A DNA stretch of 64,000 nucleotides from a virus (taxonomy: Duplodnaviria; Heunggongvirae; Uroviricota; Caudoviricetes), in IMG/VR virus record IMGVR_UViG_3300012348_000136, positions 1 to 64,000 of that record; one strand, 5' to 3'. The translations under genes and the position numbers were made by a program. How positions within the stretch are numbered: position 1 is the stretch's first letter; every line of letters starts with the position of its first letter. Positions 1 through 64,000 of the stretch are shown here, in pieces. The notes under the pieces were generated by a model, which was not told the DNA's origin, did no database searches, and saw only the letters and a program-made list of their open reading frames with translations.

Positions 1-46
1 TTGGGGATTTTTGACGAAAATTTGTGAAAATTTATGAAAAAAGTTA

Positions 47-75
47 TTTACAAGCCGGCATTTTCCGTTTATAAT
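47..75 (+). promoter_or_regulatory. sigma70-like early promoter in a repeated promoter plus 5'UTR cassette
   Basis: -35 TTTACA, 17-nt spacer, TATAAT. Followed by the conserved leader gatctcgtaaggaaaaccaccac and an ATG at 104. AT-rich TTTGTGAAAA repeats lie upstream. Confidence 0.6.
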
Positions 76-103
76 GATCTCGTAAGGAAAACCACCACAG
101 AAT

Positions 104-289
104 ATGACCGAAACTGCTAAAACCGCCCGCAAGAATCTGATCGCCGAAATCGCCCGCCGCCACGCGGCTGACCGCGAGTTTGCCAAATCCGTGGCCGTCA
201 AGGAATCCACCTCGACCGCTGATGAACATGACGCAATCATCGCCGAAGAGTTTGAGCGCCTTGAAAAGGCCAGCGTGATCCTCGGCTAA
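104..289 (+). CDS. hypothetical early protein (61 aa)
   Basis: ORF directly downstream of the promoter cassette with an AAGGAAA Shine-Dalgarno sequence. Confidence 0.5.
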   Translation: MTETAKTARKNLIAEIARRHAADREFAKSVAVKESTSTADEHDAIIAEEFERLEKASVILG

Positions 290-396
290 TTTCAACGGTT
301 CTTAACTTTATGTTCCTAACTTTACTCCTAATATGCATAGGATTGTTATCTTACTATCTTAGCACATTCTTTGACCCATCTATCTAAATTCATTAT

Positions 397-552
397 GTCC
401 ATTTACATTATTGCTGCTTCTCTTGTCGGTTGGCTTTTTCCGGAGTTTCTTAAAATGCTTGCTCCTCGGAATTATAGTGTCCCTTGGACGATGAACGCTA
501 TGTGCGCTTTCATCGGCGGTGCGGTCGCACATTACCTTCTCACCCACTAATA
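397..552 (+). CDS. small hydrophobic peptide (about 51 aa)
   Basis: ORF MSIYIIAASLVGWLF.. read by hand; not in the supplied track. Confidence 0.2.
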
Positions 553-563
553 CACACTACATT

Positions 564-824
564 ATGAAAACCAAAGGATTCACGCTTATTGAACTGCTCA
601 TTGTTATCACAATTGTTGCAGCAGTTGCGATGTTAGTCTTCGGCATTGTGAATGGTGTCAACAATCCAGAAGAGTACGACTCTGATGTTGACTACACCTA
701 CTTTGCTCCAGAGATTGAAACTGCACGTTCACAACGTCGTATGGCCGAAGAAATGCAACGGCAAAATGACCTGCTGCAACGCCGCCTGGAACTCCTCGAG
801 CAACAAAACTCTAAAAATGAATGA
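564..824 (+). CDS. prepilin-like protein (type IV pilin or pseudopilin N-terminal signal)
   Basis: N-terminus MKTKGFTLIELLIVITIVAAVAML matches the class III signal motif G|FTLIELL plus a hydrophobic helix. Start refined from track ORF 519..824. Confidence 0.5.
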   Translation: MKTKGFTLIELLIVITIVAAVAMLVFGIVNGVNNPEEYDSDVDYTYFAPEIETARSQRRMAEEMQRQNDLLQRRLELLEQQNSKNE

Positions 825-927
825 AATTGCTAAAGCTCAAATTGCACTAAGAAGACTGACAATCGGTTCATCTGAATGGTGGACTGCACTCGATAAACTT
901 CGATCACTTGAACAAAAATCAAAATGA
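817..927 (+). CDS. small ORF (36 aa)
   Basis: Internal ATG of track ORF 652..927; overlaps the end of the pilin-like gene. Confidence 0.25.
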   Translation: MNEIAKAQIALRRLTIGSSEWWTALDKLRSLEQKSK

Positions 928-1328
928 AACAACCTCTACCACACCCTCATGCTAAACTTGCCCAGGAATACTGGACGGAAGCTGCCATTGACATTAATGC
1001 TTGGAAAAATTGGGAGTATCAAACAATTGATGGTGTGTGGCGTTCTTGCACCACAGCGCCTCGTTTTGAGACTTATATACAATACCGCCGCAAACCTAAG
1101 ACGATTAAGATCGGCAACTATGATGTTCCTGAGCCAATAAGAGAGGCACTGAAGAACGGGACCGGATATTACATTCCATCTTTTGTGGCGCCTAATAAAG
1201 TTTGGGCGTATTCGTGGGACGGCGGCGGTATTGACCAACACGTACTAGAGTGTGGCCTAATCCACCTCACTGCAGAAGCTGCAAGGCTCCATGCGGAAGC
1301 TCTAATCTCATTAACGAAATCACCATGA
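924..1328 (+). CDS. hypothetical protein (134 aa)
   Basis: Track ORF; start overlaps the previous stop in the usual phage style. Confidence 0.5.
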   Translation: MKQPLPHPHAKLAQEYWTEAAIDINAWKNWEYQTIDGVWRSCTTAPRFETYIQYRRKPKTIKIGNYDVPEPIREALKNGTGYYIPSFVAPNKVWAYSWDGGGIDQHVLECGLIHLTAEAARLHAEALISLTKSP

Positions 1329-1456
1329 AACGTCTTGCACAAAACTCACTTGAGATGCGAAACCTCGTGCGTCATCGCGTCGCTCCTCCAACGATTGCCT
1401 TCAAGGATCGTAAGAAGGAAATGAAGCGCAAAGCCTGCCGAAAGAAAGAATACTAA
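1325..1456 (+). CDS. small basic protein (43 aa)
   Basis: Internal ATG of track ORF 1250..1456 placed just after the stop of the previous gene. Confidence 0.3.
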   Translation: MKRLAQNSLEMRNLVRHRVAPPTIAFKDRKKEMKRKACRKKEY

Positions 1457-1468
1457 ATAACTACTTCT

Positions 1469-2155
1469 ATGGGAATGTTCGACTACTTTGAAATCAATAC
1501 GTCTCTATTGCCAACTGTTCCTAGTGAACTGATGGTGAGAAAAGATGGTTATTTTGTATTTCAGACAAAAGACACTGAAATGCGGGCAATGTCGACGTAC
1601 ATTCAGAACGCGTCCGGTAGGCTGATCTTAAAGAACACAACTGGTGAATTTGTCCCAGGTGAACCGGTTGGCGAAGATGCAGACTTTTTTGCAAAGCTAA
1701 ATTCAATAGGTTCATATGTCGTAAAAGACACATGGTATGAAGAGCAGCAAATAACAGACACAATTAGTTTTTACACTAGCCTAAGGCATCCGAAGTCTGA
1801 CAACAGCGATCGGTATGTTTACGGCTGGGTTGAATATTCCGCAAAGTATGAGTGTGGGAGTCTACAAGGCATCACGCTAAAAGAGTATACACCTCCTAAA
1901 GAATACACTGATGATGAATTGGCTGTTGAGAGATTAGCTAAGGAAAAAGCACGTGCACATTTTCAATCAAAGCTGATAACTATCCGAAAAGAAAATCCAA
2001 CACCCGAACAGCATCTTATTGATTCTATTTCAGCGATTTGTCGTAACGATGAAGCGCTATATGATGAAACTGATTTGATTCGCGCGATAAATTCTATAAA
2101 CAACCTAATTGAGGTATATCGAGAAAAGCATGATCCACATTACAGACCAACCTAA
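1469..2155 (+). CDS. hypothetical protein (228 aa)
   Basis: Track ORF. Confidence 0.5.
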   Translation: MGMFDYFEINTSLLPTVPSELMVRKDGYFVFQTKDTEMRAMSTYIQNASGRLILKNTTGEFVPGEPVGEDADFFAKLNSIGSYVVKDTWYEEQQITDTISFYTSLRHPKSDNSDRYVYGWVEYSAKYECGSLQGITLKEYTPPKEYTDDELAVERLAKEKARAHFQSKLITIRKENPTPEQHLIDSISAICRNDEALYDETDLIRAINSINNLIEVYREKHDPHYRPT

Positions 2156-2303
2156 AGAAAGACTCTATGAATATAGAGGTAAGCAATTCAAATGCGATGA
2201 AAGAACAATCGCTGCTCTAAACTATGCACTTGCATTAAACGGCAGCGAGGAAAGATATGTTCTTGTAACAAAAACCAAAAAGACAAATGGCAACGACGAA
2301 TGA
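2130..2303 (+). CDS. hypothetical small protein
   Basis: Track ORF 2109..2303 trimmed to an internal ATG. Confidence 0.3.
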   Translation: MIHITDQPKERLYEYRGKQFKCDERTIAALNYALALNGSEERYVLVTKTKKTNGNDE

Positions 2304-2580
2304 TATCACTGGCGCCGAAATTAAAAGCGGCATCTATAGCGCACAAGGACGCGATAACCATGATCGTATCTTTGCGAAAAAGACTGCGGCTGAATGGCTA
2401 GAGTTCCTACCGGAATGCAAAGGATGGACTATCCTTGATCCTGATGGCTGGCGCTACGATGACGGAATCACGCTTGAGTCAAAGATTTCATGCACGGAAT
2501 TTATTCGTCGCTTTAACAAAAGCACTAGAAGCATTATATTAGGTCCAGTTTTGCAACCGAAGAAAAATGACGAAGTATAA
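2287..2580 (+). CDS. hypothetical protein (97 aa)
   Basis: Track ORF. Confidence 0.45.
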   Translation: MATTNDITGAEIKSGIYSAQGRDNHDRIFAKKTAAEWLEFLPECKGWTILDPDGWRYDDGITLESKISCTEFIRRFNKSTRSIILGPVLQPKKNDEV

Positions 2581-2848
2581 CATAATCATTAGCGAAGGCT
2601 GCACTGCTTTCTACACTGACGTGAACGGAAAGACTGTCGGTGGGAGCTATGAACCAACACGATTGACGGAAGAAGAAGAAAACGAACTTGTTGATTATCT
2701 GCTTGTCAAAGTCAAAGAAGGTATCACAAATAGCACAATTAGTCTTAACGCATTGATTGGTCTTTTTCAATATGATGACTACGAGACTGATGAATATTCG
2801 TGTGAGCAATGCGGAGATTCCGTAAGCCGAACAATTTACAACATATGA
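2567..2848 (+). CDS. hypothetical protein (93 aa), Cys-containing C-terminus
   Basis: Track ORF. Confidence 0.45.
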   Translation: MTKYNIIISEGCTAFYTDVNGKTVGGSYEPTRLTEEEENELVDYLLVKVKEGITNSTISLNALIGLFQYDDYETDEYSCEQCGDSVSRTIYNI

Positions 2849-3240
2849 GCTACAATCTTTTTCTTGATGATGTTCGTAAACCCGACGATGCATGGTTGTA
2901 TGATCAAAAAGTAAAGTTGTGCGAGGCAAGCAACATTCACAACTGGGTGATTGTTCGCGATTATGACCAATTTGTCAAAATGATCCGTGACGGCGGTATT
3001 CCTACTGTCGTTTCATTTGACCATGATCTTCACTTTGAACATATGCGTCATTACTTTGATGTCACGTCCAAATGCGGAGTCGTTGAGTATGGTAATCTCA
3101 AGTATAAGACAGGACTATCATGTGCACAGTACCTAATTGATGCCTGTCGTGAAAAGAACGTGTCTCTTCCACGCTGTTATGTTCATAGTGCAAATGAATG
3201 GGGTCGCGAAAACATCAAGAAACTACTTGGGATTGACTAA
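2845..3240 (+). CDS. hypothetical protein (131 aa)
   Basis: Track ORF 2809..3240 with start moved to the ATG at 2845. Confidence 0.45.
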   Translation: MSYNLFLDDVRKPDDAWLYDQKVKLCEASNIHNWVIVRDYDQFVKMIRDGGIPTVVSFDHDLHFEHMRHYFDVTSKCGVVEYGNLKYKTGLSCAQYLIDACREKNVSLPRCYVHSANEWGRENIKKLLGID

Positions 3241-3249
3241 AGTTTTTTA

Positions 3250-3278
3250 TTTACAAACCGGAAGATTTGGTTTATAAT
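3250..3278 (+). promoter_or_regulatory. sigma70-like promoter
   Basis: TTTACA-N17-TATAAT. Confidence 0.55.
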
Positions 3279-3292
3279 AGTTCTATCAAACA

Positions 3293-3379
3293 ATGGTTTT
3301 ATTACTTTTACTTTTAATTTGTTGGGGCGAATGGGAAATTGCCTTAATGCTATACATACTTACATTAATCTTTGATTAA
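3293..3379 (+). CDS. small hydrophobic peptide (28 aa)
   Basis: Hand-read ORF MVLLLLLLICWGEW.. directly after the promoter. Confidence 0.2.
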   Translation: MVLLLLLLICWGEWEIALMLYILTLIFD

Positions 3380-3382
3380 ACT

Positions 3383-3487
3383 ATGAGCTACGGTATCCTA
3401 TTCATACTTGCGATAATTGCATACGTGTGTGATTATTGCATAGTTGCTGCAATATTGTTATTCTTATTCTTTCTTTTAGATGACTAG
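3383..3487 (+). CDS. small membrane peptide (34 aa)
   Basis: Hand-read ORF MSYGILFILAIIAYVCDYCIVAAILLFLFFLLDD; its stop overlaps the next ATG. Confidence 0.3.
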   Translation: MSYGILFILAIIAYVCDYCIVAAILLFLFFLLDD

Positions 3488-3827
3488 TGACATTTACTAC
3501 ACATACGCAACACGTGAAGAGCTACTTGCGGTAGGTGCAGATCCTGAGCATATCTTCGAGAACATTGCGCCTGATGGAGATACAATTCCATTACAGCAAG
3601 CGTCTCTAACCGAAGAACAATGTCATGCACTTATTCCTCAAGGAGGATATTGTTATTCTCGAAAGAATGGTAAGTTTGTCTATTGTCCTTTCCTTGACTC
3701 TATTCCAACTATGCCTAAGCAAAGCAATGGCTTTTGTCACTACCTTAAGCAAGGTGACTTCACCTCACCCGGTACAGATTTGCTTTGGGATAGCTGCAAA
3801 TGCTGTGGAGTAAAAGATTATGAATAG
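3480..3827 (+). CDS. hypothetical Cys-rich protein (115 aa)
   Basis: Track ORF. Confidence 0.5.
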   Translation: MTSDIYYTYATREELLAVGADPEHIFENIAPDGDTIPLQQASLTEEQCHALIPQGGYCYSRKNGKFVYCPFLDSIPTMPKQSNGFCHYLKQGDFTSPGTDLLWDSCKCCGVKDYE

Positions 3828-4164
3828 TAACATGACAACATTTAAAATTCGCGGAGAGACTATATATGACCGCATGAAGCAGTTTGCAGATCATTTAACC
3901 AAAGAGGGTATACAAGGTCGCGAACGTACCAAATTATTCAATCGGTTCTGCAAAGACCACCTTCGCGAAGGTAAGTATCTCATCAAGGTATCGCGAAAGA
4001 ATAAACAAAACTATTGCGGCGAAGGCAATCTATACATTGACTATACATACACTGCGGACGGATGGCTTGTGTTAAGTAAACGCGCAAATGCTCAATGGTT
4101 TACGGCAAAGGAAGCCGCGGAATTTGTAAGCCGCGTTAAAGGATTTAAAGTAGTGAAAAGGTAA
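3820..4164 (+). CDS. hypothetical protein (114 aa)
   Basis: Track ORF. Confidence 0.5.
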   Translation: MNSNMTTFKIRGETIYDRMKQFADHLTKEGIQGRERTKLFNRFCKDHLREGKYLIKVSRKNKQNYCGEGNLYIDYTYTADGWLVLSKRANAQWFTAKEAAEFVSRVKGFKVVKR

Positions 4165-4165
4165 T

Positions 4166-4381
4166 ATGATTCCTGAAAAAGATAAAAAGTATGCAATCGC
4201 TTTTCATCACCCACATTGGCGTGAATGCGACTTTGTTGGGATTGCGATGTGCAACGGCGAGCTAGATGGATTTGGTGAAGAAGACGACTATGAACAGTGG
4301 TATGGCTTCGTTAATCCAAAAGATCCAGACGACACTCTGTTCTTTGCATCTCAAGATATCGTATGTGAAGTGAAAGAATAA
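4166..4381 (+). CDS. hypothetical acidic protein (71 aa)
   Basis: Track ORF. Confidence 0.45.
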   Translation: MIPEKDKKYAIAFHHPHWRECDFVGIAMCNGELDGFGEEDDYEQWYGFVNPKDPDDTLFFASQDIVCEVKE

Positions 4382-4382
4382 T

Positions 4383-4559
4383 ATGGACCCGAACATTGAA
4401 AAGATCATAGAACTCGAGAAGGAAAAATCTGAGCTTGAGACTGAAGCTATTTACTTATACCAGACGTTGTGTAATATCCTAAGTATTGCTAGCGTTAATG
4501 GGCAGGTGTTTTATGTTGCCAACTCTGCGGTAACTGCATACGAACAACGCCGAAAGTAA
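4383..4559 (+). CDS. small ORF (about 58 aa)
   Basis: Hand-read ORF MDPNIEKIIELEKEKSELE.. in the gap between track ORFs. Confidence 0.3.
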   Translation: MDPNIEKIIELEKEKSELETEAIYLYQTLCNILSIASVNGQVFYVANSAVTAYEQRRK

Positions 4560-4561
4560 AC

Positions 4562-4846
4562 ATGGACATAACGATCAAAGCAAAAAATGGAGACATTCAT
4601 GAATTTGAATTTTTTAAATCGTGGGGTTTAAGAAATCCAAATACATGTGTATTCCAATACTATTGCCGTCGCAGCGATAATATTGAAATGGGAATACAAA
4701 TACTACCTCTTATGTTTTGGAAAGCATTTGGATTTTCGAGAGATTACTTTAATGATTTACGTATGAATGCCAAACATCGCCGTCGCATATTCATCGGCCT
4801 CGGCTTCTTTGAATTATTTTATGACGTATATGACAATGACGCGTGA
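4562..4846 (+). CDS. hypothetical protein (94 aa)
   Basis: Track ORF. Confidence 0.45.
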   Translation: MDITIKAKNGDIHEFEFFKSWGLRNPNTCVFQYYCRRSDNIEMGIQILPLMFWKAFGFSRDYFNDLRMNAKHRRRIFIGLGFFELFYDVYDNDA

Positions 4847-4847
4847 A

Positions 4848-5309
4848 ATGAAATTCCGTCTGTGGGACTATGAAAAGAAGACTATGGTTTACGCCGATAG
4901 TCTGCAGCAATTGTCGTTGATCGTTAAAGAGAGCGGTAAGTCATATGATCAATTTGCAATTCAGCAATTTAGCGGTAAGTATGATATTTATAAATTCCCG
5001 ATTTACGATGGAGACATTGTTGAATTAGTTCTTGCGTTGCAGACAGATGACCATGGTCGCAAACACGGTCCTGCAGATTCATTTGGTGTGTATGAAGTCT
5101 TCTATCGTGAGCGCAGTGCTGCATACTTCCTTCGTGTACATCGCAGTAATTGGCTTGATACATGGTTCACAACTGAGAAGCAAGCTGCCAAACTAACGAT
5201 TGATCCATTGTGTCCACATGTGACATGCTTGGAACGTGAATTGGGTAACTTCGGTATTATGCACGTCATCGGCAACATCTACGAAAACCCTGAACTACTA
5301 GAACAATGA
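4848..5309 (+). CDS. YopX-like phage protein, paralogue 1
   Basis: N-terminus MKFRLWDYEKK and C-terminus IGNIYENPELLEQ are shared with the next gene. Start chosen among several in-frame ATGs. Confidence 0.5.
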   Translation: MKFRLWDYEKKTMVYADSLQQLSLIVKESGKSYDQFAIQQFSGKYDIYKFPIYDGDIVELVLALQTDDHGRKHGPADSFGVYEVFYRERSAAYFLRVHRSNWLDTWFTTEKQAAKLTIDPLCPHVTCLERELGNFGIMHVIGNIYENPELLEQ

Positions 5310-5668
5310 GCAGAGAACTTAAATTTAGAATCTGGGATAAGCAGATGCGATACTTCTTATCTGAAACTGAAGCTCGTCATTATTTTTGTTATGATATCTT
5401 TACACAAAGCGATTTTATCGTTCAACAATACACTGGCTTGAAAGACAAGAATGGTGCTGAGATTTATGAAGGTGACATCGTTCGTGCAGTTACTGTGAAT
5501 GATGGGACTGAATTCTATGCACCGATTGTATTTTCTCCATGGGCGGGTTATTACCTTGACAGCCCAATTGAGTCATGCGATCGCGACGTATATGATGGCG
5601 GTGTTAGTATTGGAACAGAATGCGAAGTCGTCGGCAACATTCACGAAAATCCCGAACTACTAGACTAA
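5306..5668 (+). CDS. YopX-like phage protein, paralogue 2
   Basis: N-terminus LKFRIWDKQ; C-terminus VGNIHENPELLD. Confidence 0.5.
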   Translation: MSRELKFRIWDKQMRYFLSETEARHYFCYDIFTQSDFIVQQYTGLKDKNGAEIYEGDIVRAVTVNDGTEFYAPIVFSPWAGYYLDSPIESCDRDVYDGGVSIGTECEVVGNIHENPELLD

Positions 5669-5669
5669 C

Positions 5670-5867
5670 ATGGCATACATCCAAGAACAATACTGTAAAG
5701 CATGTGACTGTGTAAGATCATTCATAAACAATGTCTGTCCACAATGCGAGGAGCGTAAACGTCGAACCGAAATGGCTGCATGGCAAGCATTAACTTCTGA
5801 TGAAAAGTTGCTTGACATTCACCGACGTTTGCTTGCACTTGAAAACCGTAAAGAAATCAGATACTAA
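5670..5867 (+). CDS. zinc-ribbon protein (65 aa)
   Basis: CxxC...CxxC spacing (CKACDC...CPQCEE). Confidence 0.45.
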   Translation: MAYIQEQYCKACDCVRSFINNVCPQCEERKRRTEMAAWQALTSDEKLLDIHRRLLALENRKEIRY

Positions 5868-5868
5868 A

Positions 5869-6309
5869 ATGACACCAGCTGCTTCACTATTTAAGATTTG
5901 GAACAAGACACTAGGATGTTACGATGACCCATCGGATTACGCTCTACAATGCAACTTATATGCATTGCGTTATGATTGGAAGTCTGACTCTCAGCATACA
6001 CGTTCATGTGGACCGGTTTATTCTGAATATGCAGTTCAACTTTTTAGTGGACTGTTTGATAAAAACCGCAATCCAATTTATGATGGCGATTTTTTGATTG
6101 ATGAATCTGAATCTCGAAATGATATGTATTTCATTTATGAGGTCAGTATGTACTGCGGTAGCTATCGTAAGCCATACATCTATAAAGCATTTGCGAATTC
6201 GGATCAAGTCCACGTTGTTGGTCGAGTGAATAATGATGAAGCGCTTGACTTTTCTAAGTTGTCTATAGCAGGCAGCATATATTCAACTCCTCTTAATGTA
6301 TACCGATGA
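5869..6309 (+). CDS. hypothetical protein, possibly a YopX-like paralogue
   Basis: Internal ATG of track ORF 5800..6309; N-terminus LFKIWNKTL. Confidence 0.45.
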   Translation: MTPAASLFKIWNKTLGCYDDPSDYALQCNLYALRYDWKSDSQHTRSCGPVYSEYAVQLFSGLFDKNRNPIYDGDFLIDESESRNDMYFIYEVSMYCGSYRKPYIYKAFANSDQVHVVGRVNNDEALDFSKLSIAGSIYSTPLNVYR

Positions 6310-6491
6310 ATGATTACAACAAATATCCAGTCATACTTAGTGCAGAGTACATTCATGTCGATGATTTAACAGTCGCGACTTTAGAATCATGTGATATGAA
6401 TAGAGATATGATTCGGTTAAAGTGTTTAGATTCTCCATGGATCTTTGAATCTAATCATGCTACGTTTGCATACTATTGGAAACTCAAATGA
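6306..6491 (+). CDS. hypothetical protein (61 aa)
   Basis: Track ORF. Confidence 0.4.
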   Translation: MNDYNKYPVILSAEYIHVDDLTVATLESCDMNRDMIRLKCLDSPWIFESNHATFAYYWKLK

Positions 6492-6757
6492 ACATCTATC
6501 CTCCTGATAAAGAAGCGACGTATTACATAGAGTATGATAAAGAATGTAAAGAGGTCACGTTGTATCGTCGACACTTCTTTATGGATCATGCTGAATTTGA
6601 AGAATTAAAGAAAAGTGGAGATCACCATCCATTCATTACCAATGAAGGTCACCCTTATCAAATCTTTCGTTTGCCAGTGCCTCCTCTTGGGTGTGTGCCT
6701 GACATTACTTGGTATCAATGGATGGTGAACCGCTTAAATTCTCCATTTCTGAACTAA
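6476..6757 (+). CDS. hypothetical protein (93 aa)
   Basis: Track ORF. Confidence 0.4.
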   Translation: METQMNIYPPDKEATYYIEYDKECKEVTLYRRHFFMDHAEFEELKKSGDHHPFITNEGHPYQIFRLPVPPLGCVPDITWYQWMVNRLNSPFLN

Positions 6758-6781
6758 AATTCGCTGTGATGAATTTTCTTG

Positions 6782-6810
6782 TTTACATTTTCGACAGTTT
6801 GGTTTAAAAT
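6782..6810 (+). promoter_or_regulatory. sigma70-like promoter
   Basis: TTTACA-N17-TAAAAT; ATG at 6817. Confidence 0.5.
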
Positions 6811-6816
6811 ACAAAC

Positions 6817-7350
6817 ATGATTGATCGAGTATTCTGGGACATTGACGAAACGCTAATTCACACTGAGTTTAGCCCGTTTGGAGAAGGCTTTAATGACGTT
6901 CGACTCGTACTCGAAGATCACATATACTATACAAAGATTCGACCGTGCAGCATGCATCTTGTTGAATTTAGTCGTCAACTTGTAGGTTCCGAAAATGTTT
7001 ACATCCTGACGACAGCGACTCGTGATTACGCGCAAGAAGTTAATCGTCTTGCTGGTTGGAACTTTCCACATAGTCATATCTACTCTCGCGAGGACTTAAA
7101 GAAGCACCGTTACTCTACTGCATATGGTGGTTCTGGAACGGCGCAGAATAAAGAAATTGCATCAAGTAATAATGTCTTAATTGACAATTTGCCTCCTCGT
7201 GAGAACTGGGACAAGATGTCTTTCATCGGAATTGATAGTGGACGCTACTTGAAGATCCAAGATTACTACGGCGTAGATTTTCCAGATTGCGCCTTTGTCG
7301 AAGACGTCGAAAAATTCTTACTTAAACTACACAACAATGAACAACACTGA
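6817..7350 (+). CDS. HAD-superfamily phosphatase-like protein
   Basis: N-terminal FWDIDETLIHT matches HAD motif I (DxDxT). Confidence 0.5.
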   Translation: MIDRVFWDIDETLIHTEFSPFGEGFNDVRLVLEDHIYYTKIRPCSMHLVEFSRQLVGSENVYILTTATRDYAQEVNRLAGWNFPHSHIYSREDLKKHRYSTAYGGSGTAQNKEIASSNNVLIDNLPPRENWDKMSFIGIDSGRYLKIQDYYGVDFPDCAFVEDVEKFLLKLHNNEQH

Positions 7351-8323
7351 AGACATCCGCAAAAAGGAAAAGAAACTATCTCGCGATCACTGGATGTGTC
7401 GCATCCAAAAATACGCATTTGACATTGATGCACCTTCATACTACATGGGATACTGTCCATTCTTCTGGATGACATGGGTTGCGGTTGTATTGTTTCCAAT
7501 CATCTACGTTGGCCGTGTGTGTGCGAAACATCTTGTTAAGTTTAACGATTACTTAGACAGTAGGAGTAAGCCTATCCGCAATGCTATCACGAAGTCTGCT
7601 GATCCGTTTCGACCATTGCAGCCGACACACGAAGAGCTATGTCTCATTGCAGATTACCTCGATGAATTTGAGCAGTATCGGGATAATGAAAAACGCGACA
7701 GGGGATCATTGTTTGCATTCCTAAACATTTATGTAGATCTTCGTAACTATACATATAAATGCTCAAAACGTATTAGTAGATGGTTTGACGAAAATCCAAA
7801 TTGGCAAGAGACACATCTGCCAATTGCACGTGAATATGAAAAGAAGCTAGCAGCTGAAAGAAAGCTTGCAGAAGAACGCGAAAGACAAAAAGCGCTTCGT
7901 CGCCGTAAGGTTTCTAATTACACCAGCATCTGTGGGAAGTTTCTTTTTAAGATCATTATCCCGATTCTTATTGGTGCATTGGCTTTTATTGTGTACAAGC
8001 TTCTTGCGCTTGCATATGCAACAATCACTCTATTTGCAGTCCTTACAGTGTTACTTGGATCAATCGTCGCAGGTATCAGTTACTATCTAACACTCATCAT
8101 TTGCGACTTCCTCAAATCATTTGTCCTCACTGATAAAACTGCCGATACTTTCTGTGGAGTTATGGGTCGGATCACCGATTGCTTTGGGCGTATTGGAAAC
8201 ATGATTAAATCTGTGTATGCATTCATTGTTGATACCGTGAAGTTGACATACAAAGCAGAATGTCCAATGATCATCTGGGGTGAAGAAACCGGAAAAATTA
8301 CACGTCGTGAAAAAGAAATGTAA
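7337..8323 (+). CDS. integral membrane protein
   Basis: Several long hydrophobic helices (FFWMTWVAVVLFPIIYVG; ILIGALAFIVYKLLALAYATITLFAVLTVLLGSIV). Confidence 0.45.
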   Translation: MNNTEDIRKKEKKLSRDHWMCRIQKYAFDIDAPSYYMGYCPFFWMTWVAVVLFPIIYVGRVCAKHLVKFNDYLDSRSKPIRNAITKSADPFRPLQPTHEELCLIADYLDEFEQYRDNEKRDRGSLFAFLNIYVDLRNYTYKCSKRISRWFDENPNWQETHLPIAREYEKKLAAERKLAEERERQKALRRRKVSNYTSICGKFLFKIIIPILIGALAFIVYKLLALAYATITLFAVLTVLLGSIVAGISYYLTLIICDFLKSFVLTDKTADTFCGVMGRITDCFGRIGNMIKSVYAFIVDTVKLTYKAECPMIIWGEETGKITRREKEM

Positions 8324-8591
8324 TTATGTCTATGATGAAACATCGTGTATGTTCGTATGTGGCACATGTAAGAACGAAATAGTTGCGCATAGCCAAAGTG
8401 ATTTCAACCGAAAGAAAAGACAAAAGAAATGCCGTAAGCCTCAAACGTCTATGGAACATTTGGGCAAAGGCGATGGGTCAAAAAGCAACTGATCATGATG
8501 GAGAAGCAGATATTGCTGCAATCATACGAACCGTGTTCTGGGTGGTTAACCTCATTACCTGCTTCTTCATTATGGCCAACACAATAAGACA

Positions 8592-9026
8592 TTGGTAAAG
8601 ATGGATACAAAGCAAGTCATTGTCATGCGCAAAGATCTGAATATGCGCAAGGGCAAAATGTGCGCTCAGGCTAGTCATGCCAGTATGTCATTCTTAACAA
8701 AGAACGGATCTGTCTGTAGAGATTGGCGTGATGAAGATTGGTGCGTCATCGAGTTTTGTTCTAGCACATATGAAATAGAAAAGTATGAAGACGAAATCAA
8801 TCACTGGTTGCAAAATTCTTTTCGTAAGATCACTGTCTATGTCAACAGCCAAGAAGAACTAGAAGTAATTCATCAAAAAGCTCTTGATGCCAAACTAATC
8901 TCTCATTTGATTATTGATAATGGGGCGACCGAATTCAATGGAGTTCCTACAATGACATGCTGCGCAATTGGACCGCATTGGGACTCTAAGTTTGAAGGAA
9001 TTACTAATCACTTACCGCTACTATAA
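8592..9026 (+). CDS. peptidyl-tRNA hydrolase PTH2-family protein
   Basis: KQVIVMRKDLNMRKGKMCAQASHAS matches the PTH2 signature (..V.R.DL.M.KGK..AQ..HA). Confidence 0.55.
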   Translation: MVKMDTKQVIVMRKDLNMRKGKMCAQASHASMSFLTKNGSVCRDWRDEDWCVIEFCSSTYEIEKYEDEINHWLQNSFRKITVYVNSQEELEVIHQKALDAKLISHLIIDNGATEFNGVPTMTCCAIGPHWDSKFEGITNHLPLL

Positions 9027-9244
9027 TGTTACTATCAACCGAAGCAAGGCAAGTGTTTATAAATCGACGCACGTTAGAGCCTGAGTTTAGTAAAAAATTC
9101 GCTCTGATGATTAATCCTGATCAAATAGCGTTTATTAGATATCATGACGACTATGGAATGTATTTATGCTCGATAGGCGGAAATATCTTTTACTTAGATG
9201 TAGATTTTGTTGAAAATGAAATAGCAATCGTATCTGAATTATGA
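9026..9244 (+). CDS. hypothetical protein (72 aa)
   Basis: Track ORF. Confidence 0.4.
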   Translation: MLLSTEARQVFINRRTLEPEFSKKFALMINPDQIAFIRYHDDYGMYLCSIGGNIFYLDVDFVENEIAIVSEL

Positions 9245-9738
9245 TCACAGCAGCAATAAACCACAATAAGCAGTCTCTTGAAGTATTCAGAGACCAAACT
9301 ATGATCCTCTCGATCCCGCCTGAGTTATTTAAGTCATGGCAAGAAATGTATGGTGGAGATTACGGAGACACTTGGCTTGCGGACACCATCAGTAAAGAAT
9401 GTAACTTAAGCGAAACCGAGGCGGATGAGTTACTTCAGTGCATGAAAAATCCGCCTGAACAATTCAAGCCAAAAGATTTCATTACTCCGCTCATCGTTGA
9501 AACGCTTCCAACTGGATACATTCTCAACAGCAAGGATATTGTGCATCCGCAACGCAGTTACTATGATCCTGAAGGAGAATGTCATTTTCACATTTGGGCT
9601 GATAAGCGCTGCTATTACTGGGGAATTGAAATTGAAGCACGTTACACTGGTCTTGGTGAAGGTACTCCTAAGATTCGACGTTGTGAACATATCAGCCCAA
9701 AGGTGCATGCAATCTTTAAAGAACTTCCATTGTTATGA
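9241..9738 (+). CDS. hypothetical protein (165 aa)
   Basis: Track ORF. Confidence 0.45.
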   Translation: MITAAINHNKQSLEVFRDQTMILSIPPELFKSWQEMYGGDYGDTWLADTISKECNLSETEADELLQCMKNPPEQFKPKDFITPLIVETLPTGYILNSKDIVHPQRSYYDPEGECHFHIWADKRCYYWGIEIEARYTGLGEGTPKIRRCEHISPKVHAIFKELPLL

Positions 9739-9974
9739 ATGGCGAGTGTGAGAAATGCGGTGGGCGTATGACCATTGGACAAATCTTGTCAGGATCATAT
9801 GATGTATATGAAAGAGGTGGGATTATTCAGTTTGATCCGCCGCCTAGCAGCGGTAAACTTGAAGATTGTTTTAAGTGTGAAACATGTGGACATAGTGTAA
9901 CGTCAATTTACATCAAGCCTCCAATGCCTCTAAACTACATTAACGTTAAGATTGATCTAAATGAACTGCTTTGA
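9735..9974 (+). CDS. zinc-ribbon protein (79 aa)
   Basis: CEKCGG...CFKCETCGH. Confidence 0.45.
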   Translation: MNGECEKCGGRMTIGQILSGSYDVYERGGIIQFDPPPSSGKLEDCFKCETCGHSVTSIYIKPPMPLNYINVKIDLNELL

Positions 9975-10173
9975 TAAACACACCGATCTAAAAGGAAAAA
10001 GCAAAGATGAAATAATTCGCATCTTAGCTAAAGAACGAAATCGCTTTGCGCGTTCTCGACAGGAATGGATTGCTGCTGCATTTTTGCTAAACCGTGGAGA
10101 ACGTTCTGAATATGATCGTCTAGTCTCTGAAGAACTTTGTACTCACTGCATAAACCATTATGAGTTTCTTTAA
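9961..10173 (+). CDS. hypothetical protein (70 aa)
   Basis: Track ORF. Confidence 0.4.
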   Translation: MNCFDKHTDLKGKSKDEIIRILAKERNRFARSRQEWIAAAFLLNRGERSEYDRLVSEELCTHCINHYEFL

Positions 10174-10423
10174 CACAAAAGAAGACTGGGAAGAATTTCA
10201 ATCAGACATTGCAACCGAACTTGTAGATGATTATTTGACAGGTGGTGACGATGATTATCAATTTGTAGATCAGGTTTACCGTAACGGAGATGTGTATGTT
10301 AGTATATCATATGAAAGATGTCGATACCTTGGTACGTTAAGTTACAACTGGATGCATGCAATTCGTGTTTACCCAAAGCAAGTTATACGAACAATTTACG
10401 TAGAAGAAAATGAGCAGGATTAA
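10160..10423 (+). CDS. hypothetical acidic protein (87 aa)
   Basis: Track ORF. Confidence 0.4.
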   Translation: MSFFNTKEDWEEFQSDIATELVDDYLTGGDDDYQFVDQVYRNGDVYVSISYERCRYLGTLSYNWMHAIRVYPKQVIRTIYVEENEQD

Positions 10424-10940
10424 TCTATATGCAGGACCTGGAGCAGGTAAGAGTACAACAGCATCATGGCTATTTGCTGAACTAAAGAAACGTGGTTATA
10501 GCGTTGAACTTGTTAGTGAATATGTAAAGAGTTGGGCAATCGCCAAACGAGACGTGATCGGCTTTGACCAAGTGTACCTAATGGGAAAGCAACTCAATTA
10601 TGAATACCGCTTTCTTGCGCATGGCATACAACATATTGTGACAGACAGTCCAGTGTTGCTGTCTGCATGCTATACTCGATCTTACTTTGACGACCTTAAG
10701 ATTGCAGATCATATGGAAGCAATCATTGCTGAATATGAAGCACGTCATCCAAGCCTAAACATCTTTTTGAATCGTGATGGTAAAGAATACCGAACCGAAG
10801 GCCGTTGGCAAGACGCTGAAGCAGCAAAGAAGATTGACGGTATTGTGAAAGACGCTTTAAATCGCAACGGCTTGCCATACACTGAGTTTTCCTTCTATGA
10901 TAGTGAAGGTATCTTGAAACACGTGATTGAAAATATATGA
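10410..10940 (+). CDS. P-loop NTPase, putative (deoxy)nucleotide or nucleoside kinase
   Basis: Walker A GPGAGKSTTA; about 176 aa. The GK[SD]TTA pattern resembles my recollection of T4 gp1 dNMP kinase. Confidence 0.45.
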   Translation: MSRINLYAGPGAGKSTTASWLFAELKKRGYSVELVSEYVKSWAIAKRDVIGFDQVYLMGKQLNYEYRFLAHGIQHIVTDSPVLLSACYTRSYFDDLKIADHMEAIIAEYEARHPSLNIFLNRDGKEYRTEGRWQDAEAAKKIDGIVKDALNRNGLPYTEFSFYDSEGILKHVIENI

Positions 10941-11395
10941 ATGAAGAACTACTACATCATGATAGCGAAACATTGAAACACGTCAATGAAGTTCGCGCAA
11001 ACATTTGGACTCTAATTAAAGAACTCGATCACCGCGCCGCGGTTCACGATGCTTCTAAATTTGAGGAACCGGAACGCAGTGTCTTTGCGTCAAATACTCC
11101 AAAGCTAGCAAAGACGGAGTATGGAACTCCTGCATATGACGAACTGCTTAAGGAAGTGCAGCCAGCAATTCTGCATCACTACAGCAAGAACACTCACCAT
11201 CCTGAACATTGGCCAAACGGTGTAGACGGAATGGATCTTCTTGACGTCGTCGAAATGCTTGCGGACTGGGCGGCTGCTGTTAAGCGGAACAAGAACGGAA
11301 ACGTCCACAAGTCCATCCAGGTAAACCGTGAAAGGTTCGGACTCTCGGATCAGCTGGTTTCAATCCTTGAAAATACGGTCAATCGGTATTTTTGA
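10937..11395 (+). CDS. HD-domain phosphohydrolase-like protein
   Basis: His/Asp motifs (VHDASK; HHYSKNTHHPEHW). Confidence 0.45.
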   Translation: MNEELLHHDSETLKHVNEVRANIWTLIKELDHRAAVHDASKFEEPERSVFASNTPKLAKTEYGTPAYDELLKEVQPAILHHYSKNTHHPEHWPNGVDGMDLLDVVEMLADWAAAVKRNKNGNVHKSIQVNRERFGLSDQLVSILENTVNRYF

Positions 11396-11457
11396 TCCGT
11401 AACTTATTGAAAATCAATCGTTTTGTGAAAAAACGTGAAAATTTATGAAAAAAGTTA

Positions 11458-11486
11458 TTTACATGTGGTCGGTTTCCGTTTATAAT
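11458..11486 (+). promoter_or_regulatory. sigma70-like early promoter in a repeated cassette
   Basis: TTTACA-N17-TATAAT plus the conserved leader gtaaggaaaccaccaca. Confidence 0.6.
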
Positions 11487-11516
11487 GATCTTGTAAGGAA
11501 ACCACCACAATAAATC

Positions 11517-11699
11517 ATGGATAAAAACTCAGAAAACTTTTTCAAAGAATTGGCTGTTTTATTGGAAAAATACGAAGCTAATGTGTGGGTAAGCGGAGAT
11601 GGTGAGGTTGAATTTTGCGTCGGTGAGAAAGTCATTGACCGTGAATTCTTCTCATTTGGAGCTATGGAAATCCGCGAATTCCTTGAAGAGAATCAGTAA
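11517..11699 (+). CDS. hypothetical protein (60 aa)
   Basis: Track ORF after the cassette. Confidence 0.45.
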   Translation: MDKNSENFFKELAVLLEKYEANVWVSGDGEVEFCVGEKVIDREFFSFGAMEIREFLEENQ

Positions 11700-11707
11700 T
11701 TTTTCAT

Positions 11708-11905
11708 ATGACCATTCACGATCGTATAAGTGCTCTTGCGCAGGAAATTGATCAACTTCGTTGTCTCGCTGCGCAACCCAACATGTCACTTGAAACCGAA
11801 ATCATTTTTAAGAACGGAAAATCGCTTCATAAGCTTACAAAAATCGAGGCGAATTATTCAGTGAACACCGACACTGTAACTTTAGATTTTACCGCAGCCT
11901 ATTAA
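11708..11905 (+). CDS. hypothetical protein (65 aa)
   Basis: Track ORF. Confidence 0.4.
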   Translation: MTIHDRISALAQEIDQLRCLAAQPNMSLETEIIFKNGKSLHKLTKIEANYSVNTDTVTLDFTAAY

Positions 11906-11915
11906 CCTAAAGAGT

Positions 11916-12110
11916 ATGAATGCTAAAACATTTTACCCTGATAGAGGATACTTCAACAGCGGTCGAGGCGAACCTTTCAATAAGCCGATGTCAGCTCAGC
12001 GAAAAAGAATCATTCGCCGCTATAAGAAACGCTATCGGAGAATCATTGACAGACACGCTGACTATTCTCCATTTGAAGACACTCAAGAGTATCACGAATC
12101 CTTTGCATGA
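11916..12110 (+). CDS. small basic protein (64 aa)
   Basis: Track ORF; Arg/Lys-rich. Confidence 0.4.
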   Translation: MNAKTFYPDRGYFNSGRGEPFNKPMSAQRKRIIRRYKKRYRRIIDRHADYSPFEDTQEYHESFA

Positions 12111-12289
12111 AAAATCTCATTCTGACCACACTTGCCTGCGCCGTTCACATCGGCATTCATCAAGTCACCCATCACTACAGTCTGATCAGCGTAGAGTCAA
12201 ATCGTAACCTGCTTTTCCTTGCGCTCTTTGCAACCTTTGCTTTCGGAATCACCGCTGACATTAAACATCATGTACACTCTAAGGGATAA
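12107..12289 (+). CDS. small membrane protein (60 aa)
   Basis: Track ORF with two hydrophobic segments. Confidence 0.35.
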   Translation: MKNLILTTLACAVHIGIHQVTHHYSLISVESNRNLLFLALFATFAFGITADIKHHVHSKG

Positions 12290-12470
12290 AATCCACGATC
12301 TAGAAACCGAACTCTTGCAGCTGCAACTTCTTACTCTCAATGACGGTATCACGATTGACACTCCATTGTGTAATGAAGATTACATTCCTCTTGAGCGTGA
12401 AGATGATCCGATTTACACATGTTCAAAACAATGGGACGGCCAACGTGTCGTAATTCTCAAAAAACGCTAA
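12270..12470 (+). CDS. hypothetical protein
   Basis: Track ORF 12219..12470 trimmed to an internal ATG. Confidence 0.35.
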   Translation: MYTLRDKIHDLETELLQLQLLTLNDGITIDTPLCNEDYIPLEREDDPIYTCSKQWDGQRVVILKKR

Positions 12471-12480
12471 TCTCTACACT

Positions 12481-12750
12481 ATGAATAAAACTAACCTTAC
12501 ACTATTGACAACGTCAGTAATTTTGTCAGCGTCAGCCATCCTTGTATCGTCATGCAACGATCGGGAGTTGGACGAAGAGCACAAAGAGAAAATTGCTGCA
12601 CCACGTTTTCAAGTGGTTGAGCATGTCAAATTTGACGACCTGCGGCGTGACGGTCGAATTATGCTAGACAAAGAAACTGGAATTAAGTATCTTTATGTCC
12701 CTACGCAACATAATGATGGTCCTATCTTTACGCGACTTTGGGAAAAGTAA
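12481..12750 (+). CDS. putative lipoprotein (89 aa)
   Basis: Signal peptide plus lipobox-like ILVSSC. Confidence 0.45.
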   Translation: MNKTNLTLLTTSVILSASAILVSSCNDRELDEEHKEKIAAPRFQVVEHVKFDDLRRDGRIMLDKETGIKYLYVPTQHNDGPIFTRLWEK

Positions 12751-12774
12751 ACTTTAACATAATCACATATTTCT

Positions 12775-13725
12775 ATGAATAAACAACGCCTACATCTAAA
12801 TTGGGTCACGTCGACTCATCAAACCTACTTCGTTTCTTTGGACGGAGATTACTGTCCAATTGCGAAAACCGAAAATCTACTTCGTATTCCTTTGAAAGAG
12901 AATACATTCCCAGGCGGAGAAGTTCACCTTCGTCTTGACATCAATGAAGATCAAGTAGCTGACAACGCGCATCTTATTATTGCTGCGCGATACAACACCG
13001 CCGCCGACATCCTTAAGATTGTTCTTGCAGCTGATGCTGCACGCCGTCTTGGATTTTCTAAGACCACGCTTATTCTTCCATACTTCCCCGCGGCGCGTCA
13101 AGATCGTGTCTGTAATGTTGGCGAGCCTCTTACCGTCAAGATCTTTGCTGATATGATTAACGGATGCGGCTTTCATGCGGTTCATATTCTCAGCCCGCAC
13201 AGCGAAGTCACTCCGGCATTGCTGAATAATGTCGTGGTTCATGACGAATGCGGTTTGGTTGAGCGTGCACTGTGTAGGTGGATTACACAAACAAATTTGA
13301 CGACCATCAATATCGTTTGTCCCGATGCTGGCGCAGGCAAGCGTGTTGGTAAGGTTGCATCTTACCTTGCAAAGCGCTTTCCGCAAAACGGTGTCAATCT
13401 TATCCGTTGTGAAAAAGTCCGCGATGTGCGCGACGGCTCGCTTAAGGAGTTCTTTGTCCAAGCCGATGATCTTGGCGGATATCCAACGCTTATCATCGAT
13501 GACATTGTTGCATATGGTGGTACTTTCCTTGGTCTTGCTGACAAGTTGCGTGAACGTAACTGTGGTGAGCTTGGTATCTTCATCTCGCATGCTGACTGTG
13601 AAGAAGGCTTGATGAACCTGCGCCAAAAATTCAATTATGTTGTCACAACTGACTCTAAACGCGATTATGCGGGTTTCGCTTTGGATAATGACAAAACCGT
13701 TGATATCCTACCTTTTAAAATCTAA
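12775..13725 (+). CDS. PRPP-synthetase-family pyrophosphokinase (Prs-like)
   Basis: PRPP-binding loop LIIDDIVAYGGTF; about 316 aa; divergent N-terminus. Confidence 0.6.
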   Translation: MNKQRLHLNWVTSTHQTYFVSLDGDYCPIAKTENLLRIPLKENTFPGGEVHLRLDINEDQVADNAHLIIAARYNTAADILKIVLAADAARRLGFSKTTLILPYFPAARQDRVCNVGEPLTVKIFADMINGCGFHAVHILSPHSEVTPALLNNVVVHDECGLVERALCRWITQTNLTTINIVCPDAGAGKRVGKVASYLAKRFPQNGVNLIRCEKVRDVRDGSLKEFFVQADDLGGYPTLIIDDIVAYGGTFLGLADKLRERNCGELGIFISHADCEEGLMNLRQKFNYVVTTDSKRDYAGFALDNDKTVDILPFKI

Positions 13726-13727
13726 GT

Positions 13728-13937
13728 ATGAAAACGATTGAAAGCTACACAATCTTTGAAGCATATAATGATATTCAGGGCTTGTCACTAAGTGTTGACG
13801 AATATACCAAGATGGGTTGGCAACCATACGGAAGTCTTCAAGTAACGCCAGGTAGCTCTGCTGGCTCAGTACGATACACACAAGCAATGGTCAAGTATGC
13901 ACATGAATCTAACCTTCTAACTGAAACCACACGATGA
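13728..13937 (+). CDS. hypothetical protein (69 aa)
   Basis: Track ORF. Confidence 0.4.
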   Translation: MKTIESYTIFEAYNDIQGLSLSVDEYTKMGWQPYGSLQVTPGSSAGSVRYTQAMVKYAHESNLLTETTR

Positions 13938-14221
13938 AACTACTACTATTCACTGGAATTGGGCTAGCGTCGCTAGCTGCGGTCTATTGCATCTTCTTCA
14001 CATCGGTTGTTGATAAGATTATGCTTAAGATTGCACGCCACCGCGTTTCTGCGGTGGTAGCCAATCTCTCTACAATTAAAGAAGAAGCTGAGCGTCGTCA
14101 ACGACAGCTTTCAGATATGAAAAACGCTTTAGAGGAAGATGTAAAGACTGCGAAAAAAATCGCAGCTTCCGTCCCTCTACTAAACAAGAAAACGAAAAAC
14201 AAAGATACACATGAAAATTAA
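13934..14221 (+). CDS. small membrane protein with coiled coil (95 aa)
   Basis: N-terminal transmembrane segment; precedes the SPFH protein, resembling an NfeD-type partner. Confidence 0.4.
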   Translation: MKLLLFTGIGLASLAAVYCIFFTSVVDKIMLKIARHRVSAVVANLSTIKEEAERRQRQLSDMKNALEEDVKTAKKIAASVPLLNKKTKNKDTHEN

Positions 14222-15506
14222 GCTAATCCTAGCGGCGGTTGTAGTTTCGCTAATCTGTATGGTTGGTGTAAACTTGGTGCATAAAGTTGATGATACTGAA
14301 TGGCAAGCTGTTCAATATTTAAGCGGTGAAGTTGAAATTAAGGAAGACCCTGGAGTCTACTTTGCCTTCTTCCCAAAGGTAACAGAGTATGACCGAAATA
14401 TGTATTTCGAGTTCTCTAAGTTGCCGTCTCCAATGTCGCCAAACGATGAATCAACGCGTGTGACATTCAATGACGGCGGTACCGCTGATCTTGACGCCAC
14501 AATTCGTATTGCTTCACCGGCCACAAAGGAAAAGAAGCGAGAGTTTCACCGACAGTTTAATGGCTCGTCTGTAAACATCAAAGCTGCAATTTGGTCTCAC
14601 ATGGCAAACGTAATTAAGGCATCTGGTCCTCTTATGTCTGCATCTGAAAACCAAGCTGCACGTAAGTCAGAGTTCAACACTGTTGTTCTTAATCAGCTAA
14701 ATGATGGACTATATGAAATGCGTCGCGTTGAGCGTGAGATTGAACAGCTAGATGAAAAAGGCCAGAAGCTCCGCGTTGCAGCAACCGAAGTCATTCTTGC
14801 CAAGGATGGTAAACCAGTCATCTCTCAGGTATCTCCACTTGCGACATATGGCGTAACTGTAACGCAGTTCTCAATCACCGCAACGGAGTATGACGAACAG
14901 ACCAAAAAGCAATTCAGCACCAAGAAGGATGCATTCCTTGCAGCCGAATCTGCAAAGGCGCAGCGTGAAGGTGAAGTCCAACAGCGTCTGATGGTTATTG
15001 AGAAGGGCTTGCGTGAAAAGGCTGAAACCGAAGCAAAGTCCAACCTTGAGAAAGCACAAGCAGTGATTACCGCAATGAAAGAAAAGGAAGTTGCGGAAAC
15101 TCAAATTGCAAAAGAACTTGCGGTTGCAGAGACACAGAAGAAAATTGCTGAAACCGCTGCACAGCAAGCACTTGAAGTTGCAAAGCTAGAAAAGCAAGCA
15201 GCTGAAGAACAAGCGCAAAAGATTCGTATCCTTGCGGAAGCAGAAAAGGATAAGATTGCGCAAGCAGGTGCAATCACTGAAAAGGATCGCGTGACGCTTG
15301 AGGTTCAGCGTGAAACCGCGATTGGCGTTGCAACTGCACTTGCTAAGGTTAATGTTCCTCAGGTTGTTATCAGCGGAAAGGATGCCTCGGGTAACGGCGG
15401 CGGTTCCGCTACACAGTCTGAGCTGATCAACCTAATGCTCCTGAAGCAAAACGGATACCTTGATGCCATGAAGACTCCGTCGATTGGCACCCAAACCGTG
15501 AAATGA
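14211..15506 (+). CDS. SPFH/band-7 (stomatin, HflK/C-like) membrane protein
   Basis: N-terminal transmembrane segment, SPFH core, then a long Ala/Glu/Lys-rich coiled coil (EAEKDKIAQA). Confidence 0.6.
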   Translation: MKIKLILAAVVVSLICMVGVNLVHKVDDTEWQAVQYLSGEVEIKEDPGVYFAFFPKVTEYDRNMYFEFSKLPSPMSPNDESTRVTFNDGGTADLDATIRIASPATKEKKREFHRQFNGSSVNIKAAIWSHMANVIKASGPLMSASENQAARKSEFNTVVLNQLNDGLYEMRRVEREIEQLDEKGQKLRVAATEVILAKDGKPVISQVSPLATYGVTVTQFSITATEYDEQTKKQFSTKKDAFLAAESAKAQREGEVQQRLMVIEKGLREKAETEAKSNLEKAQAVITAMKEKEVAETQIAKELAVAETQKKIAETAAQQALEVAKLEKQAAEEQAQKIRILAEAEKDKIAQAGAITEKDRVTLEVQRETAIGVATALAKVNVPQVVISGKDASGNGGGSATQSELINLMLLKQNGYLDAMKTPSIGTQTVK

Positions 15507-15521
15507 TCGGCTAAAATGTAT

Positions 15522-15557
15522 GAGGTGGGGCGGCTACGGTCTCCCCACCTCTTTTTT
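15522..15557 (+). terminator. rho-independent terminator
   Basis: GAGGTGGGG/CCCCACCTC stem followed by TTTTTT. Confidence 0.7.
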
Positions 15558-15591
15558 GTGAAAAAAATATGAAAATTTGTGAATTTTTTTA

Positions 15592-15620
15592 TTTACAAGC
15601 TGACATTTTCCGTTTATAAT
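15592..15620 (+). promoter_or_regulatory. sigma70-like early promoter in a repeated cassette
   Basis: TTTACA-N17-TATAAT plus the conserved leader. Confidence 0.6.
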
Positions 15621-15645
15621 GATTCTGTAAGGAAACCACCACATT

Positions 15646-16104
15646 ATGAAATTCAAACTTTGGGACAACAAAAATCGCGAGTACATCAACAACCGTCACG
15701 CCGCAATTGACTGCGAAGGTTTTCTGTTTGACGTAAGCAACGATGATCCGATCGAGGCTGAAGTTCTTTATTCGACAGGAGTGACCGACTGTGACGGAAC
15801 CGAACTGTATGTCGGTGATGTGGTTGAAGCAATGAGATCTTCTGCTCGAGTTATGAATGGCGAATTGTTCATGGTCATTTTTAATGAAAAGCTGCGTTGC
15901 TTTGGACTAGTGCGAATTGACGGTCGGTCTGTCGAAAATTACATGGACCTTTTTGCAAGTGACGGCCGCAAAATCCCAGCGCTTAGCCGAGTGATGCCAA
16001 GCGTCGCCGTTCAAGTCACCACCTCAAAGAAGAAGGCTTTCCGCAAGAAAGGTGACATCAGCACTAACATGACTGCACAAATTCTTTTCTGCGGAGAAAA
16101 ATAA
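15646..16104 (+). CDS. YopX-like phage protein, paralogue
   Basis: N-terminus MKFKLWDNKNREY. Confidence 0.5.
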   Translation: MKFKLWDNKNREYINNRHAAIDCEGFLFDVSNDDPIEAEVLYSTGVTDCDGTELYVGDVVEAMRSSARVMNGELFMVIFNEKLRCFGLVRIDGRSVENYMDLFASDGRKIPALSRVMPSVAVQVTTSKKKAFRKKGDISTNMTAQILFCGEK

Positions 16105-16107
16105 TTG

Positions 16108-16136
16108 TTTACATCCGTTCGTTTTCCGTTTATAAT
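16108..16136 (+). promoter_or_regulatory. sigma70-like promoter
   Basis: TTTACA-N17-TATAAT. Confidence 0.55.
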
Positions 16137-16154
16137 CTAACCGACACAAACAAT

Positions 16155-16430
16155 ATGAAACTATCAACCTACGCTCTTTCTGTTCTAACCCTTGCGTTCT
16201 TTGCGACGTCTTGCACTGAAAACAAACGCGCCAAATCATATGGCGGAACACAGACGATCAATCTTCCAGCAAAGACAAAGCTTGTCAATGTTACTTGGAA
16301 GGAAGGCTCTAGCATGTGGATTCTGACACGCCCAATGCGTGAAGATGAAACCCCGGAAACTCTTACCTTCACTGAAAAGTCCGGTTTTGGACTCGTGGAA
16401 GGCAAGGTCATTATCAATGAATCCAAGTAA
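16155..16430 (+). CDS. putative secreted protein or lipoprotein (91 aa)
   Basis: Signal peptide; Cys in ..FFATSC.. Confidence 0.45.
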   Translation: MKLSTYALSVLTLAFFATSCTENKRAKSYGGTQTINLPAKTKLVNVTWKEGSSMWILTRPMREDETPETLTFTEKSGFGLVEGKVIINESK

Positions 16431-16455
16431 ACTAACACTCTCAATACACAACATT

Positions 16456-16851
16456 ATGCAAACATACAGTGAAACGCAAGGCAAAGAATCGTTCGATTGG
16501 AATGAATTTCTCAATCGCGAAAACATTTCTGAGGATGCCGCCGAAGACGCGCGTCTTCGTGCGAAAGATTGGGTCACGTGCGCATGCGGCAATCAATGCT
16601 CAGTCATCCCTCGTGACGGTGAGGGTCAGCCAGACGACTACATTCTGAGAACTTTAAGCGCTGAAGTCGGATTTTATGGCGCTATCAGAAAACAAAACTG
16701 GGAGGAAGCGAAAAATTTCCTGGCGCTAATTGAAATTCGCTCTGCATACTTGATCCGAAAGGAAACTGAAAAAGTCAAAGAAAACTTCATTGACGCTTTA
16801 AAGCAACTTGAGGTGCTTGGTATCAAACCGTCCGATCTCATCAATCAATAA
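16456..16851 (+). CDS. hypothetical protein
   Basis: Track ORF 16339..16851 trimmed to the first ATG after the upstream stop. Confidence 0.4.
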   Translation: MQTYSETQGKESFDWNEFLNRENISEDAAEDARLRAKDWVTCACGNQCSVIPRDGEGQPDDYILRTLSAEVGFYGAIRKQNWEEAKNFLALIEIRSAYLIRKETEKVKENFIDALKQLEVLGIKPSDLINQ

Positions 16852-16871
16852 CATCACATACACCAACAAAT

Positions 16872-18458
16872 ATGAAACCGAATAATGTCATTACTCTTGC
16901 ACCGCTCAATGTTGACGGTTACAAGGTCGATCACCGCCGTCAATATCCGTCCAACTCCGCGCTTGTCTTCAGCAATCTGACAGCTCGCGGCACTCGCATT
17001 AACAGCCTTGATAAGATCATTTTCTTTGGTCTGCAGTACTTCATGGACGAGTATCTGATCAAGGACTGGAACAACAACTTCTTCAATCTCCCACTTGATG
17101 AAGTCACTGAGCAATATGGATACGATCTGCTTGGTTACCTTGGCGTGAACAACATCGGTGATCAGCACATCCGCGACCTCCACGCTCTTGGCCATCTGCC
17201 GCTTGAGATTTGGGCGCTGCCTGAAGGCTCGAATGTCGACCTTCGCGTTCCGATGTTCGTCGTGTGGAATACCGACGCTCGCTTCTACTGGCTGACAAAT
17301 GCTATTGAGACCATTCTCAGTACTACAATGTGGATGCCGTGTACCAGCGCTACAACCGCGCTGATGTACCGCCGTATTCTTCAGCGCTATGCTGATGAGA
17401 CGAATCCGGAGATGGGTGAATTTGTCCAATGGCAAGGTCACGACTTCTCTTTCCGCGGTCACTCTTCGCGTGAATCTGCTTGCACTAGCGGCGGCGGTCA
17501 CCTCCTGTCTTTCACTGGAACTGATACACTGCCGGCAATTAGCTTTCTTGAGAAGCACTATGATTGCAGCCGCCGTACTCAGCTTGTTGGTGGTTCGGTT
17601 GCGGCTACTGAACACAGTGTTATGTGCATGGGTGGTATGGAAGATGAAGTTGAAACCTTCAAGCGCCTCATCACTGAGATCTATCCGTCCGGTATTGTGT
17701 CTATTGTGTCCGATACTTGGGACTTCTGGAATGTTGTTAATCCAAACGGTGGCATTGCAGCTCAACTCAAAGATCTAATCATGGCTCGTGATGGTAAGGT
17801 TGTCATTCGTCCTGACAGTGGTGATCCAGTTAAGATTGTGACTGGCTACACCGAAGATGAAATCATTTGTGAAGATGGTAAGATTTACGAAAAGCAATTT
17901 AAAGCTCTAGCGAATGCATTTCCATCGAAAGGCAAGGAACTCACCGAGCTTGAAGTCAAGGGTATGATTCAGTGCCTTTGGGAAATCTTCGGTGGTACCG
18001 AAACGTCCACTGGTTACAAGCAGCTTGACCGCCACATCGGTGCAATCTACGGCGACAGTATTACGCTTGAACGTGCCGAGCAAATCTGCGCACGCCTCAA
18101 GGCTAAAGGCTTTGCTTCGACCAACCTTGTGTATGGTATCGGATCTTACACTTACCAATATGTTACTCGCGATACGCATATGTTTGCGGTTAAGAGCACC
18201 TACGGCGAAGTCTTCGATGCTGAAGGTAATCGTGTTGGAATTGAGATCTTCAAGGATCCCAAGACTGACAGCGGAATTAAGAAATCCGCAAAAGGCTTGA
18301 CTGCCGTTTATCGTACCGCCGATGGTTTTGAACTGAAGGACCAAGCAACTTGGGACGATGTTAAGAACTGCGCGTTCGTTCAGGTCTTCAAAGATGGCAA
18401 CGTTGTGAAGCGCTGGACTCTGAACGAGGTTCGTGGCGAGGTTGCCAAGAGCTTCTAA
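16872..18458 (+). CDS. nadV: nicotinamide phosphoribosyltransferase-family enzyme (NadV/NAMPT-like)
   Basis: 528 aa; overall NAMPT-like features as recalled from T4-like phage KVP40 NadV. The antisense ORF 16854..17765 is regarded as spurious. Confidence 0.6.
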   Translation: MKPNNVITLAPLNVDGYKVDHRRQYPSNSALVFSNLTARGTRINSLDKIIFFGLQYFMDEYLIKDWNNNFFNLPLDEVTEQYGYDLLGYLGVNNIGDQHIRDLHALGHLPLEIWALPEGSNVDLRVPMFVVWNTDARFYWLTNAIETILSTTMWMPCTSATTALMYRRILQRYADETNPEMGEFVQWQGHDFSFRGHSSRESACTSGGGHLLSFTGTDTLPAISFLEKHYDCSRRTQLVGGSVAATEHSVMCMGGMEDEVETFKRLITEIYPSGIVSIVSDTWDFWNVVNPNGGIAAQLKDLIMARDGKVVIRPDSGDPVKIVTGYTEDEIICEDGKIYEKQFKALANAFPSKGKELTELEVKGMIQCLWEIFGGTETSTGYKQLDRHIGAIYGDSITLERAEQICARLKAKGFASTNLVYGIGSYTYQYVTRDTHMFAVKSTYGEVFDAEGNRVGIEIFKDPKTDSGIKKSAKGLTAVYRTADGFELKDQATWDDVKNCAFVQVFKDGNVVKRWTLNEVRGEVAKSF

Positions 18459-18730
18459 TATTCACGGTCGTGCTCCCGGACCTATACGGGAGACCACATT
18501 TCAGCCTCTGCAATGAGGGCATGTCCTAAAGATTAGTCTCGGACTGACACAGGAGGCAACATGAGTGACCTGATCAGAGGTTGAAATGTGGTTGACTATT
18601 ACATACCATGGGTGTCCATGGCAATGAATACATCACAAATTACGGTAGCGATGCTTTAAAGTGGGCACCTTAAGTGGAGTAGCCTCCGCCGTTTAACATT
18701 TTCATACTATGACCGCCACCCAACTTACAT

Positions 18731-18903
18731 ATGAAACCAAACAGATTTTGGACACTTGAACCATCCAAGCCAGATTTACATTACATCCCTGACGCGCAAG
18801 AAATTGCCGAAATGGCTGAGATTGAACGCATGCAAGATGAATGTCAGCACAGAAATTTCAATCATGATGATGGTTGCCTAGACTGCGGCTACTATGCAAA
18901 GTG
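18731..18903 (+). CDS. small Cys-containing ORF (57 aa)
   Basis: Hand-read ORF MKPNRFWTLEPS.. Confidence 0.25.
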
Positions 18904-19038
18904 AAACGCTTAAAGAAAAGAAGAACCGTCTACGAAATCTGAAAAGATTGTTGCGACATAAGTCTCGCTATAACTATTCACGGGAATGCTATAATATCAA
19001 TCAAAGCATAAAGACTCTACAAAAAGAAATAACACAAT

Positions 19039-19338
19039 ATGATCCTAGTAAAATTTGACGACAATTGGGCTGATGAAATGGATGTCAGCGGGTTTAAGCT
19101 CTACGATAATATCGACGCATGGAATGCTGCTATTGCTAAGTTCAAAGAAAAACGCAAAATTGATGAAGAGAATTACTTTGAAGTTTACTTCGGGACTAAC
19201 GAATGGATTGAGTATGATTCTCTCGATGAATTCCTTAATAACTTCAAAGTTATTGAAATTAGCGACACGGACGCTGCGGTGATTGGAGCAATGTTTCCTG
19301 AAGCTAATAGTTGTGGATATGCCCACTTCCCGATCTAA
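19039..19338 (+). CDS. hypothetical acidic protein (99 aa)
   Basis: Track ORF. Confidence 0.45.
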   Translation: MILVKFDDNWADEMDVSGFKLYDNIDAWNAAIAKFKEKRKIDEENYFEVYFGTNEWIEYDSLDEFLNNFKVIEISDTDAAVIGAMFPEANSCGYAHFPI

Positions 19339-19854
19339 ATGAAAACGAACACTACTGTATACACTCCCCCTAGATACTCTAAGAGATACTCTAAGAGAGA
19401 CAGCTCCGCTCCTTCAGTCTTCCTAGCAGGAAGTATTGAAATGGGTAACGCTGAAGATTGGCAAACAAAAGCTATTGATTATTTTAGGCGCGTTATTCCG
19501 ATTGGAAACTCTATCGACTTCTATAATCCTCGGCGTCCTGATTGGGATTCTAGTTGGGTTCAAGATCTAAACAGTCCCAACTTCTATGAGCAGGTATCTT
19601 GGGAACTTGATCATTTGCTTGCAGCTGACTTCATTTATATGTACTTTGATCCATCTACTCAAAGTCCCATTTCTCTCCTTGAGCTTGGCATGTTTGCAAA
19701 TAGCGGCAAGATGGTTGTATGCTGTCCCAATGGATTCTATCGTAAAGGAAACGTCGATATCGTTTGCCAAAAGATGCAGGTACCACTCTTTACTAACTTT
19801 GAGGCAAGCCTAATTGCGCTAAGAAACAGAATTGGAGAATACGCTGAATGGTGA
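19339..19854 (+). CDS. nucleoside 2-deoxyribosyltransferase-family protein
   Basis: VFLAGSIE ... LLELGMFANSGK pattern of the Nuc_deoxyrib_tr fold. Confidence 0.5.
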   Translation: MKTNTTVYTPPRYSKRYSKRDSSAPSVFLAGSIEMGNAEDWQTKAIDYFRRVIPIGNSIDFYNPRRPDWDSSWVQDLNSPNFYEQVSWELDHLLAADFIYMYFDPSTQSPISLLELGMFANSGKMVVCCPNGFYRKGNVDIVCQKMQVPLFTNFEASLIALRNRIGEYAEW

Positions 19855-19863
19855 ATTTTCTTG

Positions 19864-19892
19864 TTTACAATTGACGTAAACTGTTTATAATA
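19864..19892 (+). promoter_or_regulatory. sigma70-like promoter
   Basis: TTTACA-N17-TATAAT. Confidence 0.55.
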
Positions 19893-19900
19893 CAACTATC

Positions 19901-20368
19901 ATGGGAACGCTATTCGATGATCGACAATTTCTACACGGACTTCCAGTTTGGGGCCAGAAGATCAAATATGTAAAGCCAACTGAATTTGCATTTCACTCAA
20001 ATGTTATTGAGAATGAAAAGAGTCTTCTTGAACTTGGGAGGGAATACACCGTCCGAAGAGTTCAATTAAACAGTAGCAGCACGTATGTTTGTCTCGAAGA
20101 GTTTTGGGAAGAAGGATTAGATGAATATCGCTTTAATCAAAAATCGTTCAACATGCATGCGTTTGAGTGGGAGAAACCACCGATTGATCCGTCTATGCTG
20201 ATTGGTCGCAACCCTAGAGATTGTGCAATGCTACATAACACTTACGGATGCGGAGTCACTCAAAACGGAAAGTTGTGGTATGAAGGTGATCCGATGCTTC
20301 ATATTGAATATGAAATGCGCGATGACGAACGCAACAGTCTATACATAATAAAAGCAGAAATCAAATAA
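19901..20368 (+). CDS. hypothetical protein (155 aa)
   Basis: Track ORF. Confidence 0.45.
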   Translation: MGTLFDDRQFLHGLPVWGQKIKYVKPTEFAFHSNVIENEKSLLELGREYTVRRVQLNSSSTYVCLEEFWEEGLDEYRFNQKSFNMHAFEWEKPPIDPSMLIGRNPRDCAMLHNTYGCGVTQNGKLWYEGDPMLHIEYEMRDDERNSLYIIKAEIK

Positions 20369-20369
20369 A

Positions 20370-20900
20370 ATGAAAACTCTACAAACACCTGAAGAATATG
20401 GATACGTCCAGCATGGAAACATTGTCCTCTTTCAGAAAGGACCGCTTAGCCAATGGTATGGTGGCTTTAAAGATCAGGATAGTTGTTTCTATGATCAATA
20501 TAGCGGCTATCATTTTAATTGTTGTGAACAATGGATGATGGCTCAAAAGGCGTTTCTTTTTAGTGATTTGGATACAGCCGACCTTATTATTGCAGAGAGA
20601 CATCCAGGAACCCAAAAGGACCTCGGTCGACGTGTTAAGAACTTTGATCCTACGCTTTGGGACGCCGTGAAAGAAGACATCGTGTTTCTTGGAAACTATT
20701 ATAAGTTTACTAAGTGCAATCATTTACGTGACTTTTTGTTTTCGTATGATGTTAATACAATCTTTGCTGAGGCTGCTCCATGGGATCCAATCTGGGGAAT
20801 CGGACTTGGGCCAAATGATCCGGATGCAGCCGATCCTTCAAAGTGGCGTGGTCAAAATCTGCTTGGTAAAGCAATCAGTCGCGTTCGTAAATTACTCTAA
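20370..20900 (+). CDS. NADAR-domain (YbiA-like, DUF1768) protein
   Basis: FYDQYSGYHFNCCEQWMMAQKAFLF ... DPIWGIGLG ... WRGQNLLGKAI match NADAR family motifs. Confidence 0.6.
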   Translation: MKTLQTPEEYGYVQHGNIVLFQKGPLSQWYGGFKDQDSCFYDQYSGYHFNCCEQWMMAQKAFLFSDLDTADLIIAERHPGTQKDLGRRVKNFDPTLWDAVKEDIVFLGNYYKFTKCNHLRDFLFSYDVNTIFAEAAPWDPIWGIGLGPNDPDAADPSKWRGQNLLGKAISRVRKLL

Positions 20901-21430
20901 TGAAAGCATATCTGAAAAATCTATTCCGCGTATTCCGTGAGCCATCTATGCTCTTTAATCGTTTTTGGAGACACGATGTCTATTACGGTTTCACATCATA
21001 CTTTAATCCTCGCCAAAAGTGGCTCACAGAGGAAATACCAAACACTTGGTGCGACAAGGTTGAGCTAATCCCACGCCTGCTATTTGCATGTCTTATTGAC
21101 TTTGTTGAAAAGGAAAAGGGTCTAAATCAGCTTGACATTGATTGGAGCAAAGAACTTGAAGCAGGACATGTTTCTCAGGAGTATGTTGACAATGTCATCT
21201 CGACTTATTCTGAACTAAAGAAAGTTTACGATTACATCAAGACTGAACGTCCAGCATTACAAAAGCAACATGATGAATCATATCCAGACTATCCGCTTCC
21301 AGCTGATATGAAGAATCTTCCATATGATGAACTTTATAGCGAAACCAATCGCCTTGAGAAACTAATTGAAGAAAAAGATCAGTGGGCAATGCATGCGATT
21401 GTAACACGTGTTGGTTACTTATGGACGTAA
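20900..21430 (+). CDS. hypothetical protein (176 aa)
   Basis: Track ORF. Confidence 0.45.
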   Translation: MKAYLKNLFRVFREPSMLFNRFWRHDVYYGFTSYFNPRQKWLTEEIPNTWCDKVELIPRLLFACLIDFVEKEKGLNQLDIDWSKELEAGHVSQEYVDNVISTYSELKKVYDYIKTERPALQKQHDESYPDYPLPADMKNLPYDELYSETNRLEKLIEEKDQWAMHAIVTRVGYLWT

Positions 21431-21774
21431 AGATCTATAGCGATAAATTCGCTGATTCCGATTATGAAGTGATCGCTACAAACGTTCCTGAACCAAAACA
21501 TTCGTCGTTCTTTTATGCGCCTTACATACCATTAATGATTATAAAACCTATGGACGAATACACTGCATTTATGCATAGTTACAATCACAAGCATTCATGT
21601 TGCCCAAGTTGCGGATGCAATAGCACAATTCAAACTTTGGTTGCATACGTCTTGGATCTATCAAAGAAAGAAGAATATGTAGACCGTAATGGATGTACGT
21701 GTTGCGGTTGTGGATGGACTGGAATTGTGCATGACCTAACATCTCCTAAAGAAAATGAAAGTGAAATCTCTTAA
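21421..21774 (+). CDS. Cys-rich zinc-binding protein
   Basis: CCPSCGC ... CTCCGCGW; start trimmed from track ORF 21382. Confidence 0.4.
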   Translation: MDVKIYSDKFADSDYEVIATNVPEPKHSSFFYAPYIPLMIIKPMDEYTAFMHSYNHKHSCCPSCGCNSTIQTLVAYVLDLSKKEEYVDRNGCTCCGCGWTGIVHDLTSPKENESEIS

Positions 21775-22456
21775 AGAAATTAGAGATAAAATTGACATGG
21801 CTATACAAGAAGAAAAGTCTTTTGAGGAGTATCTGATGGAGAAGTATCCATCTCTCTTTGACAAGGATGCGGACGGTAAACTGTTGCCGCCTGACTGCGG
21901 TATCAGCTGTCCTCCAGGTTGGTATAAGCTGGTTGATCGGTTGTGCCAAAGCATCGTGTTTCGAGTTGAGAACAACCATGTCTATACTCCTCGCACGTTC
22001 TTTGCGTTGCCGCTTCGTCTTTGGATTTGGAATACCATCGTTTATCCGATTCGTGTTTGTAATGACCCTAAGGCAAAAGCTTTAAAGAATAAGAGATTTA
22101 TAACAGTAGCCGAGTCCAAAGGTATTGAAGCAGACCATCCATGGCGAACATACATTGTAAAAAAGATCTTCAGCCGTATTGAGACGTTTCTCGTACCGCG
22201 GAATAAATACAAACTGAGCCCCATTCCCGAAGTTAAGATTGGTCAAATCAAAGAAAAGTTCGGTACATTGAGATTCTACTATGATGGTGGAGACTCTGTC
22301 ATTCAAGGAATGGTAAGCTTCGCTGAAGCGATGTCTGACAGTATCTGTGAGATGACTGGCGAAGCTGGTAGCCTTTGTAAGAGAGGCGCAGGAATGCCTT
22401 GGTATAAGACACTCTCTGAGGAAAAGGCAAAAGAACTAGAATACAAAAAAGCATAA
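21755..22456 (+). CDS. hypothetical protein (233 aa)
   Basis: Track ORF. Confidence 0.45.
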   Translation: MKVKSLKEIRDKIDMAIQEEKSFEEYLMEKYPSLFDKDADGKLLPPDCGISCPPGWYKLVDRLCQSIVFRVENNHVYTPRTFFALPLRLWIWNTIVYPIRVCNDPKAKALKNKRFITVAESKGIEADHPWRTYIVKKIFSRIETFLVPRNKYKLSPIPEVKIGQIKEKFGTLRFYYDGGDSVIQGMVSFAEAMSDSICEMTGEAGSLCKRGAGMPWYKTLSEEKAKELEYKKA

Positions 22457-22869
22457 TGAAAACATTACTTATTCTGATGTTCGCGACACTCTCTGTGTCG
22501 TGTTCACAATTTGCACATTCAAGTGAAAAGACAAAGACTGCACCTGTTGTCGTTGCAGTTGAGCATGGCAAGGCGTCTTGGTATAGCATAAAGACAAATC
22601 GTGGTACTAAGACCGCAAGCGGTAAAAGATTGGCTAACCATGAATTGACTGCAGCACATAAAACTCTTCCTATGGGTTCGGTTGTTAAGGTTACAAATAA
22701 GAGCAACGGAAAATCTGAAGTTGTGACGATTACTGACCGCGGACCTTACATTAAAGGAAGAATCATCGATGTTACGATCGGTACCGCGGAAAAGCTCGGA
22801 TTTGTGAAGTCTGGGACCGCTCCTGTGAAAATTGAGGTGCTTCGGCACGGAAAAATGAAAAAAAATTAA
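22456..22869 (+). CDS. RlpA-like (double-psi beta-barrel) lipoprotein
   Basis: Signal peptide plus lipobox LSVSC; KASWYS ... AAHKTLPMGSVVKVTN ... VVTITDRGPY resembles the RlpA/DPBB domain. Confidence 0.5.
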   Translation: MKTLLILMFATLSVSCSQFAHSSEKTKTAPVVVAVEHGKASWYSIKTNRGTKTASGKRLANHELTAAHKTLPMGSVVKVTNKSNGKSEVVTITDRGPYIKGRIIDVTIGTAEKLGFVKSGTAPVKIEVLRHGKMKKN

Positions 22870-22897
22870 AAATTTTCACATTTTGTGAATTTTCTTG

Positions 22898-22926
22898 TTT
22901 ACATTGGTCGGTTTTCCGTTTATAAT
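22898..22926 (+). promoter_or_regulatory. sigma70-like early promoter in a repeated cassette
   Basis: TTTACA-N17-TATAAT plus the conserved leader; a TTCACATTTTGTGAA inverted repeat lies upstream. Confidence 0.6.
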
Positions 22927-22948
22927 GATCCTGTAAGGAAACCACCAC

Positions 22949-23215
22949 ATGTCCGACAACATTCCAACCTTAGATCTCGCCGACATTATTTCAAAGTGCG
23001 GCCTATCGCAAAACACTCGGATCTGCTCAACAACGGTTGACCCACAAGTACTTGACGAAATCTTTGAATGCGCGAGTTTCCGCTTGAAACGGAAAGGTCG
23101 CAAAACCATAAAGTTCGATTTTTTATACACCGTGGATAATGAAATCGTTTACGGTAATGACGATGCTGATGAATATATGTCGATCGCTATTCATTCTAAA
23201 TCAAAGAGGAAATGA
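22949..23215 (+). CDS. hypothetical protein (88 aa)
   Basis: Track ORF. Confidence 0.45.
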   Translation: MSDNIPTLDLADIISKCGLSQNTRICSTTVDPQVLDEIFECASFRLKRKGRKTIKFDFLYTVDNEIVYGNDDADEYMSIAIHSKSKRK

Positions 23216-23239
23216 AACTCGGTTGAAAGGAAACCACCA

Positions 23240-23545
23240 ATGCAACACGCAACTTACCGCAAACATAATGATAGGTCGCTTAATTCAAGCACCTACCATA
23301 AAAAGGACGGCACGGCCATTCGTGCAATTCTCAAAGAAGAACTTCACGCGGAAGCAGGCGAAGACTCGATTCTTGCAAACGTCTACGAAAGCTATGAACG
23401 AAACGGCGATGGGTTCGTAATGTTCAACACCGAAGAAGCGGCGCAAAACCACTCATTCTTTGAAGTCGCGTATGTTGTTAAAACTCAAGTGTTCCTGTCG
23501 CCTCAAGGATATGCCGAACTGATGCAAGGTAAACCGATCTTTTGA
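23240..23545 (+). CDS. hypothetical protein (101 aa)
   Basis: Track ORF preceded by a partial leader copy (aaggaaaccaccaATG). Confidence 0.45.
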   Translation: MQHATYRKHNDRSLNSSTYHKKDGTAIRAILKEELHAEAGEDSILANVYESYERNGDGFVMFNTEEAAQNHSFFEVAYVVKTQVFLSPQGYAELMQGKPIF

Positions 23546-23546
23546 A

Positions 23547-23738
23547 ATGAAACCTACTGTCAAACAACTTATTAAATTCCTGGAAAAGCTTCCACAAGAT
23601 GCTCAAGTCAGGATCCTTTCTGCTGGCGGATTTGGATGTGACTCATTCGCCGAATGGGAAAACATCGACCTTAACCCACCTACTGAAGACGTCGTAATCA
23701 TCGACGGAATCGTTCACATCGGAAACCGTTCACTGTGA
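23547..23738 (+). CDS. hypothetical protein (63 aa)
   Basis: Track ORF. Confidence 0.4.
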   Translation: MKPTVKQLIKFLEKLPQDAQVRILSAGGFGCDSFAEWENIDLNPPTEDVVIIDGIVHIGNRSL

Positions 23739-24316
23739 AAACTAAACTCACCATTGCTGCTTTAGGTTGCGCTACCGTTGCCAGTCTTGTTGGTCTTTCG
23801 CACTGCAAGCTGACTTCGCTGAAATATACGGTCACGCCTATTCAATATCCCAAGCTGATCAAGCCTACGGTAAAGTTGGTCAATTGGACTGATGAAATCA
23901 TTGAAGGTGTTAAGCGCTTCGAGAGTTTCCGTTCACAGCCCTATCGTTGTCCTGCTGGTGTACTTACCGTCGGCTACGGTTACACCGGACCAGGTGCCAA
24001 TCTTCCGGTGACTCACACACAAGCCGAACACTTGCTTCGAAAGGAATTGTCTGAAGCCGCTAAGATCGTCGATCGTAACATTCATGTGAAGCTTACGGAA
24101 TATCAACGTGCTGCACTGGTCAGCTTTACTTTCAACTGTGGTGAATCAAATCTCAGGCAACTTGTGAATGGCAAGAATCGCCTGAACGCCGGAAACTATG
24201 ATAGCATCGTTAAGCTAATGCCGAAATATATGTATGGCAACGGTAAACCTCTGCGCGGATTGTCCAAGCGGCGTGGATGGGAACTTCAAGTTTGGCAAGG
24301 AATCTTTACAATTTAA
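23735..24316 (+). CDS. lysozyme (GH24 T4-E/lambda-R type) with N-terminal signal-anchor (SAR-like)
   Basis: EGVKRFESFRSQPYRCPAGVLTVGYGYT, ALVSFTFNCG and GLSKRRGWE lysozyme motifs; Gly/Ala-rich N-terminal hydrophobic segment. Confidence 0.55.
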   Translation: MKTKLTIAALGCATVASLVGLSHCKLTSLKYTVTPIQYPKLIKPTVKLVNWTDEIIEGVKRFESFRSQPYRCPAGVLTVGYGYTGPGANLPVTHTQAEHLLRKELSEAAKIVDRNIHVKLTEYQRAALVSFTFNCGESNLRQLVNGKNRLNAGNYDSIVKLMPKYMYGNGKPLRGLSKRRGWELQVWQGIFTI

Positions 24317-24319
24317 TCA

Positions 24320-24506
24320 TATGTGTGACTGCTATCGTATTGGAGGGCCTTGGATTGCTGAAGATCCAAATTGCCCAGTGCATGGAACTGAAGCTAAGCG
24401 TAAGCGCGAGACAGCAAGTGCTCTGAGGAGCAAGATTGAAAATGCGACTACTTTTGAAGGCTTGCAAGAAGTAATGATTAGTCTATTAGAACTCATTGAA
24501 GAATAA
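24320..24506 (+). CDS. small ORF (62 aa)
   Basis: Trimmed from track ORF 24234..24506. Confidence 0.3.
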
Positions 24507-24507
24507 T

Positions 24508-24837
24508 ATGAAATGGACCCAAGGGAGATGTGAGCAAACATCGGCTTTAAAGAAGCTAACTCTTAAAGTTGGAAAATCGTATGATGCATACATTATATCG
24601 ATGCCGACCGGTGCAACCATCGGCGAGCACCTTGACACCGTGGGTGAAGACAAAAATCATTATCGCTTAAACATTACACTAAAAGGCAAATGGAGTCTTG
24701 GTTTACATTCTCGGCAAATCCCTCAGAGAGTTGGAAGCTTCCATTTGTTTAGGCCTGACATTCAACCGCATTCGGCGGCAGTACAATCAAAAACTTACAT
24801 TTTAAGTATCGGCTGGGTTACAAGAAAGAAACTGTGA
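24508..24837 (+). CDS. hypothetical protein
   Basis: Trimmed from track ORF 24496..24837. Confidence 0.4.
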   Translation: MKWTQGRCEQTSALKKLTLKVGKSYDAYIISMPTGATIGEHLDTVGEDKNHYRLNITLKGKWSLGLHSRQIPQRVGSFHLFRPDIQPHSAAVQSKTYILSIGWVTRKKL

Positions 24838-24946
24838 AATCTAAGGAAGATTCTGCATTATGCGGCGGAATATCCGTCAGGTTCACCGAAAATGCCGAAA
24901 TTCTTGCTTTGTGGAGAAAATTTGTGAAAATTTATGAATTTTCTTG

Positions 24947-24975
24947 TTTACATCCAAGCATTTTCCGTTTATAAT
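24947..24975 (+). promoter_or_regulatory. sigma70-like early promoter in a repeated cassette
   Basis: TTTACA-N17-TATAAT plus the conserved leader. Confidence 0.6.
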
Positions 24976-25002
24976 GATTCTGTAAGGAAACCACCGCAAA
25001 AT

Positions 25003-25419
25003 ATGATCAAAGTTACCAATTGCCGAGCTAGAGGCGGCCGCGAAAAACGAATCAATGGCGCTCGCGCGTATGTTAATTCATCGGTCGGAAAGGTCGTTGA
25101 CAAATTCTTCGACGACAACAAAATCTATGCTCTCAATTTCACTTGCAGCACGTGGAATGCATTGAAGCGGAAGGCAGTCGAGTCCGACATTGCCGATTTG
25201 AAGACGATTTTTGGCGAAGACGCTGAAATCCGCTGGTCAAAAACCGCCGGTTGCTCATGCGGATGCTCTCCAGGATATGTCGTTGACGGACAAATGAAGT
25301 CCGAATTCCGCAATAAGAATGTCTGGATCGACATCGAGTCTTCCACCGATCATCTTGTGAAACTCCTCCCGGACTTCACCAAGAAACTGGCGGCTGAAAT
25401 TGCCAAGAAAAATTCTTGA
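25003..25419 (+). CDS. hypothetical protein
   Basis: Track ORF 24934..25419 trimmed to the ATG following the cassette leader. Confidence 0.45.
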   Translation: MIKVTNCRARGGREKRINGARAYVNSSVGKVVDKFFDDNKIYALNFTCSTWNALKRKAVESDIADLKTIFGEDAEIRWSKTAGCSCGCSPGYVVDGQMKSEFRNKNVWIDIESSTDHLVKLLPDFTKKLAAEIAKKNS

Positions 25420-25428
25420 AGATTTTTA

Positions 25429-25457
25429 TTTACAAGCAGCCAAAAACCTGTTAGAAT
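25429..25457 (+). promoter_or_regulatory. sigma70-like promoter
   Basis: TTTACA-N17-TAGAAT. Confidence 0.45.
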
Positions 25458-25497
25458 AATTCTGTAAGGAAACTAAAACCTCAAACTACACTACATT

Positions 25498-25932
25498 ATG
25501 TCACTAGCCCGAATGAATGAAATGCTGGAAGATATGAACTCCCAGCCGTCCGCAGCCGAAGGATTCTCCGCCGCCCACTTTTACAAGATGGGCCAAAAAT
25601 ACGGACTGACCTGCAGCGAAATCATGGTGAACTTCCTTGGCAAGGCGCGTGCGCTTTCCCGTGGCAAGTATCCCGCCGTCGCTCCCGATGCGCCGCTTGA
25701 AACGAGCCGCAAGCCGAAAGCGGTCGCTCCCAAGCCGCTGAAGGCTGCCGCTAAAAAGGCGCCTAAGAAGGCTGCTGCGGAAAAACCCGCTAAGGCGCCC
25801 AAGAAGACCAAGCCAAGCATTGCCGATGAAATCAATGCTGAGCTTGACGCTGAAGATCTCGACGAGGTCGAGGAAACTGGCACGGTGTTTGAATACATCG
25901 CGACTCCTGAGGAAATCGCTGAAGAAGGCTGA
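25498..25932 (+). CDS. histone-H1-like basic protein with AKKAPKKAA repeats
   Basis: Ala/Lys/Pro repeat block and acidic C-terminus; locally GC-rich. Confidence 0.5.
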   Translation: MSLARMNEMLEDMNSQPSAAEGFSAAHFYKMGQKYGLTCSEIMVNFLGKARALSRGKYPAVAPDAPLETSRKPKAVAPKPLKAAAKKAPKKAAAEKPAKAPKKTKPSIADEINAELDAEDLDEVEETGTVFEYIATPEEIAEEG

Positions 25933-25941
25933 ATCATTCAC

Positions 25942-25966
25942 GCGGGGCGAAAGCCCCGCTTTTTTC
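25942..25966 (+). terminator. rho-independent terminator
   Basis: GCGGGGC GAAA GCCCCGC followed by TTTTTT. Confidence 0.7.
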
Positions 25967-26236
25967 ATTATGGAAAATCTCAAGAAAACATTTTGGCGTG
26001 CGTATTACCGCATGACTCTTGGCGCTGAGGAAAGCAATCGCCGCATGCAATCCGCAAAGCTGTTTGGCGGTTACCTTGATGAACAGTCTGAAAAGGTTGG
26101 CATCGGTCGCAATTATGATGTGCAGGGAAATCAGATTCGCGGTTGGCATCGGCGTTCACATCATGCACCGCCTCCTGCAAAAAGTTCTCATCCACTCATT
26201 GATAAGTATTGCTAAAATCTGCACGTGCTTTTGCCG

Positions 26237-26269
26237 GCAGCTGAACCTTTAAGGTCAGCTGCCTTTTTG
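26237..26269 (+). terminator. rho-independent terminator
   Basis: GGCAGCTGA ... TCAGCTGCC followed by TTTTTG. Confidence 0.65.
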
Positions 26270-26272
26270 TTA

Positions 26273-26301
26273 TTTACATTCTTGCAACAATAAATTATAT
26301 T
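26273..26301 (+). promoter_or_regulatory. sigma70-like promoter
   Basis: TTTACA-N17-TATATT. Confidence 0.5.
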
Positions 26302-26307
26302 AGACAT

Positions 26308-26640
26308 ATGAATATTCCAATCCTCAATCGCCTTCGCGAAATGTTTAAAGCCGAGCGTCCAGAACGCTATGAAAACGATGCACTTGCATCACTTATGTTT
26401 ATCTTCGTTAAAGAAGGAAACGGATATGATGATCAGGACTTAGGCATTGCAGTACATGACATCATTGAAGAATGTCAAACGTACATTTATCGCGATCGTC
26501 CTCTTCAAGTTAACGCTATGATTGAGGCTGAAATAAACGGAGAATATGATGAAGCCGATTACATCGCGAAAAGTATTTACGAACAAGATACAATCGTCAT
26601 GTGCAACCTAGTTAAAATCAGAGAATACATTTACGCATGA
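26308..26640 (+). CDS. hypothetical protein (110 aa)
   Basis: Track ORF. Confidence 0.45.
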   Translation: MNIPILNRLREMFKAERPERYENDALASLMFIFVKEGNGYDDQDLGIAVHDIIEECQTYIYRDRPLQVNAMIEAEINGEYDEADYIAKSIYEQDTIVMCNLVKIREYIYA

Positions 26641-27344
26641 AACAACCAAGAACAGCAGACATACGCGACACACTTGCATCGCTTTATAAGCAAGGGCACT
26701 TCTCAACCGATAAGACTGGTGTAAAAACCGTAGAGATTGTCGGCGCAAGCTTCATTGCCGATGAACCGACAATCTTTGGAGCTCTTAACGATGAATACAT
26801 TGAAAAGGAATTGGATTGGTACTTGTCGCAAAGCTTATATGTCAAAGACATCGGTGATCCTGTTCCGAAGATTTGGACAGCCGTTTCTGACCGTGAAGGT
26901 AAGATCAATTCAAACTATGGCTATCTAATTTTCTCACAGGAGAATGGTCTGCAATTCCAAAATGTTCTAAATGAATTGCTTTCTAACAAAGATTCGCGTC
27001 GGGCCGTAATGATTTACACGCGCCCAAGTATGCATACGGATTACAACTCAAATGGCATGAGTGATTTCATTTGTACCAATGCAGCGCAGTACTTGATCCG
27101 TGATGGCGCATTACATACAGTTGTCCAGATGCGCAGCAATGATGTTGTCTTCGGATATCGCAATGATTATGCTTGGCATCAATATGTAACAAAAGAACTT
27201 CTTAAGCAATACAATGACTGTCTTGCGGATCCAAGTGATGCTGTTGTTCTTGGACAAACGTCGTGGCAAGTGGGTTCTTTACATGTGTATGAAAGACACT
27301 TTAAGATGATTGAGGACTATATAGCTTCACTCTCTGAGCAATAA
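26637..27344 (+). CDS. 42: dCMP hydroxymethylase (thymidylate-synthase family, T4 gp42-like)
   Basis: GASFIADEPTIFGALNDEY, SRRAVMIYTRPS and MSDFICTNAAQYLIRD ... MRSNDVVFGYRNDYAW match ThyA-family motifs and resemble my recollection of T4 gp42. Confidence 0.6.
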   Translation: MKQPRTADIRDTLASLYKQGHFSTDKTGVKTVEIVGASFIADEPTIFGALNDEYIEKELDWYLSQSLYVKDIGDPVPKIWTAVSDREGKINSNYGYLIFSQENGLQFQNVLNELLSNKDSRRAVMIYTRPSMHTDYNSNGMSDFICTNAAQYLIRDGALHTVVQMRSNDVVFGYRNDYAWHQYVTKELLKQYNDCLADPSDAVVLGQTSWQVGSLHVYERHFKMIEDYIASLSEQ

Positions 27345-27348
27345 ATTG

Positions 27349-27377
27349 TTTACAATTTGTGCACGGCCTGATATAAT
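27349..27377 (+). promoter_or_regulatory. sigma70-like promoter
   Basis: TTTACA-N17-TATAAT. Confidence 0.55.
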
Positions 27378-27383
27378 ATCTTT

Positions 27384-27848
27384 ATGATACGGAATGAGAT
27401 TCCTGCGCTACTAGCCAAACCCACTAGGAAATTTCCAGAGCTGGTTGCGCATTTTATCCCTGCACCTGATTACACAAACGAACCAAACAAAATAGACTAT
27501 ACCCGAATGGAAGAAAAAGAAAGCATTAAAATTCTTGACGAATGTAAAGCACTTCAAATCAAGAAGTCAAACGATTACCAAAATCCCCACTCACGTATTC
27601 GTCAAGCAGATTATTATCCTCGCGGCGTTGCTACAATTCTTGACATCATTCAAGCAAAAGTGCTGCGAATGTATTCGGTAATTGAGGCTATGGAAAACGA
27701 TCCAAGCTATGTTCCGAACTTTGAAAGCTTTGAGGATAGCTGTAAAGATCTTATTAACTATGCTTCATTTGCAGCTGCATATTCACGTGGCAAGGTCGAT
27801 GGTCAGTCTCCTTCCAAAGACTTCCTAAATCGCAATGTGAACGCATGA
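27384..27848 (+). CDS. hypothetical protein (154 aa)
   Basis: Track ORF. Could be an NTP-pyrophosphatase-type nucleotide-metabolism protein; I could not assign it. Confidence 0.4.
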   Translation: MIRNEIPALLAKPTRKFPELVAHFIPAPDYTNEPNKIDYTRMEEKESIKILDECKALQIKKSNDYQNPHSRIRQADYYPRGVATILDIIQAKVLRMYSVIEAMENDPSYVPNFESFEDSCKDLINYASFAAAYSRGKVDGQSPSKDFLNRNVNA

Positions 27849-28720
27849 AGAACGTAGTGTTTATCCCGACGTCTAATCTTTACAGAGTGCGTACTCTGAT
27901 AAAGTACTATAACGTCCATAACTTACCAACTGATCAGCGTGTCATTTTCATCGCCGATGATCGTGGCAACATCTCAAAGGAAGAGTATGCTGAGGCTGTA
28001 AATGATTCGAGGTTTGAGTTAATCTATACCTCCGATATGATGGCTGCCGTGAATGACTTGTTTGCGGACTGTCCATATTATGATCCAATCATCAATGACA
28101 TGTATAAAGTGTCAGTGAAAATGCTTGTGTTCATTTATGCAGCTCGTCATATGAGTATCCGCAAGAGCTTGATGCTTGACGACGACATCTTGTTTCTCAA
28201 GCCGCTTGATGAATGGTTTGCGTATGATTATGTTGTCAAAGAGGACGGCTTGTCAACGATGACTACAACATTAGTTAATGGTTTTCAAAGTACATACCCT
28301 CATGTTGATGTTGCGGAATTTAATCAGCCAAAGCATCGTATCAATTCAGGAAGCATTCTTTACACTATGGAAGATAACGACCGTTTGCTTAACGACGTTC
28401 GTGCTTTCTTCTCATCAGACGACATATATCGCATTCTCGTGAATCGTCTAAATAAGACAAGTTCACGTCGAAAAGGTTGGGGTTATGATTGGATGCTTGA
28501 ACAATACTTCTATGGCATCCATATGTATTCCTTAGGCGTAGAGATTCCGCGCTTCCGTTCAGCCGTTAATATTGGTCTTGGATATCCAAAGGAAGATAAA
28601 CCGCTTAAGCCATTTAAGAAAATTCCAAATGTGATTCATTTCCTTCAGATGGAAAAGCAGCGAATGTACGATGCATATCTACCTCTGATTGATGAATACA
28701 TCAGAACCAATAAACTGTAA
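27845..28720 (+). CDS. putative glycosyltransferase
   Basis: DDD motif (LMLDDDILF), possibly a GT-A DxD. Confidence 0.35.
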   Translation: MKNVVFIPTSNLYRVRTLIKYYNVHNLPTDQRVIFIADDRGNISKEEYAEAVNDSRFELIYTSDMMAAVNDLFADCPYYDPIINDMYKVSVKMLVFIYAARHMSIRKSLMLDDDILFLKPLDEWFAYDYVVKEDGLSTMTTTLVNGFQSTYPHVDVAEFNQPKHRINSGSILYTMEDNDRLLNDVRAFFSSDDIYRILVNRLNKTSSRRKGWGYDWMLEQYFYGIHMYSLGVEIPRFRSAVNIGLGYPKEDKPLKPFKKIPNVIHFLQMEKQRMYDAYLPLIDEYIRTNKL

Positions 28721-28721
28721 C

Positions 28722-29771
28722 ATGGCACAACATATCACAACACTTGTCGTTGACTATGACGACACAATAGCAATTACTTTTAATCGTGATTGGCAGAATG
28801 CTAAACCAAATCAGCCGCTGATTAATAAACTAAATCAGCTGTATGATCAAGGATGGACCATTCACATTGTAACTGCACGCGGTCAGCTTTCATGTGATGG
28901 TGACTATCAAAAAGCAGATGATAAGTATCGTAAGCAAATTGAAAAGTGGTTGAGCGATCATAATGTAAAGTATCATACGCTAAGTTTCCAAAAGAAGCTG
29001 GCAGCATATTACATTGATGATAAAGGAATAACTCCTGAGCAGTTTGTTGAAAAATTTGATCGGGTTGATCTACAAAACGGTTGGTCAGGTGCTTCAGTTT
29101 ATTATGATGCAGTTACTGATTGCGTTTATAAGACCGCGTCAAACGGTCATGAAGCAATTCAGTGGTATGAGCATGCAACCGCATTAGGTTACAATACACC
29201 ACATGTCCACAACATCATCGGCAACACTATTCGTATGAGTAGGCTGCCTGCTTACACTGGAAGTGTATGTGATGCGGTTGATAGTATCATATCATTCGGC
29301 AAACATCCAGCATTGCGCGGAAATAAAGACGCTCTTGCATATGTTGAACGCTGTACCGCGCGCGTAAAGAACATGTTGCCAACCGATACTTTAAAAAGTA
29401 TTGTTAACTTTCTACAGGTTGCAATGCAGTCTACACCATTCACATTTGGGCACGGTGATTGTTCATCGTTGAACATTATGGGAGCTGCGGCTGACTCATG
29501 TGTTCCTGCATTCATTGATCCAATCAACGATTCTACATTGTATAGCAGCTATGTCATTGACCTTGGAAAATATTATGCAAGCATTGACATCTTTAAACAA
29601 GAACCATCTATTAAAGACGAAATCCTTAATGCTGTAGATAGCGTAAGTAGCTGGACAATCAAAGCGCATGCACTTGGACATCTTTGCCGTTGCTTGCCAT
29701 ATGCACCCACTGAGGCAGACAAACTGCATATAACTACTCTTATCGAAAAACAAACATATGCTCTTAGATAA
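28722..29771 (+). CDS. bifunctional HAD-like phosphatase / APH-type sugar kinase candidate
   Basis: N-terminus VVDYDDTIA (HAD motif I) and IVTAR. C-terminal HGDCSSLNI (HGDxxxxN kinase motif) and FIDPIND. Confidence 0.45.
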   Translation: MAQHITTLVVDYDDTIAITFNRDWQNAKPNQPLINKLNQLYDQGWTIHIVTARGQLSCDGDYQKADDKYRKQIEKWLSDHNVKYHTLSFQKKLAAYYIDDKGITPEQFVEKFDRVDLQNGWSGASVYYDAVTDCVYKTASNGHEAIQWYEHATALGYNTPHVHNIIGNTIRMSRLPAYTGSVCDAVDSIISFGKHPALRGNKDALAYVERCTARVKNMLPTDTLKSIVNFLQVAMQSTPFTFGHGDCSSLNIMGAAADSCVPAFIDPINDSTLYSSYVIDLGKYYASIDIFKQEPSIKDEILNAVDSVSSWTIKAHALGHLCRCLPYAPTEADKLHITTLIEKQTYALR

Positions 29772-30207
29772 AAAAGAACTAGCCGCTAGACTTGGAAAAG
29801 ATATCAACGACGTAAAGATTGGTCTTACCGCGTCCACATTTGACTTGTTTCATGCAGGCCATAATGTAATGCTGATGGAAGCAAAACAACTTTGTGACTA
29901 TCTCATTGTTGGCTTGCTGGTAGACCCAACAAAAGATCGCCCAGACACAAAGAACAAGCCAGTCCAAAGTGTGTTTGAGCGTTACATCCAAATTTCAAGC
30001 TGCAAGTACATTGATGAAATCATTCCGTTTGAAACCGAAAACGATTTGGTCGATATGATCCTAACTATCAATCCTGACATTCGTATTGTTGGGGAAGAAT
30101 ACAAAGGTACTGACCATACTGGAGTTGGTCTTTGCCCAATTCATTATAATAAGCGTCGCCACTCGTTCTCTACAAGTGAGCTACGCACACGAATTCAAAA
30201 TCAATAA
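29758..30207 (+). CDS. cytidylyltransferase-like nucleotidyltransferase (TagD/HldE-adenylyltransferase type)
   Basis: TASTFDLFHAGH HxGH nucleotidyltransferase motif; 149 aa. Confidence 0.55.
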   Translation: MLLDKKELAARLGKDINDVKIGLTASTFDLFHAGHNVMLMEAKQLCDYLIVGLLVDPTKDRPDTKNKPVQSVFERYIQISSCKYIDEIIPFETENDLVDMILTINPDIRIVGEEYKGTDHTGVGLCPIHYNKRRHSFSTSELRTRIQNQ

Positions 30208-30215
30208 TTACATAT

Positions 30216-31238
30216 ATGAAAATACTGATCACCGGCGGTGCCGGATTTGTTGGAACTAATCTAATTCCTTGTTTACTAAATGATGGTCATGATGTTTATG
30301 TCTTTGATAACCTTGCACAAGGAAGCCTAATTCCTGAGGTTCACAATCGTGTTCACGTGTGCATTGGTGATATTACAAATCGTGAACACATCTTTTCGTA
30401 TGTTGAAAATGTAAAGCCTGATATCACGTTTCACTTTGCAGGACTGGTTAGCATTTATGATTGTCATAAAGATTCAGCATCAGCGTGTTTGAATAACATC
30501 AATGGCTCACTCAATGTATTTGATGCATTGCTAGCACATGGTTGTCCGCGTGTTATCTTTTCTGAAACAAGCGCGGTTTATGAGAATTGTGCGTTGCCTC
30601 CAAATGGTTACAATGAATCTCAAAGCGATCCTACTACTTTCTATTCTACATCTAAGGCATGTGTTGCATTGATTGCTGAAAGCTATGCACGTACTAAAGG
30701 ATTGCGATACACTGCGCTTCGTTACTTTAATGTCGCTGGTCCTATTCAAGACTATCGTCGAACAGTACCTCCACTCTTCGCTGGATTTGCAATTCGTATG
30801 ATGGCTGGTAATAATCCAATCATCTTTGGTAACGGTGAACGTCGTCGTGACTTCATTCATGTGGATGACATCAATGATTTCCACATCCTTGCAATGAACA
30901 ATGATGAGACCATCGGTGAGACATACAACCTCGGCCGCGGCGAAAGTTATAGCTTGTATGAAATTGGTGATATTGTCGCAGATGTTTTGCGTAAGCGCGG
31001 ATATCAAAATATTCCCGAAAAGATTACTTATACAATGATGCCTGAAATCAATGGTGAAGCATTTGATATTTACGCAGATGTTCGCAAAGCAAATACATTA
31101 GGGTGGTCTGCATCACGTAGCATTGAAGAAGCGCTAAATGATACCATTGTGTATCTTGAACGTGAAATTGAAAATGGCGCAATTAAGCCAGATACATACA
31201 TGAGCAATATTAATACTGACAGCGTTAAGATTGGATAA
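30216..31238 (+). CDS. NAD-dependent sugar epimerase/dehydratase (extended SDR)
   Basis: ILITGGAGFVGTNL Rossmann motif and YSTSK catalytic YxxxK. Confidence 0.7.
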   Translation: MKILITGGAGFVGTNLIPCLLNDGHDVYVFDNLAQGSLIPEVHNRVHVCIGDITNREHIFSYVENVKPDITFHFAGLVSIYDCHKDSASACLNNINGSLNVFDALLAHGCPRVIFSETSAVYENCALPPNGYNESQSDPTTFYSTSKACVALIAESYARTKGLRYTALRYFNVAGPIQDYRRTVPPLFAGFAIRMMAGNNPIIFGNGERRRDFIHVDDINDFHILAMNNDETIGETYNLGRGESYSLYEIGDIVADVLRKRGYQNIPEKITYTMMPEINGEAFDIYADVRKANTLGWSASRSIEEALNDTIVYLEREIENGAIKPDTYMSNINTDSVKIG

Positions 31239-32514
31239 CATGAACATCTTTGTAGGAAAATTAGGAAAAAGTATTCTCTTCAAGCGATCGTCTTGGGGAC
31301 CAATTGGTGGTGATAATGAAGCTCCGCTATATTATGAAAATCTATTTCATCGCAATCCTGACATTCAATTTTACTTGTTAGGTTGCAGCGACTATGATCG
31401 TCTAGCACCTGAAGAACGTGATCGTATTAATAAGAACGGTAACGTCCATAATATCTGGGGTGATGATTGGAAGAACTTCAAAAAGACATATAGCGGACCA
31501 AAGGTTAGCTGCCGTATTGATTACATGGATCAATGGGCTGCAAAGGCTAAAGAGTCTGGTTTGAACATGGATGTTGGAATCCTTTTTGCAGGACCAAACG
31601 CAACATGTAATATGCCATTTCGTGTGACGAAAATGAAGGATCCAACTGTAATAGCTAAGCCTATTGATATGTTGGCTCTTTATGCTGGTCCGTTGGTTTC
31701 TTACCTAAACACTTACCGTGTTCCATATACATTGATCGTAAATGACCCTCGGTTCTTTCCATTTATGTCAAAGGATTTGCTACACGCGCCATCGAGTGTA
31801 TTGTCGCAATACAATGAGACAATTACTTTCAAGCACCGAAAGACATACACTGATAACACCGTCATTCAGTTTCCACTTGAAGCAAGGTATGCATCGTCTG
31901 AAACAATTTATTTGATTAACGATAAGAGTAAAGAAACTGAATCGAAACCATGCTCGCTTGAGTCATTCTTCGGTGAAGATACGCCAGTTGAAGAAACGGG
32001 TGTGGTAGAGCGCGACATTAAGTTCCTAGTTGTTCTTAATGAAGGTCGCCCTTCGCGCTATGGTCTTCTTAAAGAAAATATTTTAGATCATATTGATGAT
32101 GTTAGTGTTTATGGTCAATGGGATCCTGAAACTATTGGAGATGATCCTCGCTTTAAAGGTAGCGTATCTTATGATGAACTGCAAAAGATGCTTCCTCGTA
32201 TCAAGTATTCATATTGCATTCCAATTAAGCCAGGCTGGGTGACAATGAAGTTTTGGGAACTGTTAAATCATGGAGTTATTCCATTCTTGCATCCAACATA
32301 TGACAGTCAAAATAATCTAAATGCTCCAGAGTTTCTGAGAGTTAAAGATAGTAAAGATTTAGCAGCTAAGATAAATTTCTTAGAGAATAATCCTGAAGAA
32401 TATACGCTATTCTTAAATAGGCTAAAAGCAATGATTAAGCCAGAGCATCGCGATGGGTCGCTATTAAATAACATCGTAATGAATGAAATCACAAAGATAA
32501 CAAATAATGACTAA
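31231..32514 (+). CDS. DNA beta-glucosyltransferase homologue (T4 beta-gt-like)
   Basis: Blocks resembling my recollection of T4 beta-gt: WVTMKFWELL vs ITLRVWETM, a RPSRYG block and a C-terminal EFLRVKDSKDLAAKINFL block. Confidence 0.5.
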   Translation: MDNMNIFVGKLGKSILFKRSSWGPIGGDNEAPLYYENLFHRNPDIQFYLLGCSDYDRLAPEERDRINKNGNVHNIWGDDWKNFKKTYSGPKVSCRIDYMDQWAAKAKESGLNMDVGILFAGPNATCNMPFRVTKMKDPTVIAKPIDMLALYAGPLVSYLNTYRVPYTLIVNDPRFFPFMSKDLLHAPSSVLSQYNETITFKHRKTYTDNTVIQFPLEARYASSETIYLINDKSKETESKPCSLESFFGEDTPVEETGVVERDIKFLVVLNEGRPSRYGLLKENILDHIDDVSVYGQWDPETIGDDPRFKGSVSYDELQKMLPRIKYSYCIPIKPGWVTMKFWELLNHGVIPFLHPTYDSQNNLNAPEFLRVKDSKDLAAKINFLENNPEEYTLFLNRLKAMIKPEHRDGSLLNNIVMNEITKITNND

Positions 32515-33781
32515 TAAGAAATATACATACGCAGCAATTGTACCTCTAATTGGGGGTGAAGTATTGGGTACAACCGAAGCTCTAAATGGGCAGCTACCCG
32601 AATATGTACTATCATATACTCCATTCAAGAATAATGATGAGCATTACATCAATTACATCCGTACTCAAAAAGGATGGTCTGGTGATTATGTTTTCTTAGA
32701 TGAAAACACTGATTATGTAGCGCCGCATGTAGACGTTGTTCTTACAACATGTCCATGCGCAGGACTATCAAGCTTTAGTACAACAAGTAATGAAAATAGT
32801 GCAACCAATGATTGGATGTATCGCACTGCAGAATATGTACTTGGCACAATTAAGCCAACTGTTTTCTGGGGAGAAAATGCTCCACGATTGTATGGTAACA
32901 GCGGTAAGAAAGTAGCAGACCGTCTGCATGAAATTGGTAAGGCGCTTGGATACAGCCTGAATCTTTACTATACCGAAAGCCGTCTGCATGGATTGTCACA
33001 AAAGAGACCGCGCACATTCTACTTCTTCACGAAGAGTGAATCCGCTCCTATCTTTTCGTGGCATAATAAAGAGCCTGAGTCAGTTGAAGACGTTCTTAAA
33101 ATGGCAAAGCGTCCAGATGACCCGATGAATATTCTTACCAATGAAGAATGCCCAACCGCTAATGCATGGGTTGCATACAACATGGCAATGACGGAGTCAA
33201 AGACAATCGGTCAATTGGCTACACACTTTGACAAGACAACTAACATGATTGTTAACACTGACGGCGGTTATGGTAAGAATCTTCTTGAGGTTGCGGATTG
33301 GATGGACGCTAATGGCCATAGTCATGTAGCAAAGCGCGCACGCGCAATGCAAGCAAAACTCGATGATGGTAAAGGCTACTGGGCGCACGGCGTCACTCTT
33401 CCAAAAGGTCAACTTATTCCTGCTTTCATCGGTGCACTTCCGTACTGTATGATTAACCCATTCACCGAAAAGTACATTACTATTCGTGATGGTCTTCGTC
33501 TAATGAAGATGCCTGAAGACTTTAATCTTGTGGGTGATAAACCACTCGCCAAGCTTAATCACGTTTGCCAAAACGTTCCAGTTACGACTGCACGTGACAT
33601 GATGCTTAATGTTATTGAGTATCTTGAAGGCAAAACGCAATATGGAGACTGCTCATATATCAAGCAAAGTAATAAGAATAAGAATATTGTTCGTGTTACG
33701 CTTGATGAAACGTACGCAGCAAATACTGCGGACCTTGATGAGTTTTTCCATTTACATAAACACAAAACTAATATACAATAA
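32507..33781 (+). CDS. C5-cytosine methyltransferase-fold protein
   Basis: Ordered motifs: I PLIGGEVLG, IV TCPCAGLSSFS, VI GENAPRL, VIII SQKRPRTFYFF, X-like CQNVPV. Confidence 0.5.
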   Translation: MTNKKYTYAAIVPLIGGEVLGTTEALNGQLPEYVLSYTPFKNNDEHYINYIRTQKGWSGDYVFLDENTDYVAPHVDVVLTTCPCAGLSSFSTTSNENSATNDWMYRTAEYVLGTIKPTVFWGENAPRLYGNSGKKVADRLHEIGKALGYSLNLYYTESRLHGLSQKRPRTFYFFTKSESAPIFSWHNKEPESVEDVLKMAKRPDDPMNILTNEECPTANAWVAYNMAMTESKTIGQLATHFDKTTNMIVNTDGGYGKNLLEVADWMDANGHSHVAKRARAMQAKLDDGKGYWAHGVTLPKGQLIPAFIGALPYCMINPFTEKYITIRDGLRLMKMPEDFNLVGDKPLAKLNHVCQNVPVTTARDMMLNVIEYLEGKTQYGDCSYIKQSNKNKNIVRVTLDETYAANTADLDEFFHLHKHKTNIQ

Positions 33782-33797
33782 ACATAATACAAATACT

Positions 33798-34880
33798 ATG
33801 TCATCCGTACTCGATAAACTAAAAAAGAATTGCCGAATTAAAGAAGCAGATGTCCTTTCAGAATCGGACTTCTATTCGGAAAAGGATATTACTCCTACAC
33901 CAGTGCCAATGATTAATGTTGCTCTTAGCGGCAGCATTGATGGTGGTCTTACTAGCGGACTTACTGTTCTTGCAGGTCCGTCCAAGCACTTCAAGACTAG
34001 CTTTGCGCTTCTTATGGCTGCAAGCTATCTGAAAAAGCATAAGGATGCAGTTCTTATGTTTTATGATTCCGAATTCGGATCGCCACAGCAATACTTTGAA
34101 AGCTTTGGCATTGATACATCGCGCGTTCTACATGTTCCTATTAAGAACATTGAAGAACTAAAGTTTGACTTGGTCAATCAGCTTGATCAAATTGAACGTA
34201 AGGATAAGGTTGTAATTGTTATCGACTCGGTTGGTAACCTTGCAAGTAAGAAGGAACTTGAAGATGCTCTGAACGAAAAGAGCGTCGCTGACATGACGCG
34301 CGCAAAGGCGCTAAAAGGTCTGTTCCGTATGGTTACTCCATATCTTACAATGAAGAACATTCCGCTTATTGCAATTAACCACACCTATCAGGAAATTGGA
34401 TTGTTCCCGAAGGCGATTGTTAGCGGCGGCACCGGCATTACTTACAGTGCCGACAACATCTGGATTCTTGGTCGTCAGCAAGATAAAGATGGTACTGAAA
34501 TTCAGGGATATCACTTCATCATTAACGTCGAGAAGTCTCGCTTCGTTAAGGAAAAGTCGAAGATCCCGATCAGCGTAAGTTGGGAAGGCGGTATTCAGAA
34601 GTGGTCTGGATTGCTTGATGTTGCTATTGACGGTGGATATGTTATCAAACCAAAGAATGGTTGGTACATGGCAGTGAACAAGGCAACTGGAGAACCGCTT
34701 ACGCAAAACTTGCGAGCTGCGCAGACTATGACGTCTGACTTCTGGGAGAAGGTGTTTAATAACACTAACTTTGCCAAATACATTAAAGACAAGTATACAA
34801 TTGGTCTGCGTGACATGATCACTGAGACTGCTTCTAAAGACTTGTCTGATGATGAAATCCTTGAGCAGTACGAAGAGTAA
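33798..34880 (+). CDS. uvsX: UvsX RecA-like recombinase
   Basis: Extensive similarity to my recollection of T4 UvsX (MINVALSG ... LAGPSKHFKTSFAL ... LFYDSEFG ... DSVGNLASKKELEDALNEK ... DMTRAKALKGLFR ... NHTY). Confidence 0.8.
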   Translation: MSSVLDKLKKNCRIKEADVLSESDFYSEKDITPTPVPMINVALSGSIDGGLTSGLTVLAGPSKHFKTSFALLMAASYLKKHKDAVLMFYDSEFGSPQQYFESFGIDTSRVLHVPIKNIEELKFDLVNQLDQIERKDKVVIVIDSVGNLASKKELEDALNEKSVADMTRAKALKGLFRMVTPYLTMKNIPLIAINHTYQEIGLFPKAIVSGGTGITYSADNIWILGRQQDKDGTEIQGYHFIINVEKSRFVKEKSKIPISVSWEGGIQKWSGLLDVAIDGGYVIKPKNGWYMAVNKATGEPLTQNLRAAQTMTSDFWEKVFNNTNFAKYIKDKYTIGLRDMITETASKDLSDDEILEQYEE

Positions 34881-35179
34881 TGATTGAAGGAAAAGACTAC
34901 TTGTTGGTCGAAGATGATTTACATCCAGACCAATTCCTGATACAATTAACAAGTAGCGGATATGCTGGTGTAATTTACCGTTATGGTAAAGTCAGTATAG
35001 TTGAGGAAAAGAATCAGGCACGCTTGAAGTTTATCTACAAGATTGAGAGCGTGCCTGATTTTCTCACACACCGCCGCGACAAATTGCAAGAAGATCCTGA
35101 GTTCAATAATCTGCTCGGTGAAATTCTCGCTGACATTCTCTCAAATAACGACTGTAAAATAGGAAGACCACATGATTGA
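34880..35179 (+). CDS. small protein in the position of T4 gene 40
   Basis: Lies between the uvsX and gp41 homologues as gene 40 does in T4; no motif support. Confidence 0.35.
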   Translation: MIEGKDYLLVEDDLHPDQFLIQLTSSGYAGVIYRYGKVSIVEEKNQARLKFIYKIESVPDFLTHRRDKLQEDPEFNNLLGEILADILSNNDCKIGRPHD

Positions 35180-36581
35180 TATTTCTCTTGAATCCCTTAT
35201 CTTAAACAACCTTGTCAACAATGAAGCATACACACGCAAAGCTATGCCTCATATTAAGCCTGAATACTTTACAGGCTCTCAGCGTGTAATCTATGAGCTG
35301 ATTCTTGACTTCATCAGCAAGTATAATAAGCTTCCAAACGCTAGTGTACTTGACATTGAATTTCAAAAAAGTAATGCAGCGGTGCGTCCAGACCGTCACG
35401 ATATTCTAAAAGAGATACGTGAATTTAGTACGCCACAACCAGCTGAACATGAATGGCTTGTAGACAGCACTGAAAAGTGGTGTAAGGATCGCGCTGTTCA
35501 TTTGGCTGTTATGGAAGCCATCTCAATCATCGATGGCAAAAATAAAGATAAGGCCGAAGGAGCAATTCCTGAGATTCTTAACAAAGCTTTAAGCGTAACA
35601 TTTGATACAAACGTAGGTCACGACTATCTTGAGAATGCTGATCGTCGATTTGATTTCTATCATCGTGTTGAAGATAAGATTGAGTTTGATCTTGATATGC
35701 TTAATCAAATTACCAATGGCGGTGTTCCTCGTAAGACACTAAATATCATCCTTGCAGGTACAGGTGTTGGTAAGAGTTTGGGTATGTGTCACCTTGCCGC
35801 AGCTGACCTTTCTATGGGTCGCAACGTTCTTTACATTACGATGGAAATGGCAGAAGAACGTATTGCTGAACGTATTGATGCTAACCTGCTTGATGTTCGT
35901 ATTGATGAGCTAAAGAACTTGTCACAAACTGCTTTCTCATCGAAGATTAAGAACCTATCAGAACGCACAAAAGGTAAGATTGTTATTAAGGAATATCCAA
36001 CAGCTAGTGCACATGCTGGACACTTCCGCGCATTGCTACATGAGCTGAAACTGAAAAAGAAGTTTACGCCTGATGTCATTTACATTGACTATCTTAACAT
36101 TTGCGCTAGCAGCCGTATTAAAGGATTAAGCGGTAGTGTTAATACTTACAGCTTAATCAAGGCTATTGCTGAAGAACTACGTGGTCTTGCGGTTGAATTT
36201 AATGTTCCGATTTGGAGTGCAACACAGGTTACACGTGGCGGCTATAACAGTTCCGATGTTGAACTAACTGACACATCCGAAAGTTTCGGTTTGCCTGCAA
36301 CCGCTGACTTGATGATTGCGTTTATCAGCACTGAGCAACTTGAAAAGATGAATCAGCTTATGGTTAAACAGCTCAAGAATCGTTATAATGATGCAAATAC
36401 AAATAAGCGATTCACTGTTGGTATTGATCGCTCAAAGATGCGACTGTATGATGTTGCTGATCCAACCGCAAATATTATGAGTGAGGAATCTTCATCAGCT
36501 GCGCCAGTTGCAAATACACCATTTAGTCGAGGCGGTAATAATGCACAAAGAGGAAAATCCTTTAGCGACTTCAAAGTATGA
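35172..36581 (+). CDS. 41: gp41-like replicative DNA helicase (DnaB family)
   Basis: ILAGTGVGKSLGMCHLAA ... NVLYITMEMAEE ... IDANLLDV ... GLPATADLMIA match my recollection of T4 gp41. Confidence 0.8.
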   Translation: MIDISLESLILNNLVNNEAYTRKAMPHIKPEYFTGSQRVIYELILDFISKYNKLPNASVLDIEFQKSNAAVRPDRHDILKEIREFSTPQPAEHEWLVDSTEKWCKDRAVHLAVMEAISIIDGKNKDKAEGAIPEILNKALSVTFDTNVGHDYLENADRRFDFYHRVEDKIEFDLDMLNQITNGGVPRKTLNIILAGTGVGKSLGMCHLAAADLSMGRNVLYITMEMAEERIAERIDANLLDVRIDELKNLSQTAFSSKIKNLSERTKGKIVIKEYPTASAHAGHFRALLHELKLKKKFTPDVIYIDYLNICASSRIKGLSGSVNTYSLIKAIAEELRGLAVEFNVPIWSATQVTRGGYNSSDVELTDTSESFGLPATADLMIAFISTEQLEKMNQLMVKQLKNRYNDANTNKRFTVGIDRSKMRLYDVADPTANIMSEESSSAAPVANTPFSRGGNNAQRGKSFSDFKV

Positions 36582-36630
36582 AAATTATAATATCAAAAGA
36601 CTATAATGTAATTCGTGATGGGGATCACAT

Positions 36631-36804
36631 ATGCACCCAGTTCTTAATCAGGATGAATGCGGTTACATTCAAGTAATTCAGGATTTTTCAATTGGATCAC
36701 GTCGTACGCAAAGAGAAGGAAGATGGTTAGGTATGCTACCACCGCCCGATCATCTATGCTCACGACATGTTGAAATAAATGCTGAAGATTTAGTGTTTGT
36801 ATAA
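36631..36804 (+). CDS. small ORF (57 aa)
   Basis: Hand-read; low support. Confidence 0.2.
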   Translation: MHPVLNQDECGYIQVIQDFSIGSRRTQREGRWLGMLPPPDHLCSRHVEINAEDLVFV

Positions 36805-36807
36805 ATA
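36800..36807 (+). promoter_or_regulatory. T4-type late promoter core
   Basis: Exact TATAAATA a few nt upstream of the ATG at 36814. Confidence 0.4.
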
Positions 36808-36813
36808 GACTAT

Positions 36814-38364
36814 ATGTCTACAACACTTAGCTTAAAAGGATACTTAGCTGAGGCGATTTCCTCGTCTTCAGCGGATAAAGCAGCTTTCCTTATTGCTAAA
36901 TATCTCAAGAAAAAGACAGGATTGATCTTCTTCCGTTATCCGGGCCTTGAGAAATTTAAAAGCAGTAAAGGTCAGGGATTCGGCTTACGCTTCTATACTC
37001 ACAAAAAGAATCGCTCTGTTCGATTTAACTGGGTTAGCGTAACTGCAGTTGGAATGGTTGGTCTACACAGCATCGACTATTGGGATGGCGTTTCGGATAC
37101 ACCATGGCACATCGAGTTTGACACTGAAGTTTCATTGGTTAAGACATTGCCGATCATTGCATCGATGATCAGTAAGGTAAAACCAGAACTTGGTTCGTTC
37201 TATACTCTACCAGATGGTGTTCCTCTTGAGGAAGCAGGCCTTGTTGCAGAATCAGCAATGATTCTTGAAGCAAAAGGCGGTGTTAGTGTTGAGGATATGC
37301 TTGACGGTATTCTTGACATGGTTGCAATGCCAAACTTCTCAAAGGGTAAGGTATACACTGCATACAAAGGCGCTGGTATGAAGATCTTCGATCAGCTTGA
37401 AATGATGTACCCAACCTTGATTGTTAAGAGCGGTACAAAGTATACTTGGGATGGTTCTCCAAAGGATCTGCAAAAGATCAAAAAGGAAAAGAACAAGTTG
37501 CTTGCGGCAATTGGTAGTGTTGAAGCAAAGGTAACAAAAGGCGCATCTAATGAAACATATGCGCCTGAAGGTAACATCGCTGAAATTGAAAATAACCGCG
37601 AGCGCCTTTCATTTGAAAAGCAGTTGCTTGACCTTGAGAACTTGCTTAAGCTAACGGTCAACGGTGCCGCAAACGCAATCTTCGTTTCAGGTAAAGGTGG
37701 TGTTGGTAAGACTCACACAACCGAAAAGATTCTTGCAAGCATGGGTCTACGTGACGGTGCTGGTTACTTCAAGAATACTGGTTCTGCTTCGGCTGCTGGT
37801 ATGTACTCGTTGCTATTCCGCTACAAGAACGATATTATCTTCTTCGATGACTCTGACGACGCTCTTAAGGATCAGGAAAGCCGTAACTTGCTTAAGGCTG
37901 CAACTGATACCAAGAAGATTCGTAAGCTTGTTTGGAACAAGATGGGTAAGAACGTTGTTGATAACGAGGATATGACCGACGAAGAAATCCTTGACCAAGG
38001 GTTGATTCCACGTTTCTTCGAATTCACTGGTAAGGTAATCTTTATCTCTAACCTTGATCTTGACAAGCTAGATCCAGACGGTGCACTACGCACTCGCGCA
38101 TTCATCGTAAACATCGATCCAACTGAAATGGAAATCTATGATTTCATGGAAAAGATCGTTGGTGATATCCAACTTGAAGATGGTCTTACGCTTGATCTTA
38201 CAGCACGTAAGCACGTTGTTGATCTGCTACGTAAAGGTAAGAGCAAACAAAGCGCTAACCTTCGTAAGCTATCACGCGGCCTATCTATGGCAGCAGGTGC
38301 ACTTGCAGCTGGCGTTGATGTCAGCGACAATGACCTGCAGCGCATGATTGAAACATACGCTTAA
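36814..38364 (+). CDS. AAA+-type P-loop ATPase with an unknown N-terminal domain
   Basis: Walker A GKGGVGKT, Walker B IIFFDD about 55 aa later, sensor-1-like VIFISN, then ALRTRAF. Confidence 0.5.
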   Translation: MSTTLSLKGYLAEAISSSSADKAAFLIAKYLKKKTGLIFFRYPGLEKFKSSKGQGFGLRFYTHKKNRSVRFNWVSVTAVGMVGLHSIDYWDGVSDTPWHIEFDTEVSLVKTLPIIASMISKVKPELGSFYTLPDGVPLEEAGLVAESAMILEAKGGVSVEDMLDGILDMVAMPNFSKGKVYTAYKGAGMKIFDQLEMMYPTLIVKSGTKYTWDGSPKDLQKIKKEKNKLLAAIGSVEAKVTKGASNETYAPEGNIAEIENNRERLSFEKQLLDLENLLKLTVNGAANAIFVSGKGGVGKTHTTEKILASMGLRDGAGYFKNTGSASAAGMYSLLFRYKNDIIFFDDSDDALKDQESRNLLKAATDTKKIRKLVWNKMGKNVVDNEDMTDEEILDQGLIPRFFEFTGKVIFISNLDLDKLDPDGALRTRAFIVNIDPTEMEIYDFMEKIVGDIQLEDGLTLDLTARKHVVDLLRKGKSKQSANLRKLSRGLSMAAGALAAGVDVSDNDLQRMIETYA

Positions 38365-38795
38365 TGAAACTCGTAAAAGTATACGGCTGCTCAAAAACCC
38401 CAACTCGTAAGGACTTAGTCCGCCGAGCAGCCGTATACTTTCTTAAGCTTTTACTACCACGTAAACGAAAAATACAAATTGACATTCATCTCGAAGAAGA
38501 CCTTATAACAAAAGAAAGCGTCTATGGTGAATGTTATCATATGTCTAAGTCGCCGTCTAAGTATAAAATACGGCTTGACAAAGACATGAATGATCTTACG
38601 CTAATAACAACACTGGCGCACGAATTTATCCACGTGAAACAGTTTGATCGCAATGAATTAGCGTTTCTTTATAGCTGTAGCCGTTGGCACGGCGAATATT
38701 ATCCAGATGATGAGTTTATTGAAAGTGAAGAACCATGGGAGGTTGAGCCGCGTGAACGCGAATCAGACTTAGCCTCAAAATTCTTTGCACAATAA
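38364..38795 (+). CDS. HExxH zinc-metallopeptidase-like protein
   Basis: TLAHEFIHVKQ motif. Confidence 0.45.
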   Translation: MKLVKVYGCSKTPTRKDLVRRAAVYFLKLLLPRKRKIQIDIHLEEDLITKESVYGECYHMSKSPSKYKIRLDKDMNDLTLITTLAHEFIHVKQFDRNELAFLYSCSRWHGEYYPDDEFIESEEPWEVEPRERESDLASKFFAQ

Positions 38796-38804
38796 ATATC
38801 ATCT

Positions 38805-39626
38805 ATGGCTGCATCAGAAGGAGTAGATTTAGAATGGGCGATTGTTGACTATGTAAATACTCAGATGTCAAACAAAATAGTATCGTCTGGTAAAACATAT
38901 TCTAAGAAGATAGAAGACCAAGCAAAAAAATGCACTGAGCATATTATTAAGTATGCAGCTGGCAAGCGCGTTGAAGCGTGGCATTCAGACGATTCAACAA
39001 ATCCATTTGGGATTGCGATTTACGCGAAACCGGAACCTAAAACCGATATTATACTTAAGATCGGCTCAAAGGTTTATTCTACATCGGTTAAAATGGCTGG
39101 AGGCGTACAATTAGCATCAGGCCAGGGTTCGTCAACAGCGGACTTATTTGAGGCAGCATCAAAGTCATTAAGCAATTCAAAAAAGAAAACAGTATTAAGT
39201 TCTATCATAAAAGAATTAAGAGTTCTTCCTACTAGATTATTATCACAATCAAATCTCAATAGGATTTTAACTGAAGGATCAGATTCAACAATTAAGGAAT
39301 TTGTATCACGTGGAAAAATCATAAGTGATAAAAGCTATGACTTGTGGTTGAAAAATAATAAGCCAAAATTAATGAGTGATTTGCTGAGTTATATCCAAAA
39401 GGATAAGGAATTCACTGAAGCTCTACTATATGAAAGTATGACTGGTGAGCAAACGTTAAAGTCATATAGAGGAGCGGTTGCGGATTCAATTATTAGTCCT
39501 AAAGGATTCTATGTCATAGATTCAAAATATGTGTCTTCTATCATGAATAAGATTAAATTTGACATCCGCGGTAAGTCAAGAAGTGGAATTACTGGACTAG
39601 CATTCAGAATAGATTTAAAAGCATGA
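38805..39626 (+). CDS. hypothetical protein (273 aa)
   Basis: Track ORF. Confidence 0.45.
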   Translation: MAASEGVDLEWAIVDYVNTQMSNKIVSSGKTYSKKIEDQAKKCTEHIIKYAAGKRVEAWHSDDSTNPFGIAIYAKPEPKTDIILKIGSKVYSTSVKMAGGVQLASGQGSSTADLFEAASKSLSNSKKKTVLSSIIKELRVLPTRLLSQSNLNRILTEGSDSTIKEFVSRGKIISDKSYDLWLKNNKPKLMSDLLSYIQKDKEFTEALLYESMTGEQTLKSYRGAVADSIISPKGFYVIDSKYVSSIMNKIKFDIRGKSRSGITGLAFRIDLKA

Positions 39627-40924
39627 AATCATTTAGAAGTTTTTTAACTGAAGGAGCAAACCTTGCACCAGCCGAACTTTATAAGTACGATTGGCGTCTT
39701 GAGCTGTTTATCGACAAACTTAAAAGTGGGCTACCATTAGCTCTTGTAAAAGGCGGAGAGATTTCGCTGCACTATGACGCGGACGCTGAAAGTCGTTTAC
39801 GCGCTAAGCAAGACCCAGGTAAGATTTCTTTTCGAGGTTATGACAATTCCGTCTATTACCTAAAGGACTTTGCAAAGTCAAAGGAATTTGGAGGAGGCGG
39901 TGGTTCTGGTGCAGGTGCCGACGTTACACAGCTAACCGAAAGCGCGCAGGCAGTTTATGCTGCAGCTAAATGGGCTGGCGCTAAGACATATAATACTGCT
40001 GAATTAACTCAAGGATATTCTCACTCTGAAGTTGATGATGATCTTAATCGTATCTTAAATGACTTGCCAAAAGAATGGCGTGAGTCATGCATTCTTGGTG
40101 CTGAGGAATTATACAAACTACTTCATGGAAAAGCTTACACATTCCATCGTGGTAGTGCATGGGTAGATAAACTTGAAAAGCACTTCAAGACTCTTAATTC
40201 TAAAGAGAAGGCTTTCTCAAACTTAAATAAGTGGAGTCCAGCTGATATTTACTTAGTGTCTCCTGTTGGTAAAAATATTCACTTTGAGAATGCACAAAGT
40301 ATTGCTGAATTAAACAGCATGCTAACTGAAGCATTAAAGAACAAAGATGTAGTTGGCGTGTCATTGAAGCTACTTAAAAAGAATGCTCATATTTCATACT
40401 ACAACTTTGATACCAAGAAAAAGATTGTTGAATTTGATCACTTCACAACTGGTAACAAAGGATTCTTTAGCGGTAAGGACGTCTATATGTACTTTACGTT
40501 AGACGGTAAGATTCAGTTCCGTACATTTCCCGAAACATTCCAAGGCGAAATTAAAGGTAAGAATGCTAACCAAGGGAAGTTAAGTTATGGACCAATTCAA
40601 ACGATTCTTCGCCAACTAAAGCTACCTCAGCTGATTGACGTTAAGAAACTGCGTAGCGGATTGCAAAAGAGCGACCCAACCTTGCTTAAGGAGTTTTATT
40701 CAAACTATACACGTTACTCAAAGGACACCGTAAAGGTTTCATATGACGAGTTTGTTGACAGGATAAAAGATCAGGGCGTTTCTTGGTCCTTTAGTAAATT
40801 CCTTGGAGTTGAACTTATTGACATAATCTCAAAAAGCTCGCAAGAAGACGAGTTTATTACAGCATGCATCAGCTATGCAAGTAGCAGCAGCGATCTTAGC
40901 GCACCATTTATCAAATTAGAATAA
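39623..40924 (+). CDS. putative internal head protein (capsid-targeting-sequence-like N-terminus)
   Basis: N-terminus MKSFRSFLTEG resembles the T4 internal-protein targeting peptide MKTYQEFIAEA. Confidence 0.45.
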   Translation: MKSFRSFLTEGANLAPAELYKYDWRLELFIDKLKSGLPLALVKGGEISLHYDADAESRLRAKQDPGKISFRGYDNSVYYLKDFAKSKEFGGGGGSGAGADVTQLTESAQAVYAAAKWAGAKTYNTAELTQGYSHSEVDDDLNRILNDLPKEWRESCILGAEELYKLLHGKAYTFHRGSAWVDKLEKHFKTLNSKEKAFSNLNKWSPADIYLVSPVGKNIHFENAQSIAELNSMLTEALKNKDVVGVSLKLLKKNAHISYYNFDTKKKIVEFDHFTTGNKGFFSGKDVYMYFTLDGKIQFRTFPETFQGEIKGKNANQGKLSYGPIQTILRQLKLPQLIDVKKLRSGLQKSDPTLLKEFYSNYTRYSKDTVKVSYDEFVDRIKDQGVSWSFSKFLGVELIDIISKSSQEDEFITACISYASSSSDLSAPFIKLE

Positions 40925-40927
40925 CAC

Positions 40928-42166
40928 ATGAAATCATTTAAAGACTACATCGCTGAGGCTTCGGCTGAAGGCAAAAATTTACACATGACTCATATCGAGG
41001 ATGCTGTTATTTACGGCGGCATTAAAGGAGCACGTGATGCAATTCTTGCGTTGCGAAGCTTACGCGATATGCTCGCGGGTAATGCTAAATCAGCCACAGA
41101 CGTTACAGTAAAATGGGATGGTGCACCGGCAGTATTTGCTGGTATTGATCCATCGGACGGACAGTTCTTTGTTGCTAAGAAAGGTATCTTCAACAAGAAT
41201 CCAAAGATCTATAAGAGCGTGTCAGACGTTCGTGCTGATACGTCTGGAGACCTTGCTGATAAACTGTCCATTGCTTTTAATGAATTACAAAAGCTTGGAA
41301 TTAAAGGAGTGCTACAAGGTGACATTATGTTCACCCAAAAGGATCTTAGTGTTGAAGACTATGATGGAGAAAAGTACATCACGTTTCAGCCCAACACAAT
41401 TGTTTATGCAGTTCAAGCTAATAGCGAAATTGCAAAGACTATCAAGAAAGCTAAAATTGGCGTAGTATTCCATACACGATACACCGGAGCTACTCTTGAA
41501 AGTATGAAAGCTTCTTATGACTTTGATCAAAGCGAACTTAAAAAGACTTCGTCAGTTTGGTTCCAAGACGCAAAAGTTCATGACCTTTCAGGTAAGGCTA
41601 CCTTTACAGCTGAAGAGACCGCTGAGCTAACCGCAAGACTGTCAGTTGCAGGTAAGATATTTCAAAAGATCAACGGTTCTACACTCAAGGAAATTGAAGA
41701 CAATCCTGACTTTGCACAAAGCCTTGAAACATTCAATAACACATATGTACGTCGCGGTGAAACCGTAAAGGATACAAAAGCACATGTTGATAACTTAATC
41801 AAATGGGCAACAGATCGCTTCAATAAAGACATCGAGTCTAAGAAGTCAGCAAAAGGTAAGGAAGCTGCATCGGCAAAACGCGACGACTATATGAAGTTCT
41901 TTTCGGATGAAAACAAAAAGAACCTCAACTTGGTTTATCAGCTACAAAATGCAATTATTGATGCAAAGATGTTAATTATAAATAAACTCGATACTCTTAA
42001 AAAGTTAAGTACTTTTATTAGAACTAAGAACGGATTTAGAGTTACAAGTCAAGAAGGTTTTGTTGCAATTGATCATTTATCAGGTGGCGCAGTAAAATTG
42101 GTTGACCGCATGAATTTCTCTTATTCAAATTTTAGTCCTGACGTAATTAAAGGATGGGATCGCTAA
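40928..42166 (+). CDS. putative internal head protein (capsid-targeting-sequence-like N-terminus)
   Basis: N-terminus MKSFKDYIAEA; also carries a KWDG motif reminiscent of nucleotidyltransferase motif I. Confidence 0.45.
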   Translation: MKSFKDYIAEASAEGKNLHMTHIEDAVIYGGIKGARDAILALRSLRDMLAGNAKSATDVTVKWDGAPAVFAGIDPSDGQFFVAKKGIFNKNPKIYKSVSDVRADTSGDLADKLSIAFNELQKLGIKGVLQGDIMFTQKDLSVEDYDGEKYITFQPNTIVYAVQANSEIAKTIKKAKIGVVFHTRYTGATLESMKASYDFDQSELKKTSSVWFQDAKVHDLSGKATFTAEETAELTARLSVAGKIFQKINGSTLKEIEDNPDFAQSLETFNNTYVRRGETVKDTKAHVDNLIKWATDRFNKDIESKKSAKGKEAASAKRDDYMKFFSDENKKNLNLVYQLQNAIIDAKMLIINKLDTLKKLSTFIRTKNGFRVTSQEGFVAIDHLSGGAVKLVDRMNFSYSNFSPDVIKGWDR

Positions 42167-42167
42167 T

Positions 42168-43166
42168 ATGAAACAATCAGATACACCTGCAAGTAAAGAA
42201 CCTAAGAAGATTCGATTAAAGGATCTTATCGCTGTTGACTACACTGACGACTCATGGCCTGAGGACGAAGAAGGACAGTTAGCATACGATTATTGGAAGC
42301 GCGCGTCTGGAGTTCTTGATGAGGAAGAAATTGAAGAAGGCATTGATTGGTTTAAGCTTGTCTATGGTGACAGCAAATTAGCTATTGCTAAGAAGATTAA
42401 AGCTACCCCATCTAAGACTTTAGAAACTCTAGCTAAATCAAATCCAAATGCAGCTGGTGCTCAAAAATTTCAGCATGAGTTTGCCGTAAAAGAACTTGAA
42501 TATCGCAAGAAGATTAATGATCATTCTGACGGTAACCCAAAATATAAGAAAGAATATGGGAATGGATATAGTCATTTAGAAGATTCACTCGAAGAATCTC
42601 ACGATTCTCAAATCTCTAAGTATGAACTAAATGGCGAGCTTAAGCGTGTAAATGATCGTATTAAGTTCCTACGTGCGGCTCATCATGGTTCCTCTTTACC
42701 TAAGGACGTTTCATCTGAGCTAAAGCGACTTGAAGATCAACGTGATAGTATTCTTTCAATGCTTAAGGAAGAAGATATCCTTGAAGATGTTGACTCTGAG
42801 ACTATCACAGAGGCACTTAATATGTTGCAGCGCATGAAGCGCCGCGCGATTATGCGTAGAAACAAATCAAAGATTCTTGCAGGCCGTCGTCGCGCGCAAC
42901 GCCGCCGCGCATCCACCTCAGTTCTTCAGCAACGTGCAGTGCGCGCGGCTCGTGCTGCTCTTGCTCGCCGCTTGTTACATAAAAATAAAGGTGAAGCTAG
43001 CTATGGTGAAAAGGTTCGAGTTGAAAGAATGCTTGCTGCTCGCCAAGGGGCAATTAAGAACATTGCTCGCCGTCTTCTTTCAAAGGTTCGTCAAAAGGAA
43101 CGTATGCGTTTCCAAAAGCATGCTACCCCTCCAAAGCCAATCCAATCCATTAAGCCAAATAAGTAA
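42168..43166 (+). CDS. hypothetical protein with a strongly basic C-terminus
   Basis: Arg-rich tail RRRAQRRRAST... Confidence 0.45.
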   Translation: MKQSDTPASKEPKKIRLKDLIAVDYTDDSWPEDEEGQLAYDYWKRASGVLDEEEIEEGIDWFKLVYGDSKLAIAKKIKATPSKTLETLAKSNPNAAGAQKFQHEFAVKELEYRKKINDHSDGNPKYKKEYGNGYSHLEDSLEESHDSQISKYELNGELKRVNDRIKFLRAAHHGSSLPKDVSSELKRLEDQRDSILSMLKEEDILEDVDSETITEALNMLQRMKRRAIMRRNKSKILAGRRRAQRRRASTSVLQQRAVRAARAALARRLLHKNKGEASYGEKVRVERMLAARQGAIKNIARRLLSKVRQKERMRFQKHATPPKPIQSIKPNK

Positions 43167-44401
43167 TGGGACTCAAATCATTCCGTACCTACACCGAAGA
43201 ATCAACTAAGGAATTAGTTGCGACATTCGGCCGCTTTAATCCGCCGACAATTGGTCATGAAAAATTGATTAATGCGGTTGCAAAAGAAGGCAAAGGTAAA
43301 ACATATCGCATTTACGCATCGCAAAGCGAGGATTCAAAAAAGAACCCGCTATCTTACGATGATAAGATTAAATTTATGCGTAAGATGTTTCCACAGTATG
43401 GTCGCAATATCATACTGGATCGCGCAATCAAAAATGTGTTTAACGTAGCGTCAGCTGCACATGACGATGGCTACACAAAATTCACGTTGGTTGTAGGGAG
43501 CGATCGTGTTCCAGAATTTAAGTCTTTGCTTGCAAAGTATGATGGTGTTAAAGGTACACATGGGTACTATAAATTCCGTGATGGTATTCAAGTTGTATCT
43601 GCGGGCGAACGCGATCCTGATGCAGACGATGTAAGTGGTATGAGTGCATCAAAGATGCGTGCTGCGGCGGCTGATAACGATCTTGATACTTTTGCAAAAG
43701 GACTGCCTAAAACATTTGGTGAAGTCAAGGAGTTGTTTAATGCTGTGCGAAAAGGAATGGGTCTAAAAGAAAGCCATAACTTCCGTAAGCATGTTCAGTT
43801 TGAGCCACTAAGCAATATTCGTGAACGCTATATTGCTGGAGAAATTTTCAATGTTGGCGATGAAGTTTATGCTGAATCTGAGAGTGACATGATCCTTACT
43901 GTTGAATCACGCGGACCAAACCATGTCACGTGTAAACTACCAAATGGAGAAACCAAACGCTTCTTTATAACCGATCTGCATATAGTTGAAGGCTCTTCAT
44001 ACTATACGGGCCTGTCAAAATCAACCGCTGATAAACGCGAAAAGCATTTTGACAAGAACGCTAAGAAGGATGACGATGATGACAGTGCATACGCGCCTGC
44101 ACCAGGCGATAAGACCGCTGTCACTAAACCTTCAAAATACACAAAAGAATATCAAAGGAGATTTGATGAAGGCGCTAGCCCAGTGTCTAAAGCACTGCGT
44201 AAAAAGTCAGAAGATTCTGGTATTGACTATGGTATACTTAAAGACGTATATGACCGTGGACATGCTGCATGGAGAACTGGCCATCGTCCTGGAACAACGC
44301 CTGAGCAGTGGGGATTGGCTAGAGTAAACAGTTTTATAGTTGGAGGAACAACCCGCAAGACCACAGACTCCGACTTATGGAAAAAGCATAAAGGTAAATA
44401 A
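43166..44401 (+). CDS. cytidylyltransferase-like nucleotidyltransferase, NMNAT candidate, with capsid-targeting-like N-terminus
   Basis: N-terminus MGLKSFRTYTEES, then GRFNPPTIGHEKL (HxGH motif) and SGMSASKMR (ISSTxxR-like); unknown C-terminal half. Confidence 0.5.
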   Translation: MGLKSFRTYTEESTKELVATFGRFNPPTIGHEKLINAVAKEGKGKTYRIYASQSEDSKKNPLSYDDKIKFMRKMFPQYGRNIILDRAIKNVFNVASAAHDDGYTKFTLVVGSDRVPEFKSLLAKYDGVKGTHGYYKFRDGIQVVSAGERDPDADDVSGMSASKMRAAAADNDLDTFAKGLPKTFGEVKELFNAVRKGMGLKESHNFRKHVQFEPLSNIRERYIAGEIFNVGDEVYAESESDMILTVESRGPNHVTCKLPNGETKRFFITDLHIVEGSSYYTGLSKSTADKREKHFDKNAKKDDDDDSAYAPAPGDKTAVTKPSKYTKEYQRRFDEGASPVSKALRKKSEDSGIDYGILKDVYDRGHAAWRTGHRPGTTPEQWGLARVNSFIVGGTTRKTTDSDLWKKHKGK

Positions 44402-44409
44402 ATAAACAT

Positions 44410-45648
44410 ATGAAGAAACTTTCACAAATTGAATCAGAAGCCATTGCGATATATGAAAATATGGAAATGGCACTCGGAGGTAACTCAAATGAAATTGTCC
44501 CTCCAATCACACCAGCGACGGTTGACCGTGTTGGTTCTGCGCTAGAGAAGTTAGATCAAATTGGCGAAATGGCAAATGATCTATACAATACAATTTCTCA
44601 TCTTGAAGAAATTGATGCAGAGACTGATGCTGCTCTAACAGGTGCATACAATTCTATTGACGACCTATACACGAAGATTGATGACAAGTATGACGTCATT
44701 CCAGTTGAACTCGATGAATATGACATTGAGGAAGAACTTGAACTTTCAGCCGACATTGAAATCATTGCTGAAAAGCTATCAGCTGATGCAGATGCATCTG
44801 AATGGATCGATGATTTTGTCAATAGCGATGCTCCACAGTTTAAAGGTAAGTCCAAGAAGGAACGTATCAAGATGGCTCTAGGCGCATACTATGGTGCACA
44901 AAAGAACGAAGAAGTTGATCTTGAAGAAGCAGCTGCATCTGACACTAAATGGCGAGTAGCATTCTCATATGCTGATCCATCTGGATCTGGTGTTGCTAAT
45001 GCTAGAATCGTTATTAAAGCAAACGATTCCGAAACTGCAAAACGATATGCAGAAACAAGTCTTAAAAGAAAAGGCAATTACAAAGATTTCAAAATTAAGT
45101 CTGCTTCGAAGATGAATGAAGAAGTTGAGCTTGAAGAAGCGCTGTTACCAAGTCACAATTGGAGTCCTGGTCATGATATGGTACCTGCGCCAATTGGTAA
45201 AGATACTATAACTGCAAAAGGAACGACCAAAGACATTCAAAAACTTTGGGGTATCAAAATGCGCGCAGGAAAGTGGGCTGATACCTTCGTTGGCATGTAT
45301 AAAGATGGAACGCTTGGAATTTTTAACAATGATGGCGAATGGAAATATAAAAATGTAGCCGATTTTGAAAAAGCCTTTGCTAAATTCCGTAAGACAGGCG
45401 ATCTTGACGAGAATGTTGACCTTGAAGAAAGTGTTAACCTTCCAAAAATCAAAGAGCTTGTATCACTTGCTCTAATTGATGAAAAAGATGTACCTGCTAC
45501 AATTGCTGCATTAAAAGCAACTCAATCTGATAAGACATTAACTCCAGCGCAAACCAAACTACTTGGTAACCTTGCTGTTATGTTGACCAACGTTATCCTT
45601 GGAGATACAAGTGCATTGTCCAGCGTTAAGCGCGCATCTAAGGAATAA
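44410..45648 (+). CDS. acidic repeat protein, possibly a processed internal-protein precursor
   Basis: Repeated EEVDLEEA, EEVELEEA and ENVDLEES (LxE-type sites). Confidence 0.45.
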   Translation: MKKLSQIESEAIAIYENMEMALGGNSNEIVPPITPATVDRVGSALEKLDQIGEMANDLYNTISHLEEIDAETDAALTGAYNSIDDLYTKIDDKYDVIPVELDEYDIEEELELSADIEIIAEKLSADADASEWIDDFVNSDAPQFKGKSKKERIKMALGAYYGAQKNEEVDLEEAAASDTKWRVAFSYADPSGSGVANARIVIKANDSETAKRYAETSLKRKGNYKDFKIKSASKMNEEVELEEALLPSHNWSPGHDMVPAPIGKDTITAKGTTKDIQKLWGIKMRAGKWADTFVGMYKDGTLGIFNNDGEWKYKNVADFEKAFAKFRKTGDLDENVDLEESVNLPKIKELVSLALIDEKDVPATIAALKATQSDKTLTPAQTKLLGNLAVMLTNVILGDTSALSSVKRASKE

Positions 45649-45838
45649 CTCTAATCCACCTTTGCCTAACCTAAGGATTATTTTATGATCCCTTCGGGAA
45701 CCTTCGGTCAATCTAGTTTCTTCTGGATTGGCCGTTTGTTTATATGCAGCCATCAAACGGTTGCTGCGGAATGAATACTTAATTATTATAACATGGTCTG
45801 CGAGAATGTAAATAACAAAATTCACAATATATACAATT

Positions 45839-46618
45839 ATGGACTTTAATGGAAGAAAAGATTTAGTAAAGAGAGTGCAATCTGCTCTGGGATTACAAGT
45901 GGATGGAGATGATGGCTTTAAAACATGGTCAGCTATTGTCGAAAAGATTTGCCCTCTTGAAACTGAAGCACCAAAACCAGTTCAACCTGAACCATCAGTT
46001 GGATTATCACCTCGCGCTTTAAAACTAATCATCGACTATGAAGTTGGTGGAGGTGAAGGTTACTACAATGCTGCATTAAAGCGTCCATGTTATCCAGGCG
46101 GTCAAAGCGGAGTTACAATTGGCATCGGCTACGATTTAGGATACAATACCGTAGCACAATTTCAATCTGATTGGGGATTCCATCTTAGCGGCGGCGACTA
46201 CAATCGACTCGTTCAACATGTCGGCAAAAAAGGATCGTCTGCTAGCGCTGCAATATCTTCTGTTAGGGATATTCAAATATCTTGGGAAGATGCGCTTGCG
46301 GTATTTAAACAGAGTACTTTACCACGCTTTATTAAAGAAACTCTTCGAGTGTTTCCAGGCGCAGACAAGTTACATCCAGACGCATTTGGCGCACTTGTCT
46401 CGTTGGTATTTAACCGCGGTGGATCGCTCAGCGGAAGCAGCCGAATTGAGATGCTAAATATTTCAAAAGCAATTAAAGGCGAAATTCAAACTCCAAACAT
46501 TTACGGCTATATCGCCGACCAAATTATCGCGATGAAGCGTCTATGGGTTGGTAAAGGACTAGATGGTTTGTTACGTCGCCGCAATGAAGAAGCCGATGTA
46601 ATTCGCAAATGTAACTAA
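45839..46618 (+). CDS. endolysin: peptidoglycan-binding domain plus lysozyme-like catalytic domain
   Basis: VKRVQSALGLQVDGDDGFKTWSAI (PG_binding-like), then GIGYDLGYNT ... ALVSLVFNRG ... GLLRRRNEEADV. Confidence 0.55.
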   Translation: MDFNGRKDLVKRVQSALGLQVDGDDGFKTWSAIVEKICPLETEAPKPVQPEPSVGLSPRALKLIIDYEVGGGEGYYNAALKRPCYPGGQSGVTIGIGYDLGYNTVAQFQSDWGFHLSGGDYNRLVQHVGKKGSSASAAISSVRDIQISWEDALAVFKQSTLPRFIKETLRVFPGADKLHPDAFGALVSLVFNRGGSLSGSSRIEMLNISKAIKGEIQTPNIYGYIADQIIAMKRLWVGKGLDGLLRRRNEEADVIRKCN

Positions 46619-46626
46619 ACGAAAAT

Positions 46627-47895
46627 ATGCCTACCCAATACCTATCAGGACCAAAAACATTAACGCGCGAGCATGCGCGATATGAAGTCCATATGTTAGC
46701 TGACCAACTAACACCTGGCGGATCTATAACCGATGCCTTTGGACGACTACGAACAAGTTCTCCTTTCACTATATTTGACAGCCAGTATCGTTATGGCGAT
46801 AATGGCAAGTGGGATACGTTAACAGCAACAAACGGATCTGCTACACATGTCTCGGCTGAAAACGTAATGTCATTAACTGTCACTAACGAATCAGGTAGCA
46901 AGGTTGTTCGTGAAACACGTCGAGTGATGCCGTATCAGCCAGGAAAAAGTCTACTGATTCTTGCAAGCTTTTGTCTAGGTACTCTTAAAACAAATCTTAG
47001 ACAGCGTGTTGGTTATTTTGGCGACAATGATGGGATATTCCTTGAAGCCAATGGCGAAGATGTATCTCTAAAGATACGCAGCCGCAGTCTCAACACAACA
47101 CTGTCAGCTCCTCGGGCTGAATGGAACGGCGATAAATTTGACGGGACTGGATATAGCGGTCGCACCATTGATTTTTCCAAGTCTCAAATATTTTGGATGG
47201 ACATTGAATGGCTAGGCGTTGGCGATGTTCGTTGTGGCTTTATTGTTGATGGACATTTAATTGTAGCACACACGTTCCATAATGACAACATCCGAACCAC
47301 AACGTATATGTCAACTGCATGCTTGCCTATACGTTATGAAATTGAAAACCTTGCAGCTACTTCAGGCTCAACAACGCTAAAGCAAATTTGCTCTACTGTA
47401 ATTTCCGAAGGAGGTTATGAACAAATCACCAAGCAATGGTCAGCCACTCGAACATCTGCTATAGCAAGCGTCGATGTCGCAACTGGATGGGCTCCTGTTG
47501 TATCACTTCGTCTCAAAAGTGGATACACCGATGCTATAGTTTTACCATCTCAAATCCATATTATCGGGAGCGGTAACTCTAGCACATATGAATATGCATG
47601 TATTCGTAATGCGACTATAACAAACGGTAATTGGACTACGCACACTGGCAGCGGTGGTGTATTGGAATATAACATAGGAGCAACTTCAATGAGTGGAGGC
47701 ACCGTTGAAGACAGCGGAATATTTGCTAGTAGCAACCAATCAAATGCTCTCATCAATGCTTACCTACCAAGCACATTTGAACAGCAACTTGGAAGAACTA
47801 TAGGAGGGACCGCTGATACATATACATTAGCAGTGCGACACTTAGGCACTGGCGGAAACGTCTATGGAACTCTAAACTGGAACAGCATACTCTAA
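46627..47895 (+). CDS. hypothetical Gly/Ser/Thr-rich beta-type protein (422 aa)
   Basis: Track ORF; composition resembles fibre or decoration proteins. Confidence 0.4.
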   Translation: MPTQYLSGPKTLTREHARYEVHMLADQLTPGGSITDAFGRLRTSSPFTIFDSQYRYGDNGKWDTLTATNGSATHVSAENVMSLTVTNESGSKVVRETRRVMPYQPGKSLLILASFCLGTLKTNLRQRVGYFGDNDGIFLEANGEDVSLKIRSRSLNTTLSAPRAEWNGDKFDGTGYSGRTIDFSKSQIFWMDIEWLGVGDVRCGFIVDGHLIVAHTFHNDNIRTTTYMSTACLPIRYEIENLAATSGSTTLKQICSTVISEGGYEQITKQWSATRTSAIASVDVATGWAPVVSLRLKSGYTDAIVLPSQIHIIGSGNSSTYEYACIRNATITNGNWTTHTGSGGVLEYNIGATSMSGGTVEDSGIFASSNQSNALINAYLPSTFEQQLGRTIGGTADTYTLAVRHLGTGGNVYGTLNWNSIL

Positions 47896-47896
47896 T

Positions 47897-48439
47897 ATGA
47901 AATCATTTAAAACATACGTAGAAAATTCTACAATCCCTAAGGCTTTACTATATCATATTCTATATGATATCCCATTAGCGCAAAATGTGTTTCGTCCACA
48001 TACTCCAAACTATTATGCATTGTTTGAGTATGCACGCCAAAATGTAGATAGTCTTGAAACTCTATCTGAATTTGATCGTATGCTTATGGAAAGCGACATT
48101 GGTCAAATTGGAATATATGAAGGACAGGAAGTTCCGCTTGACCATCCTCTACTTGAAAAAGAAGATGAAGACGTAGAACTCAATTCTCCAAAGCGCGGCG
48201 GATCTAAGAAATACTATGTCTATGTTAAGAATGATAAAGGCAACATTATCAAAGTTCAGTTTGGAGACACTTCTGGATTAACTGCAAAGATTGATGATCC
48301 AGCTGCTCGCAAATCATTTGCGGCGCGTCATAACTGCGATCAGAAAAAGGATAAGACCAAGCCTGGGTATTGGGCGTGTCGCCTCCCTTATTATGCTAAG
48401 CAACTTGGTCTTAAAGGCGGAGGTTCATTTTATTGGTAA
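47897..48439 (+). CDS. putative internal head protein (capsid-targeting-like N-terminus)
   Basis: N-terminus MKSFKTYVENS. Confidence 0.4.
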   Translation: MKSFKTYVENSTIPKALLYHILYDIPLAQNVFRPHTPNYYALFEYARQNVDSLETLSEFDRMLMESDIGQIGIYEGQEVPLDHPLLEKEDEDVELNSPKRGGSKKYYVYVKNDKGNIIKVQFGDTSGLTAKIDDPAARKSFAARHNCDQKKDKTKPGYWACRLPYYAKQLGLKGGGSFYW

Positions 48440-48440
48440 T

Positions 48441-48710
48441 ATGAATACTCCTTATTATGATAGTGAAAAAGCGAATAACAAGTGGATTCGCGAATTTAAG
48501 CCAAATACTGATAGTCATGAATTAGTTTGGCATCGTGACCATAATGATCGAATCGTTAAGGTATTAGACGGCCAAGGCTGGGTGTTTCAAATGGATGAAC
48601 AGGTTCCATATGAACTACGCAAAGGCGATGTATTAAATGTGCCTAAGCAAACATATCATCGTCTGTTTAAAGCTGGAGATACTACTTTAAGAATTGAGAT
48701 TACTGAATAA
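48441..48710 (+). CDS. small cupin-like protein
   Basis: Trimmed from track ORF 48291..48710; HRDHNDRIVKVLDGQGW ... KGDVLNVP. Confidence 0.4.
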   Translation: MNTPYYDSEKANNKWIREFKPNTDSHELVWHRDHNDRIVKVLDGQGWVFQMDEQVPYELRKGDVLNVPKQTYHRLFKAGDTTLRIEITE

Positions 48711-48716
48711 TTTCAC

Positions 48717-49073
48717 ATGGACTTAAACGATCGCACCTTTGCCTTATATGCAGCTAAGAATTATCGCAATCCATGTTGCACTGACATTAAGGAATTTTAT
48801 GAAGACTTATTGAGGTTTAAGTATCTTAAGAAACTACTTAAACGATATAAGGATAAAGGCGATCTACAAGAAAGACTAATTCTTAATCACATAATTATCA
48901 TCCATAACTCATTTGGAGTTGCGGCTGGCATACGCTTATGCTTTTTCAAAATACCAGAAGAGTATTGGCCTGCATTGAAAACCTTCTTGCTGTACTTAAA
49001 CTATGTACACCGTGACGACTATATAAATATACCAAGCGATATGTACGTCGCGCGTAAACTGCAGCAAATTTAA
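48717..49073 (+). CDS. hypothetical protein (118 aa)
   Basis: Track ORF. Confidence 0.45.
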   Translation: MDLNDRTFALYAAKNYRNPCCTDIKEFYEDLLRFKYLKKLLKRYKDKGDLQERLILNHIIIIHNSFGVAAGIRLCFFKIPEEYWPALKTFLLYLNYVHRDDYINIPSDMYVARKLQQI

Positions 49074-49084
49074 TTTTAAGACGT

Positions 49085-49669
49085 ATGGGATTACTTTCAA
49101 GAGCAACTGACACCTTTTATGCATTCCGCTTTTTGCGCTTGCTTACTACTCCATGGGAAAAGACTGGAGCTTATAAAGCAGGAATTATTGATGACAGAGG
49201 AAAGCTTATAAAGAAGCCTGAAACATCGGACGAAAAGAGCGTCTATAACTATTTTCATCGTCTAGTGTTTAATGTCAAGCGTATGTTAAACAAGCTACCG
49301 CTTGGGAAGACAACAATTGCAAGTTATCTTACTGCGTTGTTTCTTATTAAAGAGCACGCTGATTTATCAAACGAAGCGCTGTTAAAGGCGCTAAGCGAAA
49401 TTGCAGATGTAAAAGCATGCATGATGCCTTTACTTGAAAGCACTTGGTATCAAACCGACAACGGTTATTTGCGTGAAGGCGCATATATGCTACGCCATAC
49501 ACTACCTTTACCAAAGACGGGTGAACTCCTTGCATTGCGCAATACTCGTGTAATTGCTGAATCTGACGTCAAGCCTTGCGGAAATATTTTTGGAGCTCCT
49601 GTCTACAAGGTGCACCATCAGAAGACTAACCAATACATTTACGTAACCCAAGCTGACCTAATCCAATGA
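49085..49669 (+). CDS. hypothetical protein (194 aa)
   Basis: Track ORF. Confidence 0.45.
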   Translation: MGLLSRATDTFYAFRFLRLLTTPWEKTGAYKAGIIDDRGKLIKKPETSDEKSVYNYFHRLVFNVKRMLNKLPLGKTTIASYLTALFLIKEHADLSNEALLKALSEIADVKACMMPLLESTWYQTDNGYLREGAYMLRHTLPLPKTGELLALRNTRVIAESDVKPCGNIFGAPVYKVHHQKTNQYIYVTQADLIQ

Positions 49670-49953
49670 CCAACGAAGATACAACAACCGCCGCAGTTGC
49701 AATGCCTCCATCAGACTATCCAAAGACTGGAGCAACATGGAGACTCTTTAGTGTGAAGCCTGACGTCTTCCGTAGATTCGAGACTGGACGCAACAAATTT
49801 GAACGTTGGTCTAAGTACTTAGATTTGACTGACGAGACTCATAAAGAGATTGTTGATTATGCTAAGAAGAACAAAGGAAAGAAGACCATCGTACTTCAAT
49901 GCAGTGAGACCGGCGCGATGCGAAGCATCAGAAAACGTGCTGCCAATGAATAA
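49666..49953 (+). CDS. hypothetical protein (95 aa)
   Basis: Track ORF. Confidence 0.4.
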   Translation: MTNEDTTTAAVAMPPSDYPKTGATWRLFSVKPDVFRRFETGRNKFERWSKYLDLTDETHKEIVDYAKKNKGKKTIVLQCSETGAMRSIRKRAANE

Positions 49954-50044
49954 TTAGATTTACACTAGAGGCAAAATAATATATAGTAAACCATAACCAA
50001 AGGGCTACACAATACGTAGCCCATTTTTATGTAAGAAAAATCAT

Positions 50045-51025
50045 ATGTCACACAGTATTTTTGAAGAACAAGTATCACGTAAACCAAATCGCTATTCATG
50101 GGCAGAGCAATTCATTGAAGCAATGCACAATGGATTTTGGACCGATAAAGAATTTACTTTTAAACCTGACCTACAGGATTTCCGAACAATTCTTAATGAT
50201 CAAGAACGTGAAATTGTAGTACGTACTCTTTCAGCAATTGGTCAGATCGAAGTTGCGGTTAAAACCTTTTGGGCAAAGCTTGGAGAGAATCTTCCGCATC
50301 CATCTCTTCAAGATCTTGGGTATGTAATGGCCAACACTGAAGTTATTCATAACAATGCATATGAACGTTTGCTAACAGTTCTTGATCTTGAGGACGTGTT
50401 TGAAGAAAACCTTAAGCTTGAGTGGATTCAAGGTCGTGTTAAGTATCTTCGTAAATACACTCATCGCTTCTATAAGGATTCCAAGAAGCAATATTTGTAT
50501 GCGCTAATTCTCTTTACTCTGTTTGTCGAAAACGTGTCGTTGTTTAGCCAGTTCTATATCATCAACTGGTTTGCTACTTTTAAGAACGTTCTTAAGCATA
50601 CTGATCAGCAAGTTAAGTATACACGCAATGAAGAAACTATTCATGCTCTTGTTGGTATTAAACTTGTGAATACAATTCGTGAAGAACTTCCAGAACTGTT
50701 TGACGCTGATCTTGAGGATCGAATTGTATCTGAAGCGCATGAAGCATTTAAAGCAGAATCACGTATTGTTGATTGGATGATTAATGGAATTCAAGAAGAA
50801 GGCTTGACTGCTCCAATTCTAAAAGAGTTCATCAAGAATCGTATCAACGAAAGCATGGCTCAAATTGGATTCCGCGCTCCATTTGAAGTTGATAAAGAGT
50901 TGTTGAAACACACCGTTTGGTTTGATGAACAGGTGCTTGGTAACAACATGACAGATTTCTTCAACTCTCGTCCCGTCGAATATTCTAAGAAGAATCAAAG
51001 TTTCGACGAAGACGAACTGTTCTAA
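50045..51025 (+). CDS. nrdB: ribonucleotide reductase small subunit
   Basis: 326 aa ferritin-like R2 protein; contiguous, no intron apparent. Confidence 0.7.
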   Translation: MSHSIFEEQVSRKPNRYSWAEQFIEAMHNGFWTDKEFTFKPDLQDFRTILNDQEREIVVRTLSAIGQIEVAVKTFWAKLGENLPHPSLQDLGYVMANTEVIHNNAYERLLTVLDLEDVFEENLKLEWIQGRVKYLRKYTHRFYKDSKKQYLYALILFTLFVENVSLFSQFYIINWFATFKNVLKHTDQQVKYTRNEETIHALVGIKLVNTIREELPELFDADLEDRIVSEAHEAFKAESRIVDWMINGIQEEGLTAPILKEFIKNRINESMAQIGFRAPFEVDKELLKHTVWFDEQVLGNNMTDFFNSRPVEYSKKNQSFDEDELF

Positions 51026-51037
51026 CACACGTATAAA

Positions 51038-52696
51038 TTGATTATGGAAACAAATATTTACTGGCTCAATAAAGATAGCCGAAAGTTCTTAAGCCGCGGC
51101 TACCTGCTTGAGGGAGAAACTGCTGAAGGTCGCATACGTGATATTGCTGAAAGTGCCGAAAAGATTTTAGGCATACCTGGATTTGCTGATAAGTTCGAGA
51201 AGTATATGCATCTCGGATACTATTCATTGTCAAGTCCTATTTGGTCTAACTTTGGACGTGAACGCGGTTTGCCTATTAGTTGCTTTGGTAGCTACATTGA
51301 AGACACGCTTGAAGAAATCACGGGATATAAGCTTGCGGAAGTCAGCATGATGACTAAAGGCGGCGGAGGTACAAGTGCATACTTTGGTGCGCTACGTGGT
51401 CGTGGTGCACCAATCAGCAGTGGTGGGCAATCAACTGGAAGTGTTCACTTTATGGAACTGTATGACAAGTTGATGAATGTTGTCTCACAAGGCAATGTTC
51501 GTCGTGGATCATTTGCGGCATACCAATCAATTGACCATCATGATATTGAAGAATTCCTTAAGATCCGTAGTGAAGGTAATTCAATTCAGGACATGTCTAT
51601 TGGTGTTACTGTTAGTGACCAATGGATGCGCGAAATGATTGATGGCGATAGCTCAAAGCGTAAGATCTGGGGTCTCGTTATCAAGAAGCGTTTTGAGTCA
51701 GGATATCCATACATCTTCTTTAGTGATAATGCTAATAACGGTGCTCCTGATGTTTACAAACAGCAGGGTATGCGGATTTATTCCAGTAACCTTTGCACTG
51801 AGATTTTTCTTCCAACGACAAAGGATGAAAGCTTTGTATGCGACCTTAGCTCGATGAACCTCGAGAAGTGGGATGAATTCTCTAAGACAGACGCTGTTGA
51901 AACGCTGGTTTATTTCCTCGACGCTGTTATGACTGAGTTCATTAACAAGACCGAAGGTGTTCCATTTATGGAAGCTCCAAGAAAGTTTGCAATTTGCCAT
52001 CGTGCTCTTGGTGTTGGTGTCCTTGGTTGGCATAGCTTGCTGCAGAGCAAAATGATTGCCTTTGAAGGAATGGATGCACAGTTCCTTAACATGGATATTT
52101 GGAAATTCATTCGTGAACGTGCAGATAAAGCAACCGGCGAGTTGGCCACGCTGTTTGGTGAACCTGAAGTATGCAAAGGTTATGGACGTCGCAATACAAC
52201 TACACTTGCGATCGCTCCAACAACTTCAAGTTCGTTTATCCTTGGACAAGTATCGCCGAGTATTGAACCGCTTAACAGTAACTACTTTGTTAAGGATCTT
52301 GCAAAAGGTAAGTTCACATACAAGAATCCATACCTTGCTAAACTCCTTAAGGAAAAAGGTCAAGATGATATTGACGTATGGAAGGATATCCTTGTCCACG
52401 GCGGTAGTGTACAACATCTTGACTTCCTGACTCCTGAAGAAAAGGCAGTGTTTAAAACCTTTGGTGAAATCTCGCAAAAGGAAATTGTTACACAAGCCAT
52501 TCAGCGTCAACGATACATCGACCAAGGACAAAGTCTTAATCTCATGATTAGTCCAAAAGCCAAACCGAAAGAGGTTAATGAGTTGATGATCTATGCATGG
52601 GAAAACGGAATTAAGAGTCTGTATTATCAACGTAGCGCTAATCCAGCTCAAGAACTTGCGCGTAGTATTTTAACTTGTAGCACATGCGAAGGCTGA
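51038..52696 (+). CDS. nrdA: ribonucleotide reductase large subunit (short form)
   Basis: SNLCTEIFLP active-site motif; 552 aa. Confidence 0.7.
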   Translation: MIMETNIYWLNKDSRKFLSRGYLLEGETAEGRIRDIAESAEKILGIPGFADKFEKYMHLGYYSLSSPIWSNFGRERGLPISCFGSYIEDTLEEITGYKLAEVSMMTKGGGGTSAYFGALRGRGAPISSGGQSTGSVHFMELYDKLMNVVSQGNVRRGSFAAYQSIDHHDIEEFLKIRSEGNSIQDMSIGVTVSDQWMREMIDGDSSKRKIWGLVIKKRFESGYPYIFFSDNANNGAPDVYKQQGMRIYSSNLCTEIFLPTTKDESFVCDLSSMNLEKWDEFSKTDAVETLVYFLDAVMTEFINKTEGVPFMEAPRKFAICHRALGVGVLGWHSLLQSKMIAFEGMDAQFLNMDIWKFIRERADKATGELATLFGEPEVCKGYGRRNTTTLAIAPTTSSSFILGQVSPSIEPLNSNYFVKDLAKGKFTYKNPYLAKLLKEKGQDDIDVWKDILVHGGSVQHLDFLTPEEKAVFKTFGEISQKEIVTQAIQRQRYIDQGQSLNLMISPKAKPKEVNELMIYAWENGIKSLYYQRSANPAQELARSILTCSTCEG

Positions 52697-52697
52697 T

Positions 52698-52907
52698 ATG
52701 AATCCCTACACTGAACATCGCGTTTTACGTCCGTTATTTGAATCAATCGCTTCTTTGATTGTAATGCCATTTGTGATACTCACGCTGGCAGTTGCATTCT
52801 TCGTGATTTTACTTACTCTCTTGGTTATGTGGCCGCTTGCGCCTTTCTTTGTTTATGCTGAACGTAAAAAAGAACTAACCGAAGAAGAAGATGATAGAAA
52901 AGAATAA
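52698..52907 (+). CDS. small membrane protein (69 aa)
   Basis: Two hydrophobic helices. Confidence 0.4.
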   Translation: MNPYTEHRVLRPLFESIASLIVMPFVILTLAVAFFVILLTLLVMWPLAPFFVYAERKKELTEEEDDRKE

Positions 52908-53100
52908 ATGCACATGTTGTAAGAATGTTTACGAAATCATGTGGGACGATGACATTGACGATTACTACTCAGACAGTATCGAGAATGATGATGACTCTAT
53001 TTACGAAGATGATCAGTACCCTGAGTACTGTCCTTTTTGTGGAGTTCATCGCGAGTATGGTGGTGAAGAAGATGGCTATGATTCATTTGCCGATAAATAA
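52891..53100 (+). CDS. small acidic zinc-ribbon protein
   Basis: CTCC ... CPFCG. Confidence 0.4.
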   Translation: MIEKNKCTCCKNVYEIMWDDDIDDYYSDSIENDDDSIYEDDQYPEYCPFCGVHREYGGEEDGYDSFADK

Positions 53101-53106
53101 AAGCAT

Positions 53107-53646
53107 ATGAAAGATTTACTACAAGCGGCTAAAGACATTATCGAAAACACAAATGAAGTAACGGACATTGATACTAGGTGGTCTAGCCCTGAAAATTTAA
53201 CGATTTATGGAAAAAGCCATTGGTCAACCCAGTCCGATACAATTTTTATGTATGCAGACAATACGGTAATTTTTTGCGACACAAACATTGATGGAGAGGA
53301 AGTGTTACATTATACTATGACGCAAGCTTTAGCTGGTGCTAAAAAATATGATTGGTGTCGTACACAACTAAAGTATTCAAAACGACCTAACACCGCAAAG
53401 TTGCAACAAATAGGAGCGTCCGCAACAACATTAGACGGTAGTCGTCTTGAAGAGTTTTGCGCTAAGCATAAATCAGGTAATCTTTGGAAATTGCGCGATC
53501 ATGACAATCAGACAGTAATTAGCTTTTGGTCAGATGAGCATCAAATAGACAATGCATACCTTAAGCAATTGGCATCAGCCTTTAAACTAAAATCATTCCT
53601 ATGGTGCGCTTCCGATTCAAAGTTCTTCTTTAGATATTCTGCATAA
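53107..53646 (+). CDS. hypothetical protein (179 aa)
   Basis: Track ORF. Confidence 0.45.
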   Translation: MKDLLQAAKDIIENTNEVTDIDTRWSSPENLTIYGKSHWSTQSDTIFMYADNTVIFCDTNIDGEEVLHYTMTQALAGAKKYDWCRTQLKYSKRPNTAKLQQIGASATTLDGSRLEEFCAKHKSGNLWKLRDHDNQTVISFWSDEHQIDNAYLKQLASAFKLKSFLWCASDSKFFFRYSA

Positions 53647-53670
53647 CTCGTTTGCCGATAAATAAGTTGT

Positions 53671-54105
53671 ATGAGTCCATGGACATATCAGAACAACGCA
53701 TTTACAAAGGAAGACGCTGAACTAAAAATCGAGGAAGGCTGTATCGGATTCGTCTATGAAATTACAGACGTCTCAAACGGCAAAAAGTACATCGGCAAAA
53801 AGCTGCTAGTCACAAAAAGAAAACGTCCACCGCTTAAAGGTCAAAAGAGAAAGCGCATTGACATTATTCAAAGTGATTGGGAAAAGTATTGTGGCAGCAG
53901 CGAAACAGTTAAGCTATTAGTTAAAGATCGTCCTGATGATTTCCGTCGTGAAATACTTGAGTTCTGTAAAGCAAAAGGCGAACTATCTTACATTGAAGCA
54001 AAGTGGCAATTTGCAAAAGAAGTACTTCTAAAAGAAGAGTACTACAATGAGTTCGTGGGCTGCAGAATACACGCTAAACATGTGAAAAATCTTTGGAAAA
54101 AGTAA
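53671..54105 (+). CDS. hypothetical protein (144 aa)
   Basis: Track ORF. Confidence 0.45.
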   Translation: MSPWTYQNNAFTKEDAELKIEEGCIGFVYEITDVSNGKKYIGKKLLVTKRKRPPLKGQKRKRIDIIQSDWEKYCGSSETVKLLVKDRPDDFRREILEFCKAKGELSYIEAKWQFAKEVLLKEEYYNEFVGCRIHAKHVKNLWKK

Positions 54106-54134
54106 TTTACATTTCATCTACTTTTGGTTATAAT
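54106..54134 (+). promoter_or_regulatory. sigma70-like promoter
   Basis: TTTACA-N17-TATAAT; ATG at 54157. Confidence 0.55.
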
Positions 54135-54156
54135 CTAAATCTAAAGAAACAATATC

Positions 54157-55026
54157 ATGGTAATAGTTGACTACAGCGGAATCGCAATTGCAAGTATCTT
54201 TTCTCAAGTTAAGAATGACAAGATCGAGGAATCATTCATTCGCCACTTGATCTTAAATACGTTGAGAATGTATAATGTAAAGTACCGCGCCAAGTATGGC
54301 GAGATGGTACTAGCGTGTGATGGTGGATCATGGCGTAAAACATACTACCCTTTCTATAAAGCAGCTCGCCGTAAAAACCGCGAGGAGTCCTCGCTTGATT
54401 GGACTGAGATCTTTCGTATCCTTAATAAAGTCAAGGAAGAGATCAGCGAACATATGCCTTATAAGGTAATTCAGGCTCCACACGCTGAAGCAGACGATGT
54501 GATTGGCTCTCTTGTCGCAAACACTCAGGAGTTTGGCCAGTATGAGCCAGTTATGATTATTAGCGCTGACAAGGACTTCATTCAGTTGCAACGATATGAC
54601 AATGTTCAGCAGTTCAGCCCTATGACTAAGAAGCTGGTGACTGATAAGAATCCACATCGTTATCTTTTTGAGCATATTGTCAAAGGAGACGGCGGCGATG
54701 GTGTTCCAAACATTCTTTCGGCTGACGATGTATTTGTTACTGAAGGTACACGTCAGACGCCAGTTCGTGCAACTAAGATTGAGGATTGGTATGCTGCATA
54801 CAAGAAAGGCGATATGCAAAGTGTTCTTGATGCCAATACATATCGCAACTATATTCGTAACCGTACTGTCATTGATCTTGAGTGTACTCCATCTGATCTG
54901 CGCGAAATCATCCTTGATACATATCGCAAAGCTCCAGCTGTTGGCAACTCTAAGGTACTAAACTATCTTATTGCTAATCGATGCAATATGCTTATCAGCT
55001 GCGCCGAAGAATTTTTTGTTAAATAA
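54157..55026 (+). CDS. rnh: RNase H (FEN-family 5'-3' exonuclease)
   Basis: MVRHLILNT, YMPYKVIQAPHAEADDVIG, IISADKDFIQLQ and NVQQFSPM match my recollection of T4 RNase H. Confidence 0.75.
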   Translation: MVIVDYSGIAIASIFSQVKNDKIEESFIRHLILNTLRMYNVKYRAKYGEMVLACDGGSWRKTYYPFYKAARRKNREESSLDWTEIFRILNKVKEEISEHMPYKVIQAPHAEADDVIGSLVANTQEFGQYEPVMIISADKDFIQLQRYDNVQQFSPMTKKLVTDKNPHRYLFEHIVKGDGGDGVPNILSADDVFVTEGTRQTPVRATKIEDWYAAYKKGDMQSVLDANTYRNYIRNRTVIDLECTPSDLREIILDTYRKAPAVGNSKVLNYLIANRCNMLISCAEEFFVK

Positions 55027-55031
55027 AGTAT

Positions 55032-55493
55032 ATGCGTAAACTACCAAATCGTAAATTACCTCATGAGGTTTTTGACCTCGTTGAACAAGCTAAGAAGGTC
55101 GAGGATCGTGTTCGTATTCTTCAAGAAAACAATACATTTGAGATTCAAACTATTCTACAAGGAGCATTCCATCCTGGAGTAATCTTCGACCTACCTGAAG
55201 GAGCTCCGCCATACACTCCTGATAAAGCAGCGCCTGGATGTCAACCAACTCCGCTGCACAAGCAGTTGATTTATCTTGTTAACTGTGTTAAAGGAAAAGG
55301 TAAGTTTGATGAGAATGATCGCTACACACGTATGCGTCGTGAAACTCAATTCATCAAGCTTCTTGAAATTGCATATGAGAAAGATGCTGAAATTCTAATT
55401 GCAATGAAGGACAAGAAACTAAATAAGATGTATCCTTCATTGACTGCATCGTTGGTACGTAAAGCATTCCCTAACATTCTTCCACAAAAATGA
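55032..55493 (+). CDS. hypothetical protein (153 aa)
   Basis: Track ORF. Confidence 0.45.
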   Translation: MRKLPNRKLPHEVFDLVEQAKKVEDRVRILQENNTFEIQTILQGAFHPGVIFDLPEGAPPYTPDKAAPGCQPTPLHKQLIYLVNCVKGKGKFDENDRYTRMRRETQFIKLLEIAYEKDAEILIAMKDKKLNKMYPSLTASLVRKAFPNILPQK

Positions 55494-55750
55494 CATACAC
55501 ATATAATTGCGAAAACTGTAATGAGACTTGGGAAGATCGTCAGCTTCTAGTTGATCGCGATCTACCAACATCTGAACCTTGTCCACATTGTAAAGCTGAA
55601 GGTAATGTGAAACGTATTATTGATTTTGCGCCTCGCGTAAGTTATGATGGCGCAAAGACAGTTCTACAACGTGCTGGCTCTGGATGGAATGACCTCCTAA
55701 ACAAAGTAAAGAAGAGCAGCGGTCGTCACGCAAAGATTGAAACTCGTTAA
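55490..55750 (+). CDS. zinc-ribbon protein (86 aa)
   Basis: CENCNE ... CPHCK. Confidence 0.4.
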   Translation: MTYTYNCENCNETWEDRQLLVDRDLPTSEPCPHCKAEGNVKRIIDFAPRVSYDGAKTVLQRAGSGWNDLLNKVKKSSGRHAKIETR

Positions 55751-55923
55751 TGCCATGGGCAAGAGTAAAAAGAATCGCAATAAGGACAAACGGTCAGCCG
55801 GTGCATACTATGACGATTATGAAGCCAATCGTCGTAAGAACAAGCGGAACAAAAATCATTACGTCCACAATCATGATAAACCTCGTCGAGAATTTAATGA
55901 TTGGGATTCCTTATAATTAAAAC

Positions 55924-56268
55924 ATGGGACAAATTACAATACCTTGCAAGCCTGGTGAAGTATCGGATGGATACCATACCTTTGATGAATTGTATGCACA
56001 TCGCAGTGCGCTATACATGGCTTTCCTAAAAAGCCGTCCGTCCGATTCATGGATGAGTAAACGTCACTGTGATAACAGCTTATGGGAAGGTTGGTTTGTT
56101 GCAGGAACAACTCTACCAACCGGCGACATTACATATCATCTTAGTATGCAGTATTGGGATTGCTTAAAATCCGCAGGTGTATTGGTTTTAGACAACGCTC
56201 CTAAATGGGATGGTCATACAAGTAAAGACGTTTATGAGCGAATTATCGAATATGTTCAAAAACACTGA
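55924..56268 (+). CDS. hypothetical protein (114 aa)
   Basis: Track ORF. Confidence 0.4.
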   Translation: MGQITIPCKPGEVSDGYHTFDELYAHRSALYMAFLKSRPSDSWMSKRHCDNSLWEGWFVAGTTLPTGDITYHLSMQYWDCLKSAGVLVLDNAPKWDGHTSKDVYERIIEYVQKH

Positions 56269-56962
56269 ACCTCGCAAGATCTTTACTCATGAACCAGTTG
56301 TTCTTGGGTATGATAATCTTAGCGACTCTAGTGGTCCTTCAGGAAGAACTTACATCACGCCTGAAGGAAAGAAATATCCAAGTATCACCACGGTGCTTGG
56401 CGCGCGTTCAAAAGATTCTATCATGGAATGGCGACGTCGCGTTGGTGAAGAAGAAGCAAATAGAATATCGCGACATGCTGCAGCACGTGGTACTGCACTA
56501 CACACAGTTGCTGAAAACTATATCAACAATGACGTTGAGTATTTTCCTCCAAACACAATGCCGCATGTCCGAGCATTGTTTAAAAGCGTAAAGCCAATTA
56601 TTGATACTTACGTGGGCACGGTGGTTCTTCAAGAAAAGCCACTATACTCTGACCATCTTGGTGTCGCTGGACGTGTCGACCTTGTTGCTGAATTTAACGG
56701 TACTCTTTCGATCGTTGACTTCAAAACATCTAAGCGCCGTAAAACGCGAGAAGAGATTAAGAACTATTTTGCTCAAGCTACTGCTTATTCAATTATGTTT
56801 GAGGAGCGGACCGGTATTCCAGTTCCTCAGCTAGTGATCATAATGGCTGTTGATGACGACCCTAAGCCTATTGTTTTTGTTGAGAAAAGAAACAAGTGGG
56901 TTGAGGAGCTACGTGATGCAATTCGAGAGTATAACAAACTAATCATATTCGGACATGCTTAA
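56252..56962 (+). CDS. PD-(D/E)xK-family nuclease-like protein
   Basis: GRVDLVAEF ... IVDFKTSK (D ... ExK); start trimmed from track ORF 56210. Confidence 0.45.
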   Translation: MFKNTEPRKIFTHEPVVLGYDNLSDSSGPSGRTYITPEGKKYPSITTVLGARSKDSIMEWRRRVGEEEANRISRHAAARGTALHTVAENYINNDVEYFPPNTMPHVRALFKSVKPIIDTYVGTVVLQEKPLYSDHLGVAGRVDLVAEFNGTLSIVDFKTSKRRKTREEIKNYFAQATAYSIMFEERTGIPVPQLVIIMAVDDDPKPIVFVEKRNKWVEELRDAIREYNKLIIFGHA

Positions 56963-57605
56963 CAATAACAAACAAAACCAAAACAACAAAGGCCTTCTTG
57001 ATCTAATTAAAGGAGCTCATTCAGATTCATTTAACACTGACTATGGGTCTATCAAAGATTATTACCTATCGGACGAAATTGGAAGTCCTGATGAGTATAC
57101 TCAAATGATACACGACATAAGAACATCTAGACAAACGGATGTAATTAAGCTACATATCAATTGTCCAGGCGGTAACTTATTTACGACAATCCAAATCCTA
57201 CAAGCAATGGCTGAATGCGAAGGTCATATCATTGCAAGCGTTGAAGGAGCATGCATGTCCGCTGCAACATTAGTCTTTCTATGTGCAGATGAGTTTATGA
57301 TTACCAATCACAGCATGTTCCTGTTCCACAATTACAGCGGCGGTACTTTTGGTAAAGGCGGAGAAATGTATCATGGAGTAATTCATGAACGAAAGTGGAG
57401 CGAAGGTTTAATGCGCGACTTGTATGAAGACTTCCTAACAGATGATGAAATCTCAGATCTTATCAATGACAAGGATATTTGGATGGACGCGAATCAGGTC
57501 TTAGAGCGCCTTGAAAAGCGCGGGAAGACAATCGAGAAAAAGACCAAGGCTGCCGCGAAGACTCCTCGCAAAAGGAAGAAGGAAGTCTCCGAAACTGAAA
57601 GTTGA
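56955..57605 (+). CDS. ClpP/S49-like serine peptidase
   Basis: HINCPGG (ClpP YINSPGG-like), GACMSAA (Ser), MFLFHNYSGG (His). Confidence 0.5.
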   Translation: MLNNNKQNQNNKGLLDLIKGAHSDSFNTDYGSIKDYYLSDEIGSPDEYTQMIHDIRTSRQTDVIKLHINCPGGNLFTTIQILQAMAECEGHIIASVEGACMSAATLVFLCADEFMITNHSMFLFHNYSGGTFGKGGEMYHGVIHERKWSEGLMRDLYEDFLTDDEISDLINDKDIWMDANQVLERLEKRGKTIEKKTKAAAKTPRKRKKEVSETES

Positions 57606-57691
57606 CCTAAAAATCACAAATTTTCACAAAAATCCGTAACTTATTGATTTTCAATGGGCAAGATTTTTTGTGAAAATTTGTGAAAAAAGTT

Positions 57692-57720
57692 ATTTACAAG
57701 CGGTCGTTTTCCGTTTATAA
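57692..57720 (+). promoter_or_regulatory. sigma70-like early promoter in a repeated cassette
   Basis: TTTACA-N17-TATAAT plus the conserved leader. Confidence 0.6.
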
Positions 57721-57745
57721 TGATCTCGTAAGGAAACCACCGCAA

Positions 57746-57920
57746 CATGAAAAAGAAATTTACTGTAACTGTCGCTGATGAAAAAACCGCAATTCGCGTG
57801 TGTAAACTTTTGAGAGGCATTTATCCCGATATTTCTAGGGAAGGTAAGGTTGTCGGTACATCGGCCGCTGGAACTTCTCAGAAAGGCTTAGAGGAATGGG
57901 TGAAGGAAGCAATCGCATAA
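57746..57920 (+). CDS. small protein (58 aa if read through an A8 run; 22 aa otherwise)
   Basis: ATG after the cassette. The frame hits a stop at 57814 unless one A of the A8 run (57780-57787) is skipped, in which case the ORF ends exactly at the TAA at 57918-57920. Confidence 0.3.
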
Positions 57921-57927
57921 AATTTTA

Positions 57928-57956
57928 TTTACATGTGCTAAGTTTCCGTTTATAAT
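57928..57956 (+). promoter_or_regulatory. sigma70-like early promoter in a repeated cassette
   Basis: TTTACA-N17-TATAAT plus the conserved leader. Confidence 0.6.
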
Positions 57957-57982
57957 GATCTCGTAAGGAAAACCACCGCAAC

Positions 57983-58171
57983 ATGAAACCGCCAAAAAAT
58001 TACGCATTGCGAAGCGGCGCCTACCAAGGGCTGCTACTGAGTCTTGAACATGACGTCGATATTCACCGGCTTCTTGATTATGACAAAGTGAAGCATGCGA
58101 CCTTTGTCTCAATTCTCCAAGCCTTGACAAAGAAGGCTGAAGAAATCTGCGAAAATTTCGAATCTCAATAA
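57983..58171 (+). CDS. hypothetical protein (62 aa)
   Basis: Track ORF. Confidence 0.45.
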   Translation: MKPPKNYALRSGAYQGLLLSLEHDVDIHRLLDYDKVKHATFVSILQALTKKAEEICENFESQ

Positions 58172-58185
58172 CACAACATTACATT

Positions 58186-58551
58186 ATGCAAACCAATCTT
58201 GACATCACCACGCTCGTTTACCAAGAAGTTCTCAAAGTCAAAAATGACCTCGGCGGTCATGAAACGATTGCTGACCTTCGCCGTCAAGCACGTGCTGAAA
58301 ACAAAAAGCAACGCGCCAAAGCAGTACTTGATTCGTCATACAATCCGGTCTTTGTGCGAGTTGTAACCTTCGGCCGTCTTGGCAAGAACAACCCAAATTC
58401 ATGGATTTACAAGCAACGTAACAGCGGCTTCCGCAACGGATATCAACGCATTGATACCCAACATGCAGCTGAACTTGCTGTTTACATCAACCCTATGAAT
58501 AAGACTAAGTGGGGTTATCATCAAACCTCTAAATTCAATTTCGTCAAATGA
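58186..58551 (+). CDS. hypothetical protein (121 aa)
   Basis: Track ORF. Confidence 0.45.
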   Translation: MQTNLDITTLVYQEVLKVKNDLGGHETIADLRRQARAENKKQRAKAVLDSSYNPVFVRVVTFGRLGKNNPNSWIYKQRNSGFRNGYQRIDTQHAAELAVYINPMNKTKWGYHQTSKFNFVK

Positions 58552-59141
58552 TTCCAGTACCTCCAACACGTAAGACCACGCTGGTTCTTACTGCAGCTTT
58601 TCAGCCGTGTGGATTTTTCTCTGCACGCAGCGCAATCCGAAACCTTATGGTCGGGGGCGTAAAGGCATATGATACACATGGAAATATTCATGATTGGAAA
58701 AGCTGGATTGCGAATGACAACATTCTTGATCCGGATCATCCTTCACTGCGTAGCGTTAGTGCCGATTGGGCAATTCCAACAATTGTTGTGATTCCTGGTT
58801 ACTTCGGTAATCACAAGCGTCGGGGTAAGCGTCGCAATCGTACTGTCAACCTGCGTCAGCTGTATCATGTTTATGATGGTCAATGCCAATACTGCCTGAA
58901 GAAGATTCCGTATACACATGCGACACGGGACCACCTTCTTCCGCGCAGTAAGGGCGGTGGCAATCATGACGACAACATTGTCTTGAGCTGTAAGAAGTGT
59001 AACACCAAGAAGTCTAACCACTTCCCATACTTCAACGTTCATGGCAGCGAAGTCAAGCCAAAGATTCTGTCTGACATTGACTTTACAGCATTGTCCGAAA
59101 AGGTTCAGCGTCGTCCAGAATGGGAAATTTTCCTTGGATAA
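58548..59141 (+). CDS. HNH endonuclease
   Basis: CQYC ... DHLLPRSKGGGNHDDNIVLSCKKCNTKKSN; N-terminus TLVLTAAFQP ... like standalone HNH proteins. Confidence 0.55.
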   Translation: MIPVPPTRKTTLVLTAAFQPCGFFSARSAIRNLMVGGVKAYDTHGNIHDWKSWIANDNILDPDHPSLRSVSADWAIPTIVVIPGYFGNHKRRGKRRNRTVNLRQLYHVYDGQCQYCLKKIPYTHATRDHLLPRSKGGGNHDDNIVLSCKKCNTKKSNHFPYFNVHGSEVKPKILSDIDFTALSEKVQRRPEWEIFLG

Positions 59142-59149
59142 AGAGAAAG

Positions 59150-59157
59150 TATAAATA
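59150..59157 (+). promoter_or_regulatory. T4-type late promoter core
   Basis: TATAAATA 5 nt upstream of the ATG at 59163. Confidence 0.4.
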
Positions 59158-59162
59158 CAAGT

Positions 59163-59582
59163 ATGAACAGTTTAGAAAACTCAGCTTTAGCCTGTCTTAG
59201 CGAATCACTGGTACCATCTGGTATCAAGTGGGTTAGAGGCAAATCAAAGAACCTTGGCAACGGTGTAATTGGTTCGGATCTTGGTTCGGAAATTGATCCG
59301 TTCATTAAACGCATGAAGGATCAACCGTTGCTTGGTAAGTACCTTGAAGTGCACACTGGAGGAGATTCAGTGCGTGGTCAATGCGTTGGCTTTTTCATGT
59401 TGAAAGGTCATCCTTACCTTGTGTTACATGATGGTAACATGGAAACAATTGTTGTCGAGTGCCATAAAGCACAACGCAAGATTTACGAATTCGTTCCAAG
59501 CGGCGGTGAAGTAACTGGCGTGACAGGAACCGGAAGCTCCGATGATCCTGCTCTTTATAGCATGTCCAAGAAAAATTACTAA
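59163..59582 (+). CDS. hypothetical protein (139 aa)
   Basis: Track ORF. Confidence 0.4.
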   Translation: MNSLENSALACLSESLVPSGIKWVRGKSKNLGNGVIGSDLGSEIDPFIKRMKDQPLLGKYLEVHTGGDSVRGQCVGFFMLKGHPYLVLHDGNMETIVVECHKAQRKIYEFVPSGGEVTGVTGTGSSDDPALYSMSKKNY

Positions 59583-59590
59583 GCTATCAT

Positions 59591-59914
59591 ATGGATTTAC
59601 TAAAAGCATCAATGGCAGTATTGTCTGAATCCAAATTGGGTGACGACGAGCTTTACTCTAAGTTGTCTAAGGATCTCATTCATATCTTTAGCGCTTTGCA
59701 TCCAGGTAATCGTAGTGACGCAGACTGGAAAAAGTTTCATGATGATTTCTCAAATTCAGTCTATGGCATTGATGCTTCAAATGGATTGGAGTATATGGAA
59801 CTCCGCAAGAACAAACTTAAGATCTATCTAAGCAATAAAAAGCCAGAGGGCGTAGAAGGAAAGTATACTAAGTTAATACATGACTTCAAAGCATCATGGC
59901 ATATTTTTTCATAA
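59591..59914 (+). CDS. hypothetical protein (107 aa)
   Basis: Track ORF. Confidence 0.4.
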   Translation: MDLLKASMAVLSESKLGDDELYSKLSKDLIHIFSALHPGNRSDADWKKFHDDFSNSVYGIDASNGLEYMELRKNKLKIYLSNKKPEGVEGKYTKLIHDFKASWHIFS

Positions 59915-59949
59915 TGTGAAGATTTTGTGCTTTTTGAGATCTCTTCGAG

Positions 59950-59957
59950 TATAAATA
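59950..59957 (+). promoter_or_regulatory. T4-type late promoter core
   Basis: TATAAATA upstream of a small ORF. Confidence 0.35.
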
Positions 59958-59962
59958 AACCA

Positions 59963-60091
59963 ATGGCAAATAACAGTCATACATATAGCAATACATGGAC
60001 ACGACCTCTCAGTGTCGTTGTTTCATTATGCCTATGCATTGCGATGCCTGCGGAATTTAATGGACAAAAAGATCCAAGACTCCAAAGATAA
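59963..60091 (+). CDS. small late ORF (42 aa)
   Basis: Hand-read MANNSHTYSNTWTRPLSVVVSLCLCIAMPAEF..; followed by a terminator. Confidence 0.25.
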   Translation: MANNSHTYSNTWTRPLSVVVSLCLCIAMPAEFNGQKDPRLQR

Positions 60092-60113
60092 GCCAGAAGA
60101 AAATTTCCCCTCC

Positions 60114-60156
60114 GAAAACCTTCGTTCTGGCAACCCCAAACGAAGGTTTTTTATTT
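60114..60156 (+). terminator. rho-independent terminator
   Basis: AAAACCTTCG ... CGAAGGTTTT stem followed by a T-run. Confidence 0.6.
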
Positions 60157-60273
60157 CCAACAAATTGAAAAAAGATATTTACAGAAGCACATTTTTGAGT
60201 TAGAATATATTCACGATCGGCAACGGTAAACAAACCAAAGCCGATCCGATCTCAAAAAGATTGAAAAAAGTTA

Positions 60274-60302
60274 TTTACATTCAGTCCTTTTTAGATTATA
60301 AT
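60274..60302 (+). promoter_or_regulatory. sigma70-like promoter driving the tRNA array
   Basis: TTTACA-N17-TATAAT preceded by GAAAAAAGTTATTTACA, shared with the early cassettes. Confidence 0.55.
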
Positions 60303-60665
60303 AGCTCTACAATCAACGGCAGATAATACAACCTGCCGCTGAACATCGAAAAGCCCGCCAGGTGCAAAAGAAACTTGGTAACGACCGTGGTTGAACGGCT
60401 TGGATCTTGAAGAAGGATGCGATGACAATAAGTTAAGAAGCAGGAGCACTCAGTCCCTGTGTAACAAGATATAGCTGATGAAGAGTTTAGGTTGTAGCGC
60501 CGCACGTTGCGGATCACGCTCCCATACTTTCAAAAGAAAAGCCAAACTATATCAACTGAGAAATTTTCATGCGTCGGTAAAGCAAGCGGCTCTTGCAGCG
60601 AGATTGTAAACCTCGGCCCTTAATTGGGGAGTGGGTCGGCACCACACCGGCGCACCATTCTATAT

Positions 60666-60740
60666 CCTCCAGTAGCTCAGTGGTAGAGCGGGTTCTTTAT
60701 AAGGGCCGGGTCGTTGGATCGTTCCCAACCTGGAGGACCA
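60666..60740 (+). tRNA. tRNA, anticodon UAU (Ile-like), CCA encoded
   Basis: Hand-folded cloverleaf; anticodon stem has two G-U pairs; T-loop ATCGTTC. Confidence 0.5.
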
Positions 60741-60743
60741 TAA

Positions 60744-60818
60744 CCGCCTGTAGCTCAGAGGCAGAGCGCGCGCCCGATAAGTGCGAGGTCGTGATATCGT
60801 AATTCACCAGGCGGACCA
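60744..60818 (+). tRNA. tRNA-Ile (GAU)
   Basis: Hand-folded; anticodon loop CCGATAA; CCA encoded. Confidence 0.6.
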
Positions 60819-60827
60819 TTTCATAAC

Positions 60828-60902
60828 GCGGGATTCGTATATCGGTTAATATGTGAGTTTTCCAAACTTGAGAGAAGGGTTCGATTCCCTTATCCCGTAC
60901 CA
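60828..60902 (+). tRNA. tRNA-Gly (UCC)
   Basis: Hand-folded; loop TTTCCAA; canonical T-arm AAGGGTTCGATTCCCTT; CCA encoded. Confidence 0.55.
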
Positions 60903-60911
60903 CTTTAAATT

Positions 60912-60988
60912 GGGGGCAAAGCATTGCTGATTGATGCACTAGGCTCTTACCCTTGAGAACTCGGTTTGATTCCAGAGTGCCCTAACCA
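60912..60988 (+). tRNA. tRNA-Lys (CUU)-like with a bulged T-stem
   Basis: Anticodon loop CTCTTAC; T-stem CTCGG/CC(A)GAG with one bulge; 1-72 mismatch; CCA encoded. May be a pseudogene. Confidence 0.35.
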
Positions 60989-61000
60989 ATTTCAAAATAA

Positions 61001-61099
61001 CGTCGCGTGTCCGAGTTTGGTTAAAGGAGCTCGCCTTGGAAGCGAGTGCGTGCAGCAAGAGGCTGTGGGCCGTGGGTTCGAATCCCACCGCGGCGACCA
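61001..61099 (+). tRNA. unusual 99-nt tRNA: anticodon UGG (Pro-type loop CTTGGAA) with a 25-nt variable arm
   Basis: C1-G72 and A73; 3-bp D-stem of the long-variable-arm class; variable-arm hairpin GCAGC AAGAG GCTGT; canonical T-arm GTGGGTTCGAATCCCAC; CCA encoded. Confidence 0.45.
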
Positions 61100-61176
61100 A
61101 TTTTAATCGAGTGCTGAAGAATACGGTTACTTCTTCAAGCGAAACAACCACCGTGTTCGTTTGTTGCCTCGAATAT
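61100..61176 (+). ncRNA. conserved structured spacer element, copy 1
   Basis: Paralogous to 61252-61327 and 61924-62017; paired segments ATCGAG/CTCGA and ACGGT/ACCGT. Confidence 0.45.
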
Positions 61177-61251
61177 GGCGTGATGGGGGAATGGCTACTC
61201 GACGGCCTGCAAAGCTGATCCATGTCGGTTCGAGTCCGACTCACGCCTCCA
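61177..61251 (+). tRNA. tRNA-Cys (GCA)
   Basis: Loop CTGCAAA; 27-43 mismatch; T-arm GTCGGTTCGAGTCCGAC; CCA encoded. Confidence 0.5.
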
Positions 61252-61327
61252 ATTTCAAATCGAGTGTTGAATGCAACGGTTACTTCTTTTGGTGAAAACA
61301 CACCGTTGCAGTTTGTTACCTCGACAT
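61252..61327 (+). ncRNA. conserved structured spacer element, copy 2
   Basis: ATCGAG ... CCTCGA outer pairing; inner stem TGCAACGGT/ACCGTTGCA. Confidence 0.45.
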
Positions 61328-61401
61328 ACGGCGTTCGTCTAATGGTAAGACTACTCCCTCCAAAAGAGAAAACGTGGGTTCGATTCCTACACGCCGTGCC
61401 A
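61328..61401 (+). tRNA. tRNA-Trp (CCA)
   Basis: Loop CTCCAAA identical to the E. coli tRNA-Trp loop; weak anticodon stem; CCA encoded. Confidence 0.5.
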
Positions 61402-61415
61402 ATTTCATAAATAAT

Positions 61416-61490
61416 GCGCGTGTAGCTCAGAGGCAGAGCAGCTCCTTTACACGGAGAAGGCCGGGGTTTCGATATCCTCCATGCGTACCA
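61416..61490 (+). tRNA. tRNA-Val (UAC)
   Basis: TAGCTCAGAGGCAGAGC D-arm; loop TTTACAC; CCA encoded. Confidence 0.55.
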
Positions 61491-61499
61491 CTTTCAAAT

Positions 61500-61574
61500 C
61501 GCAGGGAGAGTGTTGGTTCTCCGAGGGTCTCATAAGCCGCTCTGACGTGGGTTCGATTCCCACCCCCGCATCCA
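61500..61574 (+). tRNA. tRNA-like, CAU loop (CTCATAA), initiator-like C1·A72; poor anticodon stem
   Basis: 3' end CCCCGCA-T-CCA resembles the tRNA-fMet acceptor; canonical T-arm GTGGGTTCGATTCCCAC; the body folds poorly. Confidence 0.3.
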
Positions 61575-61583
61575 CTTTTAAAT

Positions 61584-61660
61584 AGAGCCGTAGCTCAGTT
61601 GGTTAGAGCGCTTGCCTGTCAAGCAAGAGGTCGCGGATTCGAGCTCCGTCGGTTCTGCCA
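61584..61660 (+). tRNA. tRNA-Asp (GUC)
   Basis: Clean cloverleaf; loop CTGTCAA; CCA encoded. Confidence 0.65.
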
Positions 61661-61668
61661 AGTTTAAT

Positions 61669-61753
61669 GCCGCAGTGATGAAATGGTAGCACATGCCAGA
61701 CTTAGAATCTGGTGCCTCACGGCGTGTCGGTTCGAGTCCGACCTGCGGTACCA
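61669..61753 (+). tRNA. tRNA-Leu (UAG)
   Basis: Long-variable-arm type; stem CCAGA/TCTGG; loop CTTAGAA; 13-nt variable arm; A73; CCA encoded. Confidence 0.65.
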
Positions 61754-61764
61754 CTTTACATAAT

Positions 61765-61840
61765 AGATAGCAATGCACCGGGCGTGCAGGGACGCTGTTA
61801 ACGTCTGTCGAGCTAGGTTCGAGTCCTAGGCTATCTGCCA
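61765..61840 (+). tRNA. tRNA-Asn (GUU), copy 1
   Basis: Loop CTGTTAA; T-arm CTAGGTTCGAGTCCTAG; G73; CCA encoded. Confidence 0.6.
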
Positions 61841-61848
61841 TTCTTAAC

Positions 61849-61923
61849 CCACCGGTAGCTGAGATGGATTAGCGCTAGCCTGAAGAGCCTGAGAGATTGG
61901 ATCGTTACCAATCCGGTGGACCA
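61849..61923 (+). tRNA. tRNA-Phe (GAA)
   Basis: Loop CTGAAGA (the E. coli tRNA-Phe loop); acceptor CCACCGG/CCGGTGG; weak anticodon stem; CCA encoded. Confidence 0.5.
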
Positions 61924-62017
61924 TTTTATCAAGTGCTGAAGAACAGTGTTACTTCAACGCAAATGAAACAACCCCAAACCAACACTGTTCGCCTATTGCC
62001 TTGATACTTTCTTTAAC
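61924..62017 (+). ncRNA. conserved structured spacer element, copy 3
   Basis: ATCAAG ... CCTTGAT (G to A change compensated by C to T); inner stem ACAGTGTT/AACACTGT. Confidence 0.45.
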
Positions 62018-62094
62018 GGGACATTCGACAAGTGGCCTAAGTCACCGATTTCATAAGTCGGCTATCGTTGGTTCGAATCCAACATGTCCTACCA
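62018..62094 (+). tRNA. tRNA-Met or Ile2 (CAU)
   Basis: Loop TTCATAA; stem CCGAT/GTCGG; T-arm GTTGGTTCGAATCCAAC; CCA encoded. Confidence 0.55.
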
Positions 62095-62102
62095 ATTTCA
62101 AT

Positions 62103-62178
62103 AGATAGCAATGCACCAGGCGTGCAGGGACGCTGTTAACGTCTGTCGAGCTAGGTTCGAGTCCTAGGCTATCTGCCA
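62103..62178 (+). tRNA. tRNA-Asn (GUU), copy 2
   Basis: Near-identical to 61765-61840, with one D-loop difference. Confidence 0.6.
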
Positions 62179-62519
62179 TTTTAGATGACGGCGTGGAAAG
62201 CAGACACGCAGGAATATTCGACTGGACGAAACCCTAGGCGGAGATGCACCGAGATGCGATAGGTTAGTAATCTGGTTGTGACCGTAGAGAAGAGCCGTGC
62301 ATGGCGAGTAAACAGAAAGCAAACCGACTCTGAATCGAGAGGCTTGTCCTGTTGATCGGGTACACCGATTTCAAATCCGAGTAGCGACGGATTCATCTAA
62401 TAACTTTCTCGACAGATTGACTGTGGTTGGTCACTCGAAATAAGATGCGTGTAGATCGTCGATGGATCCCCGACAAAGTAAGCACGCTGGAGCTTCAGCA
62501 GGCTCCGTCTGTTGAAGAT

Positions 62520-62594
62520 TGCTCTGTAGCTCAAAGGAAGAGCGCTTGTATGACATGCAAGAGGTTTGGGTATCGTGATCCCACAGAGCAACCA
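62520..62594 (+). tRNA. tRNA-Val (GAC)
   Basis: TAGCTCAAAGGAAGAGC D-arm; loop ATGACAT; CCA encoded. Confidence 0.5.
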
Positions 62595-62691
62595 ATTTAC
62601 AAACCTAGCGTTAACTTAAAACGATACTGAGGAGGGGCTGAACTCCTGACCTCAGAGAGTGACAGCGAGAGAGAACGCACCAATTTTCAAA

Positions 62692-62774
62692 GGGCATTGC
62701 AGTGTATGTCTTGGATGCATACCGTATCGGAATAAACATACGGAGGTTGGGTTCAAATCCCACTATGTCCACCA
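62692..62774 (+). tRNA. tRNA-like element (canonical T-arm, acceptor and CCA; non-canonical body)
   Basis: TTGGGTTCAAATCCCAC then TATGTCC-A-CCA; upstream hairpin CCGTAT ... ATACGG with a 10-nt loop. Confidence 0.25.
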
Positions 62775-62784
62775 ATTTTTCAAT

Positions 62785-62861
62785 GAATGTGTAGCGCGCA
62801 GTGGTGGGCAGGACCCGCTATGAGGCGACGGAAATGTACGTTCGAATCGTATCCACATTCG
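62785..62861 (+). tRNA. tRNA-like element without encoded CCA, bulged T-stem
   Basis: Perfect acceptor GAATGTG/CACATTC; T-arm GTACGTTCGAATCGTA(T)C; anticodon arm not resolved. Confidence 0.25.
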
Positions 62862-62866
62862 CTAAC

Positions 62867-62941
62867 GCCGCATAAGCATAAAAGGTGATGCGCCGGTTTT
62901 GTACTCCGGATAACTCAGTTCGATTCTGGGATGTGGCTCCA
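62867..62941 (+). tRNA. tRNA-Thr (UGU)
   Basis: Loop TTTGTAC; D-stem GCAT/ATGC; CCA encoded. Confidence 0.55.
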
Positions 62942-62947
62942 CTTTTG

Positions 62948-62955
62948 TATAAATA
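62948..62955 (+). promoter_or_regulatory. T4-type late promoter core
   Basis: TATAAATA 4 nt upstream of the ATG at 62960. Confidence 0.4.
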
Positions 62956-62959
62956 GAGT

Positions 62960-63205
62960 ATGGAAAAAGATACTGAGACTACACTATTGGAAGCGGCTAC
63001 AGCTGCACTAACCGAAGCTCAAATTGAACCATCCGCTAAGACATTGTATGCAATGAAAGATGGTGCAATCATATTCGTCGATCGCGTTAAGGGCGACGAA
63101 GTAATGATTTTTAAAGCTTCTAATTGGAATAGTGGTGCAATCACGCTTGATATGTTTAAGTCTAAAGTTTCTGGTAAAATCGGAGAAGCCGATTTACGTA
63201 AGTAA
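62960..63205 (+). CDS. hypothetical protein (81 aa) embedded in the tRNA array
   Basis: Track ORF with a late-promoter motif upstream. Confidence 0.45.
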   Translation: MEKDTETTLLEAATAALTEAQIEPSAKTLYAMKDGAIIFVDRVKGDEVMIFKASNWNSGAITLDMFKSKVSGKIGEADLRK

Positions 63206-63212
63206 TTACATT

Positions 63213-63287
63213 GCTCCTTAAGCATAGATGGCGATGCGCTGATTTCGTACATCAGAAAGGACGGCTCAAGTCCGTCAAGGAGCTCCA
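63213..63287 (+). tRNA. tRNA-Thr (CGU)
   Basis: Clean fold; loop TTCGTAC; T-loop CTCAAGT; CCA encoded. Confidence 0.55.
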
Positions 63288-63294
63288 CTTTTAT

Positions 63295-63384
63295 GGAGCG
63301 GGCCCAGGCTGGCCGATGGAACATACCTGGAAAGTATGTGGACCCTACAAGGTCTCAGGAGTTCGAATCTCCTCTGCTCCGCCA
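63295..63384 (+). tRNA. tRNA-Ser (GGA)
   Basis: Long-variable-arm type, 90 nt; stem CATAC/GTATG; loop CTGGAAA; T-arm AGGAGTTCGAATCTCCT; G73; CCA encoded. Confidence 0.65.
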
Positions 63385-63392
63385 TTTTTAAT

Positions 63393-63466
63393 TGTTCCGT
63401 AGCGTAATGGTAGCGCAACTGACTTTGACTCAGTGTGTATGGGTTCGACTCCCGTCGGAACTACCA
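63393..63466 (+). tRNA. tRNA-Gln (UUG)
   Basis: Loop CTTTGAC; stem ACTGA/TCAGT; weak 1-72 pair as in E. coli tRNA-Gln; CCA encoded. Confidence 0.55.
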
Positions 63467-63472
63467 ATCTTG

Positions 63473-63480
63473 TATAAATA
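63473..63480 (+). promoter_or_regulatory. T4-type late promoter core
   Basis: TATAAATA 5 nt upstream of the ATG at 63486. Confidence 0.4.
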
Positions 63481-63485
63481 ATCAC

Positions 63486-63914
63486 ATGAATAATCCATTT
63501 TTAGATACAAATAGTGATCCGCTTGTTGAAGCAGCTAAGACAATCCTTGAAAAGGTTTCTATCGCTGCGGTCACTGGATATGGTAAGTCCGTTCCAAGCG
63601 AGATACAAGAGCATCTGCAGACAATTTTGAATTCAGCTGATAGTCCTAAAGGTTCCATAACACGTGCTAAGTTTTTTGATTCTGGTTACTATGGAGTTTC
63701 CTTTATGATTGGCGGACGTGAATATAACATCACCATGAACATGGGAAAACTTGGATCTGATGATTATGTTCGAGGTAATATGACTCTTACCAAAACCGGA
63801 GATTCTAAACCAATCCTTGTAATTAAAGGGGATGACAAGTTGAATAGCGGTTTTCCAACAATGAGCGATCTCGGCAAGATGACGCGAGCTGTTTCTGATT
63901 TGATCAGACGTTAA
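63486..63914 (+). CDS. hypothetical protein (142 aa)
   Basis: Track ORF 63435..63914 trimmed so it no longer overlaps tRNA-Gln. Confidence 0.45.
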   Translation: MNNPFLDTNSDPLVEAAKTILEKVSIAAVTGYGKSVPSEIQEHLQTILNSADSPKGSITRAKFFDSGYYGVSFMIGGREYNITMNMGKLGSDDYVRGNMTLTKTGDSKPILVIKGDDKLNSGFPTMSDLGKMTRAVSDLIRR

Positions 63915-64000
63915 TTCTTTGGGTATGATGTAGTGATAGCATGACACCTTCCAGGTTGAGAAGCATTTGCTTCTCTGTATGATAAAGTCAGCGTACGTTT

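Follow-up and report, generated by a model that had tools for sequence, protein, structure and literature searches.

The 64,000 nucleotides of phage DNA that were analyzed (in the following called the window) contain an enzyme gene whose product carries an N-terminal tag of the T4 internal-protein type. The tag is real and specific, and it is common to the local gene cluster. The gene product is probably a three-part enzyme, composed of a nucleotidyltransferase with HIGH signatures, an SH3-like barrel and a DUF5824 module, which are preceded by a leader of about 12 residues. As an explanation of the whole, we favor that the T4-type leader brings the enzyme into the phage head and that it transfers nucleotidyl groups in the host, with a probability of about 0.6. 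The present analysis covered the ORF, its motifs and fold, and the specificity, position and distribution of the leader. The focal ORF has the following features:

43166-44401, plus strand: focal ORF with ATG start, 411 aa, coordinates including the stop codon, product starting with MGLKSFRTYTEES; "cytidylyltransferase" / T4-GC190 family (PHROG 3041 and 395)
43166-43201, plus strand: leader MGLKSFRTYTEE, residues 1-12, of the T4 capsid-targeting-sequence type
43211-43765, plus strand: HIGH-superfamily nucleotidyltransferase domain, residues ~16-200, Rossmann-like fold
43247-43258, plus strand: T28-I-G-H31, (H/T)xGH nucleotide-binding signature, G30 and H31 invariant
43643-43660, plus strand: S160-A-S-K-M-R165, second signature of the ISxTxxR type, S160 and R165 invariant
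43838-43990, plus strand: small SH3-like beta-barrel, residues ~225-275 (AF2 strands 233-273; Foldseek matches to small beta-barrels)
43997-44374, plus strand: DUF5824 helical module, residues 278-403 (Pfam PF19141, E 3e-22)

The focal protein is an additional member of a known enzyme family of marine T4-like phages. In a PHROG search it matched families 3041 and 395 with E values of 2e-83 and 1e-73, and a tblastn search matched 562 phage records, the majority of them Kyanoviridae. The T4-GC190 tag is attached to the S-SM2 homologue (SSM2_161), and the focal protein has both the homology to this family and the position after a g41-type helicase. With its Melnitz homologue the focal protein shares 44% identity along the whole length, and a megablast search of 50,697 phage records revealed no near-identical genome for the segment from 36 to 50 kb. 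The SH3-like barrel is kept in the homologues of cyanophages and HTVC008M, and it could be aligned in S-SM2, S-SCSM1, S-CREM2 and HTVC008M. Elsewhere, DUF5824 is a stand-alone ORF with a leader of its own (copies in L050 and L023).

The first-pass annotation had placed the gene within a putative internal-protein locus, and it was verified that at least five ORFs of different families in the window begin with the leader, which is the only similarity among these clustered and otherwise unrelated proteins. The cluster lies downstream of a g41-type helicase (35172-36581), and its further elements are:

36800-36807, plus strand: TATAAATA, T4 late-promoter consensus, its end lying 6 nt ahead of the ATG that opens the cluster
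36814-38364, plus strand: P-loop ATPase-like protein, 516 aa, leader variant MSTTLSLKGYLAEA, first gene after the DnaB-like helicase
39623-40924, plus strand: cluster protein, 433 aa, leader MKSFRSFLTEG, homologue of S-SCSM1 gp282
40928-42166, plus strand: DUF6267 protein, 412 aa, leader MKSFKDYIAEA
42168-43166, plus strand: cluster protein, 332 aa, C-terminal half rich in Arg/Lys
47897-48439, plus strand: cluster protein, 180 aa, leader variant MKSFKTYVEN (start MKSFKTYVENS)

Four of five homologues of the ATPase-like protein begin with F/Y..F/Y..E variants. The similarity of the 433-residue protein to S-SCSM1 gp282, which is labeled "virion protein" in GenBank, has an E value of 1e-48 (tblastn). 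Short homologues of the 332-residue protein in Melnitz and C48C1 have the leader, and the C-terminal module of the 180-residue protein is fused to the nucleotidyltransferase in P0013, P0104 and Melnitz gp18. The late-promoter-like box in front of the cluster is suggestive only: AATAAATA is found at 38791-38798 and 44397-44404 with the same spacing, and TATAAATA occurs eight times in the window versus 3.4 times expected, a weak enrichment. The cluster proteins had no PADLOC match. Genes for a prohead protease and a scaffold are not within the 64-kb window; the relative S-SCSM1 has both a gp21-type prohead protease and a gp22-type scaffold (gp040, gp041).

The leader had been likened to MKSFKDYIAEA of the neighbors and MKTYQEFIAEA of T4, and both sequences were confirmed, the former in the ORF at 40928 and the latter by direct reading of the T4 genome, in which IPII and IPIII begin with MKTYQEFIAEA and IPI with MKTFKEF. 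The focal leader, (MGL)KSFRTYTEE, fits the expression [KR].[FY]..[FY]..E, as do IPII, IPIII and the other leaders of the window. As a positive control, the expression was applied to the whole T4 genome, and the only real N-termini matched were those of IPII, IPIII and gp61.1. In the window, translated in all six frames, the stricter motif K[ST][FYL][KRQ].[YF][ILVT].E was found three times versus 0.02 times in shuffled sequences, and all three occurrences directly follow the start codons of adjacent ORFs. In 86 related loci together with the window, the leader was present at 70 N-termini of 1,286 genes versus 23 occurrences inside 281,571 residues; across the related loci this is an enrichment of about 100-fold at N-termini, which involves many families. 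The leader was found in 75/93 nucleotidyltransferase homologues, 51/77 DUF6267 proteins, 4/5 members of the ATPase family, 10/18 of the 39623 family and 18/38 of the 47897 family, and it was absent from the helicases (0/35) and the 49085 family (0/28). It is present in all 49 aligned homologues of the focal protein, and in S-SM2 and S-SCSM1 it has stayed at the extreme N-terminus despite about 100 residues inserted ahead of the enzyme domain. Homologues from the non-T4-like jumbo phages PA5oct and PBECO4, and from Cr30, have no leader. In the AF2 model the pLDDT is below 50 over leader residues 3-10. The distance from the leader to GRFNPP is fixed at 18-20 residues in the focal subfamily, and thus the leader may have a structural role in the domain. 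Taken together, the leader is likely to be a head-targeting signal. A literature search, with many subscription papers outside its coverage, yielded no description of cyanophage internal proteins or of a capsid targeting sequence in these phages, and the T4-type tag on this marine enzyme family and its neighbors appears to be undescribed.

Concerning the enzyme itself, HxGH and SGMSASKMR had been proposed as signatures. Both sites are real (FGRFNPPTIGHEKL comprises residues 21-34, SGMSASKMR residues 157-165), but the first motif is strictly TxGH (T28-I-G30-H31); HxGH is found at this site in S-CREM2, PBECO4 and Cr30. G22, R23, N25, P26, P27, G30, H31, S160, A161, S162 and R165 are invariant in 49/49 homologues, and G30, H31, S160 and R165 also in the diverse alignment A3, which includes distant homologues. 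The AF2 model has a mean pLDDT of 82, and of about 90 in the nucleotidyltransferase domain, and its best Foldseek matches are archaeal NMNATs (TM 0.65-0.69). The two signatures, the Rossmann-like alpha/beta fold and a Pfam PF01467 (CTP_transf_like) score that exceeds the curated cut-off place the protein in the HIGH-signature superfamily, and it very likely is a nucleotidyltransferase fold with predicted retained catalysis. The proposed NMNAT/PPAT type thus held for the fold, but the curated cut-offs for NMNATs were missed. None of the NMN/NaMN adenylyltransferase equivalog models was reached by the focal protein (NadR: 19 vs 341; the remaining NMNAT-type models: 15.4 vs 127, 15.3 vs 167, 14.2 vs 181 and 14.1 vs 112), nor by any of the 49 homologues, and therefore NMN/NaMN stays a candidate substrate. 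It is the best single guess, and a tentative one that is more probably wrong than right.

A distinct possibility, somewhat short of an even chance, is that the enzyme is packaged but is not an NAD enzyme, and catalyzes another adenylyl or cytidylyl transfer or a reaction of the acyl-adenylate type. It may act together with the neighboring DUF6267 protein, which is tentatively ligase-like, or on nucleic acid via the SH3-like barrel, comparable to TmcAL and tRNA. In PHROG 455, DUF6267 is fused to a nucleotidyltransferase, and the DUF6267 protein contains K62-x-D-G65, E376-G377 and K390, of which the KxDG, EG and K motifs are invariant; its model is of fair quality (pLDDT 80), but the weak Foldseek matches to DNA ligases are not significant (E 0.05-0.4). 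Searches of PDB sequences with the single focal sequence or a full-length profile yielded nothing significant, and the best match of a diverse domain profile was a marginal one to 3gmi (UPF0348/TmcAL, E 2e-4). It spans both signatures as well as the "F..lpk" stretch that follows, and TmcAL, the tRNA-Met cytidine acetate ligase, is a HIGH-fold enzyme that bears an added nucleic-acid-binding domain. In contrast, weak sequence matches among the 49 homologues favor NadR (40/49) and NadD (36/49) over PPAT (9/49), and NMNAT, NadD or NadM constitute most of the top structural neighbors, among which PPAT scores equally.

The NAD pathways of the phage also bear on this point. The Nampt-like gene in the window is of the Namat type (484 bits to 9W5X vs 222 to Nampt), and from its sequence the phage appears to encode NARP1 (Namat and a Prs-like protein), which would rebuild NAD+ without an NMNAT. 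Whether the Nampt-like and Prs-like genes, with the focal enzyme as the NMNAT, form a pathway of the NARP2 type was considered and rejected, because the Nampt homologue is of the Namat type, i.e., NARP1; in addition, the Nudix domain of the NARP2 Nmnat (KVP40 NatV type) is absent from the focal protein. Furthermore, the T4-GC190 family is core in cyanophages without NAD-salvage genes (PMC3037559). The earlier proposal that the enzyme counters NAD depletion is weakened by both, the apparent NARP1 and the core status of the family in such phages, and the NAD-specific story is the weaker part of the reading.

For the virion presence of leader-bearing homologues we rely on the literature. T4-GC190 is a core gene of cyanophages, and its protein was found in purified S-SM1 virions in 2010 (PMC3037559). 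The NMNAT of S-SCSM1 (ORF91, gp281) and its neighbors, S-SZBM1_140, and ORF154 of S-CREM2, which begins with MKNFSSFLTEA, were also detected in purified virions. These mass spectrometry results for four cyanophages make packaging plausible, as the first-pass annotation had supposed, and by analogy the focal protein is rather likely to be present in the virion of its own phage. That such an enzyme had not been described did not hold, as the association of the family with virions dates from 2010 (PMC3037559), and an NMNAT-like enzyme carried in the virion and entering the host was put forward in 2022-2023 (PMC9602691, PMC10665884). The idea of a packaged NAD enzyme has therefore already been published, and it is the plausible packaging mechanism via a T4-type tag that appears new. 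A scan of the whole S-SCSM1 genome revealed only two to three proteins with the strict leader, and the correlation between leader and virion is thus statistically weak.

The enzyme might also be an unpackaged cytoplasmic NAD-salvage enzyme, the shared N-terminus being a result of recombination between neighboring genes or a feature of translation initiation, and the virion detections being carry-over of a late protein made in abundance. The virion proteome papers carry the caution of their own authors that late proteins, when abundant, may be co-purified, the first codons ATG AAA TCA TT(T/C) are similar at the DNA level in four genes of the window, and the phage has other NAD-related genes. 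However, the leader is kept as a peptide, with varied codons and residues, among phages that are only 35-55% identical; proteins of unrelated folds and small modules that stand alone also begin with it, and it equals the experimentally defined T4 capsid targeting sequence. In addition, four virion proteomes from different laboratories each detected the family independently, and neighbors of the S-SCSM1 homologue are virion proteins as well. An unpackaged enzyme is thus regarded as unlikely.

According to the favored reading of a packaged and delivered enzyme, the leader would let the newly synthesized protein dock on the scaffolding core of the prohead during its assembly, like the T4 capsid targeting sequence, and a gp21-type prohead protease would cut it off after a Glu, predicted to be E11 or E12. 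The mature enzyme would remain in the head beside the DNA, leave it with the DNA at infection, and transfer a nucleotidyl, probably an adenylyl, group from an NTP to a phosphorylated acceptor in the host. We infer scaffold docking, cleavage, ejection and substrate. The focal leader ends with Y-T-E-E|S instead of the canonical (I/L)xE, and thus cleavage is less certain than for the neighbors (Y-I-A-E|A and F-L-T-E|G); among the homologues the leader ends are divided between (I/L/V)xE and (F/Y)xE forms. That the protein is loaded via the leader but acts within the prohead as a scaffold- or DNA-associated head component, and is degraded or retained instead of delivered as an active enzyme, is improbable: T4 core proteins with protease sites are mostly degraded after assembly, and the DUF5824 module and the basic neighbor could be DNA-packing elements, but the catalytic signatures strictly kept across a very wide family argue for a selected enzymatic activity, and peptides of the enzyme in mature virions indicate that it is not degraded.

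Among the most abundant viruses of the ocean are the T4-like cyanophages and pelagiphages, and the gene belongs to their core set. With chances only slightly below even, the T4 capsid targeting sequence is kept well outside the T-even phages and, in Kyanoviridae and their pelagic relatives, marks a locus between the g41 helicase and the g61 primase whose products are loaded into the head as cargo; this position is syntenic with the leader-bearing T4 ORF 61.1. If so, the cargo would be mostly enzyme-sized (nucleotidyltransferase, ligase-like DUF6267, P-loop ATPase) together with shuffled small modules, unlike the small inhibitor proteins of T4, and abundant ocean phages would inject a pre-made enzymatic toolkit, with the leader predicting injected proteins from sequence. 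A head-targeting tag would account for the recurrence of the enzyme in virion proteomes and its route into heads, and would settle the doubt in the respective papers whether it is contaminant or cargo. With such a tag, candidate injected proteins of uncultured marine phages could be listed by a simple rule, and it would provide a handle for engineering protein loading into such capsids, as the T4 sequence does.

Compared with known systems, the T4-GC190 homologues of cyanophages are among the closest, being 36-42% identical over the nucleotidyltransferase and barrel domains, with the same N-terminal leader and the same neighborhood after a g41-type helicase. In contrast to S-SM2 and S-SCSM1, the focal protein lacks the insert of about 100 residues between leader and enzyme, and unlike the cyanophage proteins it has an added C-terminal DUF5824. 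The window stems from an uncultured pelagic phage related to Melnitz, C48C1 and HTVC008M, and it also has a larger cluster of leader-bearing genes. The NMN/NaMN adenylyltransferases (archaeal NMNAT, NadM, NadD, NadR) share the fold and the two signatures but are only 11-18% identical, and the focal protein has the additional conserved SxSxDxKKNPL, GSDR and RDPD as well as the barrel and DUF5824. NARP2 (KVP40 Nampt and NMNAT-Nudix) and NARP1 (Adps and Namat) share the theme of phage NAD+ synthesis against an NAD+-depleting defense; unlike in NARP2, the focal protein lacks a Nudix domain and its gene is not adjacent to a Nampt gene, and the NARP enzymes are expressed in the cell, with packaging not reported.

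Another comparison is with the T4 internal proteins IPI, IPII and IPIII and their capsid targeting sequence (Mullaney and Black 1996). They begin with a tag about 10 residues long, MK(T/S)(F/Y)xx(F/Y)xxE, as do the marine proteins, and in both cases the tag ends in a Glu, which in the marine proteins is a candidate gp21-type cut site, and is the only shared part of unrelated, clustered, non-essential-looking proteins. The T4 sequence was defined experimentally, whereas for the marine leader targeting and cleavage are predicted. The T4 internal proteins are small and basic, have no enzymatic function and inhibit restriction of the GmrSD type, whereas the putative marine cargo includes enzyme-like proteins of 400-500 residues. 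The injected ADP-ribosyltransferase Alt of T4 is a precedent for an enzyme that a T4-type head carries and delivers along with the DNA, although it has another fold and another chemistry, and its N-terminus, MELITELFDE, differs from the leaders of the internal-protein type.

The window is a fragment of a T4-like phage with almost all of its genes on one strand. The open reading frame was verified to lie exactly where the first-pass annotation had placed it, in a cluster just downstream of a helicase gene, and a ribonucleotide reductase gene follows downstream of this region. The features concerned are:

35172-36581: DnaB-like helicase, just upstream of the cluster
38364-38795, plus strand: cluster protein of 143 residues, whose HExxH motif (LAHEFIHV) is metallopeptidase-like
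40928-42166, plus strand: DUF6267 protein with invariant K62-W-D64-G65, E376-G377 and K390
42168-43166, plus strand: basic-tailed protein, acidic in its N-terminal half and extremely rich in Arg and Lys in its C-terminal half (RRNKSKILAGRRRAQRRRAS...)
43166-44401, plus strand: the nucleotidyltransferase under study, 411 residues

The nucleotidyltransferase starts with MGLKSFRTYTEES, a tag resembling the capsid targeting sequence of T4 internal proteins (IPs), here called the leader. Of the two signature motifs that had been proposed, SGMSASKMR is present at residues 157-165, whereas the first, within residues 21-34 (FGRFNPPTIGHEKL), has the form TxGH (T28-H31) and not HxGH. Across 49 aligned homologues (47-94% identity) K4, F6, G22, R23, N25-P27, G30, H31, S160-S162 and R165 were invariant. 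Pfam placed CTP_transf_like at residues 20-118, over the cut-off, and DUF5824 at 278-403. The PHROG "cytidyltransferase" families 3041 (E 2e-83) and 395 (E 1e-73) matched, as did PHROG 455, in which the DUF6267 protein is fused to a nucleotidyltransferase. With tblastn 562 phage records were matched, nearly all from T4-like cyanophages (Kyanoviridae), and the top full-length relatives were those of Methylophilales phage Melnitz (44%), phage C48C1 and Pelagibacter phage HTVC008M; the phage collection searched held no near-identical genome. The protein adds a new, uncultured member to the known family T4-GC190 (PHROG 395/3041). In C48C1 (locus L002, OQ984149, 8998-10407) the deposited cytidyltransferase start, MNPPTIGH..., is probably miscalled; an in-frame upstream GTG, giving (V)IKNFSQYLLEEEREVYFTFGRMNPPT, restores the leader and the first beta-strand.

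The likeness of the neighbouring N-termini to T4 held as quoted when T4 was read from its genome, in which IPII and IPIII begin with MKTYQEFIAEA and IPI with MKTFKEF. In the window the neighbouring N-termini are MKSFRSFLTEG (ORF 39623, named, as the others, by its start position), MKSFKDYIAEA (40928), MKSFKTYVENS (47897) and MSTTLSLKGYLAEA (36814). When the window was translated in six frames, the strict leader motif turned up three times, compared with 0.02 in shuffles, and all three occurrences sit immediately after start codons. The N-terminus K(S/G)Fxx(F/Y)xxE was present in 49 of 49 aligned homologues. For a wider survey 80 related viral contigs were retrieved, and counts were made over 86 loci and the window. 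The T4-derived pattern [KR].[FY]..[FY]..E headed 70 of 1,286 genes and occurred elsewhere 23 times in 281,571 residues, an N-terminal enrichment of about 100-fold; the patterns were set after data inspection and are supported by the T4 control and by independent loci. Conservation is at the peptide level, because the codons beyond ATG-AAA-TCA-TTT vary among the window genes.

Counted in its strict or loose form, the leader was carried by 75 of 93 nucleotidyltransferase homologues, 51 of 77 DUF6267 proteins, 4 of 5 members of the ATPase family, 10 of 18 of the 39623 family and 18 of 38 of the 47897 family, and by none of 35 helicases and 28 members of the 49085 family. It was also missing from the metallopeptidase-like protein, both in the window and in the 14 related loci where that protein is conserved. 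The leader-headed proteins are mutually unrelated (nucleotidyltransferase, DUF6267, 39623 family, P-loop ATPase family, short basic proteins). Module shuffling is extensive, and C-terminal domains of the enzyme in some phages are small leader-bearing stand-alone ORFs in others: DUF5824, "EYQGRKVxLN...RARHxCD" and "WExGYERRVVKTT", and in addition "WIDDFVxSDAPQFKGK". Such sites are 47897-48439 and 44410-45648 in the window, the phage homologues P0013, P0054 and P0104, and, in related loci, L011 7683-7916, L020 4531-4761, L050 5803-6060 and L071 4117-4431.

The best reading is that the leader has a signal-peptide-like role. This sequence-based reading is favoured because in S-SM2 (MKSFFQFLSEA) and S-SCSM1 (MKSFLQFLKEA) the leader keeps its place at the very N-terminus despite some 100 additional residues between it and the enzyme domain, because it is absent at the starts of the homologues in PA5oct, PBECO4 and Cr30, and because in a six-frame scan of T4 the only real N-termini that the pattern matched were those of IPII, IPIII and ORF 61.1. 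The leader would dock the protein onto the scaffolding core while the prohead assembles, and a gp21-type protease, which is encoded in relatives, would cut it off after Glu; neither the protease gene nor the scaffold gene of this phage falls within the 64 kb of the window. The putative cleavage site of the enzyme's leader, YTEE, departs further from the canonical form than do those of its neighbours. The mature enzyme would stay with the DNA, be ejected and catalyze nucleotidyl transfer. A gap of 6 nt separates TATAAATA, the T4 late-promoter consensus, from the first cluster ATG downstream, and AATAAATA is found at equal spacing upstream of 38805 and 44410; these boxes, the enrichment of which is weak, would fit late, morphogenetic expression. 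Short homologues of the basic-tailed protein, Melnitz gp17 and C48C1 gp88, are basic, carry the leader and are reminiscent of DNA-associated internal proteins.

A packaged enzyme had been thought to be undescribed. The central idea is not new, since virion association of the family has been published since 2010: T4-GC190, "a putative citidylyltransferase", is a cyanophage core gene found in purified S-SM1 virions (Sullivan et al. 2010, PMC3037559), and the annotation of the S-SM2 homologue carries the T4-GC 190 tag. The S-SCSM1 "NMNAT" (ORF91) and its neighbours are virion proteins by mass spectrometry, and among these neighbours gp282 is a homologue of the leader-bearing ORF 39623 (E 1e-48). 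S-SZBM1_140 was detected in virions together with an adjoining protein of 457 residues, and so was S-CREM2 ORF154, which begins with MKNFSSFLTEA and shares 36-39% identity across the enzyme domain. The leaderless PA5oct homologue has no virion-protein flag, whereas its neighbours are flagged. Two papers from 2022 and 2023 regarded NMNAT-like proteins as probably virion-borne and host-entering, with the caveat of possible co-purification (PMC9602691, PMC10665884). A T4-type targeting sequence tied to virion association could not be found in the searchable literature, which excludes many subscription papers; within these bounds the leader on T4-GC190 proteins is the apparently undescribed part, and it would provide a mechanism for the virion association.

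The AlphaFold2 model (mean pLDDT 82) has four parts, i.e., N-terminal residues 3-10 of low confidence (pLDDT <50), a well predicted Rossmann-like domain (16-200), a small beta-barrel (233-273) and a helical C-terminal module. The fold is unambiguously that of a HIGH-signature nucleotidyltransferase. In Foldseek searches of the PDB archaeal NMNATs ranked first (TM 0.65-0.69, 15% identity), followed by NadD, NadM, glycerol-3-phosphate cytidylyltransferase, PPAT and FAD synthetase. NCBIfam scores were only 14-19 bits with cut-offs of 112-341, so that the protein fell below those of every NMNAT family. Among the 49 homologues NCBIfam matches were to NadR (40), NadD (36), PRK08887 (24), archaeal NMNAT (20) and PPAT (9). 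A domain profile including distant homologues matched a UPF0348/TmcAL-type protein best among PDB sequences (E 2e-4), and NMNATs followed at E 0.3-0.45. Therefore, "NMNAT-like" is fair for the resemblance, but not for family membership.

NMN/NaMN is the leading acceptor candidate, with a chance of about one in three. At least as likely, the enzyme acts coupled to the DUF6267 protein, or on nucleic acid. The invariant KxDG, EG and K motifs of DUF6267, which are similar to motifs I, IV and V of the covalent nucleotidyltransferases (ligases), point in this direction, as do Foldseek matches, albeit weak, of its AlphaFold2 model (pLDDT 80) to ATP- and NAD-dependent DNA ligases. DUF6267 also occurs, in other phages, fused to the nucleotidyltransferase or to a small cupin.

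The NAD-specific part of the packaged-enzyme idea is unproven. Two window genes bear on it:

12775-13725, plus strand: Prs-like (PRPS-like) gene, candidate Adps, 3 kb upstream of the following gene
16872-18458, plus strand: Nampt-like gene, 528 residues, probably of the Namat type

The Nampt-like protein scored 484 bits (E 3e-144) against the phage Namat structure sequences 9W5X/9W5W and 222 against classical Nampt, and a gene for an SPFH/Band-7 protein lies between the two. The pair is probably the NARP1 pathway, which requires no NMNAT to reconstitute NAD+ from nicotinamide and ADP-ribose. The simple NAD reading is disfavoured because the window carries this pair and because T4-GC190 is core in cyanophages, most of which lack NARP-type pathways.

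Further observations concern other parts of the window. Near the NAD island lie genes for a nucleoside 2-deoxyribosyltransferase-like protein (19339-19854, plus strand) and for a NADAR-domain protein (20370-20900, plus strand), the latter being the sole PADLOC match (PDC-M42C). A possible DNA-hypermodification block (26637-33781, plus strand) encodes a divergent thymidylate-synthase-like protein, an NAD-dependent sugar epimerase/dehydratase, glycosyltransferase-like and C5 cytosine methylase-like proteins, and another cytidylyltransferase-like protein, the second in the window and a short one (29758-30207, PF01467 E 4e-14). Minus-strand ORFs listed within the tRNA array are probably spurious.

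60666-63466, plus strand: array of 16 tRNA genes

Taken together, the proposed leader-cargo locus gives a lead that can be tested and is of moderate interest, and not a categorically new system. In T4 the sole N-terminal match outside the IPs is ORF 61.1 ("hypothetical", 54 residues; NC_000866 18966-19130, minus strand), which begins with the IP-type leader MKTFKEFIKED; its position, between genes 61 and 41, is also that of the cluster in the marine phages. In marine T4-like phages the leader marks an entire locus of putative cargo proteins of enzyme size, syntenic with this T4 gene.

Follow-up and report, generated by a model that had tools for sequence, protein, structure and literature searches.

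A phage tRNA with a proline anticodon and a long variable arm: comparative evidence for a probable proline identity on a class-II scaffold

In bacteria, according to textbooks, a long variable arm is confined to tRNA-Leu, tRNA-Ser, tRNA-Tyr and tRNA-Sec. An initial annotation of DNA from a Caudoviricetes phage (IMG/VR record IMGVR_UViG_3300012348_000136) nevertheless pointed to a tRNA gene that joins such an arm to the identity elements of a proline tRNA. We examined this gene within positions 1 to 64,000 of the record (hereafter, the window). The questions it raises are whether it encodes a real tRNA, which amino acid that tRNA is likely to carry, and what its extra arm may be for.

The features on which the initial annotation relied, namely C1-G72, A73, the UGG anticodon, a 3-bp D stem and a 25-nt variable hairpin, are all present. 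ARAGORN reports tRNA-Pro(tgg) on the plus strand with the exact span 61001-61099 (99 nt, first anticodon base at position 37). RF00005, the tRNA model of Rfam, covers 61001-61096 and scores 51.3 bits, as compared with a gathering threshold of 29 (E = 4e-8 in the 64-kb window), and a covariance model of the family described below (R1) gives 104.4 bits. Neither ARAGORN nor Infernal chose a different anticodon arm or indicated a pseudogene, either of which would have undermined the original reading. The parts of the gene are as follows.

61001..61099, plus strand: whole tRNA gene, a class-II-shaped tRNA-Pro(UGG) of 99 nt including the encoded CCA (ARAGORN, RF00005, R1)
61001..61007, plus strand: acceptor 5' strand CGTCGCG, beginning with C1; its partner is 61089-61095, all 7 of 7 pairs covary and 100% of alignment cells are paired
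61010..61028, plus strand: D arm with three Watson-Crick pairs, G13·A22 and an 11-nt loop (A14, G15, UUU, G18 G19); covariation at 3 of 4 stem positions
61030..61046, plus strand: anticodon arm CTCGC-CTTGGAA-GCGAG, with TGG at 61037-61039; 5 of 5 stem pairs covary, 100% paired
61047..61071, plus strand: variable region of 25 nt, consisting of U44, an 8-9-bp hairpin (61048-61056 with 61062-61070), a 5-nt loop and C48; both partners change in 8 of 9 pairs, 91% of cells paired
61072..61088, plus strand: T arm GTGGG-TTCGAAT-CCCAC (sequence reading, Rfam model and family alignment)
61089..61099, plus strand: acceptor 3' strand (G72 at 61095), discriminator A73 (61096; A in 22/22 homologues) and encoded CCA (61097-61099)

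The acceptor strands CGUCGCG and CGCGGCG form seven pairs, among which U3·G70 is the single wobble. The D stem consists of U10-A25, C11-G24 and C12-G23, with G13·A22 unpaired, and the anticodon stem CUCGC/GCGAG closes a CUUGGAA loop that contains U33, UGG and A37. The variable region, UGCGUGCAGCAAGAGGCUGUGGGCC, folds into nine stacked positions, including one G·G mismatch, capped by its 5-nt loop. When this single sequence is folded by energy alone, an alternative pairing of the D and anticodon regions is ahead by 2.1 kcal/mol (-40.6 versus -38.5 for the cloverleaf). The cloverleaf is the minimum-energy fold of three homologues (L066, L329 and L320), and the covariance model and comparative analysis back it without ambiguity for the window tRNA.

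Comparative evidence comes from a family of about 28 distinct homologues on 38 IMG/VR phage contigs, distributed among many large phages. Most of these were found with patterns that fix the CTTGGAA loop and the T loop, and the family's true diversity is under-sampled. An alignment of 15 members has 94.4% paired cells, and both partners vary in 25 of its 30 pairs. Its covariation score of 0.844 compares with 0.21 for shuffles (0/500 reach 0.844) and about 0.1 for slid partners. Compensatory changes maintain each of the five helices in the family, that of the extra arm among them. The same pattern appears at short range. A sister phage (L023/L024/L026) carries a homologue at the syntenic place whose anticodon loop is the same and whose differences are compensatory: two double changes in the anticodon stem, which there reads CTCCG/CGGAG, and one in the variable arm. 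This confirms that 61001-61099 is a genuine, conserved phage tRNA, far beyond chance.

Selection acts on the extra arm itself. Its distal pairs are conserved in sequence (G·U in 13/15 members, then C-G, A-U and C-G), whereas other stems drift freely. A scan for the variable-arm motif, in which the anticodon was left free, recovered 10 matches that are true variable arms, and all 10 belong to Pro(UGG), with G37 in a single case. The D arm has G·A at 13-22 in 13/15 members, as in phage tRNA-Ser and tRNA-Tyr.

A viral pattern tied to the anticodon and T stems of the window tRNA itself gave no matches. BLAST searches of 50,697 GenBank phage records with the window tRNA and 16 concatenated family members gave no significant homologue. 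When E was allowed to rise to 10, the best hits came from the tRNA-Ser genes carried by Agrobacterium phage Atu_ph07 and Ralstonia phage RsoM2USA. Judged by their proteins, the closest cultured relatives are Phage C48C1 and Synechococcus phage S-CREM1 (two members of Kyanoviridae), and these hold only ordinary tRNAs in the 40-kb stretches that we read. Scans of bacterial genomes and metagenomes with CTTGGAA N{18,36} GTGGGTTCGAATCCCAC returned 240 matches, 233 of which are ordinary tRNA-Ser(GGA), whose loop, C|UUGGAAA, holds the heptamer one position out of register. The literature that we searched contains no account of a long-arm tRNA-Pro, which is weak evidence since most subscription journals lay outside that search.

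Several other identities for the window tRNA can be set aside. The shifted register of its loop, with anticodon GGA, is rejected because five stem pairs covary around CUUGGAA and thereby fix the 7-nt anticodon loop. The variable arm covaries as a helix and is present in all members, which speaks against its being an intron or an inserted element. A tRNA-Sec or allo-tRNA is incompatible with the 7/5 branch (each pair covarying or invariant, 100% paired) and the 11-nt D loop, and the tRNA-Sec model does not score above the tRNA model. Only weak, partial matches were obtained to tmRNA or tRNA-like elements. A tRNA pseudogene is contradicted by the Rfam score, the intact helices and the compensatory changes relative to the sister phage and across the family. 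Finally, a recent recombination between co-resident proline and serine genes is rejected because the acceptor stems of long and short tRNA-Pro are unrelated within one phage.

The amino acid identity of the tRNA must be judged from positions that synthetases read. Determinants of bacterial ProRS include G35, G36, A73, C1-G72 and the Levitt pair G15:C48, with G49 and U17a minor in E. coli (Giegé and Eriani 2023, PMC9976931). The window tRNA has A73, C1-G72, G15:C48, G35, G36 and U33 in a 7-nt loop. Across the family, 1-72 is C-G in 21/22 members (14/15 in the smaller alignment), A73 and G15:C48 are each present in 22/22, and 49-65 is G-C in 21/22; G15:C48, G49 and U17a are weak discriminators, being common in tRNA-Ser too. 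For comparison, 25 class-I phage tRNA-Pro have C-G at 1-72 in 23 cases and A73 in all 25. In E. coli, G37 and its methylated form, m1G37, help both in prolylation and in keeping the reading frame. The window tRNA has A37 instead, as do 22/22 aligned members, on most of which the search patterns imposed it, and as do 13/25 class-I phage tRNA-Pro in a sample partly selected for A37; one family member (L490) carries G37. The 4-5-nt variable loop and 4-bp D stem of a class-I body are likewise absent.

The same positions distinguish the family from serine and leucine tRNAs. Among 28 phage tRNA-Ser, G1-C72 occurs in 27, and G2-C71 and G/U73 each occur in all 28; the first two pairs are reported to be absolutely conserved in most bacterial tRNA-Ser (PMC9976931). 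The window tRNA shares the class-II core of these molecules (G9, G13·A22, 3-bp D stem and long arm) and happens to have G2-C71, but it lacks G1-C72, G/U73 and a serine anticodon. In the family as a whole, 2-71 is unconstrained (U-A in 9, G-C in 8, A-U in 5). With tRNA-Leu, it shares A73 and the class-II body but not the leucine-type D loop, a leucine anticodon or A15:U48, a pair present in 6/6 long phage tRNA-Leu and in 0/22 of the long-arm tRNA-Pro. In an anticodon-independent scan of 92 distinct class-II tRNAs with the same D-loop type, UGG occurred only with C1-G72 and A73, and vice versa.

We therefore favor, with a probability of roughly 0.68, the view that the gene product is a functional elongator tRNA of proline identity that has the anticodon UGG and uses a class-II scaffold (long arm, 3-bp D stem, G13·A22, G9 and U44). 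This assignment applies rules derived mainly from E. coli, and should be read as a prediction. The tRNA would be co-transcribed with its same-strand neighbors and excised by host processing enzymes; no CCA addition would be needed, because CCA is encoded. It would then fold into the cloverleaf with an 8-9-bp extra arm, as the covariation indicates. Conservation patterns suggest that a host ProRS of the bacterial type would charge it by means of G35, G36, A73 and C1-G72, plus G15:C48, and that the class-II body would present neither the acceptor-end determinants of SerRS nor the tertiary signature of tRNA-Leu. ProRS, itself a class II synthetase (class IIa), would have to tolerate a 25-nt arm. 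The charged tRNA would decode CCA, and probably other CCN codons too through U34. CCA is the commonest proline codon of the phage (231/493, or 47%, in the ORFs of the window).

This tRNA can be compared with ordinary class-I tRNA-Pro(UGG). Both have UGG, C1-G72, A73, G15:C48 and the 7/5 architecture, and presumably share a synthetase and codons; 22 IMG/VR class-I genes even have an anticodon arm, GCUCGC-CUUGGAA-GCGAG, identical to that of the window tRNA. However, the class-I molecules have a variable region of 4-5 nt rather than 25 nt with an 8-9-bp hairpin, and a four-pair D stem with C13-G22, A9 and A44 rather than three pairs with G13·A22, G9 and U44. "Chimera", the term of the initial annotation, is thus a fair one: the acceptor end and anticodon match class-I tRNA-Pro, and the flanks of the variable arm, together with the D and T arms, match tRNA-Ser or tRNA-Tyr.

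Descent from a tRNA-Ser gene appears most likely, because phage tRNA-Ser(UGA) has the most similar body and an anticodon loop only one base away (CUUGAAA versus CUUGGAA). Shared features include the D arm (UG-NCCG-AG..GGUU.AA-GGN), the variable-arm frame U44 ... C48, the T arm, and the anticodon loop except for position 36. The best score under R1 outside the family, 72.8 bits, belongs to the tRNA-Ser(UGA) of Agrobacterium phage Atu_ph07, and region-wise identities and nearest neighbors also place the body near tRNA-Ser. The differences are UGA, G1-C72 and G/U73 in place of UGG, C1-G72 and A73, the lack of conserved G2-C71 and C11-G24 in the family, and a variable stem of roughly 4-7 bp as compared with 8-9 bp having its own conserved distal sequence. 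With moderate confidence, we propose that a tRNA-Ser gene first underwent A36G and then exchanged its acceptor-end determinants, in effect an identity switch from serine to proline. Alternatively, the family could stem from a class-I tRNA-Pro that acquired an arm, with later adaptation of the D arm; this origin is not rigorously separable from descent from tRNA-Ser.

Given such a body, the tRNA might instead be ambiguous or mistranslating, with SerRS (through the long arm) or LeuRS (through A73 and the class-II shape) placing serine or leucine at CCA or other CCN codons. This could be tolerated, or it could be deliberate in forms such as a statistical proteome or host shut-off. The variable arm does sit in the tRNA-Ser frame, and some serylation is conceivable, since E. 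coli SerRS reportedly recognizes tRNA-Ser largely through its tertiary shape; A73 is the main determinant for LeuRS (PMC9976931). There are also precedents for disagreement between anticodon and body. The nev- and nov-tRNAs of nematodes and other eukaryotes are nuclear class-II tRNAs with class-I anticodons (in nematodes, for glycine or isoleucine); their identity is still that of leucine, which they accept in vitro (Hamashima et al., PMC3333845, PMC4300185). They resemble the phage family in being lineage-conserved and in combining a class-II body with an anticodon other than that of leucine, serine or tyrosine. In those tRNAs, however, anticodon and acceptor identity disagree, whereas in the phage family the two agree. 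Engineered yeast tRNA-Ser(UGG) mistranslators, which insert serine at proline codons and are toxic (Berg et al., PMC6827378), also join a serine-type body to a proline anticodon, but they keep the serine determinants that the phage family has swapped for those of proline.

We consider mistranslation unlikely. The G1-C72, G2-C71 and G/U73 of tRNA-Ser have given way to C1-G72, a free 2-71 pair and invariant A73, and the Leu-type A15:U48 is missing. C1-G72 is useless to SerRS and LeuRS but strong for ProRS, and its conservation amid saturated acceptor stems is hard to explain if either of the former were the intended enzyme. Moreover, constant replacement of proline by serine or leucine at the phage's most used proline codon would harm its own proteins. 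The evidence does not favor the mischarging, recoding or nuclease decoy suggested in the initial annotation: about 22 diverged homologues have lost the acceptor determinants for serine, lack the leucine pair and conserve the ProRS set, and UGG always accompanies C1-G72 and A73 in the anticodon-independent scans. This is the pattern of an ordinary proline-charged decoder with an unusual scaffold, although residual serylation or leucylation, or a second role of the arm apart from decoding, is conceivable.

A role other than decoding nonetheless deserves discussion, because plain decoding does not explain why a long-arm tRNA-Pro is retained when most arrays that hold it also carry a normal tRNA-Pro(UGG). 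The gene lies in a large cluster with a conserved element directly downstream.

60666..63466, plus strand: same-strand tRNA array around the gene; ARAGORN finds 16 tRNAs and Rfam more, and two copies are decayed
61107..61172, plus strand: long conserved spacer hairpin directly 3' of the tRNA-Pro gene, with a second copy at 61260-61324

The gene order of the array is syntenic with that in L023/L051, where the same spacer hairpin follows the homologous tRNA. The hairpins have folding z-scores of -3.05 and -2.48. The substitutions that separate their inner stems are compensatory. Arrays with the long-arm tRNA-Pro also contain other class-I isotypes with added arms (Asn, Thr, Lys, Gln, Glu, Ile, Met, Val and others).

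The tRNA could thus act mainly as a decoy, sponge, protected spare or ligand of a phage protein, with a functional arm and only incidental decoding. The sequence conservation of the distal half of the arm, the apparent redundancy beside a normal tRNA-Pro(UGG) and the added arms on other class-I isotypes would all fit such a role. So would the existence of defense nucleases that cut tRNAs, some of them cutting class-II tRNAs at the variable loop, and of phage tRNAs that escape them (PMC10264068, PMC11555353, PMC13096335, PMC13056530). However, conservation extends to the anticodon, to U33 and the 7-nt loop, to the CCA end and to all of the ProRS determinants, which would be superfluous in a pure decoy. 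We know of no nuclease aimed at tRNA-Pro in the hosts of such phages, and a scan of 30 ORFs in the window revealed no synthetase, tRNA-binding or tRNA-modifying gene. Such roles are also compatible with ordinary decoding rather than exclusive of it. As the main function, then, we judge a non-decoding role to be quite improbable.

Finally, a neutral oddity or decaying gene, whether a tRNA-Pro interrupted by inserted sequence or a defunct tRNA-Ser copy whose anticodon has mutated, seems highly improbable: phage arrays do hold decayed copies, including two in the window that have degenerated relative to the sister phage (60912-60984 and approximately 61497-61581), but comparative data argue strongly against this reading here, since the family spans many diverged phages with every helix held by compensatory substitutions, the identity positions do not vary, the gene scores high under the models and it is intact while its neighbors decay.

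Two further systems help to place a proline tRNA of this form. Allo-tRNAs and (8/4) tRNA-Ser/His have a long variable arm and many anticodons, and some occur in phage tRNA clusters (Mukai et al. 2016, PMC5389517). They differ from the phage family in having an 8/4 or 9/3 branch, a tRNA-Sec-like D arm and G73 or U73, features that predict serine charging, whereas the family has a 7/5 branch, A73 and C1-G72. In Streptomyces coelicolor, type I and type II tRNA-Leu coexist and use one synthetase (PMC6614811). This is a parallel in that one isotype comes in short-arm and long-arm forms, but the case is bacterial, concerns leucine and runs the other way, with a class-II isotype that also occurs as class I.

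If the tRNA is indeed charged by ProRS, it would represent a natural, completed identity switch, probably from serine to proline, whose intermediates would have been mistranslators. It would also mean that an extra arm of 25 nt is acceptable to a class IIa synthetase, and it would offer a scaffold for engineering tRNAs with an additional functional hairpin. During annotation, genes of this kind may be scored wrongly or marked as having an isotype conflict. The conserved distal arm and the co-resident normal tRNA-Pro would hint at a partner for the arm, with a possible tie to tRNA nucleases in defense and the tRNAs that counter them. Our best conjecture is that the arm serves for recognition or protection in a conflict between phage and host over tRNAs.

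More broadly, it is possible, and we suggest it only tentatively, that large, tRNA-rich phages (T4-like and others) keep parallel class-I isotypes on class-II scaffolds, with the added arm as a dedicated handle. A phage or host factor would use this handle to tell phage tRNAs from host tRNAs, leading to protection from nucleases or to recruitment of modification or processing enzymes. Proline, with its sequence-conserved distal helix and G·U pair, would be the most extreme and best conserved case. If this proposal is correct, these arms would reflect an unrecognized layer of the conflict between phages and hosts over the tRNA pool, and ProRS and other synthetases of class-I isotypes would be found to accept class-II tRNAs.

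The window carries 16 tRNA genes on the + strand within 60666-63466, as called by ARAGORN. One of them has an unusual body:

61001-61099, + strand: tRNA-Pro(tgg), 99 nt, anticodon starting at position 37

The initial annotation had described proline identity elements combined with a long variable arm at exactly this position and with this anticodon, and all of the structural features it listed are present in the ARAGORN and Rfam alignments and on direct reading of the sequence. The Rfam tRNA model scores 61001-61096 at 51.3 bits (gathering score, 29). The acceptor stem is CGUCGCG/CGCGGCG, with C1-G72 and a single wobble (U3·G70), and is followed by A73 and an encoded CCA. The D stem consists of U10-A25, C11-G24 and C12-G23, then an unpaired G13·A22, with an 11-nt loop. 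The anticodon stem CUCGC/GCGAG carries the loop CUUGGAA (U33, U34 G35 G36, A37), the T arm is GUGGG-UUCGAAU-CCCAC, and the 25-nt variable region, UGCGUGCAGCAAGAGGCUGUGGGCC, forms a hairpin. Energy-only folding of this single sequence favors another D/anticodon pairing by 2.1 kcal/mol. However, ARAGORN, Rfam and comparison all give the cloverleaf, which is the minimum-energy fold in several homologues; we consider the fold settled by the comparative data.

Homologous phage tRNAs with a UGG anticodon, a proline-type acceptor end and a class-II body were collected by exact-match pattern scans of IMG/VR, followed by local ARAGORN runs. This family comprises approximately 28 distinct sequences, each 93-99 nt long, from 38 viral contigs that range in size from 4 to 260 kb. 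In pattern scans of bacterial genomes and metagenomes, matches were swamped by tRNA-Ser(GGA), and the distribution given here is that in IMG/VR only. Fifteen members align without gaps to the window tRNA, and a cloverleaf with a nine-pair extra arm was imposed on this alignment. Paired cells make up 94.4% of the total, and double-sided changes occur in 25 of the 30 pairs. The covariation score is 0.844, versus 0.21 for column shuffles (none of 500 scored as high) and approximately 0.1 with slid 3' partners. The acceptor and anticodon stems, which have diverged to saturation in the family, are 100% paired with all pairs covarying, and 8 of the 9 extra-arm pairs covary. The proximal half of the extra arm drifts freely, but in the distal half the sequence itself is kept (G·U in 13 of 15 members, then C-G, A-U and C-G). 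A conserved distal helix amid saturated acceptor and anticodon stems suggests that this part of the arm is read by something.

With the exonuclease gene 4 kb upstream as bait, a sister phage was found on three IMG/VR contigs (L023, L024 and L026; 86% amino-acid identity). Its 99-nt tRNA-Pro(tgg) lies at the syntenic site, flanked by Lys-CUU and Cys-GCA. Relative to the window tRNA, it shows G26A and, in the anticodon stem, two double compensatory changes (CUCGC/GCGAG to CUCCG/CGGAG). The variable arm has a single compensatory change (U·G to A-U), and there is one repair (G·G to G·U); the arm loop is altered, and the anticodon loop is identical. Two neighbors of the window tRNA have decayed relative to the sister phage:

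60912-60984: decayed tRNA-Lys(CUU), Rfam 20.6 bits only, no ARAGORN call
approximately 61497-61581: decayed initiator-like tRNA-Met(CAU), no tRNA call, only weak tmRNA and YrlA fragment matches

The intact Lys(CUU) counterpart is L023 9976-10051, and the window copy has mismatches in three stems (acceptor, anticodon and T). The Met(CAU) counterpart (L023 10644-10717) has a C1·A72 mismatch, typical of initiator tRNAs, to which the window copy adds further mismatches and an altered D arm. Selection has thus acted specifically on the long-arm tRNA, kept by compensatory changes while these two neighbors decayed.

Each of the two spacers flanking tRNA-Cys holds a copy of a long hairpin of approximately 65 nt:

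61100-61176: first copy, conserved 3' of the sister-phage long-arm tRNA
61252-61327: second copy

The consensus is UCGAGUG(C/U)UGAA ... GUUUGUU(G/A)CCUCGA, the inner 9-bp stem shows compensatory differences between the copies, and folding gives z-scores of -3.05 and -2.48. The element, which has no match in Rfam, also occurs at L051 3185-3253 and in L023, L024, L026, L056 and L072, and may be a processing or termination signal.

Bacterial proline determinants are A73, G72 (C1-G72), G35, G36, G37 and G15:C48, with U17a and G49 minor (Giegé and Eriani 2023, PMC9976931). For serine they are the variable arm together with tertiary shape, two conserved pairs (G1-C72 and G2-C71) and G73; for leucine, A73 and tertiary features including the 15-48 pair (PMC9976931). 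These positions were compared in a model-based alignment of 124 tRNAs.

Identity positions in the long-arm family (n = 22), class-I phage tRNA-Pro (n = 25), phage tRNA-Ser (n = 28) and long tRNA-Leu (n = 6)
1-72 pair: family C-G 21/22; class-I Pro C-G 23/25; Ser G-C 27/28; Leu mixed (G-C 3, G·U 2, C-G 1)
Position 73: family A 22/22; class-I Pro A 25/25; Ser G 20, U 8; Leu A 6/6
2-71 pair: family free (U-A 9, G-C 8, A-U 5); class-I Pro free; Ser G-C 28/28; Leu C-G 5/6
15:48 pair: family G:C 22/22; class-I Pro G:C 22/25; Ser G:C 26/28; Leu A:U 6/6

On these tallies, the family has shed the serine acceptor signature, lacks the leucine tertiary signature and carries that of proline. One less favored rival reading, in line with the mischarging first suggested, is residual serine or leucine charging: the family has a variable arm and A73, listed for serine and leucine, respectively, but C-G replaces the 1-72 pair of tRNA-Ser in 21 of 22 members, and the 15:48 pair of tRNA-Leu is absent from all 22.

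Because most members were found with a pattern fixing CTTGGAA, two scans without a fixed anticodon were run. Among 92 distinct class-II tRNAs of the same D-loop type, neither UGG nor C1-G72/A73 occurs without the other. In a variable-arm motif scan, all 10 matches that are true variable arms are Pro(UGG), one with the loop UUUGGAA and one with CUUGGGA (that is, G37). G37 is the sole E. coli proline determinant missing from the window tRNA; A37 is present in 13 of the 25 class-I phage tRNA-Pro, a sample partly selected for A37. Separately, 22 IMG/VR contigs (L001-L022) share the exact 18-nt anticodon arm GCUCGC-CUUGGAA-GCGAG of the window tRNA; for 21 of them the ARAGORN call at the match is a class-I tRNA-Pro(UGG) (L010 has no call there). 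The genes carry A37 in place of G37, which makes A37 a common base in phage tRNA-Pro. Eight of the 28 phage tRNA-Ser (L058 2818-2910, L339 6250-6343, L355 1495-1586 and others) have U73, not the usual bacterial G73.

A covariance model built from the family scores most members at 78-107 bits, the L325/L331 branch at approximately 62-64, phage tRNA-Ser at 55-73 and class-I tRNA-Pro at approximately 46-64. The top phage tRNA-Ser is tRNA-Ser(UGA) of Agrobacterium phage Atu_ph07 (72.8 bits), the gene that BLAST against GenBank phages likewise ranked first. In the 124-tRNA alignment, mean family identities to class-I tRNA-Pro and tRNA-Ser(UGA), respectively, are 0.46 and 0.29 in the acceptor stem, 1.00 and 0.00 at the discriminator, 0.48 and 0.55 in the D arm, 0.74 and 0.85 in the T arm, and 0.36 and 0.63 in the bases framing the variable arm. 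The 15 nearest non-family neighbors of the window tRNA body are all tRNA-Ser or tRNA-Tyr (one is untyped by ARAGORN but annotated as tRNA-Ser in its record), and the anticodon loops of tRNA-Ser(UGA) and the family, CUUGAAA versus CUUGGAA, differ by one base. Most parsimoniously, a phage tRNA-Ser(UGA) gene would have acquired A36G, after which its acceptor-end determinants were replaced.

The long-arm tRNA resembles tRNA-Pro in putative function and tRNA-Ser in look; its body is not the class-I form of canonical tRNA-Pro, and it departs from tRNA-Ser and tRNA-Leu in acceptor and anticodon. An allo-tRNA or tRNA-Sec was ruled out, the branch being 7/5. Conceptually it comes closest to the nev-/nov-tRNAs (PMC3333845, PMC4300185), eukaryotic tRNAs that combine a V arm with class-I anticodons. 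Those keep leucine identity, whereas in the long-arm family the acceptor end agrees with the anticodon. Searches of the accessible literature turned up no long-arm tRNA-Pro.

The window (G+C approximately 41%) encodes T4-type proteins of replication and nucleotide metabolism, namely UvsX, RNase H, DnaB-like helicase, both ribonucleotide reductase subunits, thymidylate synthase, and NAMPT with a PRPP-synthetase-like protein. Its virion proteins are approximately 45% identical to those of T4-like cyanophages such as S-RIM8 and S-RIM50, and the closest cultured relative by the exonuclease neighboring the tRNA array is Phage C48C1 (Kyanoviridae; 54%). These matches indicate a T4-like myovirus. No synthetase or tRNA-modifying gene was seen among 30 window ORFs scanned. 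Seven consecutive ORFs (259-433 aa) at 39623-47895, of which the two scanned match the virion-structural families phrog_1462 and phrog_1645, may be a paralogous structural gene series. In six more distant relatives by exonuclease (L030, L031, L032, L036, L038 and L044; approximately 48% identity), a 438-nt permuted tmRNA gene (tag ANDEQFALAA) just 3' of the exonuclease gene takes the place of the tRNA array.

The long-arm structure is established by these comparisons, and the best-supported reading is that the window tRNA, on its class-II scaffold, would accept proline and be a true decoder of CCA/CCN. Among the proline codons of window ORFs, CCA ranks first (231 of 493, 47%; CCU, 32%). In the sister phage, a class-I tRNA-Pro(UGG) is flanked by Thr-CGU and Ser-GGA; the window lacks this copy, which leaves the long-arm gene as its sole tRNA-Pro. 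Usually a long-arm gene shares its array with ordinary tRNA-Pro(UGG), present in one or two copies, and often with tRNA-Ser(UGA) as well. Plain decoding leaves two facts unaccounted for, namely these co-resident ordinary tRNAs and the sequence-conserved distal arm. We therefore conjecture that the extra arm might have its own role, either recognized by some partner or protective in a phage-host contest over tRNAs; several tRNA-directed defense nucleases, and phage tRNAs countering them, have been documented recently (PMC10264068, PMC11555353, PMC13096335, PMC13056530). The same ordinary copies speak for a further, less likely rival, that the long-arm tRNA is mainly non-decoding, for instance a decoy as first proposed. 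A neutral relic is effectively excluded by covariation across the family.

Other unusual tRNAs occur in the window and in related arrays:

window 61849-61920: tRNA, Rfam 39.6 bits, missed by ARAGORN, matching tRNA-Phe of Streptomyces phage BRock
window 63213-63284: tRNA Thr-CGU, Rfam 48.1 bits, missed by ARAGORN, loop UUUCGUA
L319 4863-4949, - strand: 87-nt tRNA with anticodon UGG on a typical tRNA-Leu body (GCCGCCG-UG-GCGGAACUGGUAGACGC...), G1-C72, A73
L051 12400-12474 (sister phage array) and L061 11864-11940 (another family carrier): CUA-anticodon tRNAs, 'Pyl' by ARAGORN

The anticodon is not read by LeuRS, so the L319 tRNA, unlike the long-arm family, looks like either a candidate Pro-to-Leu mistranslator or a tRNA whose anticodon mutated recently. 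The CUA-anticodon tRNAs are candidate amber suppressors.

In family-bearing arrays, an added variable arm is also found on many other class-I isotypes (Asn, Thr, Lys, Gln, Glu, Ile-UAU, Met, Val, Asp, His and Cys), with lengths of 82-95 nt:

L051 4464-4550 (Asn), 9323-9407 (Lys-CUU) and 11882-11968 (Thr)
L336 931-1022: tRNA-Glu, 92 nt
L002 12382-12468: tRNA-Lys-UUU
L061 2334-2423 (Ile-UAU) and 9220-9305 (Val)

Further examples occur in L381, L395, L366 and others. Several have a class-II-type D arm, and their discriminators are not all the G/U73 of serine (A73 in the Lys and Glu examples, G73 in the Asn example). From these sequences, class-II remodeling seems to be general in these phages, with proline as the most extreme case.

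What the first reader, a model, noticed from the sequence alone, without database searches (positions are those of the whole stretch)
61100..62017. Three paralogous structured RNA elements with compensatory base changes, interspersed in the tRNA array
Elements at 61100-61176, 61252-61327 and 61924-62017 each end exactly at the 5' end of a tRNA, sharing ATC(G/A)AGTG(C/T)TGAA ... GTTACTTC ... GTTTGTT(G/A)CCT(C/T)GA. The outer pairing switches from TCGAG/CTCGA to TCAAG/CTTGA in copy 3, with G to A matched by C to T. The inner stem is ACGGT/ACCGT, then CAACGGT/ACCGTTG, then ACAGTGTT/AACACTGT. Covariation of this kind argues for a conserved RNA secondary structure rather than drift. Possible roles are processing-guide hairpins for RNase P or RNase E, small stable RNAs like T4 species 1 and 2, or mobile tRNA-associated elements.
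Basis: seen in the sequence. Interest (0 to 1): 0.6.

Follow-up and report, generated by a model that had tools for sequence, protein, structure and literature searches.

The report
Short phage Y RNAs among tRNAs
The three repeated hairpins between tRNA genes are real, structure-conserved RNAs, and they are short relatives of Y RNAs (the small RNAs that bind the Ro60/Rsr RNA-surveillance protein), a known RNA class found here in an unusual place, inside a phage tRNA array and far from the Ro60 gene.

Summary
Three paralogous ~68-78 nt elements (61106-61173, 61259-61325, 61928-62005, + strand) sit between tRNAs and share two helices with compensatory changes. No Rfam family matches them.

A covariance model built only from these elements and their orthologues in sister phages found distant relatives, and those lie next to genes for the TROVE-domain protein Ro60/Rsr. 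It gave 147 hits in 74 of 80 viral Rsr loci, all on the rsr strand, 131 of them within 1 kb upstream. A second model built only from those Rsr-adjacent RNAs scores the window copies at 60-69 bits.

The conserved core (bulged U, GCUGAAG, UUACUUC) matches the published bacterial Y RNA signature (GNCGAAN0-1G, YUAY). Longer relatives carry the tRNA-like domain of YrlA.

So the elements are short Y RNA-like, probably Rsr-binding RNAs without the tRNA-like module. They are most likely co-transcribed with the tRNAs and released by tRNA-processing enzymes.

No rsr gene lies in the window. Two sister phages carry rsr 14-17 kb downstream on the same strand.

Its functional guesses were only loosely right. 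This is a new variant of a known kind, of moderate interest.

The parts
61106..61173 (+). Y RNA-like element, copy A. It lies 4 nt upstream of tRNA-Cys. P1 is 61107-61111 plus 61113-61114, pairing with 61166-61172, with a bulged U at 61112. The GCUGAAG motif is at 61113-61119. P2 is 61119-61127 pairing with 61150-61158. UUACUUC is at 61127-61133. The J2/1 strand GUUUGUU is at 61159-61165.
   Evidence: Sequence; fold; R1 89.1 bits; R2, built from Rsr-adjacent RNAs only, 69.4 bits, E 6e-16.
61259..61325 (+). Y RNA-like element, copy B. It lies 3 nt upstream of tRNA-Trp. The motif is GUUGAAUG, the one-spacer form of GNCGAAN0-1G. Its top P1 pair is U-A where copies A and C have C-G.
   Evidence: R1 83 bits; R2 68.7 bits.
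61928..62005 (+). Y RNA-like element, copy C. It lies 12-13 nt upstream of tRNA-Met(CAU). P1 is UCAAG/CUUGA, and the terminal loop is longer and A/C-rich. It has the same P1 and the same position as a 141-nt relative in L151 that carries a tRNA-like domain.
   Evidence: R1 76.3 bits; R2 60.6 bits; L151 4723-4863.
61177..61251 (+). tRNA-Cys(GCA). RNase P cleavage at its 5' end would define the 3' end of copy A (inferred).
   Evidence: ARAGORN; Rfam tRNA 45.7 bits.
61328..61401 (+). tRNA-Trp(CCA), directly downstream of copy B.
62018..62094 (+). tRNA-Met(CAU), directly downstream of copy C.
61001..61099 (+). Upstream neighbour of copy A: a 99-nt tRNA with a UGG anticodon and a long variable arm, ending in CCA and followed by the AUUUUA spacer.
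   Evidence: The same 98-99 nt gene is present in sister phages.
61849..61920 (+). Upstream neighbour of copy C: a tRNA found by Rfam but not by ARAGORN.
   Evidence: Rfam tRNA 39.6 bits.
60178..60302 (+). Two sigma-70-like promoters (TTTACA-17-TAGAAT at 60178-60206 and TTTACA-17-TATAAT at 60274-60302) at the head of the tRNA array. They are the likely start of the transcript that contains the elements.
   Evidence: Consensus scan, 10/12 and 11/12 matches. Their function is inferred.

Best explanation
The three elements are short Y RNA-like non-coding RNAs, the RNA partners of the ring-shaped Ro60/Rsr protein.

Each consists of the Rsr-binding module only:
- a stem formed by the 5' and 3' ends (P1) with a single bulged U;
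- the conserved 5'-strand motif G-C/U-U-G-A-A-(N)-G;
- an asymmetric internal loop (UGAA opposite NNNURUU);
- an upper stem (P2);
- a 22-31 nt loop that opens with UUACUUC.

They lack the tRNA-like effector domain of YrlA-type Y RNAs.

Proposed mechanism (all four steps are inferred):
1. The elements are transcribed as part of the polycistronic tRNA precursor, from the promoters at about 60.2-60.3 kb.
2. RNase P cleavage of the downstream tRNA, together with cleavage and trimming after the upstream tRNA's CCA in the A/U-rich spacer, releases them as ~70-80 nt RNAs.
3. They bind Rsr. The phage probably encodes its own Rsr beyond the window, because sister phages carry rsr 14-17 kb downstream on the same strand.
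4. The RNP gates Rsr or tethers it to a 3'-5' exoribonuclease such as host PNPase, as shown experimentally for Deinococcus and Salmonella Y RNAs and for Thermus phage phiLo.

What is shown here: homology to Rsr-linked RNAs, the structure, the motif, and the genomic association. What is not shown: Rsr binding, processing, and the downstream function.
For: 1. A covariance model (R1) built only from the window copies and their orthologues recovers distant relatives in IMG/VR. In 6 loci outside the window's clade that hold R1-confirmed relatives (L150, L172, L174, L144, L145, L169), a TROVE/Ro60 gene lies immediately next to them (Pfam PF05731 E 5e-16; tblastn). Two further such loci (L148, L153) show no rsr in the short stretch held (L153 was not among the sequences searched).
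2. In 80 viral Rsr loci fetched through the protein alone, R1 gives 147 hits in 74 loci. All are on the rsr strand, 131 lie within 1 kb upstream and 9 within 1 kb downstream.
3. The reciprocal test holds. R2, built only from those Rsr-adjacent RNAs, scores the window copies at 69.4, 68.7 and 60.6 bits, E 1e-13 to 1e-16.
4. The family consensus is bulged U (99%), GG, Y, G, A/U, A, G, then UACUUC (91-100% per position). [quoted passage not shown] 2014 (PMC4201824) define for bacterial Y RNAs and relate to the vertebrate Ro60 contact GGUCCGA.
5. Longer relatives carry a T-arm, a capped acceptor-like stem and a D-arm in the P2 loop. Two of them match Rfam YrlA over its full length (31.7 and 30.6 bits, E 1.5e-4 and 3.2e-4, below the gathering score).
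6. Both models hit the unannotated gaps next to rsr in cultured phages. One of these is CcrColossus, which PMC12135203, citing Chen 2014, lists among phages with Y RNA-like RNAs.
7. Sister phages carry rsr on the same contig and strand, 16-17 kb (L027/L181) and 14-15 kb (L124/L265) downstream of the elements.
8. Compensatory changes between orthologues within the clade indicate continuing selection on the fold.
9. A phage Ro60 binds phage Y-like RNAs and host PNPase in vitro (PMC12135203).
Against: - No TROVE/Rsr ORF exists in the 64-kb window (profile search of all ORFs, best E 2.7). I could not retrieve the rest of the contig. This breaks the usual criterion that bacterial Y RNAs lie within about 4 kb of rsr.
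- Rfam YrlA and Y_RNA do not match the window copies, even at E <= 10.
- The third motif position is U here, not the C of GNCGAA. However, 59% of the Rsr-linked relatives also have U there.
- At 68-78 nt the elements are shorter than the 80-130 nt given for characterised Y RNAs.
- Individual copies look dispensable. In L027 the copy-B site keeps only its first ~19 nt, followed by what looks (read by eye, not tested) like a homing-endonuclease remnant. In L124 copy A has lost 2 bp of P1.
- Expression, processing and Rsr binding are all untested.
Confidence: 0.85

Rival explanations
1. The elements are decaying or repurposed relics of Y RNAs. They derive from YrlA-type RNAs that lost the tRNA-like domain. 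They now act at most as Rsr decoys or sponges, or as inert structured spacers, rather than as working Y RNAs.
For: - They lack the effector (tRNA-like) domain, whereas the positional counterpart of copy C in L151 keeps it.
- They are unlinked from rsr.
- Copy B is destroyed in L027, and P1 of copy A is truncated in L124.
Against: - Orthologues in four to five sister phages keep both helices through compensatory changes, and the unpaired motifs are invariant. Neutral relics would not show this.
- Short Y RNAs without a tRNA-like domain (YrlB, Yrn2) are bound by Rsr in all three bacteria studied (PMC4201824).
Confidence: 0.08
2. The elements are tRNA-processing signals: structured leaders that guide or modulate RNase P, RNase E or RNase III cleavage of the Cys, Trp and Met tRNA precursors.
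For: - Each lies 3-13 nt upstream of a tRNA.
- The two coaxial helices with an internal loop resemble RNase III substrates (my own knowledge; not tested).
Against: - Only 3 tRNA junctions in the window have them.
- The same motif occurs in 74 of 80 Rsr loci, usually with no tRNA immediately downstream, and in tandem arrays upstream of rsr.
- The invariant unpaired bases coincide with the published Ro60-binding signature.
Confidence: 0.04
3. The elements are small self-cleaving ribozymes that release the neighbouring tRNAs.
For: There are superficial resemblances: CUGAAGA...GAAAC recalls the hammerhead core, and UGAA, GAAACA and UUAC recall hairpin-ribozyme loops. I noticed these by eye.
Against: - No ribozyme family in Rfam matches, even at E <= 10.
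- The covariation-supported topology is two nested coaxial helices, not a three-way junction or a double pseudoknot.
- GAAAC is not conserved: L128 reads GGAAC and L027 GAAAAAC.
- Rsr linkage explains the conserved bases.
Confidence: 0.02

Closest known systems
Bacterial/phage Y RNAs of the YrlA type (Rfam RF02553; Chen et al. 2014, PMC4201824)
   Same: - A stem formed by the 5' and 3' ends.
- The GNCGAAN0-1G-type motif on the 5' strand, followed by a helix and then YUAY.
- Relatives found by the same covariance model lie on the rsr strand directly beside rsr. Some of them carry the T-arm, capped acceptor-like stem and D-arm that define YrlA.
   Different: - The window copies have no tRNA-like domain.
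- They are 68-78 nt long.
- They do not reach any score against RF02553.
- They are not beside rsr.
- They are embedded between tRNA genes.
Short Y RNAs without a full tRNA-like domain (S. Typhimurium YrlB, M. smegmatis YrlB, D. radiodurans Yrn2)
   Same: [quoted passage not shown] Sister phages of the window likewise have longer Y RNAs elsewhere: L027 12067-12232, L181 3363-3478, L265 7020-7134.
   Different: - Those RNAs lie within 2 kb of rsr and are processed from the rsr transcript. The window elements are in a tRNA array, 14-17 kb from rsr in the sister phages.
- I could not test sequence homology to YrlB or Yrn2, because their sequences are not in the tools.
Thermus phage phiLo Yrl1/Yrl2 with phage Ro60 (PMC12135203)
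   Same: These are phage-encoded Y-like RNAs with a 5'-3' stem and a CGAA-type motif. Experiments show they bind the phage Ro60 and assemble with host PNPase. This is the best experimental model for how the window elements may work.
   Different: - phiLo Ro60 is only ~27% identical to the Rsr of this clade.
- Its Yrls sit directly upstream of the Ro60 gene.
- I made no sequence comparison.
Phage T4 stable RNAs species 1 and 2 (rnaC, rnaD)
   Same: They are small stable RNAs encoded inside a T4-type tRNA cluster and co-transcribed with the tRNAs. The window phage is T4-like in its replication genes.
   Different: There is no similarity: R2 scores at most 8 bits anywhere in the T4 tRNA region and gives no match on the strand of rnaC/rnaD at their position. 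I know of no Ro60 gene in T4.

Membership tests
Y RNA (Ro60/Rsr-binding ncRNA, bacterial/phage type) | A long stem formed by pairing of the 5' and 3' ends | tested here: met
   P1 (7 bp plus a bulged U) closes each element. It is 97-98% paired, with compensatory changes.
Y RNA (Ro60/Rsr-binding ncRNA, bacterial/phage type) | The conserved Ro60/Rsr-binding motif on the 5' strand (GNCGAAN0-1G; vertebrate GGUCCGA in a bulged helix) | tested here: met
   Copies A and C read GCUGAAG; copy B reads GUUGAAUG. Both follow a bulged U. The third position is U rather than C, as in 59% of the 127 Rsr-linked relatives. The motif definition comes from PMC4201824.
Y RNA (Ro60/Rsr-binding ncRNA, bacterial/phage type) | Encoded near rsr on the same strand (within about 4 kb in Chen et al. 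2014) | tested here: not met
   There is no TROVE ORF in the 64-kb window. In two sister phages rsr is 14-17 kb downstream on the same strand. Homologues found by the model do meet this criterion in 74 of 80 viral Rsr loci.
Y RNA (Ro60/Rsr-binding ncRNA, bacterial/phage type) | Physically bound by Ro60/Rsr | not testable with these tools
   This needs EMSA or RIP with the phage or host Rsr.
Y RNA (Ro60/Rsr-binding ncRNA, bacterial/phage type) | Size 80-130 nt with a large internal loop or effector module | tested here: inconclusive
   The elements are 68-78 nt with a 22-31 nt terminal loop. Among the Rsr-adjacent hits, 105 of 147 are also 85 nt or shorter.
YrlA (Rfam RF02553) | A tRNA-like domain (T-arm, D-arm, acceptor-like stem) and a score above the family's gathering threshold | tested here: not met
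   The window copies give no hit at E <= 10 and contain no T-loop or D-arm. Long relatives in L172 reach 31 bits against a gathering score of 69.
Known small self-cleaving ribozymes (hammerhead, hairpin, HDV-like, twister, pistol, hatchet) | A match to the family covariance model and its topology | tested here: not met
   No Rfam match at E <= 10. The supported structure is two nested helices.
T4 rnaC/rnaD stable RNAs | Sequence or structure similarity to T4 species 1 or 2 | tested here: not met
   R2 with filters off on the T4 tRNA region scores at most 8 bits and gives no match on the strand of rnaC/rnaD at their position.

The most novel reading that the evidence does not exclude
In this clade of T4-like environmental phages, minimal Y RNAs have been moved out of the rsr locus into the tRNA array. 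Their ends would then be made by the tRNA-processing machinery (RNase P at the downstream tRNA), and their amount would be coupled to tRNA output. This would point to a phage Ro60-Y RNA particle dedicated to quality control or turnover of the phage's ~40 tRNA transcripts, or to hijacking host PNPase. It would also define a tRNA-punctuated route of Y RNA biogenesis that rsr-proximity searches and the Rfam YrlA model both miss.
Probability: 0.3. Interest if true: 0.6.

Novelty: new variant of a known kind. Interest (0 to 1): 0.45.

Why it matters
Ro60 and Y RNAs are conserved from bacteria to humans, where Ro60 is a lupus and Sjogren autoantigen. Their function in bacteria and phages is still poorly defined.

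This finding contributes three things:
1. A compact consensus for the Rsr-binding module, supported by covariation. It detects Y-like RNAs beside 74 of 80 viral Ro60 genes, including cultured phages (Xanthomonas MET23-P3, Caulobacter CcrColossus, crAss001) whose records carry no Y RNA annotation at those places.
2. Evidence that Y RNAs can lie far from rsr, inside tRNA arrays. Proximity-based surveys therefore undercount them.
3. A natural set of three minimal Y RNAs, useful for defining what is sufficient for Rsr binding.

The finding does not reveal a new kind of RNA.

Tried and rejected
- **Rfam:** a scan of 60000-64000 at E <= 10 found only tRNAs and noise.
- **blastn against 50,697 phage records:** only tRNA matches, so no close cultured relative exists.
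Fixing the spacer at 7 nt solved this.
- **Ribozyme readings** (hammerhead CUGAAGA...GAAAC; hairpin-ribozyme loops; HDV-like double pseudoknot): rejected on topology, on lack of conservation of GAAAC, and on the absence of Rfam hits.
- **GAA/UUC pseudoknot** between J1/2 and the loop: all bases are invariant, so there is no covariation, and the geometry is implausible.
- **T-box-like 'specifier' idea:** UGG appears in the copies before tRNA-Trp and AUG in those before tRNA-Met, but it fails for the Cys copies.
- **Other readings considered by eye and dropped:** a T4 MotA-box promoter (spacing wrong), integron attC-like ssDNA sites, and k-turn motifs.
- **Trans-target idea:** the complement GAAGTAAC is not enriched on the mRNA strand (2 sites).
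- **Permuted-tRNA reading of the long relatives:** rejected because the acceptor-like stem is capped by GAAA and has no CCA. This is the YrlA architecture.
- **Attempts to read the window's own contig beyond 64 kb:** they returned only short Logan contigs.
- **Search for an Rsr on a 95.7-kb contig:** none was listed.
- **Conserved 340-nt block at 62179-62519:** its fold is unremarkable (z -0.9).

Full report
**Observation**

The window's last 3.5 kb is a dense + strand tRNA array. ARAGORN finds 16 tRNAs, and Rfam adds two above its threshold plus one weak candidate. The array lies downstream of two sigma-70-like promoters at 60178-60302.

Their structured parts are 61106-61173, 61259-61325 and 61928-62005. 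Each starts after the CCA and an A/U-rich spacer of an upstream tRNA, and each ends 3-13 nt before tRNA-Cys, tRNA-Trp or tRNA-Met. The 13-nt 5' motif occurs without mismatch only at these three sites in 64 kb.

The copies share one fold:
- P1 is UCGAG, a bulged U, then GC, pairing with GC-CUCGA.
- J1/2 is UGAA.
- P2 is a 9-10 bp helix of variable sequence.
- The terminal loop opens with UUACUUC.
- J2/1 is 7 nt and ends in URUU.

**Relatives within the clade**

Rfam gave nothing for the elements at E <= 10. No cultured phage has similar DNA beyond the tRNAs. By its replication genes the phage is a T4-like myovirus: RNase H is 42% identical to those of cyanophages and Methylophilales phage Melnitz.

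A pattern scan of IMG/VR and look-ups around the nearby ClpP-like protease gene brought in sister phages: L027/L115/L121, L124/L125, L128 and later L151. The same three element types sit at the same places in these phages, before the Cys, Trp and Met tRNAs, with further compensatory changes.

On 10 distinct copies, 98% of cells pair and 9 of 16 pairs change on both sides. No shuffle reaches the observed score, and slid controls pair at only 32-44%.

Individual copies can be lost:
- In L027 the copy-B site keeps only its first ~19 nt. What follows looks, by eye, like a homing-endonuclease (NUMOD3) remnant, and then a different tRNA-Trp.
- In L124 copy A has lost two P1 pairs.

**The turn**

I built a covariance model (R1) from those 10 copies. 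A stricter pattern scan with a fixed 7-nt spacer, searched with R1, then recovered distant relatives in unrelated viral contigs.

Some relatives carry a 60-70 nt insert in the P2 loop: a T-arm (GGUUCGAAUCC), an acceptor-like stem capped by GAAA, and a D-arm. Two of the three tandem copies in L172 match Rfam's Y RNA-like family YrlA over its full length (31.7 and 30.6 bits, below the gathering score of 69). The ORF that follows them is a TROVE/Ro60 protein (PF05731, E 5e-16).

Rsr genes lie directly beside the R1 hits in L150, L172, L174, L144, L145 and L169.

**Test of the association**

I fetched 80 viral Rsr loci through the protein alone and searched them with R1:
- 147 hits fell in 74 of the 80 loci.
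- All 147 are on the rsr strand.
- 131 lie within 1 kb upstream and 9 within 1 kb downstream.
- Most loci hold 1-4 copies.

Of the six loci without a hit, two have no upstream sequence and two are the window's own sister phages.

On the 127 distinct sequences, 93.8% of cells pair and all 16 pairs show compensatory changes (covariation score 0.84, against 0.22 for shuffles and at most 0.12 for slid controls).

A second model (R2), built only from these Rsr-adjacent RNAs, scores the window copies at 69.4, 68.7 and 60.6 bits. This test is not fully independent, because R1 chose the sequences R2 was built from. The genomic linkage to rsr, however, does not depend on either model.

**Comparison with the literature**

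Chen et al. 2014 (PMC4201824) define bacterial and phage Y RNAs by:
- a stem formed by the two ends;
- a 5' motif, GNCGAAN0-1G, related to the vertebrate Ro60 contact GGUCCGA in a bulged helix;
- a conserved YUAY;
- in YrlA, a tRNA-like domain.

They also note that each species studied has a second, shorter hairpin-like Y RNA (YrlB, Yrn2).

The family consensus here is a bulged U (99%), GG, Y (U 59%, C 41%), G, A/U, A, G ... UACUUC. This contains both signatures. The window copies read GCUGAAG or GUUGAAUG, and UUAC.

A 2025 study shows that a Thermus phage Ro60 binds two phage Y-like RNAs and assembles with host PNPase (PMC12135203). The same paper, citing Chen 2014, names CcrColossus among phages with Y RNA-like RNAs. 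R2 finds nine tandem copies upstream of the CcrColossus rsr. It also finds copies beside rsr in Xanthomonas phage MET23-P3, crAss001 and Rhizobium phage RHph_TM30, all in unannotated gaps.

**Where is rsr for this phage?**

No TROVE ORF exists in the window or in the array loci of the sister phages. Two sister phages do carry rsr on the same contig and strand as the elements:
- The L027 contig has rsr 16-17 kb downstream of the elements (L181; TROVE plus Ro60 vWA domains).
- The L124 contig (88% identical ClpP-like protease) has rsr 14-15 kb downstream (L265).

In both, rsr follows an adenylosuccinate-synthetase-like gene, and a further, longer Y RNA lies 2.5-2.9 kb upstream of rsr; in L181 that RNA follows a sigma-70-like sequence that I read by eye.

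I could not read the window's own contig past 64 kb. Presence of rsr in this phage is therefore likely but not shown.

In slightly more distant relatives (L150/L179, L180), the Y RNAs and rsr sit together in the middle of the tRNA array. This suggests that the separation seen here is derived. Rearrangement by homing endonucleases, which litter these arrays, is a possible cause (inference).

**Mechanism (inferred)**

1. The elements are co-transcribed with the tRNAs.
2. RNase P cleavage of the downstream tRNA, together with cleavage and trimming in the A/U-rich spacer after the upstream CCA, releases them.
3. Rsr binds through the bulged-helix and GCUGAAG module.
4. The RNP gates Rsr or tethers it to an exoribonuclease.

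The elements lack the tRNA-like effector module. They may therefore act as gates or reservoirs rather than tethers, as proposed for YrlB-type RNAs.

Copy C has the same P1 (UCAAG/CUUGA) and the same position before tRNA-Met as a 141-nt relative in L151 that carries the tRNA-like domain. This suggests that copy C lost the domain.

**Rejected alternatives**

- **tRNA-processing guides:** the motif is mostly found away from tRNAs, beside rsr.
- **Ribozymes:** there are no Rfam hits, the topology is wrong, and GAAAC is not conserved.
- **T4 rnaC/rnaD relatives:** R2 scores at most 8 bits in the T4 tRNA region.
- **Mobile elements:** the positions are orthologous across sister phages.

**Verdict**

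The feature is real and under selection for structure, and it is identified with good confidence as a short Y RNA-like, Rsr-binding RNA. It is a new variant of a known kind: minimal in size, embedded between tRNAs, far from rsr, and invisible to the current Rfam model. Interest is moderate.

Noticed in passing
window 62179-62519 (L027 5262-5470 matches its first ~210 nt): A ~340-nt stretch inside the tRNA array with no tRNA or Rfam match; ORFs of only 52-71 aa overlap it. Its first ~210 nt are conserved in a sister phage, where a GIY-YIG-like homing endonuclease ORF (identified by eye) sits immediately upstream. There is no Rfam hit at E <= 10, and the predicted fold is not better than shuffles (z -0.9). 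Its nature is unknown.
   Followed up: partly
window 60541-60660; L027 2390-2575 (two copies): A ~110-nt tRNA-like sequence at the head of the array. It has a 7-bp acceptor-type stem (GCGUCGG/CCGGCGC) and ends in ACCA. Neither ARAGORN nor Rfam calls it, and it is duplicated in the sister phage.
   Followed up: no
window 61001-61099: A 99-nt tRNA with a Pro anticodon (UGG) but a long variable arm, which is normally a feature of Ser, Leu and Tyr tRNAs. It is conserved at 97-99 nt in the sister phages and in L150.
   Followed up: no
window 61765-61840 and 62103-62178: Two near-identical tRNA-Asn(GUU) genes, with their leaders, bracket the segment that holds tRNA(61849-61920), Y RNA copy C and tRNA-Met. 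This looks like a duplication or a cassette insertion.
   Followed up: no
window 60912-60984, 61499-61575, 62600-62860, 63213-63284: Further tRNA-sized slots, read by eye as ending in CCA plus the usual spacer, that ARAGORN misses. Rfam calls one of them firmly and two weakly or not at all. They are probably divergent tRNAs.
   Followed up: no
L027 3345-3475 and 4580-5260; window 53671-54105 and 58548-59141: Homing endonucleases and their apparent remnants pepper the array and its surroundings: in L027 a NUMOD3-like remnant and a GIY-YIG-like ORF (both read by eye), and near the window array a SegE-like GIY-YIG gene and an HNH gene. In L027 the remnant replaces Y RNA copy B and comes with a different tRNA-Trp. 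This is reminiscent of segB in the T4 tRNA cluster.
   Followed up: partly
L260 (Caulobacter phage CcrColossus NC_019406) 1744-2940: Nine tandem Y RNA-like hits lie upstream of rsr. The annotated 'tRNA-Gln' (locus 2155-2222) lies inside one of them (2151-2318), so it is probably the tRNA-like domain of a Y RNA rather than a tRNA.
   Followed up: partly
L150 5489-5882 (-) = L179 4699-5092: A related T4-like phage contig encodes a tmRNA directly upstream of its Y RNAs and rsr, all within a tRNA array.
   Followed up: no
L263 (Bacteroides phage crAss001 MH675552) 4448-4620: Two Y RNA-like hits (25 and 22 bits with R1; 34.6 bits with R2) lie in the unannotated 900-nt gap just downstream of the crAss001 TROVE gene gp96.
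   Followed up: partly
L128 3239-6206: In one sister phage the ribonucleotide reductase large-subunit gene is split by an intein-like insertion (precomputed Pfam Intein_splicing hits, weak and faint).
   Followed up: no
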